Part shown: piece after piece, positions 1-64,000 of the stretch | How the letters are laid out: each line of letters starts with the position of its first letter | Numbering within the stretch: the stretch's first letter is position 1 | Assembly (NCBI GenBank): GCA_002269645.1 | Contig: NIVC01000335.1 | Span: 91,014-155,013, forward strand | Direction: 5' to 3' | DNA length: 64,000 nt | DNA from: Macrostomum lignano | Taxonomy: Eukaryota | Position numbers and translations under genes: made by a program | The notes under the pieces: model-generated | What the model saw: only the letters and a program-made list of their open reading frames with translations | What the model was told of the DNA's origin: nothing | Databases searched by the model: none

Positions 1-945
1 AGGGTATAGGGATGGTATGGAGGGTATAGGAATGGTATGGAGGGTATAGGAATGGTATGGAGGGTATAGGGATGGTATGGAGGGTATATGGAGGGTATGA
101 ATGGGTATAGAAGGGTATGGAGGGTATAGGGAGAGTATTGAGGGTATATGGAAGGCATAGAGAGTACAAGGAGGCCATGTATGGGTATAGAAAAAATATG
201 GAGGGTATGGAGAGTATAGGGAGGGTATAGAGGGTATAGGGAGAGTATTGAGGGTATAAGGAGGGTATAGAGAAGGTATGCAAGGGTGTAGAGAGGTATG
301 GATGGATATAGGAAGTGTATGGAGGGCATAAGGGGTACAAGGACGATATGGAAGGTAAAGGGAGGGCATGAAGAGTATATGGAGGGCATAAGGGGTACAG
401 GGAGGGTATGGAGGGTATAGAAAGGGTATAAATGGGTATAGGAATGGTATGGAGGGTATAGGGAGGGCATAAGGGATATAAGGAGGTATGGAGGGTGTAA
501 AGAGGTATTGATGGATATAGGAAGAGTATAGAGAGATATGGATGGGTATAGGAAGGATATGGAGGGTATGGAGAGATATAGGCAGGGCATGGAGGACATA
601 TTGAGGGAGGGTATAAGGGTATAGAGGGTATAGGAAGGGTATGGAAGGTATAGGAAGGGTATGGAAGGTATAGGAAGGGTATGGAGGGTATAGCGAGGGT
701 ATGGAGGTACAAGGAGGGTATATAGGGAGGGTATAAATGGGTATAGGGAGAGTATAGAGTATGGAGGGTATAGAGAGATATAGGGAGAGTATACAGAGTA
801 TAGGAAGGTATAGAGTGTACAGAGGGTATATAGAGAGCATTAGGGTATAGGGAAGGGGTATGGAGGATGTAGAGAGATAAAGATGGATATATGAAGAGTA
901 TGGAAGGTACAGGGAGAATATAGGGAGGGTATAGAAGGTATATAA
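1..945. repeat. Degenerate purine-rich tandem repeat (~10-bp unit, AGGGTATAGG-like)
   Basis: Repeated agggtatagg/gatggtatgg variants from base 1, becoming more degenerate towards ~945. Confidence 0.85.
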
Positions 946-2334
946 TTCTGCATCTAAAAAAATTGTTTCTTGGGTAAAAAACAAAGCAAATTAGCAAACC
1001 TATTAAAAAATAACTAGTCATTATTCCCTTAAGCTATGTTAGCTATGGAAATTTTGCATTTAAAACTAAAACCTAAAATAGTCTAAAACCTATAGACTAT
1101 TTTATCCCTAAGCCAATTTGGTCATAGATTATTTAAACAATTTTAATTACCAATCCAAGGCAACAAATATTAATTAACAAAACTAGCATATAAACATAGA
1201 TTTATATTATAAGTAACCATTAAATTTTATAATTTTTTAGAACTATAATATGAAAATGGTTAAATAACATAATCTTACCTAATGCTATATAAATATATAG
1301 ATATATCATAATTAAATAATAATATAACCTTGTATAAGCCTAGCTATACTAGGCCTAGACTTTGATAAAATAAATGTTTGCAGGAAAGAAAAGTCTAGAT
1401 ACAAAATATCTATGATTATGGCCACAATAATTTTAGGGCAAAAACAAAATTTAAATAACAAAAATGAGAATATAGTCAAAACATTCTTATTTTATAAATG
1501 TAGGCCTGGCCTAATGGACTTTTTTATGCTAGAAATTAACCATTTAATTTTTGTTTGGTTTTAAAAAATAAAATGCTTTGATATTAAAAGCTTATTATTA
1601 TCCCCATGCTCCATGCATTAAAACTTGATTTATTTGGTAGGCCTATATTTAATGATCAATGTGCTTCCCAACCCCATCAAGTTTGATTTTAATTTTTCTA
1701 GGCCTAGGCCCCTATGCCAATTGTTAAATAGGTTGTAAATTAGGCCTATCAAATAAAAAATCAAAGTACCTTAGTAATCTGCAATCACCCCATTCCAAAT
1801 TTTCTAGATCCCAATCTGAAATGAAACCAATAGAATAGGTCTAGTCTAGTCTAGTCAGTGTGGCAGAACCAGGTAGTAGGCCTAACGATGATGATATGAT
1901 ATATTTTAATGATATTCTGACAATCCATCTATCTAGGCTAGGCCCCTAAGCCTAAGTCATATCTAATATCCATATCTGTATTTTAGGGATCGCAGTCGCA
2001 GTCAGCTTAAACAAGCCTGCTGCTGGCACTTGTACTCAAAATTAAGCATATTCAAAATTGATGATGTATCGAAAGTTGCTTTAGGAATAACTAACTCTGT
2101 ACAGTGAAATGTATGTAACTCCCGTTTTTTTTATAAACGAATAGAAAGCAATACTATTCAGTTGTGATTAGGCTACAATATTGAATTTTGACGGTACTAG
2201 TTTGTTTGTCATTGTGCAGGCAATATGTACGAGTATCCAGCATGCAGTAAAGGCAACCAGCATGCAGGATATGCATGTTTATCGTACCTAAAATTGTGCT
2301 GAATTCGCGTATAAACTGCTGACACGGGTGAAAA

Positions 2335-2712
2335 GGGTCTCCCTAAAACACGCACCGCCCCGCCCCACAGCGCTACACGTTAAAACAAATTTGACTATAA
2401 CTGAAGACATTTCAAAATGCGTTTTATGTTAAGCTTCAAGCTTTTATTTAACTTAGTTTTTTTACTTTAAAATATCAAATTCCGTGTATAATAAGTGATA
2501 TTATTAATAATATTAATGAAATAATAATAATTTAATTTAATAATGCAAACGAGAATATGAAAAATAATAATAATATTTAAGGTAATAATTAAAGTTAATT
2601 ATTATGTTACTCTTACAACCAATAGTTTTCTTTGCAATCGAAATACTGCATTGACAAAAATGTTATAATGTGTAGCGGTCGGGGCGGTGCGGTGCGTGTT
2701 TTAGGGAGACCC
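2335..2712. mobile_element. MITE / non-autonomous DNA transposon, 378 bp, 8-bp TSD
   Basis: 24-bp perfect TIR GGGTCTCCCTAAAACACGCACCGC at 2335 with its reverse complement ending at 2712 (imperfect to ~45 bp). Flanking 8-bp direct repeat GGTGAAAA at 2327-2334 and 2713-2720. AT-rich non-coding interior. Confidence 0.9.
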
Positions 2713-3938
2713 GGTGAAAATTAATTAGGCCTAAAACAAGTTCTGTTAAACTAATCAAAAGGCTTACGCTTATTGTAAAGAAAACTTTATATTATTAAGG
2801 ATAAACAGGCTTTAGTTCTGTATATTTTTATTGAAAAGTACCATATAAGTTCCTTTTTGTTATTGTGTGAAATTGTTTACACCTATCTTTTTTGACTTGT
2901 CAAGACGATTATTTTATGTCAATTGAAACTAAAAAAATGAAAGTTTATGACACTTAAAGTTTATGAGACTAAAAATAGCCTTAGGCTCAAGATCTACGAG
3001 AGCGGCAAAAAAACTTCAAAATATTCTAAGATAAACTACTCATTCAATTTTTTTCTTTTTGTTGAACTTATACATTATACTATAGTCGAGTTATAGAAGG
3101 TTTTTTTAGTTTTTATAATTATTAGAAATATTGTATACAAATTGTATAAAAGACAAAAATTACAATTGATTTGATTTTTAATAATAACATAACAAACCTA
3201 CTAATAAAACCTGTTATAATTGAACTTTAATGTCTAATTGTCAAAACGAACTTTAATTTATATATTCAATTTATTCATGTGTTGATTTTTCAAACTATCT
3301 GCAGTATAAATTACAACTATGTTACTGCAGTGCAGCACAATGCAATCTAATTTTACAAGGCTCAAAATATCAGAGTTTCTGTCTGTGTATTTTGTCTTTA
3401 ATGTTTTTTCTCAGCAAAATTAATTCCTATCTTTTTTAGAGAATCTTGATTTAGAGATAATACAAAAAATAATCTTGACAATGTGCTGATTATAGAATTT
3501 ATGGCACAGTACCATAAAATACTATTTCTTTTGTAAGTATGATGTACATATTTATGTTGCTAGTAATGAAAAACATTGTCAATTTTTGTCCTATAGTGAT
3601 TATAATGACCTTTGTGTAGTTTTTGCCAATGAAAATGACTAGATTCTAGGTAAAACTATGAATTTCCATTCCTTATTTAAAATATTTAAAATTAATTTTG
3701 TCTGAAATGTTAAACTTTATCAATGAAATATAAGAGTCACAATGTGTTTAATATATCAACCTATACATGTATATGGTTTGCCAAGTTTGTTTGTCATCAT
3801 TAATCTATATACAAGTTGTTTATTTTCTTACTTGGCATTGCAGGGCCATTGGGGAATAAAGTATAATAGTATGTCAAAATGGGCTCCAACATGTGCAGAG
3901 CGCGTCACAGGGGCATCAATGTGGCCCTAAACTCGCAG

Positions 3939-6900
3939 GCCATCACTCCGACTCCAGCTCTGCCCCGCTGTCTGCTCTGCTGCAAGTTCAACAGAATCGG
4001 CCTCCAATAGCGGTGTGCCACTTGTTGCCAGGCGATCCTACCTGCGCCGTGTTTGATGGTTTTCCTTCAATTTTCAACAAATTTACAATCGCCAATGAAG
4101 CTCTTAAAGCTGAACCAGATGAGGAACAAATACGCACTGTGTTTTTCTTCCACGGCGTTGGTGGCAGTTGCGACGTGTTTTTCTTTCAGATTGGCTTTCT
4201 GCATCGAATGGGATACGAGGTTTGAGAGACTCATTGTGCTAGGGTTGGTGTGTTGGGTTTGTTGTGCTAGTGTTGGTGTGTTGGGGTGGTTGTGCTAGGG
4301 TTGGTGTGTTGGGGTGGTTGTGCTAGGGTTGGTGTGTTGGGGTGGTTGTGCTAGGGTTGGTGTGTTGGGGTGGTTGCGCTAGGGTTGGTGTGTTGGGTTT
4401 GTTGCGCTAGGGTTGGTGTGTTGGGTTTGTTGCGCTAGGGTTGGTGTGTTGGGTTTGTTGCGCTAGGGTTGGTGTGTTGGGTTTGTAGTGCTAGGGTTGG
4501 TGTGTTGGGTTTGTTGTGCTAGGGTTGGTGTGTTGGGGTGGTTGTGCTAGGGTTGGTGTGTTGGGGTGGTTGTACTAGGGTTGGGCGTGTTGGGGTGGTT
4601 GTGCTAGGGTTGGTGTGTTGGGGTGGTTGTGCTAGGGTTGGTGTGTTGGGGTGGTTGTGCTAGGGTTGGGCGTGTTGGGGTGGTTGCGCTAGGGTTGGGC
4701 GTGTTGGGGTGGTTGCGCTAGGGTTGGTAAGTTGGGGTGGTTGTGCTAGGGTTGGGCGTGTTGGGGTGGTTGTGCTAGGGTTGGTGTGTTGGGTTTGTTG
4801 TGCTAGGGTTGGTGTGTTGGGGTGGTTGCGCTAGGGTTGGTGTGTTGGGTTTGTTGTGCTAGGGTTGGTGTGTTGGGTTTGTTGTGCTAGGGTTGGTAAG
4901 TTGGGGTGGTTGCGCTAGGGTTGGTAAGTTGGGGTGGTTGCGCTAGGGTTGGTAAGTTGGGGTGGTTGCGCTAGGGTTGGTCTGTTGGGTTTGTTGTGCT
5001 AGGGTTGGTGTGTTGGGGTGGTTGTGCTAGGGTTGGTGTGTTGGGGTGGTTGCGCTAGGGTTGGTGTGTTGGGTTTGTTGTGCTAGGGTTGGTAAGTTGG
5101 GGTGGTTGCGCTAGGGTTGGTAAGTTGGGGTGGTTGCGCTAGGGTTGGTAAGTTGGGGTGGTTGTGCTAGGGTTGGTGTGTTGGGTTTGTTGTGCTAGGG
5201 TTGGTGTGTTGGGTTTGTTGTGCTAGGGTTGGTAAGTTGGGGTGGTTGCGCTAGGGTTGGTAAGTTGGGGTGGTTGCGCTAGGGTTGGTAAGTTGGGGTG
5301 GTTGCGCTAGGGTTGGTAAGTTGGGGTGGTTGTGCTAGGGTTGGTCTGTTGGGTTTGTTGTGCTAGGGTTGGTGTGTTGGTGTGGTTGTGCTAGGGTTGG
5401 TGTGTTGGGGTGGTTGCGCTAGGGTTGGTGTGTTGGGTTTGTTGTGCTAGGGTTGGTAAGTTGGGGTGGTTGCGCTAGGATTGGTAAGTTGGGGTGGTTG
5501 CGCTGGGGTTGGTAAGTTGGGGTGGTTGCGCTAGGGTTGGTAAGTTGGGGTGGTTGTGCTAGGGTTGGTCTGTTGGGTTTGTTGTGCTAGGGTTGGTGTG
5601 TTGGGGTGGTTGTGCTAGGGTTGGTGTGTTGGGGTGGTTGCGCTAGGGTTGGTGTGTTGGGGTGGTTGCGCTAGAGTTGGTGTGTTGGGGTGGTTGTGCT
5701 AGGGTTGGTGTGTTGGGGTGGTTGTGCTAGGGTTGGTGTGTTGGGGTGGTTGTGCTAGGGTTGGGCGTGTTGGGGTGGTTGCGCTAGGGTTGGTGTGTTG
5801 CGGGTTGTGCTAGGGTTGGTGTGTTGGGGTGGTTGCGCTAGGGTTGGTAAGTTGGGGTGGTTGTGCTAGGGTTGGTCTGTTGGGTTTGTTGTGCTAGGGT
5901 TGGTGTGTTGGGGTGGTTGTGCTAGGGTTGGTGTGTTGGGGTGGTTGTGCTAGGGTTGGTGTGTTGGGTTTGTTGTGCTAGGGTTGGTAAGTTGGGGTGG
6001 TTGCGCTAGGGTTGGTAAGTTGGGGTGGTTGCGCTAGGGTTGGTGTGTTGGGGTGGTTGTGCTAGGGTTGGTGTGTTGGGGTGGTTGTGCTAGGGTTGGT
6101 GTGTTGGGGTGGTTGCGCTAGGGTTGGTAAGTTGGGGTGGTTGTGCTAGGGTTTGTCTGTTGGGTTTGTTGTGCTAGGGTTGGTGTGTTGGGGTGGTTGT
6201 GCTAGGGTTGGTGTGTTGGGGTGGTTGTGCTAGGGTTTGGTGTGTTGGGTGGTTGTGCTAGGGTTGGTGTGTTGGGGTGTTTGTGCTAGGGTTGGTGTGT
6301 TGGGGTGGTTGTGCTAGGGTTGGTAAGTTGGGGTGGTTGTGCTAGGGTTGGTGTGTTGGGGTGGTAGTGCTAGGGTTGGTAAGTTGGGGTGGTTGTGCTA
6401 GGGTTGGTGTGTTGGGGTGGTTGTGCTAGGGTTGGGCGTGTTGGGTTTGTTGTGCTAGGGTTGGTGTGTTGGGTTTGTTGTGCTAGGGTTGGTGTGTTGG
6501 GGTGGTTGCGCCAGGGTTGGTGTGTTGGGGTGGTTGCGCTAGAGTTGGTGTGTTGGGTTTGTTGTGCTAGGGTTGGTGTGTTGGGGTGGTTGTGCTAGGG
6601 TTGGTGTGTTGGGGTGGTTGTGCTAGGGTTGGTAGGTTGGGGTGGTTGTGCTAGGGTTGGTGTGTTGGGTCTGTTACGTGTCTGAAAAAGCCTTCTAACG
6701 GCCTTTGACCTGAAATTACAGTACAAATATATATGTTAAACTTTTGTTAAAATTCCTCCAATACAGGTGGTAGCCATGGACCTCTTGGGTCACGGTTGCA
6801 GTCCAGTGAGCAGCTCAGGCCCGGATTACACATTCGAGTCGCTGTGGTTGGACGCGCTAAGTTTGTTTGACAGATTTGCCGCCCCGGGCAAGCGCAACGC

Positions 6901-8307
6901 CGTTATTGCGCATTCATACGGCACGGCGTTTGCTGCCAGGCTGTGCGTCGAACGATCGAAAAGAATCTCCCGCGCCGTTCTCGTCTCCGGCGGCGGACCG
7001 AGCGCGCTAGGTGGTGCGCCAGTCTGTTTAAGCTGCTGCTGTTTCTGTAGTTGCTGTTGCAATGCGTTCTGTCGCTGCTTAGCCAGAATATTAGCGTTTG
7101 CGCCGCGCTCGCGTCCGCCGCTGGGTCGCCGTTCGAGTCCCGCGCTGTTGGAGGCGCCGCCAGAGGTGCTGGCGTGGACGCTGGTGGGCCAAGACTGGCC
7201 AGAGGGCGGCGTTGACTATCACAGGACGGTGGCAGCGCCTGTGATGCTCATGCACGGCTGCGAGGTAAGAGTCTGGTAAAGATCTGGATCCTGCGTGATG
7301 GTTGGAGCTGGTCTGGAGTGTGTTGTTGACTGTTAGAGCTGGTCTGGAGTTTGTTGTTGACTGTTGGAGCTGGTCTGGAGTTTGTTGTTGACTGTTGGAG
7401 CTGGTATGGAGTGTGTTGTTGACTGTTAGAGCTGGTCTGGAGTTTGTTGTTGACTGTTGGAGCTGGTCTGGAGTTTGTTGTTGACTGTTGGAGCTGGTCT
7501 GGAGTTTGTTGTTGACTGTTGGAGCTGGTCTGGAGTTTGTTGTTGACTGTTGGAGCTGGTCTGGAGTGTGTTGTTATTGGCTGTTGGAGCTGGTCTGGAG
7601 TGTGTTGTTATTGGCTGTTGGAGCTGGTCTGGAGTGTGTTGTTGACTGTTGGAGCTGGTCTGGAGTGTGTTGTTATTGGCTGTTGGAGCTGGTCTGGAGT
7701 GTGTTGTTATTGGCTGTTGGAGCTGGTCTGGAGTGTGTTGTTGACTGTTGGAGCTGGTCTGGGGTGTGTTGTTGACTGTTGGAGCTGGTCTGGAGTGTGT
7801 TGTTGACTGTTGGAGCTGGTCTGGAGTGTGTTGTTGACTGTTGGAGCTGGTCTGGAGTGTGTTGTTGACTGTTGGAGCTGGTCTGGAGTGTGTTGTTGAC
7901 TGTTGGAGCTGGTCTGGGTCAAATCGGCAACTACCCTCTAAATGTGCAACCAGGATCGCCTAGTCTCCGCAGAGGATGAAGAATGGATGCTGGAGACACT
8001 GCCCCTGACTAGATTAGTTCGAGTACCCAACGCCGGCCACCTGGTCACTTTAGAGGCCCCAGAAACCGTGAACGCCCATCTCGGCCAGTTCCTGCACTCC
8101 GCCAGACCCGTCGGTCACGGTCGGGTCCCGCCTCTGCCGCCGCCAATCTTTGCTACCGGAGAAATTCGACACAGTCAGCGGCGCCAGCAGCGACGTTGGG
8201 AGCGTCGGGGTAGCCAACAGAGGTCGGATCCGAGTCTGAGCTACACTGCGCCAATTGGAACTGCAATTGCTAGCGAGGGAGTTTACAATCCAGCACTGCA
8301 GTTGTAG
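3939..8307 (+). CDS. ABHD8: ABHD8-like alpha/beta hydrolase (5' end probably incomplete)
   Basis: Exons ~3939-4219, 6767-7264 and 7954-8307 join in phase 0 across GT-AG introns: FFFHGVGGS...GYE|VVAMDLLGHG, nucleophile elbow AHSYG, MHGCE|DRLV (acid), NAGHLVTLEAPETVN (His). The FHGVGGS / GYEVVAxDLxGHG pattern matches recalled ABHD8. The first acceptor (3938) is tentative and no start codon was identified. Confidence 0.82.
4233..6672. repeat. 28-bp G-rich minisatellite filling ABHD8 intron (~87 copies)
   Basis: Unit GTGCTAGGGTTGGTGTGTTGGGGTGGTT with recurring variants (TAAGTT, GCGCTA, GGGTTTG). Confidence 0.97.
7300..7918. repeat. 31-bp minisatellite in ABHD8 intron
   Basis: Unit GTTGGAGCTGGTCTGGAGTGTGTTGTTGACT, ~20 copies. 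Confidence 0.97.
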
Positions 8308-8404
8308 CACCTGCTGCCTCTGACTGCTGGATTTGGCTCTCTTCTCTACCCTCTTCCCTTCTCTACCACTGTCTACCATTGCTGTGTTTCACCCTTACCA
8401 CCAT

Positions 8405-8685
8405 TCCCTTCTCTACCTCTTCTCTCTACCCAACCTGTTTACCCCTCCTTTCTACCCTCCTGTTTATCCCTCCTTTCTACCCCTCCTGTCTACCCCTCCT
8501 ATCTACCATCTGTCTACCCTCCTGTCTACCCTCCTGTCTACCCTCCTGTCAACCCCTCCTGTCTACCCCCCTGTCTACCCTCCTGTCTACCCTCCTGTCA
8601 ACCCCTCCTGTCTACCCCCCTGTCTACCCTCCTGTCTACCCCTTCTGTCTACCCCTTCTGTCTACCCCTCCTGTCTACCCCTCCT
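8405..8685. repeat. 12-bp pyrimidine-rich tandem repeat downstream of the ABHD8 stop
   Basis: Unit TCTACCCTCCTG. Confidence 0.9.
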
Positions 8686-9439
8686 TTTTCTAGCTCTCCA
8701 ATTTTAACTGGTACCTCTTCTGCCTACTTTTTTTTATACATTTCCTTCTGTCAAATTCACTTCGAAGATTTGTAAAACTTCACTCGCGCAGTACTCTAAG
8801 CCTCACCACCTAGCAACTCAAATGCAAGAGAGCCAACGCTCAAAAAGCCTAATCCATATTTCTCCAAATATGTACAATGACTTGTAAATAATGTATATTA
8901 AAAATACGCGGTACTCATCTGTACCAAGTTAGTTTTAGTTAGCCACATAGCTACTGCAAGTCACCAACCGACAGACTCGTATTTAAATAGATTTTTATTT
9001 AATTGCTGTCTACTTAAAACAAAGGAAAGTTTGCTTAAAATAATGTCTTTACTGCTCAAAATCTTTCTACATTTTCATGTGAAAAATACAATAATTTAGG
9101 CCCTAATTTGCTTATAAAAATTAATAATATTTTCAATTATAATTGCGTATACTAAATGCCTTTATATACAGCAGAGCTACACATTCCCTTGAGCATATCG
9201 AGTTTTTGTAACGAAATATTGAGCAATTTTTATCGATCGCGTAATCATATTTTTGTCGTTGTTTTTGCACCTGTCGGCTATTTTTACTGTTCAAAATTAT
9301 TTTACTAAAATTGTACACCACAGAATTGTTTTTTTAATATGAAAAGACTTGAGCAACGAGTTTGTTCTGTTAATTTTCTCATTTTACATAGCTACGCTTG
9401 AAATGATCTGATACATGTATTGCAAGTTGATGCATGTAC

Positions 9440-11290
9440 CAAAGATGCGATGTGAGTAACAAGGATGTGATGTGAGTAACAAGGATGTGATGTGAGTAAC
9501 GAGGATGTGATGTGAGTAACGAGGATGCGATGTGAGTAACAAGGATGTGATGTGAGTAACAAGGATGTTATGTGAGTGACAAGGATGTGATGTGAGTAAC
9601 AAGGATGTTATGTGAGTGACAAGGATGTTATGTGAGTGACAAGGATGTGATGTGAGTAACGAGGATGTGATGTGAGTAACAAGGATGTTATGTGAGTAAC
9701 GAGGATGTGATGTGAGTAACAAGGATGTTATGTGAGTAACGAGGATGTGATGTGAGTGACAAGGATGCGATGTGAATGACAAGGATGTGATGTGAGTAAC
9801 AAGGATGTTATGTGAGTAACGAGGATGTGATGTGAGTGACAAGGATGCGATGTGAATGACAAGGATGTGATGTGAGTAACAAAGATGTGATGTGAGTAAC
9901 AAGGATGTGATGTGAGTAACAAGGATGTGATGTGAGTAACAAGGATGTGATGTGAGTAACAAGGATGTTACATTACATTACATTACAACGACGCTAGGGT
10001 GGGGGGGGGCGCTAGCGCGCACACGATTGCGGAAAAGAGGGGGAGGGCGGGTCGCAGCAGTCTGGGGGGGGGTCAGTCCAATTGCCTCCAGGTCGGCAAC
10101 AAGTGTCTCCCGGAGCGTCTGGGTCCGCCCTTGGCCGCGGCGGAACCGTTCGGTCGGCGGGTGCAGAACGGCCAGTCCGAGCGGGTTGTCGTCGCCGCGG
10201 GCGAACCGCCGCAGGCAGTGTCCCAGCAGGGCCTGGCGACGCCGGCGGAGGGTGGCGCTGAGGGACGGCGATTTCGATCTCGCCATCAGCTGGGCCGTCG
10301 GGAGGACGGCCGGGTAGCGCACGCCCAGCGCCTTGCGCAGCAGGTTGCGGTGAATCGCGTCCAGGGCCCGCTCTCGCGTGGTTGTCATCGGGACAGCCTC
10401 CATGCCGTAGAGAAGGATCGGCTCTATGGCGGCGCGGAACAGGTGGAGCCGTCAGCAGGACGGCTTTAGCCTGGCGTCCCGACACCCTGGTGACGGCAGT
10501 TATGGACCCGTACCACAACTCCAAGGCGTTTGTTGACTCCAGCGATGGCCCTACGGACGAGTTTGGTACCACTTCCGGGGTCCTGCAAGGGGACCCGCTA
10601 TCTCCCCTGCTTTTCATTCTGGCTGTTGACTGCATTCTGCGCCGCTGCCTTCGAGACGACGACAGCTTTGTCCTCGCGCCTCAGCGTAGCTCCCGCCACA
10701 CTGCTGTGACGCTCCCAGCCCTCGCCTACGCTGACGACATCGCGCTGCTGTGCCGAGACCCTATAGCAGCCCAGCACGCTCTCAATCGACTCTCCGAGGA
10801 AGGCGCTCGGATCGGCCTGCAGATTAACGCAGGCAAGACGGAGGTGCTGCACGTGGGTGCTGACAATGCCCCACCGCTGACCCTTCCCAATGGCGAGGCC
10901 ATCTCAACGTGCAGCGACTTCCGGTACCTAGGCACCCTCGTGATGAGCCCAGAGGCGACCCAGGCCTGGCGCGCCATGCACCACCTCAGGCCGATCTTCA
11001 CCTCCGGAGCGCGGGACGACCTGAAGATCCACCTGTTCCACCAACAAGGATGTTATGTGAGTAACAAGGATCTTATGTGAGTAACAAGGATGTTATGTGA
11101 GTAACAAAGATGTTATGTGAGTAACAAGGATGTTATGTGAGTAACAAGGATGTTATGTGAGTAACAAGGATGTTATGTGAGTAACAAAGATGTTATGTGA
11201 GTAACAAGGATGCGATGTAAGTAACAAGAATGCGATGTGAGTAACAAGAATGCGATGTGAGTAACAAAGATGTGATGTGAGTAACGATGT
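9440..11290. repeat. 20-bp minisatellite split by a retrotransposon insertion
   Basis: Unit GTGAGTAACAAGGATGT(G/T)AT at 9440-9970 and again at ~11043-11290. Confidence 0.95.
9971..11042 (-). mobile_element. 5'-truncated, 5'-inverted non-LTR retrotransposon fragment (RTE-like)
   Basis: The + segment ~10450-11039 encodes RT motifs (GVLQGDPLSPLLFI, LAYADDIALL, FRYLGT). The - segment ~10447-9986 encodes the next part of ORF2 (HLFRAAIEPILLYGMEA...LRRRRQALLGHCLR) and ends in a (TAATG)3 tail at 9971-9985. Candidate 13-bp TSD AACAAGGATGTTA (9958-9970 and 11043-11055). Clade assignment is tentative. Confidence 0.88.
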
Positions 11291-11535
11291 TGTGATGCAA
11301 GTACACACAACAATGACGTGATATAAATAGTTAGTGTGTGATACAGGTAACAAGGATGCAATTTGTGTACAGATAAAAAAATAAAATAGATGATCACGCT
11401 TGAGTTTGAGCTGTTTAGCGATGTCGTGTACAGGTTGCACATGGTTGAGTCTGTGAAGGGTTTCAAGTGAAGTGAAAGGTTTCTATTTTGCTTTTTTCTT
11501 AAAAGAAAGTCCAGATTTTTTATTCTTTTTTTCAG

Positions 11536-14500
11536 CCAAAAACGGCCTCACAAATTCGTTCCGTGGGATGGGCACTCCAGCTATTAATAGTGGCAATCGT
11601 CAGCATTGCTGTTGACAAGCAGTGCTATGCGACAAAGACCAACTACCAGTGCTATCACTGGTACAGCAGTTCGGCAACGCCTATGCTCATAATTCCTAGA
11701 AAGTCACCAATTAAAGTAACCGTCTCAATCACCGCGACAAGTTCTCGTTGTCACGTTCAGTTGATGAAGCCAAATCAAATTTCTTCACCTGGTTACTATG
11801 TTATTAGACTGCTTGACAACAAGGACTCGAATGGTTCGGCGCTGATTTTGCAAGATACATTTCTGGCAAGTTCAACCATTGCTCAGGTGTTCAAACTCAA
11901 CCAGTCTATTTATCGAAGCTTTGCAACGAAAGGCGATTCAGCTTATCTGTTAATGAGGGGAGCAACAGGTGTTGAGGACTCTATTAGTGTGCAGGTAAGT
12001 TTTTTCTACAAAACGCTATAATGTTTAGAACAAGCGCGCGGGTAAATATGACAGCAATCAAAGTCAACACTGACCAACAGATGGGGTCAACACTGACCAA
12101 CAGATAGGGTCAACACTGACCAACAGATAGGGTCAACACTGACCAACAGATAGGGTCAACACTGACCAACAGATAGGGTCAACACTGGCCAACAGATAGG
12201 GTCAACACTGGCCAACAGATAGGGTCAACACTGCAGTTGGAGTTCGTCACTGATTGTCCGCACGGCTGGTTGCCAATTAGAAACAACAAAATAAGCCGCT
12301 GCTTCGGCACTCCGACTGGACATTCGCCGTCGGCCAATTTCCCCCAAGCACAAACCGGTTGTCGAATAATGCGATCCAATCTGGCCATGCATTTTGGCCA
12401 GGATTTGGAAGCTTTGAAAAAACTAACGATTGAGACTGACGCCATGGAAAGTAAAAGTGTTGATGCAGGCTACTGGGTTGGAGCTCTGCTCACCCGTGGC
12501 GATGCAAGTGCAGCGGACCAGCGGGAGCGTGCAATATTTCTTAATGGCGAGGATTTTCCAATTAGGTAAGTAGGCAGAGCAGCTTTCACAAGACCTGATC
12601 TGAATTTAACATAGTCAAAAATTTTAATCATCCATTTTTAGGAAACTTTTAGGCAGCACGAAATTCCGGTCATACGAGCGTATAAAATCTTTGCGTTATG
12701 AAAGTATAGATGCTTAATTTTTTATGAGGGACTCTGGAATTCTTGAAAGCTGTCTTAACCTTTTTTGGCGCCACAGGCACTCATTTAAGCGCCACAGACA
12801 CTCATTTTAGCGCAACAGACACTCATTTTGGCGCCGCAGGTACTCATTTCGGCGCTATATTTTGGCGCCCAGAAGAAAAATTATTGATTTCTGTTGTGTA
12901 TTGCAAAGGCATGCGATGCGTAGGGATAGTTCGGGGACAGCGTTTCTAGAAACTTCCACCGCGGACTTGTTTACGCATAGTTCCAGAAGTTTCCTCCCCG
13001 GTCTTTCTAGAACTTTCCTTCCCCGCCTGCATAAATATACGAGCCGCCCTCCTATTGGCCAAGCCCTCTTTTGGTGCCACTGGGCGCCCGGATAATTATC
13101 TATCTAGTTTCTGCGTTCGTTAATTCAACAACAGAACATTGGCGACGAGGATGGCGGCTAGCATCCCTGCACCCACGCCCTTCCTGGCGAACTGCGGATC
13201 ACCGACAGTACCATGGAGCCGATGGATTGAGGCCTTTGAATTTTACTACGAGGCGGCCCAATTCAAGGAGCCCGAAGGGAAGGAAGAGGCGAAACCGCTG
13301 AAGAAGAGCCTTCTGCTCCATCTGCTTGGATTCGAAGGTCAGCGGGTCGCTCGAGCACGCCAAGCAATCAAGGAGAACGACACGTTCGCAGCCACTAAGG
13401 CGGAGCTCGAGAAGATCTTCGGCGAGAAGCCCAACGTGATGGTGGCCAGATATCGCTTCCGCCAGCGCCAGCAGCTACCCGGCGAGGACGTCAAGACCTT
13501 CGTGGCAGCCCTGAGGGAGCTGACGGAGCTGTGCAACTACGGCGCGATACAGGACGATCTCATCAGAGACCAGCTGGCTGAGAAGACCAGTAACCCCAGA
13601 ATCCGAGAGAGGCTGCTGACGGAGAAGGTGGAGGACCTCAACCTGGCGAAAGCGCTCAGCATCGCGGTCTCCATCGAGGAAGCCTCCAAAGAAGCCAAGG
13701 CGATGGCGCCATCAACCTCGAGCACGGCGGCTGCCGTCCAATCGATCCGACAGCCGAGGGGCCAGAAGGTCGCTGCAAAGGGGAGGCACCGCCCAGCACC
13801 AGCTGGCAGGACGGCCAAACCCGGCGGCGCCTGCACACGCTGCGGGCGAGACCACGGACCGACGGCCCCCTGTCCGGCCAAGGGCAAGACATGCGACGCC
13901 TGTGGCAAGAAGAACCACTTCCGGAGTTGCTGTCGCAGCCAGCAGACTGCTGTCAATGCCGCGGACGAGGTGATCACAGTCTACACAGTGCCAGGTGGCG
14001 ACAGGGAGGTCCGGGCGACGCTGGAACTCGGACCGGACAGGACCGCTGTCAGCCTGATGGTGGACTGCGGCGCAAGGGTGTCGCTGCTGTCCCGACAGAC
14101 CGCCGACCGGATCTCAGGTGGAGTCACCTCTCCCACCACGACGAAGCTGCGTGCCTACGGCGGACTGCCGATCCAGCTAAGTGGTGTCACCGAGCTGGAG
14201 GTGCGCTACGGCGACAAGGCGATGCAGCACCGGTTCTTTGTTGCGCCAGGCGGTGACAACATCGTCGGTAGAGACCTGATGGAGAAGCTGGGCTTCCGAG
14301 CCGACCTTAGCGGGCAGCCGCCCGGAATCGCGGAGGTCAGCGACTTGACGGCGGACTTGCAGGCGCGGTACCCAACGACCTTCAGCGGTGCGATAGGATG
14401 CTGCGCCGGCGCTGTACACCAGCCCAAGGTCGACCCGGCGGTGCGACCTGTCCAGCAGCCACTCCGCCGCCTGCCTCTCATGCGACAGGAGCAGGTCGGT

Positions 14501-17500
14501 GCCGAACTCGACAAGATGGAGAAGGACGGCATCATCGAGCGAGTCAACGCTAGCGAGTGGGTCTCCAATTTAGTGGTGACGGCGAAGAAGGATGGCAGCA
14601 TCCGAATCTGCGTCGATGTTCGCGAGCCGAAAAAGGCACTGATCGTCGACAAGCACCCGATGCCACAGCTGGACGAGATTGCCTCGATGATCAAGAAAGG
14701 TCGTGGCCGAGTGTTCAGCAAGATTGATCTGAAGTCGGGGTACATGCAGATGCAGCTGCACGAATCGAGCCGCAATCTGACAGCCTTCATCACGCACAAG
14801 GGGCTCTTCCGCTATCGTCGAGTTCCCTTCGGCCTGGCATCGGCACCAGCTGCTTTCCAGCGCATGCTCGACGACCAGGCCGCCGACCTCGACGGAGTGG
14901 AGCACATCCTGGATGACTTCATCGTGTACGGGCGCAGCGAGGAGGAGCACGATCGACGACTGGAGAAGTTGCTCCAGCGCCTCGAGGACAAGGGCATGAC
15001 GGTGAACAAGCAGAAGTGCGCCTTCAAGCAGAAAGAGGTCGAATTCTTCGGATTCGTGATCTCGGAGGCCGGCATCCGGCCAACGGAGTCAGCCACAGCG
15101 GCCATCAGGGACATCCGGCAGCCCGGAGATCAGAAGGCGTTGAAGTCATTCCTAGGCGCCGCCAACTTCCTGATACGCTTCGTGCCGCACTACGCCGACA
15201 TCACAGAGCCGCTTCGAAGGCTCCTGAAGGCCGACTCCAACTTCGACTGGACGCCGGAGTGCCAACGAGCGTTCGAGGCTGTGAAGGACGCCATCAGCAA
15301 GGCACCGACGCTCGCCCACTTCGACCCGAAGGCCGACACTATTGTCACCACGGACGCCAGCGCCAAGGCCATCGGAGCCCAGCTGTCGCAGATCCGGGAC
15401 GGCGTCGAGCGACCGGTCGCCTTCGCCGCCTGAGCGCTGACGACGACGGAACAGCGCTACGCTGCGAACGAGCGCGAGGCACTGGCTAGCCTCTGGGCGA
15501 TGGAGAAGTGGCATTTCTACCTCTACGGTCGTCACTTTGAGCTGCGCACAGATCATCAGGCGCTGCAGCAGCTGCTTCTCGGACCGACCGGCACGGGACA
15601 CCGGCCACTGCGGATCCACAGGTGGTGCGACCGGCTGCTGCAGTACGACTTCCATGTGCGCTACCTGCCAGGAAACAGCAACTACGTTGCCGATCTGCTG
15701 TCCCGGTCGTGCGACACTGCGTAGCGTGCGAGACAGCCGAGAAGAACTTTAAGGTCAGTCCGGCCCCGCTCAAGACCATACGCTGGCCAGATTCGCCATG
15801 GGCAGAGATCGCCGTGGACATCGTCGGAGAACTGCAGGCGGCGCCGGCCTCCAGCAGGTACCTCATCGTCGTGACTGACCTGCACAGCAAGTGGCCGGAG
15901 GTCATCCCGACGGCCAGCATCACCACGGAGACCATCTGCCGAGCGATGCGCAGCCTGTTCGCAAGGTGGGGGCTGTGCGAGAAGGTGCTGACAGACAACG
16001 GCCCGCAGTTTGGCAGCGAGTTCTCGGACTTCCTGGCCGAGCAGGGCATCCGGCACGTCAAGACCAGCCTCTACCATCCGCAGACCAACGGCCAGACGGA
16101 GCGTCTCAATCGGTCGCTGCTCGCCAGCATCAGAGCGGCCATGGCGGAGAACAGGCCGTTTCAAGACGCCGTGACCAACTTCTTGTCTGCCTACCGGAGC
16201 TCCAAGCACAGCCTGACGGGCAAGTCACCGGCCGAGCTCATGCTGGGTCGGAAGTGGCGCACCGCGATCACCATGCTGTCTCCCGGAGGGGGGGATGACA
16301 ACGACCGAGGCGACGCCTCAGGCACTGCGGCAGCAAATCGAGGCGCGGCAGCAGCAGATCAAGGCCTACACCGATGCCAGGCGAAGGGCCCGCCCCGAGA
16401 CGTTCCACCCCGGCGAGTGGGTGAGAATCCGACGGCCCACCAAGAAGGGCAAGCTGGGTACCCGCCTCTCACGGCCACTCCAAGTGCTCCGTCAGGCGGG
16501 ACACCACGCGGTCGAGCTCAGCGACGGCACCAGATGGAACCAGCAGCGGCTGACCCAAACGCCGCACCCGGCGCAGCCGAGAGAGCGGTTCGACCCACTG
16601 GTGGACTCGGCGCCAACGACCGGAGACGGCACGGCGGCACCGGCAGCACCGGCCTCGGAGCCTCCGGCAAGAACAGCAGCGCCCCGCGATCTGAGCGAGC
16701 CAGGCACCCGCCGATACGCTTCATGAACTGCCGCTGGGACTGATTAAAGTGAAGCTTGGGGACTGTTGGACTCCTTGAAGGAGGGGAAGAATGTTGTGTA
16801 TTGCAAAGGCATGCGATGCGTAGGGATAGTTCGGGGACAGCGTTTCTAGAAACTTCCACCGCGGACTTGTTTACGCATAGTTCCAGAAGTTTCCTCCCCC
16901 GGTCTTTCTAGAACTTTCCTTCCCCGCCTGCATAAATATACGAGCCGCCCTCCTATTGGCCAAGCCCTCTTTTGGTGCCACTGGGCGCCCGGATAATTAT
17001 CTATCTAGTTTCTGCGTTCGTTAATTCAACAACAGAACAATTTCCACAACGTTTCACAAGGTGGAGTGGGGAGGACAAAGCATTGGCATGTCCTCCATAG
17101 CTTTTACTGGGGGGGGGACATGCCCCCCCGGTGGCGACGCGCCTGACTAACTATCACGTCACCCCAAAAACCCTCCCAGCCTTCATTCCAGCGGCTCTTA
17201 CTGTCGTCACATCTATTTACTGTCAATACCGAACCGAGTGCCAGAATTTCGTGCGGACTGCACTAAGGGCGCAGTGAGCAGAGCTTACATTTGCAGCAGT
17301 GCCCGAAGCACAAGGTGACAGCCAGTTCTACACTGACAATGGAACTGTGACAGTCTCTGATGCTGTTTATCAGCGGTCAATTCTTATTAGCGATTCTCAG
17401 TCGAGAATGCGAGATAATAACGCTTATTTAATTGGCGCTGTTATAGCTACTCTGTTTATAACTGTAGCTGCTATTGTTGTAGCAGTGACTCTGACTTTGC

Positions 17501-17741
17501 GGCGCCATCAAAGGATTCTGCGCTATCATCAGCGGCAGCGGCAGTTTCAGCTGGGCCTTTCATATTTGCCAAATGAACTTCAAAGCACACCGCCGCCTAG
17601 CTATGCTGCAAGCGTTTTTATGTATAACAGGTAGTAATGAGGACAATTATATTAATAATAATTGCGAAGACGCTTCTGAGTCTTCGAGTCCGCCGCCAAG
17701 GCTATGAAGCTGCCATGGCTGGCAATTACATGTACGTGTAG
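11536..17741 (+). CDS. Type I membrane protein with C-type lectin-like domain and cytoplasmic PPxY motifs (frameshifted as assembled)
   Basis: Exons 11536-11994 (hydrophobic WALQLLIVAIVSIAV leader), 12237-12565 (CPHGW...C...AQTGC...LA...YWVG) and 17192 onward (GSYC...FRADC...AYIC). Then TM LIGAVIATLFITVAAIVVAVTLTL-RRH and PPPSY. Phases 0 and 2 agree at GT-AG junctions. Apparent +1 frameshifts near 17297, 17631 and 17699. Start codon not located. Confidence 0.65.
12065..12232. repeat. 23-bp intronic minisatellite running into the splice acceptor
   Basis: Unit GGGTCAACACTGACCAACAGATA, ~7 copies. The last unit ends ...CAACACTGCAG, which is the acceptor at 12236. Confidence 0.93.
12762..12870. 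repeat. Short 21-bp tandem repeat
   Basis: ~5 copies of GCGCCACAG(A/G)CACTCATTTT(A/G)-like units just 5' of the LTR element. Confidence 0.8.
13140..13154 (+). promoter_or_regulatory. Primer binding site complementary to the tRNA-Ser(GCU) 3' end; overlaps the gag ATG
   Basis: TGGCGACGAGGATGG is the reverse complement of the recalled eukaryotic tRNA-Ser(GCU) end ...CCAUCCUCGUCGCCA. Confidence 0.75.
13151..16743 (+). pseudogene. gag-pol polyprotein of the Gypsy/Mag element (disrupted)
   Basis: ATG 13151. Two Zn knuckles (CTRCGRDHGPTAPC, CDACGKKNHFRSCC), protease VDCGA, RT (FSKIDLKSGY, ILDDFIV), RNase H (TDAS). In-frame TGA at 15431-15433 in VAFAA*ALT. Jump from DLLSR straight to VRHCVAC at ~15710 (the His-His half of the integrase Zn finger is missing). 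Integrase DIVG/DNGPQF/GQTERLN. Frameshift near the G7 run at 16288-16294. Confidence 0.92.
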
Positions 17742-17789
17742 CCTGCGACTGGAGCTGGGCCGATCGTTCAGGGAGGTTTTCCATTCCTA

Positions 17790-18085
17790 TCAGTGCCTTA
17801 ATCAGTGAGGTTTTCTACTCTTATCACGGGGTTATCAGTGAGAGGTTTTCCACTCAGCTTATCAGGGCCTTATCAGTGAGGGTTTCCACTCAGCTTATCA
17901 GGGCCTTATCAGTGAGGGTTTCCACTCAGCTTATCAGGGCCTTATCAGTGAGGGTTTCCACTCAGCTTATCAGGGCCTTATCAGTGAGGGTTTCCACTCA
18001 GCTTATCAGGGCCTTATCAGTGAGGGTTTCCACTCAGCTTATCAGGGCCTTATCAGTGAGGGTTTCCACTCGTATCACGGGTTTA
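17790..18085. repeat. 36-bp tandem repeat
   Basis: Unit CAGCTTATCAGGGCCTTATCAGTGAGGGTTTCCACT, ~6 near-perfect copies plus degenerate flanks. Confidence 0.95.
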
Positions 18086-18967
18086 TCAATGAGATTTTTT
18101 TCATACGAAGACCTCTTTTTTATTGTCTATGGCCCAACAGGTCTGTGAAACAGCCAATTGGCAAAATAAAACAACTTGGGCATGGCATTTTGACCATAGA
18201 CAATGAAAAGCAAGTTTTCAGAAGCTTGTGATTTCCCACTGAGGATTTGAAAGCAAAGGACAACTAAAAAACTCGGGACCCGGGAAACGAGCTGTCCTTG
18301 GTTGAAAGTTAGTCGTTAGATCTCTCTGTTTTTGCGACATGTACATACACATGCGATTATGTAATTATGTATTGCGATTTGCAGTGTGTAATAGAGTCTA
18401 GCTCACCAGACGCTCAAAACTTTTTGAGATTTAAGTTAAGCATGTATTTCTTGTAAAAAATCCTGCAATTACAGATTTACTGTAGTTTGTGGTACATAAT
18501 CTGCGCTTTCAGAGTTTTATTGAACTGTTTTGTTTCGTTTTACTCAAAATAAAACTTTATTTTTTAATTTTTTTTTAACTTTTTTACAGTTTTTTTACTA
18601 TCCTTTTAAAATCGTGTGCTTGACGTGGCGCCGTGGCGGGTATCTTAAAGTCTAGATAAGTCTTATCAGTGAGACTGATTAAGTTGAATAAGTTGGCAAA
18701 TTAAGATTTTCTAGCAAGATTCAAATATTTTCGCGATATTTAAACATTGAAAAGTCGTCACCCTCTGCCCCAGTGAGCTTGTGTCTTTCGACCAGCGTCT
18801 ATCCCTTGGCCAACCATTTTGATATTAAAACCGGAAGCTTCAATCCATCCAATCTCCGCCCTCCGCCTTCCAAATCGCTCCTCACCCAGCCCAACTCTGC
18901 GTCGCGTGGCGCAAGTTGCGTCACTCAAAAGTCAATACTGAGCTGGAATTTACTGCGCTCTCTCAAA

Positions 18968-19465
18968 GGGACAGAGGGCGTCAGAGGGGGGACAGAGGGC
19001 GTCAGAGGGAGGACAGAGGGCGTCAGAGGGGGACAGAGGGCGTCAGAGGGAGGACAGAGGGCGTCAGAGGGGGGACAGAGGGTGTCAGGGGGGACAGAGG
19101 GTGTCAGGGGGGACAGAGGGTGTCAGGGGGGACAGAGGGCGTCAGAGGGGGGACAGAGGGCGTCAGAGGGAGGACAGAGGGCGTCAGAGGGGGACAGAGG
19201 GTGTCAGGGGGACAGAGGGTGTCAGGACAGAGGGCGTCGGAGGGGACAGAGGGTGTCAGGGGGGACAGAGGGCGTCGAAGGCGACAGAGGGTGTCAGGGG
19301 GGACGGAGGGCGTCAGAGGGGGACAGAGGGTGTCAGAGGGGGGACAGAGGGCGTCAGAGGGGGGACAGAGGGTGTCAGAGGGGGGACAGAGGGCGTCAGG
19401 GGGGGACAAAGGGTGTCGGAGGGGACAGAGGGCGTCAGGGGGGACAGAGGGTGTCAGAGGGGACA
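18968..19465. repeat. ~21-22-bp G-rich tandem repeat
   Basis: Unit GGGACAGAGGG(C/T)GTCAGAGG with variable G-runs. Confidence 0.93.
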
Positions 19466-19967
19466 TTTGAAGAAAAACACGAGCCAGAAATCTGCTGTAG
19501 CAGAAGACGCTTTTAAAAATGGTTTGGGCACACAGCCCAGTAGGAAAATTATTTTTTCTACTTTTTGTCATATCGCATGCGAACAATCTAAGCTTATTTC
19601 GCATTCAAATTCGTGTAATAACCAATTATTTTATTTCATTCTTGCTACGAAACTTTGTGCAAAAAAAGATAAAATAGTACTTAAACCTACTAACATCAGG
19701 GTAACCGTGACATTTTTATTTTAGACGTCAATAAATAAATGACTATAATTATAATTTTATGATAAAGTCTACTAAATAGGCATTTATACTACTCAATATA
19801 AACGGTGAATAAGTAGTATAAAATAAACACGCGACAGCAGCTGTATATGAATATCTTATATAGCTTAGCAAACCGAATAACAGCGCAGAGATCATTGTAA
19901 TTAGAGCAAATGGGGCTCAGTACATATTAATGTTTGTTCGAGGCTTGGCTTACCCACCCCGTTCAAG

Positions 19968-20485
19968 TCAGTCTCCGCACTCCAAGTTGTCTGAGGCGTA
20001 GGCGGCCCAGCTCTTGGCCTCCTTCTTCTTTATGGTGAGGGTGACCTTCCCGTCCGAGAGCTTCAGCTTGGTGCTGCCCTCCACTATCTCGCCCGGCAGC
20101 TTCTTCACCCGGAACTCCAGGCTCTTGTCCGCGTCCGCCTGCACCGTCACGTGAACAGAGCTGCGTAGTGCGATAGCGGAGCATTGAGATATGCGAGAGT
20201 AGTTTGGGAAAGTTTACTGCATTTATTGTGCCTTAGTGTGTGTGTCTTAGTGGGGTGTCTTAGTGTCTCTCTTAGTGTGTCTTAGTGGGGGTGTCTTAGT
20301 GTCTGTCTGTCTGTCTTAGTGTCTGTCTGCCTGTCAGTCAGCACTCACTCGGCCGTTAGTTTCAACTCAGACTTTGACTTCTTCTTGACGCCGGCATCGC
20401 TAAGGAAAACTGTGCAGACGCCTTTCTTAGGCTGCTCGTCGTTGATGTCAACAACGGAGAACTCGCTGGCGCCCGAGTTTGCCAT
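19968..20485 (-). CDS. Small stand-alone CS (p23/HSP20-like) domain protein, 109 aa
   Basis: Exon 1 is 20485-20349 (ATG...GCCGA|GTGAGT) and exon 2 is 20160-19968 (CAG|C). Phase 2 matches and the total is 330 nt. Protein MANSGASEFSVVDINDEQPKKGVCTVFLSDAGVKKKSKSELKLTADSVHVTV...KLPGEIVEGSTKLKLSDGKVTLTIKKKEAKSWAAY... shows the CS-domain end signature (LPxEI...S...KVTLTLKK...W). Confidence 0.8.
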
Positions 20486-20661
20486 GATCGTACCGTGCGA
20501 TTCGAGGGAGGAATCTATATTCCTCCTGGTAGGATGCCGGTAGCGCCGGGCCTAAGGCTGGGTGTACAACCGGGGTTGCTAGACAGTCGCTAACGCAGAT
20601 GGATCACTTCGGTCTGGAATCAATTAATTTCACAGTAGCATAGTCTGTCTGTATTTGTGCA

Positions 20662-20900
20662 TTTTCGATACATATCGGCTGTGGAATATACCGTAGTTTC
20701 GATACATATCGGCTGTGGAATATAGTTTCGATACATATCGGCTGTGGAATATACCGTAGTTTCAATACATATCGGCTGTGGAATATAGTTTCGATACATA
20801 TCGGCTGTGGAATATACCGTATTTTCGATACATATCGGCTGTGGAATATACCGTATTTTCGATACATATCGGCTGTGGAATATAGTTTCGATACATATCG
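20662..20900. repeat. 27/33-bp alternating tandem repeat
   Basis: TTCGATACATATCGGCTGTGGAATATA(CCGT)AGT-like units, ~7 copies. Confidence 0.9.
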
Positions 20901-21469
20901 ATCTAATATCGTAAAAGATAAATTAGATACTAATGCAGATAACTAAATTGAAAAAGTAGAAAGGTTTAGATGGATGAAGCAGAATTCAGTTAAAATTTGA
21001 GAGTCTACATTCTCAACCAAGTGTATTTACAAGCTCTCATAGATTTTTCACAGAGCGTCAACGTTACTACTCGTAGAAGTTCACAGTGGGAAATTTTTAG
21101 AAATGACATGTACGCAACACGTAAGAAGCATTGCTCAAATGACAGATAATTAAAAGAAACTGAATAAGCCAATCTGGTTTTTGAAAGTAAATGAAAGTAA
21201 ATTTGAAATTTGTTGTTTGCAGTTGCTCATCTTGAAAGTGTGATCTGCAAGTTCTTGACTGGTTAAAACAAGAATGAAATATTCAGAGAATAGGTAAATT
21301 CAAATGGCTGAATGAAACGCCAGTATGTTGCTATTATAGAATACGAAGATGAAAGATGAGTTGACATACTAACTAGCAAACAAAGGACGTTTTTTTAATG
21401 ACGGGGAAGGAATATAAAAAAAAGAAATGACAAAAAATGAACTTGAGAGACGTTGAAGAAGATCAAAGA

Positions 21470-22275
21470 TGAAAGAAAAGACAGCAGAGAGAAAAGAAGG
21501 GAGAGAGGGAGAGAGAGGGGGGAGAAGGAACAGAAGGGAGAGAAGGGAGAGGGAGAGGGAGAGAGGGAGAGAGGGAGAGAGGGAAAGAGAGGGGGAGAGA
21601 AGGAGAGGAGAGAGGAAGAGAAGGAAGAGAAGGGAGAGGGAGAGAGGAAGAGAAGGAAGAGAAGGGAGAGGGAGAGGGAGAGAAGGGAGAGGGAGAGAGA
21701 AGAGAAAGGAAGAGAAGGGAGAGGGAGAGGGAGAGAAGGAAGAGAAGGGAGAGGGAGAGAAGGAAGAGAAGGGAGAGGGAGAGAAGGAAGAGAAGGGAGA
21801 GGGAGAGAAGGAAGAGAAGGGAGAGGGAGAGAAGGAAGAGAAGGGAGAGGGAGAGAAGGAAGAGAAGGGAGAGGGAGAGAAGGAAGAGAAAGGAGAGGGA
21901 GAGAAGGAAGAGAAGGGAGAGGGAGAGAAGGAAGAGAAGGGAGAGGGAGAGAAGGAAGAGAAGGGAGAGGGAGAGAAGGGAGAGAAGGGAGAGGGAGAGA
22001 AGGAAGAGAAGGGAGAGGGAGAGAAGGAAGAGAAGGGAGAGGGAGAGAAGGAAGAGAAAGGAGAGGGAGAGAAGGAAGAGAAGGGAGAGGGAGAGAAGGA
22101 AGAGAAGGGAGAGGGAGAGGGAGAGGAGAGGAAGAGAAGGAAGAGAAGGGAGAGGGAGAGAGGAAGAGAAGGAAGAGAAGGGAGAGGGAGAGGGAGAGAG
22201 GAAGAGAAGGAAGAGAAGGGAGAGTGAGAGAAGGAAGAGAAGGGATAGGGAGAGGAGAGGAAGAGAAGGGAGAAA
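21470..22275. repeat. Polypurine (GA) tract with a 24-bp core unit
   Basis: Unit GGGAGAGGGAGAGAAGGAAGAGAA. Almost no pyrimidines over ~800 bp. Confidence 0.97.
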
Positions 22276-22313
22276 GCAGACACAGGAGACTCGGGAGGCC
22301 GCACCAGCCCAGC

Positions 22314-22799
22314 TCAGTCAAGCCGCGCAGCAAAGGAGGAGCCGCAGCTGCAGCCCTTCTCAGCCTGCGGATTGGACACAACCTTGAAGCCCTCCCTAAT
22401 CAGTTCGCGCTGATAGTCCAACGTGCAGCCGCGAAGCAGCTCCAACGAGTCGACATCGATGAAGACCTTCGCCCCGCCGCCGTCGGGACATTCAATAGTG
22501 CAATCATCGGCGGCAGCGCCAGAGCTGGTGTCGTCCAGCAAGAATTTGTATTGGAAACCGGAACAGCCGCCGCCTTCAACTAAGACGCGCAGGTGGCTGC
22601 CCTGAGTCCGGTGCAGCTCGGAGAGCCGGCGTGAGCACTCGTCTGTCAGGCGAATCGGCGGCTGCGATGACTGAGCAGCATTCGTGTCAGACAGCCAATG
22701 CCGACAAATATTGTTAAACACAGGTGTTAGTTTCTGCTGCTGCAGAAATAGCAGCTTTTTACTGCCAGCGGCAGCGGCTGCGACAGCTAGGGACTGCAT
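22314..22799 (-). CDS. ISCA2: Iron-sulfur cluster assembly 2 homolog, mitochondrial (A-type carrier), single exon, 161 aa
   Basis: ATG 22799. Ala/Ser/Lys-rich acid-poor presequence. LRVLVEGGGCSGFQYKF, VFIDVDSLELLRGCTLDYQRELIREGF and NPQAEKGCSCGSSF hold the three conserved Cys. Confidence 0.93.
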   Translation of the reverse strand: MQSLAVAAAAAGSKKLLFLQQQKLTPVFNNICRHWLSDTNAAQSSQPPIRLTDECSRRLSELHRTQGSHLRVLVEGGGCSGFQYKFLLDDTSSGAAADDCTIECPDGGGAKVFIDVDSLELLRGCTLDYQRELIREGFKVVSNPQAEKGCSCGSSFAARLD

Positions 22800-22879
22800 G
22801 AGACGGAGTGGTGAGGGGGGTTGCGTTTGATTGACACTGATTTTTTTGTTTCTACATATGCGATGCTTACTCATAATGT

Positions 22880-23135
22880 ACCTGGTCCAGTCTCTCTGCT
22901 TCATCTGTTCCTGTCTGCTCTACCTGTTCTTGTCTTGCTTTACCTGTTCCTGTCTGCTCTACCTGTTCCTGTCTGCTCTACCTGTTCCTGTCTGCTCTAC
23001 CTGTTCCTGTCTGCTCTACCTGTTCCTGTCTACTATACCCGTTCCTGTCTGCTCTACATGTTCCTGTGTACTCTATCTGTTCCTGTCTACTCTAACTGTT
23101 CCTGTCTACTCTAACTGTTCCTGTCTGCCCTACCT
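22880..23135. repeat. 19-bp tandem repeat upstream of ISCA2
   Basis: Unit CTCTACCTGTTCCTGTCTG. Confidence 0.92.
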
Positions 23136-23589
23136 GTTATTGCCTACTCTACGCGTTCTCATTAATCTGCTTTTGCTTATTGAAAACCTGACTCTTTGGT
23201 TTGCTGCACTTAAAAAGCTGAATGAAGAAAGCTGTCTTCTTCCTATTGAGAGAAATCATGGACAAAAAGAAGTCTGCCCTGAATCTGGGACGCAAGCAGA
23301 AATTCAAGAATGGATCGACATTAAAGACTAGAATTATGCAAAGCACTCAAGATCTCATGGGAGAATGTTTTTTCTAAAGAGATAAAAAGATCAAAAAAGA
23401 AGATAAATTGAACTGAGTGGCTAAAATATTTATTAGAATGCGACCCAGACCGTCCACGCAATTCAGCTGGGATAGTCAAAGATTAAATTTGTTGGAAAAA
23501 TTGCAATCTAAAGTACACAGAATTACTGATGAAGAGAAATGAGAAATGGGGAAAAGGGAGTGTGGTATGATGGGCAAGTGCAGTTAGTG

Positions 23590-24520
23590 AGTTAATGGAG
23601 TGAGGTGGGCGTAAGGGAGTGAGGTGGGGGTAAAGGAGTGAGGTGGGGGTAAGGAGTGAGGTAGGGGGGTAAGGGAGTGAGGTGTGGGGGTAAGGGAGTG
23701 AGGTGGGGTAAGGGAGTGAGGTGTGGGGGTAAGGGAGTGAGGTGGGGGTAAGGGAATGAGGTGGGGGTAAGGGAGTGAGGTGGGGGTAAGGGAGTGAGGT
23801 GTGGGGGTAAGGGAGTGAGGTGGGGTAAGGGAATAAGGTGGGGGGTAAGGGAATGAGGTGGGGGTAAGGGAATGAGGTGGGGGGTAAGGGAGTGAGGTGG
23901 GGGTAAGGGAGTGAGGTGGGGGTAAGGGAGTGAGGTGTGGGGTAAGGGAGTGAGGTGGGGTAAGGGAATAAGGTGGGGGTAAGGGAATGAGGTGGGGGTA
24001 AGGGAATGAGGTGGGGGTAAGGGAGTGAGGTGGGGGTAAGGGAGTGAGGTGGGGGGTAAGGGAGTGAGGTGGGGGGTAAGGGAGTGAGGTGGGGGTAAGG
24101 AGTGAGGTAGGGGGTAAGGGAGTGAGGTGTGGGGGTAAGGGAGTGAGGTGGGGGTAAGGGAGTGAGGTGTGGGGGTAAGGGAGTGAGGTGGGGGTAAGGG
24201 AATGAGGTGGGGGTAAGGGAGTGAGGTGGGGGTAAGGGAGTGAGGTGTGGGGTAAGGGAGTGAGGTGGGGTAAGGGAATAAGGTGGGGGGTAAGGGAATG
24301 AGGTGGGGGTAAGGGAATGAGGTGGGGGTAAGGGAGTGAGGTGGGGGTAAGGGAGTGAGGTGGGGGTAAGGGAGTGAGGTGGGGGTAAGGGAGTGAGGTG
24401 GGGGTAAGGGAGTGAGGTGGGGGTAAGGGAGTGAGGTGGGGGTAAGGGAGTGAGGTGGGGGTAAGGGAGTGAGGTGGGGGTAAGGCAGTGAGGTGTGGGG
24501 TAAGGGAGTGAGGTGGAGAT
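23590..24520. repeat. ~19-bp G-rich minisatellite
   Basis: Unit GGGAGTGAGGTGGGGGTAA, ~48 copies. Confidence 0.97.
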
Positions 24521-25009
24521 AAGTTACCCTCCGGGACAGCCCTGCAGTTAAGTCAAGGGGGTAGTTTAGTGAGGCGGAGTTCGGGATATCTTAGTGAAGT
24601 GAGTGGGCTACAAAGACAGGAAGGGTGTAGAGTTGATTTCTATATTTGTATAACATTTAATAAAATTAAAATAATTGATAATACTTGTAAATTACCATTA
24701 TTATTAGCTACACTAATAACAAAACTGCGAAATAACAGACTTTAAGCACATTGTATTTTGTGACGATAAATATATTACTCGTATACAGGAGCTTATAATA
24801 TAAATAAAAAATTAAACATGTCAACTGCATTTGTCGCCTTTTCATAAGATTATATACTCATTTACAAGCACTGTCCTACACAGCAGAGCTGAGGAAAATA
24901 TAAACTTTTTATCCGATTAAAAACTATAAAAATGTAGGGGAGAACAAAGTAAAAGCATCCACATGCGATCCTACATTATAAAAAATATTTACGCAACATA
25001 TCGGCTAAT

Positions 25010-25257
25010 AGGCAGATGTGCAACCGACAGCCCAGCCGCAGCCATTGCGAGGCACATCTGAAGGCTGCGTACGGCTGTTCAGTCCAAGGACTGGGGGGGG
25101 GGTCGCCACACCAATTACCCCAGCTAATGCTGGCACCTATTTTACAGCTGGGCGAACTGAAGCAATGCAGAGTTAAGTGTCTTGCTCAAATACAGGGAAT
25201 CGAACCCCCGACCTCCAAGTCGTGAGTCCGACGCTCTGACCACTGGGCTACAACCCC
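25010..25257 (-). mobile_element. tRNA-derived SINE with CORE-like body
   Basis: On the - strand: A-box-like TAGCCCAGTGGTCAGA (25250-25235) and B-box GGTTCGATTCC (25206-25196). These are followed by TTGAGCAAGACACTTAACTC...CAGCTGTAAAATAGG, which resembles the recalled CORE consensus (TGGGCAAGTCACTTAACC...ATCTGTAAAATGGG). Confidence 0.72.
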
Positions 25258-25914
25258 ATTCGTCACTTTACCATGGTCAGATTGTGTGCTGAGTCAATTC
25301 TTTTCATTACTAAGCTCAGCTCGTTAACAAGAATCTAATAAATTGAAATTCTATGACAATAAAAATAAGCATATTTTTGTGAAAATATTGTTTATGAAAA
25401 CACGCAATTTAATAGTATTGACAGCCATGGATAAAGTATCGCAGTTGCTGCTACAAGGTACAAAGGAAAAAACTTATTTAACAAGTAATCATACTCATAG
25501 GTCTGTGTACACCTTCCAAGCAAGCATATAGCAAGCGAGGCGGACTAGCAACAGAGCATTTAAATAATCCCCGGCAGCACACTTATATTACTACACTAAA
25601 TTACATACACATAGAGATTATAAAAAAACGAGATTCTTACACCTACTGATCGACAGACAAAGTCAAACAAATTTGAAATTTGACAAACATAGAACACGCT
25701 GACATTGCACTGTTACAAAAATAGTACTCGTAGTGGCTATATTTTATACATTAAGCTGACTGTTATAAGCATTTGATACGGTTAATACGAGCGTACACAC
25801 AGACACATAATCCATTGAAGCTTTCAGGACTCGTGTGTTTATAATATGGGGTTGTTTATAAGCGAAGAAGTGAATAATAATTAATGCGAACTTTGCAAGG
25901 CTCTGACTTGAAAT

Positions 25915-26612
25915 CAACCTGTACTAGATTAGAATCTACATGTACTAGACAATAATCTACTTGTACGAGATCCGAATCTACCTGTACTAGATTAGAATCT
26001 ACCTGTACTAGATTGGAATCTACCTGTACTAGATTGGAATCTACCTGTACTAGATTAGAATCTACCTGTACTAGATTGGAATCTACCTGTACTAGATTGG
26101 AATCTACCTGTACTAGATTGGAATCTACCTGTACTAGATTGGAATCTACCTGTACTAGATTGGAATCTACCTGTCCTGTACGAGATTGGAATCTACCTGT
26201 ACTAGATTGGAATCTACCTGTACTAGATTGGAATCTACCTGTACTAGATTGGAATCTACCTGTACTAGATTGGAATCTACCTGTACTAGATTGGAATCTA
26301 CCTGTACTAGATTAGAATCTACCTGTACTAGATTGGAATCTACCTGTACTAGATTGGAATCTACCTGTACTAGATTAGAATCTACCTGTACTAGATTGGA
26401 ATCTACCTGTACTACATTGTAGATTAGAATCTACCTGTACTAGATTGGAATCTACCTGTACTAGATTGGAATCTACCTGTACTAGATTGGAATCTACCTG
26501 TACTAGATTAGAATCTACCTGTACTAGATTAGAATCTACCTGTACTAGATTGGAATCTACCTGTACTAGATTGGAATCTACCTGTACTAGATTGGAATCT
26601 ACCTGTACTAGA
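25915..26612. repeat. 21-bp minisatellite just 3' of CAMTA
   Basis: Unit GAATCTACCTGTACTAGATT(G/A), ~33 copies. Confidence 0.97.
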
Positions 26613-26736
26613 TAGCTAGTTTACCAATAGTGAAAAGATGACTAAATCTACCAAAATATAAGCAGCCACATTAAACCACATTAAATCTATACTTGCAAAA
26701 CTCACTAACTCGCACGAACAAAATGTATAATTCAAC

Positions 26737-32628
<5,892 letters not shown>

Positions 32629-33694
32629 TTAATGATCGGCAACTTGGGGAGTCCTGAGCCAAGCCGGTTCAATGCATGCCTAGAAGCATCTTCTGCTATC
32701 TCGGCACTGATAAGCAGAGATGGACAGACACGGAGAGAGAGATGGGAGAAGCCGGTTGAGCTGGGTTGGCTAGCCAATAAGAGAGCTCAAAAATAAGTCT
32801 CGTTACTGGCAATGCCCGTAGCAGGCTGGAATATGGCGCGAGATATAGATCAGTTATTATGCGTTTAATGCCCAATTAACGACAGGTGAACCTTCTGTCA
32901 TGTTCTAACTCTAGTAGAAAAATCTCTTTCATCTCTTTTTTGGGTTGCAGCGAAATATGTCGAAGGCGAATGTTCCTCTTTGGTAGCTCCAATGTTGAAC
33001 AGATTAGGGTCAAAGAAGAAGCTGGGCACGCATTCAATAAGGAAATGCACGCCATTGATCTAGTCAGATCTGGCTATTGATACACTTGGCGTGTAGTCCT
33101 AGATTGGGATTTTCTTCCTCAAGCTAAGAAGCCTAAGATGCTCATTAGACAAAGTGGAATTGTATAGAAAAGAACTAAATCAAACCCGGCCAAGGTAAAA
33201 AGGATCCAGACTGTTGAATACTACAATTAGTCAACACACTAGATAGCTAAAGTGCATCATTCATTCACAATCACAATACAGGTTAGTCTGTTAGGCGTAT
33301 AACTCATGCGCTTAATTTAATGGTATCGATTTTGTTTTCACAAACTGCTATTTACGCTGGACGTTGAGCCTCGAGGATACAGCAAAATTAAAGCCAATGA
33401 TTACAAACAGACTTTGTTGTGCTTGATTTGGTTTTTTCTTCGTTCAAATTGGTGCGTGGCTGTCAGCAGCCTGACGTGGGATACAGCAATTTGGGCTACA
33501 GCAGGAAGGCGCTGGAAGTTAAGAATGGCGCAGAGAGGACTGCGGATTCTAAATGTGGCACTCCAGCACTCGCTAATGTATTTAGCAGCCGTCTAAGAGA
33601 CCCCGAAAACCCAAAGGTTAGGGCCACAGACACTGGCTGCTGCTACTAATTCTTAAGAGCAGCAAAAGCTACAGTATAGCCTCTGAGACGGCCA

Positions 33695-34940
33695 CTTCAA
33701 GGCAACCATCTTCAAGGTAACCATCTTTAAAGCAACCATCTTCAAGGCAACCATCTTTAAAGCAACCCATCTTTAAGGCAACCATCTTTAAATCAACCAT
33801 CTTCAAGTAGACCAACTTCAAGGCAATCATCTTTAAAGCAACCATCATCAAGGTAACCATCTTTAAAGCAACCATCTTCAAGGCAACCATCTTTAAAGCA
33901 ACCCATCTTTAAGGCAACCATCTTTAAATCAACCATCTTCAAGTAGACCAACTTCAAGGCAACCATCATCAAGGCAACCATCATCAAGGCAACCATCCTC
34001 AAGGCAACCATCTTCAAGACAACCATCTTCAAGGCAACCATCATCAAGGCAATCATCTTTAAAGCAACCATCTTCAAGGCAACCATCTTTAAAGCAACCA
34101 TCTTCAAGGCAACCATCTTTAAAGCAACCATCTTCAAGGCAACCATCTTCAAGGCAACCATCTTTAAAGCAACCATCTTCAAGGCAACCATCTTTAAAGC
34201 AACCATCTTCAAGGCAACCATCTTCAAGACAACCATCTTAAAGGCAACCATCTTCAAGGCAACCATCTTCGAGGCAACCATCTTCAAATCAACCATCATT
34301 AAGGCAACCATCTTCAAGGCATCCATCTTCAAGGCAACCATCTTTAGGGCATCCATCTTTAAATCAACCATCTTCAAGGCAACCATCTTCAAGGCAACCA
34401 TCATCAAGGCAACCATCCTCAAGGCAACCATCTTCAAGGCAACCATCTTTAAAGCAACCATCTTCAAGGCAACCATCATCAAGGCAACCATCCTCAAGGC
34501 AACCATCCTCAAGGCAACCATCTTCAAGGCAACCATCCTCAAGGCAACCATCATCAAGGCAACCATCCTCAAGGCAACCATCTTCAAGGCAACCATCTTT
34601 AAAGCAACCATCTTCAAGGCAACCATCTTCAAGGCAACCATCATCAAGGCAACCATCCTCAAGGCAACCATCATCAAGGCAACCATCCTCAAGGCAACCA
34701 TCTTCAAGGCAACCATCTTTAAAGCAACCATCTTCAAGGCAACCATCATCAAGGCAACCATCCTCAAGGCAACCATCTTCAAGGCAACCATCTTTAAGGC
34801 AACCATCTCAAGGCAACCATCTTCGAGGCAACCATCCTCAAGGCAACCATCTTCAAGGCAACCATCTTCAAGGCAACCATCTTCAAGGCAACCATCTTCA
34901 AGGCGACCGTCTTCAAGGCAACCATCTTCAAAGCAACCAT
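33695..34940 (-). repeat. 15-bp satellite array B, inverted relative to array A
   Basis: Unit CATCTTCAAGGCAAC, the exact reverse complement of the array A unit, ~83 copies. Shares variants such as GTTGATTTG and ATTGCC. Confidence 0.97.
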
Positions 34941-36126
34941 TGGCTGGAGTGGCCTCTCCCTGCGACAAGTAAAAAAGATTTCTGCTGCTTGATAATTAGG
35001 ATAATGCACAAACTGCATGCCTAAAAATAGCTTAGAATTCATTATCTCCCTTTTTTTCTAAATGAGATTGCTTTTCTTTGTTGAGGAAAAAAGCTCTAAC
35101 CAGTTCATAGCTTAAGAAGGTATAAAAAGCTACGTCCTCATCAAAGCAGAAAGGAAATACCAGACAAAGCAATTACCAGCAATAGAGAATCACAAAGTCG
35201 CAACACATGACCAAACCTATTCGGGGATTAAGGCAAGGCAAGGCGGGTGATGAGAAGCTGGTCTGTCTACTTCAACCCAAGTAAGGTAGCAGGATAACGG
35301 ATTAGCGCACGGCTGAATGCTGATGAGGATGGCTACAGGAGGACCTGCTTGGCAGAGAGAGAGAGAGAGAGACGAAATGAGAAATAAAATAAGTAGGAGG
35401 AGCATTCAGACAGGGCTTCTTGAGCAGTTGAACAAGCTTAGCGCCATAATTCCCATCCCAGCTCAAAGGGTTAGGGATGCGGATCAAGGACTGTACAGAC
35501 TGGGAGCAAGAATAATGATTTAAGAGTCTAAAATAAGAACTTGAGGGTCCCTTACATTGGATTATTATAATACATATATGTGAGAAGGCTCAAGTCTGCG
35601 TCGCTCAGATACTTATTTTGAATTTAAATTCAATACAAATGACGATAGGATCCGGAGAGCATCTGCCTGGCTTAAAAAATCCTTATTTATTCCCCCTTCC
35701 CCAAGGCTTAGCTGAGCTGGTCTGCCCCCCCCCCCGAGGGACTGCTTGCTTGAGCTGCTTTTGACTTTGATTATATTTCAGGAAAATTCGAGTGGGCAGA
35801 AACAGGGTGTGGCAGCATTGCAGTATCCCGCAGCCCGCTGGTTGGATTAATAAAATATGATGCAGGAGACTTAGACGGAATTTTTTTTCAATCAATATAA
35901 TGCATTTTCAGTATAAATTTTTGATAACAAAATATGCGATTTTCTGTTGCAAAATAAATAACTTGCTTTTAGAATTGGGAAATAAATGACAATCGAGTGT
36001 AAAGCAAAGTTTATTAAAATTCATAGAAAACATTCGCTGCAATACTACTTAGTAATATAGAAGACATATAACAGTTAGAAAAATATATCTCAAAAGAAAA
36101 TTCTTAGAAAAATGTTAATGTACTAT

Positions 36127-36707
36127 AATATAGCTTTTTCCTTTTGCAGCCCATTTGGGCCTACGCGCATTGAATTAATCCAAGATATGTTTGTCACTGT
36201 ACTGGAGCTTTTGTCTATGGTAGCAAGGCTGGCACAGCAGCATTTAATTTGGTCCAACAAGCATCAATTTGGTCCAAATGCTGGTGAGCCATTGGACAAA
36301 CTCTTTCCTTCTCGCAACTGTCTGCAGATTACTGCCTATCGCTAGAATGTCAGCGTCTCTACCAACAATTTTCGAGGGGCACTTGGCAGTGGTTTCAACG
36401 TGCTAGTGGATGCTGTAAACCATCTTTTCTTTTACATTCAGCAGCCTTGCAATGTACTATGGGTGTTCACCTCTGTTGAGTTCTTCTATCACAAGTCAAT
36501 GGCATTTGTTTGACAGCCCAGCATATGGTCCACAATTCTGGGGCTGATCTTGCTCCTCCACTGCAGTTGCAAATGAAGCTATGGGCCAAATTTAAATGCT
36601 GCTGTACCAGCCTTGCTACCATAGACAAAATCTACGTTGCATTGGCAAACATATCTTAGATTGAGTTCAATGTGTGTAAGCCTAAATGGGTTACAAAAAG
36701 CTATATT
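36127..36707. mobile_element. Old foldback/MITE-like element with ~125-bp imperfect inverted repeats
   Basis: 36127-36255 aligns by eye with the reverse complement of 36583-36707; shared core TTTTGTCTATGGTAGCAAGGCTGG(C/T)ACAGCAGCATTTAA. No TSD found. Confidence 0.6.
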
Positions 36708-39700
36708 AACTTTGTTAGTTTGCATTGCAATAAGATATATCAAAATCATATAGGCTAGGACTATACTTTAGTCCCCATTTAATTAATCTAACTTTCAAGT
36801 TGTTATGTGCTAACATGATCCTTGTAAAAGGCTTAGCAGTGTATAGGATAAGGCAGAGATGCTAGTATTTTATCTGATTAACAGAAGTGCTAAACTAATG
36901 CCAACTGGTATCCCAGTTTTCAATTTTGCATCTAGAGTTTCAACTTGGATGCCCAATGATTCCATAGGATGCTTAAATACTAAAGATTATATTGTCTACT
37001 TTAATACACTAAAAGTGATAACAATAGCCAATATTATACTAGCTTGGACAGTCTTGAAATATTTGATAGTGCATTTATCTTTTTTTTAATTTAACCTTGT
37101 TTATATTAAACAAAATTAAAAATATAGATTTTATTAGGGAAAGCAATAATATATTATCCATAGTAGACTACAACTGCAGCATGGAATTTATATACATATA
37201 CTTTTTTTTTAAATTTTGCTTTTTTACTTTTTATTTCACTTGCTTTAATGCATAAAATATAGCTAAATAAATATTTGTTTTAAATATTATATAACTTATT
37301 TTTTCCTGATTGGAAACTGAATACTTAGAATAGAAAGATAACCAAAGAAACAAAGCATAAATAAATAGGATGATGCATTGCAAAAATATAAGACAATGAA
37401 TAATGTTACTCATTTGTAAACTTTTAAAAATAATATCAGTGGACTAGAAACTATAATAGAACATTCTTTTATTGAAAAAGGTAGCAACTTTTGCCAATTA
37501 AGCTAAAGAAACTTGTGCTTTAGTTGAAATTGGGGGCATTGATAATAAGAGAGGATATAAGGATGGAGTAATAGAAGAAAGAGCAGAGAAAAAAGACAAG
37601 CAAGTAGAAAATGTTCAAGGCTTAGGCACCAAGCTTATGACATTGTTATGTGCTTGTTGTATTTTTGGTGATATGCAATTAAAGAAATTAGTCAAAAATT
37701 AACCTAGTTTTTTGCTTCTCTGCCAAGCATTGACAAAAATTGGAATGTGATACTTTGCATTATATAGACTGTCCCTTATTAAACTTCCTACTATTTTTAT
37801 TGAAGTGTGATCTAATTCTATTTTTATTATATAGGATATACTTCCTTCAAAAAGAAAATCACAGAAACTGTACACTGTGAATATTGGGTCTTACTAAAAT
37901 GTGTTATACAATACAAAAAGCAAAAAGGAAGATCTAGAGATAGCCTCTAGCTTATTAAAGGCAATTAACAATCTATGGCATATCTATAAACTATAGAATT
38001 TCTATATGGTCTATGAGAATATCATACTTTTGCTCCAAATGCAATTAACTACTTGATTTTTGACTTAATAATTTGAGCAATATTTTGCAGAGGCCCAGAC
38101 CTAACAGAGCTTTTGCCTAGTTTTTTTCATTGTGCAGATAGATAATTTAATACCAAAATTTTATTGTTTTCAAGCAGAGTTTCCTAGTATAAAAGTGACT
38201 TAAAAGATTTAAATAATTCTTCAATAAATACAGCTAACTATTGTAGCCAATGGCCATTTTTGCAATTAGGCTTTGGCACAGATTGCCTATTAGCAGGGTA
38301 GATGCAATCTAGCATACTAGCACAGTCTGGTATAGGAAAGGGGAGCATCTGGCATAGGTAAAACCTTGGTTACAATAGGGAATACAGCTGGACTTAAATA
38401 ACATATTTTACTATTTGTTCTTTTGCTGAATTTATTCTTTATAAGAATTAGATACAAGTAGATACTTTACTAAAAGACTTTTTAAAAAGAGATTTAATAA
38501 CTTCGATCTTTTTATTTTTATAAAAATAAGTCATTCAATTTGAAGCTTCTATGCTATGCTAAGAGATTATTCTCTTTATATAAATCTTAGTATAAAATAT
38601 AAGTACTTTGGTAAAATATAAGTTGGTTCAAAAAAATTAAAGTAAGAAATTTAAATCTAACTACAATACCTATAGAGTAGGTCTATAATAGATCACATAT
38701 AGGAAATCTGAATTTAGAGTAAAAACTTATAGAATTATTAAGTTCTACTATATTGATAATTGACAAAATGAAAAAAGAAGAATATATCTCCAGAAAATAT
38801 ACATTTCCAAAATGGTATAAAAAAATCGAATAAGCTTTCTGACAACCAATAAAAAATTAGTAATAGCTCTACACAAAATTTCTATAAAGTTAAGATACAA
38901 AAACTCTTTTCTATGTATCCAACTAGGCCTAATTAGTAATATATAACCTAAAATTGGTTAATTAACTAAAATAGACTTTAACAAAAGAAAATTTGACTTT
39001 AAAATAATGCATAATTGACAATAATAAAGTACTGAATCTCTTTGTTTAGTTTAGGAATTTTAATAAGAATTTATCAACAACATAATTAGTTTTATTTGTT
39101 TTCTTAAATATAATAATTTTACGATGAAAATTTTTAAATATATATGTACAAAGCTTAATCTTAACAAAATATGAACATGAAGGTTGCCCTACAACTTGCA
39201 TAGCATGGCAATGTGGCAATTGACTATAATATAACAATTTCACTGCCAGAACATGTTAAACTTAAACTAGGCCTAGGCCTATTAATTCATTCACTTGTCT
39301 TATATTTTTGGACTATAAAAAATAGAAAGAAATCGAATTCAAGCGAAAAAAAGTTTATCAAACGATTCTATAGATAGCCGAGATAGGATAGCCAATTTCT
39401 GATTATGCCACTGAGCACACTTCAAAAAATATGATGGGATAGCTTGTGTCGCACCATAGCATGATTTTGACTATAGCCTGATTAAACTAAATGAAAAAAA
39501 AATCCCTTGCGAAGCACCCTTTTCTGATTTAAAATATCACCGCTCGTACGAGTATATTATAAATGCACCATGATAAGGCTCCTGAGTTGGTCCTTTCCTG
39601 GCTCTGCCTTTCTCGGAACTTATAAATTATAATATATATTTAACTTTGCGACGATAATGAGCTGCTTTTGAAAAGGTGCTTAAATTTTTTGCGAACTTGA

Positions 39701-40636
39701 AGCAGTTGAACAAAATGTTAAGAAAAACTTGAAAGTTTATATTGCACAAAATGTACTATCAATTGTATTTCTGCAGTAAAATTTTTTATATATCTGTATA
39801 CAGACAACTTTTTAGAAGTTTATGTGTAAAATTCCCATTTACTTTGGTCACTTTACTAGTTCAACTAAGTTAATTCGCGACATTTTTTAAGACATGCAAT
39901 AGTATTTGAAGCTGCTAAATATAGCAACCAACTTCTTCCATCCATGTGTATCTTTGGTAGTTTATAGTAAAAACATACTATTTATATTTTATAGACTATA
40001 TGTCGATCTATAATGTGATGTGATAATGTGATTTGTAAAGGTCTTTTTGACCTATACAAAATACAAAACAAAAATATGACAATTGGGCAAGGCGCTACTG
40101 TCATTGCAATCTAGCAGTCGCAATGGGCGTATAATAGACTATAGTTTTTTAATATATAATTTTTATCTACAATCTACTCTATTGTACAGGTTCTATTTTT
40201 ATATTGCGACTTCCACAATAGATAAACAGTATATTTGTATTGCACTGCACTTAGCCACCACATTTAAAATTCACTGCATGTGATTTCTTTGGACACATAT
40301 GTCATTAAACGCATTTTAAAAAAAATTATTGTTATATGGTTAGGTATAGTGTCTCCTCGTGTGTGCTTAAAAATATTCAACTGCTTTAATATTTTCACAC
40401 ACCAGAAACTGCCATTGTGCATTAGATCCTAATTGAGACAGATTTCAATTTAATTCTATTTAAATCAATTTAATTCCTTTTTAAAGCTAAAAAATTGAAT
40501 TTGGATTTGTCAATTTGTGCTAAAAATCTTTAAATAGCAGGCTTTTAAGTTATTTAAAAGTTTAAAAACAGAATTCTTAAAATGCATAGATTTGACATTT
40601 GTGCAGTAAAAAGTAAAAAAGACAGTAAATATTTTT

Positions 40637-41434
40637 CAGTGTTGGGCACAGGTCCGATACTCCGATACTCAAATGGTATCGGCCCTTGGTATCGCCAATA
40701 CATTTTCTTAAGTCCGATAATCCGATACATTTAATCAAACTAATAGTAATAAATTTGACTAAAAAGCCTAGAAAGTATTAAAGAAGTCTCCGGGGCAACC
40801 AGCATATCCCACTCGAGCCGCTCTGAATTGAATTCTGAAATGATATTAGCTATTAAGCGAGTAGGTTCCTGTTAAATTGTTCATAAATTTAATTTAGTGA
40901 AAGTCAAGTAACATCTAATTTCTAATTAATGAGTTGGAGTTTTTACATTATTTTGCACATTATTTTTTTTTTGTATCATGTAATCTTTTCATCTTAATGT
41001 ACTAGGTAGGTGCAAATTCTAGTATAAAAATATAATGAAAGTTCTCTGTGCTAAGCGCGCTCCACTGGTCGATTTGACCCTCATGATGAGACTGGTACTT
41101 CTCCGGGGCAATCAGCATATTTATAACATTTATAGCAAATTTATAACAATATTTTGCCCATTTAATCTTCTTCTCTGGTCAGCCATGTCTCACTAGAGTC
41201 TTTATTGTCTAAAAATTAAGTAGCTAAGAGCTTTTTCTTCATTTTTGGCTTGATAGATGCAGAAAAGTGAGAAAACACGAAAAATGATGTATCTGACCAA
41301 GTATCGGAATAAAGTATTGCGCGATACTCAAATTTTTGTATTGGACCAACAAATATCGCCGATACCTTTCAGAGTATCGGTATCGGAGTATCGCTTTAAA
41401 GCGATACTTTTTTAAAGTATCGCGCCCAACACTG
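40637..41434. mobile_element. Non-autonomous hAT-type element, 798 bp
   Basis: TIR CAGTGTTGGGC (40637) / GCCCAACACTG (ends 41434). 8-bp TSD ATATTTTT at 40629-40636 and 41435-41442. Multiple subterminal CCGATAC/GTATCGG motifs at both ends. Confidence 0.9.
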
Positions 41435-41523
41435 ATATTTTTCATATGGGTATTTTGTTTTTATTTTATGCTAACAACTGAGAAAATATTTTATTTTCAG
41501 CCAGCCAAATCTACACTCCAACT

Positions 41524-44500
41524 ATGCCAGTCTACATGCGCAAGCGTCAGGACTCGCCGAGCCTGTCGCAACTATCCGAGCCCAACCCAGATATCGATGC
41601 AGACTTCGTGCTGGACCCGGATAAGCACCGGGACCCGCTGCCGCAGCCCTATCGGTTTATTGACAAGCTCATCGAGACTCTGCTAGAGCGCTCCTTTCAA
41701 GAAATTTTCACTCGGGAAGAAGAACGAGAACACGAGCAGGCTAGGTAAGGAGCAGCTTGCAGGTAGCGAATATACGATTCTACCAGGGACTGTTAAAATT
41801 GCGGACCGCAGTGCTGTTGAGCCAAGAATGACTTCAGTAAAACTTCGTTTCTTAGGAGAAAAATATTCGGGCTGATTTTGCGCAAAAAATGCACTACGGA
41901 CAGATAGCTAATAACTTAGATTGATTTCTATTGGAAACAGATTAGCTTCTTTGCTCGTAGTCGTAGTTGTTTAGAAACCAAAATAGACGGCTATTCTATG
42001 GCTGTTGAATTTTTTTCGCTCAGGACATGCAAATAAATGTTTTCTTTGACTTAAGTCGTCCTTGGAGTGAGTAGCGCAGTGGTTTAATGCTAGCTATCAC
42101 TAGCAGTCTTGGCCTAGCGCGAGTTTTAACATCAATTTTTTACACTAATTTCGCATTCAAACAAAAAACAATTGTCAGGCACAAGCCGCCCCAGGTGCCC
42201 ACCGATCTGTGCCGCATAGTGCCAAACATTCGATCAGCCATCAAGTTCCTCTGCCCATCGGCTGACGAACCGGACCTTCAGCAGGAGCCGGTGGATCAGT
42301 ACGGCAGCCGGTACGTATTCTGCGCTTGCGAAGGAGGTCAACTGTTCGCTTTGGACGGCGTTTCCATGGCAACAGTAGGCTCTTTTGAAGCGGCTGGACT
42401 TGACCTGGCCTACATGGCCACAGCCCAGCTGAAGCCGGGCCTGCACCTGCTGGCTACCATAGACGAGCTGGGCCTGGCACGGCTGTTTCTATGGGATGGA
42501 AGCGCCTTTCACTTGGCCAGGCTAATGAACGAAGACGAAGGCGACAAACGGATCAACTGTTTGGCTGCGTGCCTGTCTGTCGATGGCGAGTATTTGGCTC
42601 TGACTATGCAAAGTAATTTTTTCTCTTCTTGTTTGTATTTCGACTTTGTGCTGTTCTTGTTTAGTAGATGTCGAGAATTAGGATTAGAACAAATGAGATT
42701 AGATTAACGTGGTCACAGTACGTTAATGGAAACAGATTTAAAGACCTAATCAAGCCCTTTTGAGCCAAATTACTGACAGTATAATTGGCAGTAAGTCAGT
42801 GAGACGGATAACGTTGAGCAGGTCAGATTTCTATTGTGAAGTTTTAAAATACCGGATAGAGAGGCTTCTTCGCGGGCCGGAGTTTGCCGACCCCCCTGAT
42901 TTAAAGCCAAACTACAAATCCAATTCTCAACGCTTGTCTTGCCAAAATTAGACGCGTCAACCAAAGCCGTGACGTTGGAATTTCATCGGGTCCCACGCGA
43001 CGCCTGGGCTAAGGAAGTGGAGCAGCAGGCTGGCAAGCCGAATCCTCAGGCTGGCGGTGGCGTTGGAGCAGCGGGCGCCATTAAAGAAGACGGGACTGGA
43101 GACGCTGCTACGAATGGAGCTGAAGGCGACGCTTCTGGGGTAAGCAGTGCTACAGCCTGATCTCTATGCCCTTTGATCTCTATGCAACAGTTTTTGTGCA
43201 ACACGATTTCCCCTCATCGTATTCTATCAGCGCTACTATAAGTAGGCCAGTCAGATATTATATTCCAAAGTTTTTTATTAAATTTAAATTTAACGTTTTG
43301 CTACTCATCAAGACTCTCTCGTAAACAGAGATTTTCACCTTGCAAAGGAGCTGTTTACTTACTGAAATAAATTATAAGAGCCACTTCAAGTAGTGAAGCA
43401 TTTTTTGTGTTTTAACTGATATGTAGTTCTTCTGCCAGCGCTTGCATTGGCGAAGATTCTTAAAATTTGTTTATAGAAAACATGAATATACAAAGAATTT
43501 TGTCTTGCTTCAACTAAATTACATCGAGAATTGTCGAGCGAAAAGTGTCAGCAATGCAGGAGCCACAGCAATCAGCAGAGTGCCTGGCAGATCACGTGAC
43601 CTAACGCTACCAGCGCCCCTCAACTCGTCCAAGTCGATGCCGAACCCTTTGCGGCGCCGATTCAGCCGCACCAGCGCCAGAACTTCCAGCTGGCGACGCA
43701 CCTCGATCCAGTTGTTCAGCACCAGCTGCCTGAGCTCACCAAACTGTCGCCCGCTGCACACCGGCAGCAGCTGACCCGCCGTGTTGAACACCCACTCGCC
43801 GCTGACTAAGTTCAACCGATTGGGCTTGAACGCCATGTAGATGTACTTTAGTGTCTGGCCGAGCAGGTAGCTTGGCTGACGGTTGTCCGAGTGAAGCAGA
43901 CTGGATTTTGGGCTGCCAGCAGCCGCCACCCGACGGAGTCCCTCGTAGCCGTTCGATCCTCGCATCAGTCGAGCGATGGAGCGGAGAGTCAGGCTGAGCA
44001 GCCGCAGGTGGCGCATCCGACGCCGTCGACTCCAGAGCAGCAGGCCGGCCAAAACCGGTTCCGGCCGAGCGGAGTAGCGCACGTTCGCAGCCGCTTCCAT
44101 CAGCTGAAAGCTGTGCCGAGCAGCGGATCGTCGGAGCACCAGCTGATCTGGCCACAAGTTGAACTTGCCGAGCTGCACGGCTGACAGGCAGAGATCCCCC
44201 AACTGGTAGGCCAGATCCCGCTGCACAAAGGGATCCCGGGACTGGCCCATGCTGAGTAGGAGAGTCTCTACCAGTCGACAGACGGTAAGGTTGAAGCCGC
44301 ACTCATCTTCTTCAACCCCGGACTGGCAGTTCAGCCAAGCATCGAGGCGTAAGCGACCCGACAGAAGCTCCTGAAACAAACTCAAAGCGTTGCGATCCCC
44401 GTCTAGCAACAGGTGCGCCTTGATTGTCACCTCGGCCAGGGTTAGTACGCCCGACAGGTTCGATGCGGCGCCGATCGTTGGAGCGCCAGTTCGAACATCC

Positions 44501-47500
44501 CAAACGCCGGGCGGTGACCAGCTGAAACCGATGCTTGCTGAGTCATTCGCCAATATCGCCTCACCGCGTGAAGCAATTCGAGCGTCCATATGTCGTCGCA
44601 ACGGCGCCAGAATAGCGTCGGCAGCGTTGCCATACTTCTGCAAGCCGGTCAGCCGGTGCAAGTAGGCAAACTCCAGGTACAACTGCGACATCTCGTCTAG
44701 ACTGATGAATCGGCCAGCGGCCACGGGACCCTGGAAGGGGACAGCAGCTGATGCTGGCAAACCGGACGGAGTGTCGAACGCCACTAGTAGGCCCTCGGCT
44801 ACCTGGAGGGCTTTGTAGAGAAACGGCAGGTGTTCGGTGAGGCTGAACGCCGATAGCAGGCCACCGAGCAAGCGAGAGCTGGTCGCCGCTGTGCTCACGG
44901 GCTCAGTTGTGTTAGTAAAGTCGAAACGGTTGTCAATCCATTCTTGTGCCTGCGATTGAGAAAGCGGGTTGCCAAGTTAATTATTTACTTTTCAGTTCAG
45001 AGATTTGAGTTTTTTTAATGACAGAAATTATCATTTTTAACTCCATTTTCATATTTGTTTATATGCAGCTTCATTTTTTATACATCTACTGTTGCTGAAA
45101 GTTGCTGAAATGCCAAAGCTCATTGGGGAGTCGCTGAGATGCCTGCATGACCCACTTGGGGGAGATTGCAAGGGTTAAGGTTGCTAGTTAAACCTCCAAA
45201 TATTTCGACCTGTGAACCATATTGATGACGCACCTGCAGCAGCTCCTCGTCCAGTCCCATCAGATGCAGTGTTGCCAAGCTTTCAACAATAGTTAAACCG
45301 GATTTTCTCCCAACCAATCGATCGGCCTCTTTACTTGGCGCCACAGCACCCGGCGCCAGTTCGTTGGCGCCCCAACTATGGCGCCGGTACTGCCTCCAGG
45401 CGTGCTGGACGGTGCCGCGTGCTAGACTAGCTTCTTTCAGAGCGAGTTTCTCTGCGTTCAGCGTGGCGGAGTTGGACTCGTCAACTCTGAGCAGCAGCAT
45501 CCGGGATAGAAGGAATATGAGACAGACGCCTGCCAGTAGAGCCAGCATCCTTAACGAGTACTCAACGTAGCGCGGATACCTGCCTGTGATGAGGCGATAG
45601 CAGTACGCAATAATAGGCATGATTCGTCTAGTTCGAATCTCTCCACCCAGAGTCTGAGTTGGGCCTGCTCTTGCAACTTTGCTCTCAACTATATATATTA
45701 GCATTAGCTAGTTATAACTTGGCATATCTTGCTTGAAAGGCCTCGGGCTCTTCTCTCATTGAACTGTGCCTTAAGCCTATAGGGGGGGGGGGCAGAGCAG
45801 GGCCCTGTGGGACGACAAGAGAGAGAGGGCGGCAACTGCGGTTTAATCAGCTCTGCGTGTTTGCCCAAAAGAGTTTTACAGTCCTATTGTTCAAGCGCGC
45901 GTCAATGAAACGAAGAAAGCACGCACGCCAAGCTTATTCATTCCAGAAATTAAACCGTACAAGCATCTGATGCAGACAGTCTAAAGCAGCATTATGCATG
46001 CAATATAACAGAAATTACACGTACATACCGTTTTTCCAATCTGCCTCATCTAGTAAAACACAAGCTAAGCTTTATTTCACTTTCTTAACCGTGTTATTTT
46101 TCTTTAAAAGTTCCACAATTCTGGATGCCATTAATTTAGAGAGATTGTTTATTAATAAGTTATGAGAACTATATGGCTCGAAAAACTCACGCTTCTATTG
46201 TTCAAGGGTTTGCAGGGTAATACGTAGTGCTTTGCCGTGAAAGCTGGCATAAGCAACGCTATAGGCATTAACAATAGTTAGATTTATTCGCTTTATGTTT
46301 AATAATTTTGGCTTAAGACCGGTTTAGTGGTCAATATTGCTATAGTTGGTACCATTTGTAATTAAATTAATTATTATGGGAATTCACTCGGAGGGGCGGG
46401 GTGGCTGACAGCTCTTCATGATACTTTAGGCCCATTTCATTGACTTTTGAGCACTACAACTTTACGCATGTCAGAGTACGAGTCACAATTGCTCTTACCC
46501 GAATATAGCTGTCCCGGAAATTCTTCCCGAAGATAATGCTCAAGCCTATGCTGGCCCACCATCCGGGTAGCATCACCCCCCCCCCCTCGTCCAGGTGGTC
46601 AAATCAGCCAACTTTTAAAGAAGGCAGCGTCATTCATGGAACTGACGGGCGGATGCCTTGAGCTTTCATGTCACCTCGCCTCACCTCACCTCACCCACGA
46701 CTGTGCACACCAGTACGTGCAAACCTAACCCCTGTCCTACGATGACAAACCTCTGCGCACCAAACCGAGCCTTCCAGCACTCTAACCGACACCAACTTCC
46801 AAGACTCGGCTGACACACCCATCTTCGTCTGAAGCCACTCGTCCGTCTTCTTTTCACAACCCCCTCTCCAGCTCCATACAAGGCCAACAAGGCCAATGCG
46901 AAGGCCAATAAGAGATTTATAGTTACTCTCACCGTTTACCCGCGCTTAATTGAATTTCTTCACTTTGACATTCATGACCACCTGGTCAGGCCTCGTGCCC
47001 CAGAAGCTGGTACCAGCAATCGAACACCTTAGGCAAGGAAAGGCACGGGAATTGATCAAAGGACTGCATGAGCCCCAGAAGTTGGTACCCTGTTAGCGTG
47101 ACCCACTCGGAATCAGGGATCCTAGGCATTGGAGATGTGTTCAGTGCCTTAGTGACAGGCTCTCACGTGTATTGTGGTGATAGTCAGTTCTTCGGTGTGG
47201 GAATTCATTTCCTAGGCATGCCCAAAAATGGTCGACCTGATGAGTAGTTTACGCCGGCTCATGATGGTCTCTGAGGAGACCAGACCTGGTCTACTCAGCG
47301 GGTTGGCGGTGCCATGCCTTGCAAATAAACAACAGCTTCGCATGCAGTTAGGACCACCTAACTATTTAGCCTTTGTTGGCATCCAACCCCTCCGTAGGTA
47401 TGCCATCTTTTTAAGGCAGCTCCATAGGGACCCAATCTTGAGGTGGCCCGAGCATACGCTCCTGGAAGACCCATTCTATCTAGTCAGCGGTAGAGCCACG

Positions 47501-50500
47501 CCTTACGGCACCCCGTTAAACAACAACCACAAACCAACAATACGCCAACTCAAGCGTCAAGCGAGACGTCCTTCAGGCCGCAAACAGTCGATTCTGTCCA
47601 GCGCTGGTGGCAGCAGCAGCAGTCGAGGCTCCGCCTCGAGAAAATCTTCTGCTTCAGTTCGCGCCAGCAGCCGCCGTTCAGCGAGATCAGTCAGCGGTGG
47701 CGGCGGCGGCGGCGGCAGCAAAAATTTTGCTGGCAGTCGCCGTTCATCTTCGGCGGCCAATGCCGCGGAGATCAGAGGCTCTAGTAGAAGGAGGCGCGGT
47801 AGCAGACGACGGGTAACACAGCTCGTAGTAGAGACCCAGACCAGTAGAAAACGTAGATTCGTTTGACTTGGTTATTCTGTGTCAAAATTTACCACTAAAA
47901 GAATATCCAAAGCGTATTAGAAACCTTTTAGTCTCAAAGCAAAGACAACGCTCTTTGGCTAATGAATAAGTTTTTCTACCGAATGTCATGATACATTGTA
48001 CATATAGAACAAAACTGAACCACGCCAATGACCTTTCGAAAATCAAACGACATTAAAAGTTAACGTAGACCAGAACTTTCTTAGGGTAGGCAAAGACCCA
48101 AATAACCTTGAGTCGAGAGAAGGCTCGAATGACAGTGACCTTGGGTTAAGTACAGGCCCCAATGACCTTGGCATGGGAGAAAAACCAAAAGACCTTGATA
48201 TAGACGGCAGACAAAGTCAACTTTATGTAAAGCAAAGGCCCTAGCGTTCCTCAAGGTCAATGAAATTATCCAAATAAATACAATGACTTGTTACATTTTT
48301 AGCATCAAGGTTAACCCATAGGTACTAATGTGGACGCAAACTTGCGTACTAGATATAAAAGTAATTATGAATTTTTCTTGATATGTTATATATACCTTTA
48401 GAAAACATTAATTTGTTTTGACGTTTGACACCTGTATCCCCGAACCTGTACTATATGCGTTTTATTCATTGACCAAAAGGCAGCATGATTATTTCTTGAT
48501 GTGATTTTTAAATAAATTTGACGACGGCGACTACCTTTAAGCAATATTAAGGACCTTCAGATTCTTCCCAAGCGCTACTGCTCTTTAAAACACCCTCTTT
48601 TCAACAGCCCACCGCCTCAGAGGAAGCCGGCCGCGTGCCCGTTCTCAAGCTCAGCCCGCTGGCACCGGTACTCCGCGTCCGCCAGCCCCAGCCGGTGGCG
48701 TCCACAGCCGGCGCCACCACGCCAAACCTTAAACTCATCGACTCCAGCGGCGAGGTGGTCGGCAGTGGCGCCGCCCACTTGCTAACTCAGCCGCATCTGC
48801 AATTGCGCGAAGCAAATTTTAGACGGGAAAGACCGGAAGAGTTGAAATACCTGTTGGACAGCGACAATAATGAGGCAGCTAGCATGGCGTAAGTATTGCC
48901 AAATACGAGTATCTATCGATTAGTGCATGATTTTAAGTCCCGTTAATTTACCGGTAAAATTCACAGCTTGCCTACCGTCCAGTTCCTGAAGCCCGGCCGC
49001 ACTCAGGGCACAGAGCAAACTATGGACAAGAATGTTTGCGTCAGCGCTGCTGTGGCCTGGTCAGGCGACTACAAAGTGTTTATCTACCCTCTGCTCAAGG
49101 TGGGCAAAGGTGAGTGTACAACTTATTGGTGCGCTCTGGCTCGAAGATCGGGATGTACTTACATAAATTCCATGATAGCCCATCTCGCGACTCGTCTCTC
49201 AACACCTCTAACCTTTATTACCCGAGAACCAACTTTACAAAAAGCCTCTTAGTACCCCTAACATTGCAGGTACATTCCACAACACCCACCTCACGACTGG
49301 CCCCTCCGCTCCCCTGCCCCTTGATGCACATTCTACAACACCCACCTCACAACTGGCCTCTCCGCTCCCCTGCCCCTTGATGCACATTCTACAACACCCA
49401 CCTCACGACTGGCCTCTCCGCTCCCCTTACCCCTAGATGCACATTCCACAACACCCACCTCACGACTGGCCTCTCCGCTCCCCTGCCCCTAGATGCACAT
49501 TTCACAACACCCACGTCTGGCCTCTCAGCTCCCCTACCCCTAGATGTACGCGTACATTCCACAACATCTACCTCATGCCTCGACTCTCTGCCTCCTGGCT
49601 TCCTAAATTTCATTTCTGGAACTTTTTTCTTTAAAAAAATTGAATAGACCAAACTTTATATAATTAGCTGATCAAAAGTGCAATAATCTCCTCAAACAAA
49701 GCATTCCTAACATTATCTAAATGCAGCACTAGTTCATGATTTGTTGATGGATTCCGGCAGCTCCGTAGAACCAGCAATTAAGACAAAGTCCAAGTCAAAC
49801 AAAAAAACGGTTGGAAGGACCGGCATAACGAGCGCAAAGCCAACATTTGCTGGTATTTCTTATTACAGCTACCCAAGTCAGAAATTTATTCGAAGTGCAC
49901 CAACCTACCACAATACGCGCCGACAAAAACTTTCCAACCTATATTGACTTGTTGCAGCAATTTTATAGATTGTTCAACTGCAGGGTGAATTAAACGCAAA
50001 CATATCTTAATATAGAGCATAGAGTGGCATTTCATAGCGGCGAATACAATTGCCTCGTAGAACCTGTTGACTAAGCAAATATTTGAACAGAGCAAACAAA
50101 GTCAAGTATGACAGACAGAAAGAGAGAGGTATACTTGCTTGAGCAGAGGACTTTATATAGCTAACTCCAAAGTCAACACCCAAGATGCCAATATTACACC
50201 GAACGTGCAACGTTAATTATCGTTTGACTGGCTGTACTATTGGCCTAATATATTGCATATTGGCCTAATATATCAATGTACTTGAATGGTTAAAGTAGTT
50301 GGTACACTGTAGTTCTGCTGCAGTAAGTAATGGAGGCGCAATTCACAACAGGTTGGGTGCTAATTCACAGCAGGTAGCTGGTGCTTATTCACAGCAGGTA
50401 GGGTGCTAATTCACAACAGGTAGGTTGCTAATTCACAACAGTTAGGGTGCTAATTCACAACAGGTAGGGTGCTAATTCACAACAGGTAGGGTGCTAATTC

Positions 50501-53500
50501 ACAACAGGTAGGTTGCTAATTCACAACAGTTAGGGTGCTAATTCACAACAGGTAGGGTGCTAATTCACAACAGATAGGGTGCTAATTCACAACAGGTAGG
50601 GTGCTAATTCACAACAGATAGGGTGCTAATTCACAACAGGTAGGTTGCTAATTCACAACAGTTAGGGTGCTAATTCACAACAGGTAGGGTGCTAATTCAC
50701 AACAGATAGGGTGCTAATTCACAACAGGTAGGGTGCTAATTCACAACAGGTAGGGTGCTAATTCACAACAGGTTCCAAAAAAGAAGACATTTTCTCACTG
50801 ACGCGAAATTTCGTATCACACTTTTACTACTAACTAACCAAGTAGTGCACCGTGTAAAATGCCGGTTTCGAATTATTCCTCTTCGACACCAAACTTGGCG
50901 ATCATCCAGATGATTCTGCCACCAGCGATGAAGGTCGTCATGTTCAACAGCTGGGACGCGCGTCGAGTCGGTCGTCAGTGATGCAGATGACTGCACCAAC
51001 TAGACAATTAAAGTCCAGCCGATTAGGGCAAATTCAACTGGCTGGTTGGTTCTATATAGCAAAAAATTAGTATTCAAAATTAGTGCCATTAGACATCTAT
51101 CACCATAGTAAAAGATCAGTTATCTGTAATTTTCACGAGCTTGTAAATTTTCCATCGTTTCAAGACAAATGATAAAAATTACGAACTTCCGTATCAAATT
51201 CATTTCTCATAAAACCAGACTTGATGACATTGTCACCAGTGTCAATCAAATCTATCAGCCGCAGCCTCTCTGCACCCAAGATCCACAATCCACTGCAGCC
51301 ACCCCACTCCCCGGGACGATCTATCTTTCACCCCGCTTCTCTGCACCCCAATCTGCTGCAGCCACCCCACTCCCCGGGAAAACCTATCTCTCACCCCGCT
51401 TCTCTGCACCCCAATCTGCTGCAGCCACCCCACTCCCCGGGACGATCTATCTTTCACCCCGCTTCTCTGCACCCCAATCTGCTGCAGCCACCCCACTCCC
51501 CGGGACGATCTATCTTTCACCCCGCTTCTCTGCACCCCAATCTGCTGCAGCCACCCCACTCCCCGGGACGATCTATCTTTCACCCCGCTTCTCTGCACCC
51601 CAATCTGCTGCAGCCACCCCACTCCCCGGGACAACCTATCTCTCACCCCGCTTCTCTGCACCCCAATCTGCTGCAGCCACCCCACTCCCCGGGACAACCT
51701 ATCTCTCACCCCGCTTCTCTGCACCCCAATCTGCTGCAGCCACCCCACTCCCCGGGACGACCTTATCTCACCGGGCCTCTCTGCACTCCAGTCTAACTTA
51801 ACTGTCAATCACTCTTTCTGTTTGACGCGATTTTATTTTAGTCAATTAATCGTCAATATAATTTTTTTAAATTAAGAAACTATAATTAATTAGGATAATT
51901 TCATCTCATATACAAGTGCTTTCTAAATGTTTTTTCCATTGCAATTAAATCAAGTGATGCACATTCCAATTTTTTACAAGGTACTAACTTTTTGTCACTC
52001 TTTCGGGGTAAAATGCACTGTTTTTAGACTACACGAAAATATTTGCGAAGCACTGGAACTAAAATTAAAAAAGAAAATTCCTCTAAACTAATTCCATAAT
52101 GAAAAAGTACTTTTCTTGCTTTCTTTCTCTATCCATCTCAGATCTGGAATTCCGCCCCGAGACGGTTTGGACTTTCGGTTCGCCAGTTACCTGTCTCACG
52201 GTATCACACTGCGCCTCCTTGATTGCCGTCGGCCTGGAGTCCGGCAACCTCATCTTACACGACCTTCGACTCGGCCTAGTGCGTCACGTGATTAGCGTGG
52301 ATCCGGAAAATCCGCGTCCAATCGTTCGAGTCTTCTTCCTTAATCCACCGGCCGACGAGGAGCAGAGCGACAATCTAGGCCAGGCAATTTACAAGTAAAT
52401 GTGCCGGATATCACAGCACCGCTTACTGATCACTATAGAGACTAAAGTGCATCCATTTTCCCGCGATCCTTGATTGATCCCACACTAGACCAGTGCAACT
52501 CATGTCTGATTCCTCATAGACCAGTGCAACTCATGTCTGATTACTCATAGACCAGTGCAACTCATGTCTGATTCCTCATAGACCAGTGCAACTCATATCT
52601 GATTCCTCATAGACCAGTGCAACTCATGTCTGATTCCTCATAGCCCAGTGCAACTCATGTCTGATTCCTCATAGCCCAGTGCAACTCATGTCTGATTCCT
52701 CATAGACCAGTGCAACTCATGTCTGATTCCTCAAAGACCAGTGCAACTCATGTCTGATTCCTCATAGACCAGTGCAACTCATGTCTGATTCCTCATAGCC
52801 CAGTGCAACTCATGTCTGATTCCTCATAGACCAGTGCAACTCATCCCTGGTCTCAAGATCCGAAGGTGAAACCAATCAAACCAGTCTTGTTCATTAAACT
52901 ACCTGAGCTATCCTTGCCAACGCAGGTCCACTCAACCTGTTAGAGCCGCTATCTACAACAGCGACCTTAAGCCGTACCTAGCCGACATTGGTCCCGAAGC
53001 CGCTCCTCCGACAGCGAGTCCGCTGCCGCACAGCGCCAGGCACGCTTACGAGGCTCCGCAACTGGTGGACTACTATCCACTGGGTCATCCGACCCTCCTG
53101 CTGAGGGCCACCCGTAGTGGAGCCATTGTGTTGCACGACGTTCGTCTTGGAAGGTAACTGCTACCACACTGTTACTTTTGTTTTGTAGGTAATATATCGA
53201 TTTGTTTAAATTTCTTGAAAACCTCATAGTCAAATTACGAGTTTTTTCAATAGTGGCTACTTTTGTCAACTGTGCAGTTTAATTATGTTTACTATTATTG
53301 TGTTCACCGATGCCTGACGCGACTAAGCCTCCTTCTATCTCGATCTCCTCTAAGATGCATTATACATGTAGGGACTTACCTCGTAAAAGATGCATAGTGA
53401 AGGTTTAATTAGGTATTATTATTAGTAACTCAGATGGCAGGCTTTGAAGGCATTGTAACCGTATCGAAGCCTATGTATCCTCAAATGGTATCATTGATAT

Positions 53501-54483
53501 TGAAACGTCAAAAACAACAGTAATGCTTTTAATCTACGCGTAATGTGTTTTTATGTTTCTTATGTTTAACTCAACAAATCTTGCGTAATCTATCTTTATT
53601 CATACCTTAGTTCCTCCATCTAATAATCCATAACTTGTATTGACTGATGCCTTTCGCAGGGAGGTGCTGCACTTTAACCTGCCACCGCCCTACCAGCTGC
53701 CCGAACCGTGGCAGCAGGGCGGCTGGGCCCTTGCAGCCGGCGGTCGCAGCCTCTTCATTCGAGGTCGACGCGAGTTGACCAGCGGAGAAGGCGACGTTGA
53801 CGCGACAGGAGCTGCCATCGACGGAGACGTCACTGCCGCCGCTGACGAAGCCGCTGTCAGTGCTCGCAACGATGAAGAGCGACTTTTCTGCTACAGTCTG
53901 AAGATTTTGGTGCCAATGCGGCCCTACTGGAAGCAGCGGCGAGTACAGCAGGTGCCCTGCTTTGTCCACTGCAAAGTGGAACAGAGGGCCGACGCTTACC
54001 TGCAGCACAGGTGAGAGAGATATTGCCGGATCATGGGGCAACAATCAAGGCGTGCCGTAAATCAAGGCGACACACACTGAACTTGAACCTTAAGCACACG
54101 CACGCACACACAGTCACGCTCTGTGCCCAGGTAGGCTGGCTCTTGCACGACTTGGGCGTAAATTGCACGAAAAGCCCTAAGCACGTTACCACTTGATGGT
54201 GACTTTCTAAGATTGGTATTTCGAATTTTGATCTACGAGCTACGTGCTACGTACAATAGTGGAAATTTCCAGCTTTCCTACATCGTTCTCATGATATTTC
54301 ATTTACAAATATTTTCACAGGAACGCAACCCACACGGAGCGTCAGAAAACGCTGGTGGACATGTGGTCCAACTTGTTCAACACGTTGAAAGAAGTAGAGG
54401 CTGCTGCAGCCGCTGCCGCTGCTGCTGAGACACCTAGAAGTGTCAAGGTTAGTATAAGCATAGCAATTTCTGTAGAAAATTGA
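41524..54483 (+). CDS. WDR93: WD repeat-containing protein 93
   Basis: Exons 41524-41744, 42179-42612, 42952-43139, 48608-48888, 48967-49109, 52142-52394, 52926-53153, 53660-54010 and 54321-54483, all GT-AG with consistent phases (2,1,0,2,1,2,2,2). DPLPQPYRFIDKLI, LSPLAPVLRVRQPQP...GSGAAH and RPETVWTFGSPV...IAVGLESGNLILHD match recalled WDR93 segments. An alternative donor at 54448 is possible. Confidence 0.87.
43519..45620 (-). CDS. GH47 (class I alpha-1,2-mannosidase-like) type II membrane protein, predicted inactive; nested antisense in WDR93 intron 3
   Basis: Exons 45620 (or 45704)-45234 and 44949-43519, phase 0. N-terminal TM (MLALLAGVCLIFLL). HAWRQYRRHSWGANELAP, GLTIVESLATLHLMGL, RLLGGLLSAF, AFDTPSGLP, LYLEF, RPE, GQTLKY and WVFNT...LP are all GH47 blocks. 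Confidence 0.88.
47228..47866 (+). CDS. Intronless 212-aa ORF with Arg/Ser/Gly-rich basic C-terminal half; nested sense in WDR93 intron 3
   Basis: ATG in AAAAATGG context with an in-frame upstream stop. 639-nt open frame in non-repetitive DNA. Tail SRGSASRKSSASVRASSRRSARS...SSRRRRGSRRR...SRKRRFV. No family recognised. Confidence 0.45.
   Translation: MVDLMSSLRRLMMVSEETRPGLLSGLAVPCLANKQQLRMQLGPPNYLAFVGIQPLRRYAIFLRQLHRDPILRWPEHTLLEDPFYLVSGRATPYGTPLNNNHKPTIRQLKRQARRPSGRKQSILSSAGGSSSSRGSASRKSSASVRASSRRSARSVSGGGGGGGSKNFAGSRRSSSAANAAEIRGSSRRRRGSRRRVTQLVVETQTSRKRRFV
49270..49570. repeat. 56-bp tandem repeat in WDR93 intron
   Basis: GATGCACATTCTACAACACCCACCTCAC(A/G)ACTGGCCTCTCCGCTCCCCTGCCCCTT, ~5 copies. 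Confidence 0.9.
50340..50772. repeat. 22-bp tandem repeat in WDR93 intron
   Basis: Unit GTAGGGTGCTAATTCACAACAG, ~19 copies. Confidence 0.95.
51285..51775. repeat. 63-bp tandem repeat in WDR93 intron
   Basis: CAATCTGCTGCAGCCACCCCACTCCCCGGGACGATCTATCTTTCACCCCGCTTCTCTGCACCC, ~8 copies. Confidence 0.96.
52488..52845. repeat. 31-bp tandem repeat in WDR93 intron
   Basis: Unit CATAGACCAGTGCAACTCATGTCTGATTCCT, ~11 copies. Confidence 0.95.
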
Positions 54484-55152
54484 TTCGCTTGTACGAGCGT
54501 ATGCATTCAAGCATCTCTTTAAATATGTTTACTGCTCGTTATTCGCTCGTAAGGTATTTTATCTCAAAATGTTCTATTACTTTAAGCTCTCTATTTTTCG
54601 TTTTTCATTCTTTAAATTTTTCTAAACCATATGGATCTTACAGGCTTTCCTAGGATTCGCACAAAATTATTGTGCAAAGTACGAGACATATAGGGAAAAG
54701 AAGCTGTTTAAACTGCTGAGTCCAGAGTAAAGTGATTCACTATATAATACTAGCGTATATGTGGTTTCTTAAAGAAGTCAAAACAAGACTTCGGCCCCAT
54801 AAGGGGTTATCGATCGATCAGAAGTGGCGGGCGGTAGAAAATGAGGGGTCGGTGGGGCTAGAGTGGCCAACTAGAAAATCGATAACCGTCCATCCACCCC
54901 AGACAGGCGATCGAGAAGAAGAGGGGGTGTGCTACCGGGGTAAGTGTGAAGATTCAGGGCCGACAAAAATCTATAAAAAAACACCTAGACAAAGCAATCG
55001 ATAAAAAGCACAAACACCCTTACCTTTAGAAGAGGGGAGAAAGCAGGCAGGCATCAGTTCCATAAAACAAAGTTTATGATGAAATCGACAGATACTCTAA
55101 TGCTTACTTAACTTCAATAAATTTGATTGTATACTAGTTAGGTCGAAGTGCA

Positions 55153-55225
55153 GTCCGGAAAAATTGCCAACGAGGAGCGAAGCGAGCGAAGCGAGCGTAG
55201 CTCCTCGTTGGCAATTTTTTCGGAC
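55153..55225. other. Long palindrome/hairpin, possible terminus of a rolling-circle element
   Basis: 20-bp perfect arms AAAAATTGCCAACGAGGAGC (55159-55178) and 55200-55219, extended by GTCCG/CGGAC. The loop contains (GCGAAGCGA)2. Confidence 0.6.
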
Positions 55226-55384
55226 AAACGAGACCGAGATAAGATGTCCCGGAGACTCCCCCAACGTAAAATCAACGTTTTAGAAAATAAAATTGATGCA
55301 GAGTTAAAACCACTTGAGATGAAACCATGTGTGACCCCTCTATGGACGTAAAACATTTAGGGCTACAAGATGTGTGACGTGAAA

Positions 55385-55419
55385 GTTCCATAGCAACGCG
55401 TCTTGGTTGCCATGGCAAC
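55385..55419. promoter_or_regulatory. Two X-box (RFX)-like motifs
   Basis: GTTCCATAGCAAC (55385-55397) and the perfect palindrome GTTGCCATGGCAAC (55406-55419). Function untested. Confidence 0.4.
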
Positions 55420-55638
55420 AAAAAAGTGACTTTTTTTAGACCCGTCCAAATCTTGAATCTCAAAAAATAAGGATTCACAATATGGAGTCAAAAATTGATT
55501 GAACCCAACTTTTGGCGAATTTTCAGACCTTCAAGACACTGATTGGTTATTTTCCGCTAAATGCTTACCTTGATAGGTAATTCTGTAAAAGTGTGTTTTT
55601 TAAGTGTCAAAAAATGCGCATTTTTATCAACTTTCAAC

Positions 55639-55686
55639 TGACGCAGCTCAAAGGTCGCGCGTCAGCGCGACCTTTGAGCTGCGTCA
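55639..55686. other. Perfect 22-bp stem, 4-nt loop hairpin
   Basis: TGACGCAGCTCAAAGGTCGCGC-gtca-GCGCGACCTTTGAGCTGCGTCA. Confidence 0.85.
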
Positions 55687-56239
55687 TTCTAACAATGGCA
55701 CCTGGGACTCTTACATGACGCACGACTTTAACCAAGATACTCACTTTAACTGTACATTCGCACCTGTTAATTACATTCGAATATTCGACGGGTAGGTATT
55801 CGAACCGAAATAAAGGAAATTCAACCTTGTTGCGAGACTCTAAAAAGTACATGAATGCGGTCATTTAGGTAAGATCTACATGTTTATAATACATTTTGAG
55901 CCGTTTCGTTGCACTGACTCTGAGCCATACACTGCTAAAGTCGATAAACGTGATTTAGGCTATTTTTATGTATTTTTCATGATACAAATGTACAAAAAAT
56001 AAGAAACGACGACATGCTAGGAAAATCAGACTTTTTAGGCAAGGTGCACAACTAAATTGCGCACAATATGTATATTTTGAAATTTCGTCTTAGTTTATTG
56101 AAGTCGCTGCCGGTACAGAAATGTACTTTAACGACGGTACGGGGGCTTGCATATCGAACATACTTTTTAGCCTGTAACTTTTGAGCGGATTACCGGAGCG
56201 CGACGCGCTTGGTGTCATTGAACTACATTTTAGATGTAC

Positions 56240-57299
56240 TTTAATTTGAATGTATGTTCGCTGTCATTGCACGATGCGTTGTACACCTCAGGTCAGGTCA
56301 CGTGACTTGCTGGAAATGAAATAATGACTTTGTACCTATACTAAGGATAGGTGAAGCGTAAGAATGAACCAAAATTTGTACTTATTAGAAACACCTAGAT
56401 GACTACTGTCAGAAAAAATGATATTCACGTCTGTCAGTTGCAAAATTTTGTTATAATTGACTTTTAAAATCGAAAAACGTGATTTTGTGCAAAAACAACC
56501 TATATGAGCACACATAGGGTGAAAAATTTATTGATTTTCGCTATGAGGTTCTTAGCTTCCAAGAGCACTATTGTGCCCAGTAAACACGTACAGATGACTG
56601 CTATCTTCGTTAGTGTGCGAAAATTCGTATTTTTACGCTAATAACATTTACCGAATTACGAGGTTCCGGTGTTATGCGTTTTTTTGCTATATTTCACGCT
56701 GCCATTTATTAACGATGCTACGCCAGGCCTTCAGTGTGGTGTCAATAGTTAGCATTTAAAAAGTGCTTTAATTTGAGTGTATGTTCGCTGGCATTGCACG
56801 ATGCGTTGTACACCTCAGGCCAGGTCACGTGACTTGCTGGAAATGAAATAATGACTTTGTACCTATACTAAGGATAGGTGAAGCATAAGAATGACCCATA
56901 TTAGTACTTATTAGAAACATCTAGATGAATACTCTCAGAAAAAGTGACATTCACGTCTGTCAGTTGCAAAAAAAATTTTTAATTGACTCTCAAAATCGAA
57001 AAACGTGATTTTGTGCAAAAACAACCCATTTGAGCACTACATAGGGCGGAAAATATATTAATTTTCGCTATGAGGTTCTTAGCTTCCAAGAGCACTATTG
57101 TGCCCAGTAAACACGTACAGATGACTGCCATCTTCGTTAGTGTGCGAAAATTCGTATTTTGACGCTATTAACATTTTACCGAATTACGAGGTTCCGGTAC
57201 TATGCGTTTTTTTGCTATATTTCACGCTGCCATTTATTAACTATCCTACGCCAGGCCTTCAGTGTAGTGTCAATAAATAGCATTTAGCAAGTGCTTTAA
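56240..57299. repeat. Two tandem ~527-bp diverged copies
   Basis: TTTAATTTGA(A/G)TGTATGTTCGCTG... begins at 56240 and again at 56767. The copies are colinear along their length with scattered substitutions. Confidence 0.9.
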
Positions 57300-58792
57300 G
57301 ATGACATCATGCGCATTGCGTTGCGTAAAAGTGTGGGTCCACAGTTTCGTAACAAGTTAAAATGACCTGATTTCGCAAAAATCTTTAAAACAAAAAATAC
57401 CAAATAGGTAACTAAAAAGCCTTTTGAAACTGAATAAAAAATGCACATAAAAGTGCTATTTTGTAACGTAAAAAGTCTTGCGTCCTGCAAAAATCTTCTA
57501 TGGTGACTTTTTGGAGCCGTGAAGTGTAAAAACGTGCGCATTTTTAAAGCTGTTGAACTTACTTTTTGAGGTATATTTTGAAAATAGGCATTTTATAAAT
57601 TGTATAACAAAATTTAATTGAAGAAAGCAATAAGGTAAAATAGAATTCGAAATTATTTAATTTTGAAATAATTAAACTGTACATTTCAGTCGTTCTGTTC
57701 CTTATAATTTCTACAAAAATTTAAATTTAAATCGGTTATGTTAACAGTAGTTTATTGCTGTAGGACAAATTTGACCCCAAATTTTCAAAGCAACTTATCT
57801 AAGCAAACGCTATCTAAATCTGAAATATTTTCAAGCTTCAATCTGTAGCTATAATATTCGGTTTTGTTACGCTATTTATTCGTATCCTACTACATTATAT
57901 ATAATTATTGTACAATATATTATATTCTACAAGTACAAGTTTTAATTGTAATATATTCAATTGTTATCAGTTTTACACTGTAAGTGTAAGCTTCAAATTT
58001 TATTTGAAATATAACTGAAGTATAGTACTTTAATATTATTTTATAGCTAATTAATTGTATTCTGCCAAATATTTACGTTTTTTTTCTCTGCTTTGCTTTT
58101 TGCTCCATATTTTTATAAATTATAGTCATATTTACATATATCTTTTAAAAGTACTCATCCTTTCACATTTTATTTTGTAGTTATCAGTCAAATTTAACTT
58201 GAATTTTCCTTTTGTTTGCATAATTTTGACTTAAGACTTTAGTTTTGAAGTAAGTATTCTTTTTATTTCTTCATATGTTTAGCATAGTACAAATATCTGT
58301 AGTACTCTGCTTAATGGTAGAAGTTTGTGGACACTTTTTATAAATTCTGCTCAATTTATTATAAATTTAGCATTTTTGCTAGACAATATATACATGCCAA
58401 TGCTCCTTATATCAAGCAATGCTTGAAAGTGCTAGACACTTAGTTTATGGTGAATTTTTACCAAGGGATGTTTTTTTGCTGATATAGAATTCCTAGAAGC
58501 ATGTACAAAAACATGGAATATGCCTGAAAAAACTCTAGAAAATATGCACTAAATCCAAGAAAAAATGTTGAAAGCACAAAAACTACATGGCACACACCGC
58601 CTATATGCCAGTATATTATGCTGCAGCATATTAATCCACAATCCAGTAGCAGTGCTAGTGTTCGTAGTTTAACTAAATTTGCCACCAGAAAAGAGTTGAG
58701 TTAACTTGGTAAAGAGTAGCATGTTTTCTGTGTTTAGCTAATTAGTTTCTTTATCATTCTGAAATATTTACTAACATGTTTATTTAGACAGG

Positions 58793-61700
58793 ATGGGCAA
58801 CGACAAAAACAGCATCAAGGACAACACTAGCATTAACAAGGATACAAGTGCTTCTTCTGTTGCTGCCAATAGTAAGTTTTGTACATTTGTTGCAACTTGC
58901 AGGTGATAGGTGCTACTTTCAGGAATAGTTTCAAAGCAATCCTACCTTTATTATTAATATTCACACCTTAGGAAACCAGCTTTTACTAGCATTCTTGGCT
59001 GCCCATTTGGGCAACAGACAAACTAAAAAGTTCCTGCACTACACAATTTATTTACCAAACAATAAATCTCAATTGTTCACACTATAACTCACACTGAATA
59101 GTTCACAGGTAATTCTGTAAAAAAGTGTTTTTCAGATGTCTAAAAATGTGAATTTTTCAAACTCTTAACTGACGCAGCTCAAATCAATAGTTCACACTCA
59201 ATAGTTTAGATTGAATAGTTTCGCCTGAATAGTTTTGACAGACAGAATAATTTCAACTGAATAGTTACAACTGAATAGTTTAGACTTAATAATCTTGACT
59301 GAGTAGTTTTGACTGAATAGTGTGAACTCAATAGTTTCGACTGAGTAGTTTCGACTGAATAGTTTCGACAAAGGGAATAAATTCAATTGGAATCTGACCT
59401 TGTTTGACAGATCATTAAAATAATTATAGAAACTCTATTTTCGAATGTTTAACACCCTTAGAATTTGAGCAGATTTAAGAAATTTTGACCACTGTATAAT
59501 CAGTGCAAAATCTGCAATAGTTTAGAAAAAACGCTATCAAAATTGATCAAGAATGGCACGCTCTAGAGCGAAATAGATGGACAGACATATATATATATAT
59601 ATATATAGGTAGATTTATAAATTTCTTTTTTACTGTGACTTTAAACAGGTGCGAAAAAGTGCGGACGGCCGAAGAAGAAAAACTGGAGCCGCTCCAAGAA
59701 TAATATTAAAGTTGCTGCTGTCGGTGATTTAACTGCTGGCGAAGAACAGATTCAAGAGCCAGATGTACAACCGGAAGCTGCTGCTGCCTCTTCTATTGCC
59801 GCTGCTGGGACTAAAGCTGGTGCTTCTGCTGATGCTGCTGCTAAAACTGAGTCTGTGATTAAGCTGGACGAGGCTGGTCTGGCTGCCCTGCTAGCTGAAC
59901 ATGATGCTGCTCTGGCCGACGCTCTGGCTGCTTCGGAATACCCCGTGGTCGAAGGTGATGCTGAAGTGCCCAATTCTGGTGCTGCTTACAATGAGCAACT
60001 TATAGGCTACTTGAGTGCTGGTGAGAGTTTTATTTTTTATTGAATTTCTATGCATAGTACAAGTTAATTTTCTTTCTTACATCTGACTTTGCTTGCGAAT
60101 ATTGAAAATTAGATTTTAGTGTTTACGACTTGTGCAAAATACAATTAATGCTCAATTCCTTAAAATTATCATACCTCACTGTTTAAGAGTTGTATTCTTT
60201 TACAGATGAAACAGGTGCTACTGCAATGGATTTTGCCGAAGGTCATGTAACTGCTGCTGTACAAGTCCAACCTGTATGGGTTCCTTTTTCTTCGTGTCGC
60301 GTTGAGAATGTACGAGGTGACGGCAACTGTTTTTTCACGGCCATATTGAGACAATTACAAGAACTGCCAGGTTTTTCCGCCTATCAATCGCTAAGCGTAG
60401 AAGATTTTCGAGATGCGGTTGCTGCAGAATTCGAGCAATGGGTGCATCGCGATGTCAATAATCAGGAAAGAATTATGCAAACAGGACTGAATTGGGAAAA
60501 AGTGCGCGACGATACAAGGCGTCCCCGTATGTACGTGCCATGCGGAGTTCCAGAACTAATTGGTGAACTGTTGCGGCTAGAAGTGTTTATTTATCAGTCA
60601 AACATGCTTAATCTAGCGCGGCCTGGCCATTATTCCCGACCGAATATTGGAGAACGTTTGGCTACTATTCGATTGTTGTTTAATCCTGGTAGTCAACACT
60701 ACGAAATCGTTCGTGTCAATGATTTGGAAGTTAATGAAGCAAGCTCAGTTCGGCCGACTGGCCAAGGAGATTTGAGCGCCAAGAATGTGGAAATGCCCCT
60801 CTCAACGAGAATGTTCATGTTGTCGAAGATCCTGTTGTAATGATGCCACCTCCAGCTCCACCAATGACGCCTTTTGAAAAGGTTGCAGACTGGACCCGAG
60901 TTCAAAGTAGGCATTGGAAGGGACGTTGTAGAAATCAAGCAAAGTCCTTGGAAAATAATACGAGTTTGTTTGCGCATCCGAATTCATATGAAGTGCTTCG
61001 GATCGGAACAACTCTGTCTGGAATTGGAATGTCGATCTTGACGCGGAGGATAGCGCAGAGTCAGTTGAAATTGAGCATGTGTCAGAGTCAGTTAAAAGTG
61101 ATCGTGTGTCAGAGTCCGTGCCATCAAATGTTCCGCGGCGCAGTCGGCGTAAAAAGGATGTTGGGAAGGCAAGTTGCGCTACGCGTCGGAGTAGTCGACT
61201 GAGCGCTAAAGCAAACACATTAGAGTCTGTGTCTGTTGCAGCCTCTAGTGTATCTGGTCAGAGCTTATTGAGAAGAAGCAGTCGCACTCGGAGAGCACCA
61301 TGTTGCAGTTGCATCGGTTGTGGCGACTCAGTTTCGGCGGTTTCAAGCGTTTCTTGCCATTTGGAAAAAGGAAGAGGTCGAGAAAAGAAGAGCGACGTTG
61401 TACCAAGTGCTCCTACTCGTCGCAGCGAGCGTTTGAAAAACCAGCAGCAAGTGGTCAACTATGCAAATTCTTTACCACGGAAACAGAGATTGACAAACGC
61501 AGAAAATCATATCTGCGAACCCGTTCGATCGTCGCCTAGGAAGACGGCACCTTTGCAGCAGGAGCAGCAAGATAAACGTCAGTCTGATAATATTCCAGCT
61601 ACTTCTACGTATTCATCACCACGAAAGACACGTGCTACTCAGGAGAAGCCTGATGAAGCGATCCGTTCGTCACCCAGAAAGCGGCCTACAATGGAGCAGC

Positions 61701-64000
61701 AGCCAGCTAAAGAAAATGTTCCGCAGAGCAGCACTTCAGAAGAGAGCGCTCAAGATGCTCCAATTGTTGAAGATGAAATCGGAGATCCTAATCTGCCAAA
61801 GTGCCTTCGCAATCCGTTCACAGACCAGTTCAAAAAGATGAGGCAAGACTTTTTCAATGAAAACATAACAAAAGTATCACATTTGAAACAGTGCTACGTG
61901 TGTAGGGAAAAGTTTCCTGGAAAATATTTTAGCATCGATTCTGAAGACATGTGCGATCGTTGTTTCAGAGATGACAATGAGCCGAAATCGTTTAGCCAAG
62001 AAAACAATGCGATTCCGATGTTGGAGCAGCCAGAAGATTTGCAAGATTTGAGTGTAGCAGAGCAAATGTTGATTTCGCCAGTTTTGTCGGTTATTGTTGT
62101 GGTACAAATTTTTCCCAAAAGCAAACAAAATCGAGAGGACACGGAATCATGTTGCCTCAAGATCAGTCGCACGTTTTGCGAGAGCTGCCAAGACGATCTC
62201 TGCAGTTGTTTTAATGTACGACGAAAGAGCCCGTGTTCAGCCTGGAGAAGCGCAAAGCGGCACAATGAACAATTTGCGAGTTCGACGCGACAAAGTGACT
62301 AATGCGATGCGCTATTTAATGGCAAACAACAAGTACTTTAGACAGTATCAGGTTTCAATGAATAATGATGCGTTGCTACATCTGCCTGAAGATGGTTATG
62401 CTCATCAAGTAGAAGGTATGATTGTCGAAATGCAGTCTGACAATGAAGTGAATTTCGAGGCGGCACAGCAAGAAGGCGGCTCAGCCAGAGCTGAGCGATT
62501 GCAGCAACAAGTAGAAAAAAATGCGGACGAGACGAACGAGCTCGAGGAAACAATTAGTTCGCTGTTGGAGACTCCTTTGCGTCGATTGGAATCGGCAGTA
62601 CGAGACAAATTTTTGAGTGAAAAATTGAAATGGCCAGCAAGAAGCAACGAGCCGGTAAACGAATTTCAGGATGAAGGATATTTTACATTGGCTTATCCTC
62701 ATCTCTTTCCGGATGGAGCAGGAGATTATAGTACGCCACGTAATTTTGGACTAAGTTTGGGCGACTATGCAAAGCATTTGATGCAATTCCGGTGTCCAAG
62801 ATTTCGTACCGATTTGCGGTTTAAATTTTACATTGAAAATATGGTGATGCGTTGGAGGGCGCTGGAAGTTGGTCGCGTGTTTGTACACGACAACAAGTAT
62901 GCTGGATTAAGTGCCAAGGAAATGATTGAAGCACTAAATGACCCGGCAGTATTGGCTAGCGTGTCAGTTCGAGCATCAGATTTGCGAGGCACAAGCGCTT
63001 ATTGGCAGAGTAAAGGACGGCAATTGGAAGCCATGATTCGAACGCTTGGTGTTCCTCATTTTTTCGTGACACTATCGGCAGCAGATGTACATTGGCCAGA
63101 GTTGCAGCATGCCTGGGGAATCGATGCAGAGCAATATGAAAGCAATGTAGAACTAAGAGCAGAAATGTTGTCAAAGTTGCAAAAAGATCCGGAATGGCAG
63201 ACACTGTGTTTTGGTTGCGATTTGAAACATGTTTGAAACGTTTTTTGGTCGAGCACTGGAAAGTAAACGATTATTGGTTTCGCATAGAATATCAGAGTCC
63301 GGAAGTCCACACGTTCACGGTTGCATTTGGATGCCAGATGGTGTTGATGTGACATCGAATACATTGAATGCAGAAGAATTGACGAGCTTTTGTTGACAAG
63401 TACATCTGTAGTTGGAATTTGGCCATGGGACGAATCGGATTATGGAAATCAAGTTTTGAATGGCAGTTTAGCAGGTCAAGGTCATCCAGCTCAACTGAAA
63501 CCGGAAGAGATTGAAAATGACAAGCAAGATTTGCAGTAATTTCGCATTTGACAGAGAGGCACACTATTTGCAGTAAAAAGTGCTTGCGAACAGTAAAAGG
63601 CAACACAAGAGTGCGATTCAAGTATCGCGCGAGCCGCAGGAAAAGACTGTTGCAAAGCGAGTATCCCGTTTAAATTGGCAAGTTGAGACGCAGGCAACGA
63701 CGAGCGAATGATTTCTCACAGTCCGCAGTTGCTGTGCATGTGGAGAGCCAATGTCGATGTTCAAATGATTTCGTCCGTGAAGAATTTGATTCGCTATTTG
63801 ATCAAGTATGCCGACAAAAGCGAAAAGGAGTCGGATTATATGGCGGAGCTGACAAAGCGTCTTCATAAGGAGTTGGAAGATAATGCAGAACAGAATGCCG
63901 ATAACAATTTCAGCGAGCAACACTGCAAGGCGTGTTGTACAACAAACACTTGATGGCGCAAGTTAGCGCGTGATTATTCGGCGCAAGAGGCAATGCATTT
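58793..64000 (+). mobile_element. Helitron-family (Rep/Hel) element with N-terminal AT-hook-like and OTU modules; frameshifted and truncated by the window end
   Basis: Spliced exons 58793-58871, 59649-60020 and 60206 onward (phase 1/1). KKCGRPKK; OTU VRGDGNCFF...QHYE. Then CxxC...CxxC...FSQENN...P..L..LSVAEQMLIS, VRRDKV...LPEDG, NEF...YPHLFPDGAGD, FFVTLSAADVHW (RCR motif 1), YWFRIEYQ..GSPHVHGCIW (motif 2, HUH) and RYLIKYADK (motif 3). The helicase would lie beyond 64000. Confidence 0.9.
60206..60840 (+). CDS. OTU-like cysteine protease (deubiquitinase-fold) domain carried by the Helitron
   Basis: GDGNC catalytic Cys box (GGT 60316, TGT 60328) and His box LLFNPGSQHYE near 60690, in one open frame. 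Confidence 0.8.

Follow-up and report, generated by a model that had tools for sequence, protein, structure and literature searches.

The window, a 64,000-nucleotide stretch of DNA, matches Macrostomum lignano contig NIVC01000335.1 at 100% and contains two genes of concern here: WDR93 on the plus strand and, antisense within one of its introns, a GH47-like gene. The features of the locus, in window coordinates, are as follows.

41501–54483, plus strand: host gene WDR93 (annotated gene span; product of 721 aa)
45621–45662, minus strand: 5′ leader lying within the CDS annotated as 5′-partial (sequence and annotated protein starts)
45234–45620, minus strand: coding part of exon 1, codons 1–129, from ATG 45620 (MPIIAYCY...)
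44950–45233, minus strand: sole coding intron, 284 nt, GTGCGT...TCGCAG, phase 0, between Q129 and A130
43519–44949, minus strand: exon 2, codons 130–605 plus TAA 43521–43519 (ORF list and spliced translation)
44731–44802, minus strand: in-frame GT..AG segment of 72 nt (P0002 set against the L001 genomic translation)

The GH47-like gene is located between the WDR93 exons at ~42.96–43.05 kb and ~48.6 kb, with segments of the Pfam WDR93 profile running collinearly on the plus strand on either side of it (11–143 upstream, 148–319 downstream). The antisense position in a WDR93 intron, as originally predicted, is thus confirmed by both the annotation and the profile, and recurs in all three genomic copies of the gene. 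The gene is not "hidden", as had been proposed, being already deposited in GenBank (BOX15_Mlig007829g2 / PAA85342.1, "hypothetical protein").

Two minus-strand ORFs (45120–45704 and 43519–44898) merge via a GT..AG intron, with its AG acceptor at 44951–44950, into a single 605-codon frame composed of exons 45620–45234 and 44949–43519 and ending at TAA 43521–43519. Exon 2 is identical to the annotated PAA85342.1 CDS, and the annotated proteins span the junction as LLQ/AQEW; the predicted intact frame with one in-phase intron therefore holds, as a phase-0 GT-AG intron in 605 codons. ATG 45620, together with its frame, is kept in a 95–97% identical paralogous copy and is the first conserved ATG. 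The start at ATG 45704 assumed earlier was not borne out and is unlikely, since the upstream extension meets a stop in the paralogous copy and the annotated transcripts begin near 45662–45650 (P0197 at PTQTLGG, P0001 at LVGEIR); the AG dinucleotides preceding these transcript starts may be spliced-leader acceptors. The 72-nt segment is retained in the annotated models of the window's own copy, whereas the paralogous copy's annotated model, P0002, splices it out, with a loss of 24 aa of the barrel.

The encoded protein belongs to the GH47 family, with a score of 180 bits (E=1e-52, cut-off 22.9) to Pfam Glyco_hydro_47 (PF01532) and a best PDB sequence match to mouse Golgi alpha-mannosidase IA (1nxc, E=1.4e-32). 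Its domain layout is given below.

45489–45548, minus strand: N-terminal hydrophobic segment, residues 25–44 (MLALLAGVCLIFLLSRMLLL), predicted type II signal anchor
43756–45428, minus strand: complete GH47 (alpha/alpha)7-barrel domain, ~residues 65–527, split by the intron (Pfam, AF2, Foldseek)
43522–43746, minus strand: lineage-specific C-terminal extension, residues 531–605 (75 aa; alignments, hydropathy, model)

The AlphaFold (AF2) model (pLDDT 83.7, pTM 0.82) superposes in Foldseek on 1nxc, 1fo3, and 5kij, which include mouse Golgi ManIA and human ERManI, with TM 0.80–0.82, although the model is driven by canonical homologues and cannot prove folding of the divergent middle third. Residues 25–44, with Kyte-Doolittle 19-residue windows reaching 2.5, are modelled as a long helix with pLDDT >90. 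Both the retained GH47 scaffold and the membrane-anchored, MAN1-like layout of the original prediction are hence supported, the former by the profile search and superposition and the latter by hydropathy and the model. The C-terminal extension has no counterpart in any canonical GH47 aligned, and consists of two confidently modelled helices followed by a terminal hydrophobic stretch (586–600; 43537–43581); in the paralogous copy, R601 is replaced by a stop, so that the protein ends directly after this stretch. The composition is skewed (L+A+R = 38%, K only 2%).

Comparison with 92 canonical GH47s by HMMER and MAFFT alignment, in human ERManI numbering, showed extensive loss of the active site. 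The key codons are listed here.

44884–44886, minus strand: A151, in the column of E330 (general acid; Glu in 99% of canonical GH47s)
44458–44460, minus strand: N293, in the column of D463 (Asp in 96%)
44059–44067, minus strand: R424-P425-E426, the kept RPE motif (R597, P598, E599)
43855–43857, minus strand: Q494, in the column of E663 (Glu in 98%)
43777–43782, minus strand: T519, the kept Ca2+-ligand Thr (T688), and A520, in the column of E689 (Glu in 97%)

Replacements comprise E330→A, D463→N, H524→L, E570→D, E602→L, E663→Q, and E689→A; F329, H691, and the aromatic Y/Y of DSYYEY are also lost. Four of the five losses originally listed proved correct in both alignments—VSVFETNIR to VSTAATSSR, GALGDSFYEY to GAASN..TLAEV, LAETLKY to LGQTLKY, and FNTEAH to FNTAGQ—while the fifth, GHDEL to GANEL, is no loss, canonical Golgi-type GH47s reading WGANEL, WGKNEL, or WGDNEL, and the list omitted F329, H524, E570 (to Asp), E602, and H691. 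Similarly, the RPE glutamate and the Ca2+-ligand Thr are indeed kept, but not alone: R334, E397, E467, R597, and the C527–C556 disulfide cysteines persist too. Overall, 30 of the 73 columns conserved at ≥85% among the canonical proteins are altered, with retention of acidic columns (3/11) below that of non-acidic ones (40/62; Fisher p=0.04). No acidic residue was found within four positions of any lost site; thus, an alignment shift cannot restore the lost acids.

The roles of E330, D463, E599, the C527–C556 disulfide, and R334/E397 in GH47 enzymes have been described (PMC5035969). E-to-Q at the E330 position abolishes the activity of EDEM1/2/3, and D-to-N at the D463 position that of yeast Mnl1 (bioRxiv 10.1101/2025.01.29.635535). 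Because either change alone suffices, the flatworm protein would not be expected to hydrolyse Man-alpha1,2-Man, and its inactivity, as judged from these residues, is well supported. A still-active glycosidase with rearranged catalysis, using for example E599 as base with another acid (E302, equivalent to E467, or D397), possibly on a new substrate, could draw on the retained E599, R597, T688, E397, and E467, on the conservative change of E570 to Asp, and on the automatic UniRef naming of the paralogue; with both E330 and D463 altered, five more pocket residues changed, and no acid near any lost site, however, such an enzyme is very improbable.

A true mannose-glycan lectin, in which the dead pocket would bind high-mannose N-glycans and thereby sort, shield, or retain secretory glycoproteins, is an unlikely alternative that the same residues address from both sides. 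The fold, disulfide cysteines, R334, E397, R597, E599, and T688 are kept, the ORF is under purifying selection (see below), and the predicted topology is that of active enzymes. However, the terminal mannose is held by five residues—R597, E599, E663, T688, and E689 (bioRxiv 10.1101/2025.01.29.635535)—two of which, E663 and E689, are gone, as are E330, D463, E570, E602, H524, F329, and the Y/Y of DSYYEY. H524, E570, E602, E663, and E689 line the −1 subsite and Ca2+ site, and with these pocket residues lost, Ca2+-mediated O2′/O3′ binding is likely compromised. Furthermore, two new N-glycosylation sequons fall exactly at former pocket positions, N293 (the former D463, now starting N-L-S) and N349, where a glycan could block the pocket. 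With the −1 subsite mostly dismantled, a lectin function appears doubtful, as does classical −1-site mannose/Ca2+ binding after the loss of two of the five mannose-holding residues and most other pocket carboxylates.

Selection was assessed between the window copy and a 97%-identical paralogous copy, giving a dN/dS of 0.31 (24 synonymous and 22 non-synonymous changes) rather than a value near 1, a test that covers recently diverged copies only. In neutral simulation, P(syn≥24) was 0.001–0.005. The copies align without a single indel over 1818 nt, where the flanks would predict ~12 (P ~6e-6); homopolymer errors of the PacBio assembly may exaggerate this contrast. Of the 22 replacements, only 4 lie within the conserved blocks (residues 65–250 and 420–530). 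In total, the CDS has diverged by 2.6% between the copies, little less than the surrounding non-coding DNA (3.0%), indicating that the constraint is only moderate. The M. lignano annotation was built wholly from RNA-seq transcripts (Wudarski et al.; PMC5730564), and the model of the GH47-like gene, spliced intron included, derives from strand-filtered RNA-seq transcript assembly. Transcript-derived (Logan) copies were absent from a 5.8-billion-protein collection, as was the gene from the two germline/neoblast supplementary tables searched, suggesting that expression is perhaps low.

These data also bear on a transcribed but functionless relic, that is, a young duplicate under relaxed constraint with purifying selection as a statistical or mutational-bias artefact. 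The near-equal coding and non-coding divergence, a premature stop five codons early in one copy, an annotated isoform lacking 24 aa of barrel, the skewed composition, and the failure to find orthologues among 1.84 billion representative proteins or in the 5.8-billion-protein collection would all suit it. Nevertheless, at ~25% identity to its nearest relatives and with 30 of 73 near-invariant positions altered, the 605-codon frame remains open with a splice-competent intron and a preserved structural core, where neutral drift would have brought stops or frameshifts; in addition, the synonymous excess, the absence of indels, and the avoidance of conserved blocks by replacements make a relic quite unlikely. 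The original view that this is no decaying pseudogene is supported by an intact ORF at ~75% divergence from any relative, the low dN/dS, and the lack of indels between copies.

No orthologue was detected among the 1.84 billion representatives, the next-best match reaching only 142 bits. M. lignano retains canonical GH47 genes. The closest paralogue, P0052 (Mlig034447g2/Mlig018391g1), is intronless, aligns over its full length (134 bits), and has the LYLEFAYL, NELAP, and RLLGGLL motifs, as well as the loss of 5 aa from a loop, in common with the GH47-like protein; neighbour joining places the two as sisters in just 32 of 100 bootstrap replicates, parentage being weakly resolved. The canonical paralogue P0083 (Mlig034257g1/Mlig004975g1) keeps 66 of 73 conserved columns and has three lineage-specific residues in common with the GH47-like protein (Y490, S512, and G521). 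Unlike the latter, both P0052 and P0083 possess every catalytic and pocket residue, and identity is only 26–30%. The automatic UniRef name of the paralogue is 'alpha-1,2-Mannosidase'. None of the four P0083 introns is shared, the nearest lying 13 codons downstream of the intron of the GH47-like gene. Together with the intronless closest paralogue, this lends some support to the putative retro origin originally suggested, which is plausible.

Overall, the gene probably encodes a pseudoenzyme paralogue of the GH47 class I alpha-1,2-mannosidases that is Macrostomum-lineage-specific, transcribed, and selectively maintained. The gene probably derives from an intronless GH47 copy of retro type, akin to Mlig034447/Mlig018391, that inserted antisense into the WDR93 intron, and would then have gained one intron, evolved rapidly, and been duplicated along with the recent genome duplication. 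The protein would be lumenal, in the ER or Golgi, would share the topology of its active paralogues, and may serve a non-catalytic binding or scaffold role—rather than that of a classical Ca2+-dependent mannose lectin—through its residual glycan cleft or through protein–protein surfaces, including the new C-terminal helices. A sugar-trimming enzyme has thus probably given rise to a non-enzymatic derivative that selection keeps intact.

Among known systems, Golgi MAN1A1/A2/C1 and ER MAN1B1 resemble the pseudoenzyme in the PF01532 domain, the predicted (alpha/alpha)7 barrel, the predicted type II N-terminal anchor, the disulfide cysteines, R334, E397, RPE, and the Ca2+-ligand Thr, and the Golgi-type proteins also in the WGxNEL motif. 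The flatworm protein differs from them in lacking E330, D463, H524, E570, E602, E663, and E689, and in its highly divergent middle third and its 75 additional C-terminal residues, which include a hydrophobic tail. Its branch is ~1.5 times longer than the canonical ones (median corrected distance 1.93, versus 1.27 among canonical GH47s).

EDEM1–3 and yeast Htm1 (Mnl1) are GH47 homologues likewise proposed as non-catalytic glycan recognisers and once thought to be lectins. The EDEMs keep the catalytic triad (PMC5035969), as the original prediction held, with E330, D463, E599, and T688 present, and their activity has since been demonstrated (PMC5035969; bioRxiv 10.1101/2025.01.29.635535), whereas the acid residues are missing from the flatworm protein. 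EDEMs are also soluble or PDI-partnered, unlike the flatworm protein with its predicted anchor, and the flatworm model matches the structures of MAN1A and MAN1B1 with higher scores than those of Htm1 and EDEM.

Degenerate GH47 paralogues also occur in Sarcoptes scabiei (KAF7487767.1) and Anaeramoeba flamelloides (KAJ3440908.1) and as P0172, P0022, and P0141, with several of E330, D463, E599, E663, T688, and E689 replaced; no description of them was found in the literature. Their substitution patterns differ, most reading FNAAGH with the Ca2+ Thr lost too, unlike in the flatworm protein, to which they show no specific similarity, and the taxa are unrelated; judged from their sequences, they look like independent losses.

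Chitinase-like lectins (GH18 pseudo-chitinases such as YKL-40) illustrate a glycosidase fold kept by selection after loss of the catalytic acid, with a sugar-binding cleft that still binds chitin oligomers. They belong to another fold and family, and their cleft is retained whereas the flatworm −1 subsite is largely dismantled; the parallel is therefore one of analogy only.

The window matches contig NIVC01000335.1 of the M. lignano Mlig_3_7 assembly at 100% identity over the 22 kb compared, and the GH47-like gene is already annotated there as BOX15_Mlig007829g2, encoding a 5′-partial "hypothetical protein" of 619 amino acids (PAA85342.1). Two minus-strand open reading frames are fused by a phase-0 GT..AG intron of 284 nt (45233-44950) into a single frame, which terminates at TAA 43521-43519 (minus strand). 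The annotated transcript starts at about 45662-45650 (minus strand), directly following AG dinucleotides, and the first conserved ATG, at 45620 (minus strand), gives a protein of 605 amino acids. Thus, the intact two-exon frame with one in-phase intron that was originally predicted holds over 605 codons, but the start proposed with it, ATG 45704, was rejected, as small deletions place a stop in that extension in a paralogous copy. The predicted membrane anchor is matched by a signal-anchor-like hydrophobic segment found by hydropathy near the N-terminus (residues 25-44); a second hydrophobic stretch lies at the far C-terminus (residues 586-600).

The gene had also been placed antisense in an intron of WDR93, and the annotated span and the Pfam matches agree on this nesting, because WDR93 profile segments, collinear along the plus strand, lie on either side of it:

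WDR93 and its profile matches around the GH47-like gene
41501-54483, plus strand, annotated WDR93 gene
42.3-43.05 kb, plus strand, match to Pfam WDR93 profile positions 11-143
48.6-49.25 kb, plus strand, match to Pfam WDR93 profile positions 148-281
52.1-52.4 kb, plus strand, match to Pfam WDR93 profile positions 285-319

The possibility that the GH47 reading frame is part of WDR93 itself was rejected, the plus-strand frames of the region reaching at most 110 amino acids and giving zero Pfam matches. The WDR93 exon at 42087-42707, used as a protein query, returned 0 matches despite the annotated 721-aa product, a result that is uninformative on expression. Within the WDR93 span, a 63-bp tandem repeat (51286-51794; 8 copies, 95% matches) is open in every plus-strand frame and in one on the minus strand, which creates spurious reading frames of 188-223 amino acids. 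TRF reported 31 rows across the window, as would fit the repeat-rich genome of M. lignano. These include two 15-bp minisatellite arrays (31363-32215 and 33695-34940, with 57 and 83 copies) whose consensus units are reverse complements, forming an inverted pair about 1.5 kb apart, and G-rich minisatellites at 1-8000 with 20-mer, 28-mer (87 copies, 4234-6669) and 31-mer units, where GC skew reaches 0.72.

Membership of the GH47 family, as first suggested from the scaffold, is supported by the Glyco_hydro_47 profile (PF01532; E=1e-52, 180 bits against a cut-off of 22.9), with confident alignment limited to the N-terminal third and the C-terminal quarter. By sequence, the nearest solved structure is that of mouse Golgi alpha-mannosidase IA (1nxc, E=1.4e-32), with human ER mannosidase I next. 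Modelled with AlphaFold2 from an alignment of 95 sequences (mean pLDDT 83.7, pTM 0.82), the protein gave target-normalised Foldseek TM-scores of 0.80-0.82 to 1nxc and two further GH47 structures, 1fo3 and 5kij, and far lower scores to the Htm1 and EDEM structures. The fold is accordingly predicted to be an (alpha/alpha)7 barrel plugged by a C-terminal beta-hairpin, in a model that leans on canonical homologues and whose divergent middle third carries no independent proof of fold. This model supersedes one of exon 2 alone, made without an alignment and discarded at a pLDDT of 37. The cysteines of the structural disulfide (C527-C556 of human ERManI) are retained as C353 and C383, in columns that are 98% Cys. 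A C-terminal extension of 75 amino acids (43522-43746, minus strand), absent from all other GH47s, was modelled confidently as two helices; it ends in GAGS, a polar spacer and then a 15-residue hydrophobic tail that resembles either a GPI signal or another transmembrane segment.

In active GH47 enzymes, catalysis depends on E330, D463 and E599, with C527-C556 an essential disulfide (PMC5035969), and the terminal mannose is held by R597, E599, E663, T688 and E689 (bioRxiv 10.1101/2025.01.29.635535). In that study, EDEM1/2/3 lost all activity with E-to-Q at the E330 position, as did yeast Mnl1 with D-to-N at the D463 position. Conservation was judged against 92 canonical GH47 proteins, in which 73 columns are conserved at 85% or more. 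The GH47-like protein retains 43 of these 73 columns, compared with 66 in P0083, a canonical M. lignano paralogue, and a canonical mean of 68. The losses fall preferentially on acidic columns, of which only 3/11 conserved ones are retained, as against 40/62 non-acidic ones (Fisher p=0.04). The changes in the pocket are as follows:

Pocket residues of human ERManI and their equivalents in the GH47-like protein (own numbering where a position is given)
F329, changed to A
E330, changed to A151
I333, changed to S
D463, changed to N293
S, Y and Y of DSYYEY, changed to T, A and V
H524, changed to L350
E570, changed to D397
E602, changed to L429
E663, changed to Q494
E689, changed to A520
H691, changed to Q522
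R334, E397, E467 and C527/C556, retained (R155, E222, E302 and C353/C383)
R597-P-E599, N687 and T688, retained (R424-P-E426, N and T519)

Of the three catalytic carboxylates, E330, D463 and E599, only E599 (E426) is therefore left. In the set of Ca2+-ligand and -1 subsite residues, T519, R424 and E426 are kept while E663 and E689 are replaced by Q494 and A520, and the lost positions of the -1 site also include A151, N293 and L350. The alignment thus bears out the four losses first read by eye (E330 to A, D463 to N, E663 to Q and E689 to A). Every lost site is free of Asp and Glu for four residues on either side, which means that no shift of the alignment can restore the acids; the D463 equivalent could be read as N293 or as L298, according to the placement of a 5-residue insertion, and neither is acidic. 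The further reading of GHDEL to GANEL as a loss was mistaken, since WGANEL, WGKNEL or WGDNEL is the sequence found in active enzymes of the Golgi type. By these residues, the protein is an enzyme-family homologue without residues essential for catalysis, that is, a pseudoenzyme, and would be catalytically dead, lumenal and membrane-bound. That it is instead a cryptic active enzyme, working with E426, R424 and T519 in place and with E330 and D463 both replaced, is highly improbable.

The protein has four N-glycosylation sequons, of which two fall at the altered positions and are conserved in 3/3 copies of the gene. N293-L-S (44458-44460, minus strand) is created exactly at D463, and N349-L-T (44290-44292, minus strand) at D523/H524, which have become N-L. 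A glycan on N293 or N349 might sit in or over the dead pocket.

The annotation was derived exclusively from genome-guided assembly of RNA-seq transcripts, with a strand filter and an expression cut-off (PMC5730564). A spliced minus-strand model built only from such transcripts implies that the GH47-like gene is transcribed; its gene IDs were absent from the literature and expression tables searched. The assembly contains three copies, each antisense within WDR93, in keeping with the large-scale duplication already described for the DV1 genome (PMC5730564):

Copies of the GH47-like gene
NIVC01000335.1, copy 1, the gene in the window
NIVC01003133.1, copy 2, about 99% identical
NIVC01000012.1, copy 3 (divergent), about 95% identical across the locus and 97.4% in the CDS

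In P0002, the annotated protein model of the divergent copy, an in-frame 72-nt GT..AG segment of exon 2 is spliced out, removing 24 amino acids of the barrel (VAEGLL...VPFQ) that are kept in the models of the other two copies:

44731-44802, minus strand, 72-nt segment whose equivalent is spliced out in P0002

This removal reflects either alternative splicing of an exitron-like kind or an artefact of the annotation. The divergent copy also carries a CGA-to-TGA change five codons before the end, so that its protein stops right after the hydrophobic tail.

Over the 1818-nt CDS, the window copy and the divergent copy differ by 24 synonymous and 22 non-synonymous changes and the one stop, giving dN=0.017, dS=0.053 and dN/dS=0.31 for the short time since duplication that such paralogous copies (about 3% divergence) span. 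When 47 substitutions were placed randomly on the CDS in a neutral simulation, with the transition fraction taken from either non-coding or coding differences, the mean was 14-15 synonymous changes, and at least 24 were reached with a probability of 0.001-0.005. No indels were observed in the CDS, compared with 12 expected from 25 gap openings in 3779 aligned flanking non-coding bases (P about 6e-6), some of which may be homopolymer errors. Furthermore, only 4 of the 22 replacements fall in the conserved blocks (residues 65-250 and 420-530). Overall divergence of the CDS, at 2.6%, is close to the non-coding 3.0%. Taken together, the comparison of paralogous copies suggests moderate purifying selection and, with the intact frame, agrees with the original view that this is not a decaying pseudogene. 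The stronger long-term case lies in the 605-codon frame and working intron, kept at only about 25% identity to the nearest relatives, and this argues against a relic that is transcribed but functionless, which we consider improbable.

No orthologue was found beyond the M. lignano copies, either in a 5.8-billion-protein index, where the next match scored 91 bits, or in an exhaustive phmmer search of 1.84 billion representatives, where it scored 142 bits. The top matches come from widely separated taxa (a dinoflagellate, Capsaspora and a beetle), and the branch is long, with a median corrected distance of 1.93 to canonical GH47s as against 1.27 among the canonical ones.

From sequence comparison, the closest M. 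lignano paralogue is P0052 (Mlig034447g2/Mlig018391g1), which, like P0083 (Mlig034257g1/Mlig004975g1), keeps every catalytic residue:

L005/L006 3001-4617 (NIVC01001772.1 and NIVC01000049.1), P0052 gene, 538 aa, intronless, catalytically intact

A single HSP of 134 bits aligns P0052 with the pseudoenzyme end to end, and the two have in common a loop shortened by 5 residues and the motifs LYLEFAYL, NELAP and RLLGGLL. These shared indels and motifs were used in place of a neighbour-joining tree, in which the long branch was unstable, P0052 being the sister in 32/100 bootstraps and unrelated sequences in the rest. None of the four coding introns of P0083 is present in the pseudoenzyme, whose own intron (Q129|A130) lies 13 codons from the nearest of them. 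A retro origin, with an intronless ancestor and later intron gain, is plausible, given an intronless closest paralogue and unshared P0083 introns. Neither a poly(A) remnant nor target-site duplications were seen in the flanks, apart from a weak A-rich patch about 120 nt 3′ of the stop, as expected for marks erased at such an age. P0052 is itself a candidate retrogene.

With regard to function, the protein would have been retained for a non-catalytic role. One such role is that of a mannose-glycan lectin, to which the retained R424, E426 and T519 are relevant, but the -1 subsite and Ca2+ environment are largely dismantled, and a lectin seems unlikely. Since a two-helix extension has been added as well, a binding or scaffold role is favoured over a classical mannose lectin. 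A bolder proposal is that this is the founding functional, membrane-anchored GH47 pseudo-mannosidase with a repurposed pocket, and that dead GH47s elsewhere form a recurrent, undescribed class; this full proposal is put forward as a long shot. If the pocket was repurposed, a glycan attached to the protein itself (at N293 or N349) might occupy or cover it; alternatively, the remnant cleft and new C-terminal helices might regulate active mannosidases or glycoprotein fate.

The choice between maturation and degradation of N-glycoproteins is made by GH47 proteins, and whether the EDEMs are lectins or enzymes was debated for twenty years, with enzymes as the outcome. If the catalytic acid and most pocket carboxylates are truly lost while the membrane-anchored protein is conserved alongside intact paralogues, it would offer a natural "dead" control for this question, and a tractable one, because RNAi and transgenesis are established in M. 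lignano. The scope is limited, as the gene is known from one species and glycosidase families commonly include paralogues that are catalytically dead.

No description of a GH47 pseudoenzyme was found in the literature searched. Among the best 160 full-length matches, several other GH47s miss three to five of the same motifs, namely those of Sarcoptes scabiei (KAF7487767.1) and Anaeramoeba flamelloides (KAJ3440908.1) and three unnamed sequences (P0148, P0098, P0172, P0022 and P0141 in the alignment). They lack several of E330, D463, E599, E663, T688 and E689, typically reading FNAAGH, and are labelled alpha-1,2-mannosidase in UniRef/NCBI; the UniRef name "alpha-1,2-Mannosidase" is probably wrong for the flatworm protein and the mite and amoeba paralogues alike. 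Because their substitution patterns are unlike that of the flatworm protein and the taxa are unrelated, these look like independent losses, and dead GH47 paralogues seem to have arisen repeatedly without having been described. Overall, the GH47-like protein shares sequence family and fold with canonical GH47s but fails the features of an active enzyme, and, as originally proposed, it differs from the EDEMs, which keep the catalytic carboxylates that it really is without.
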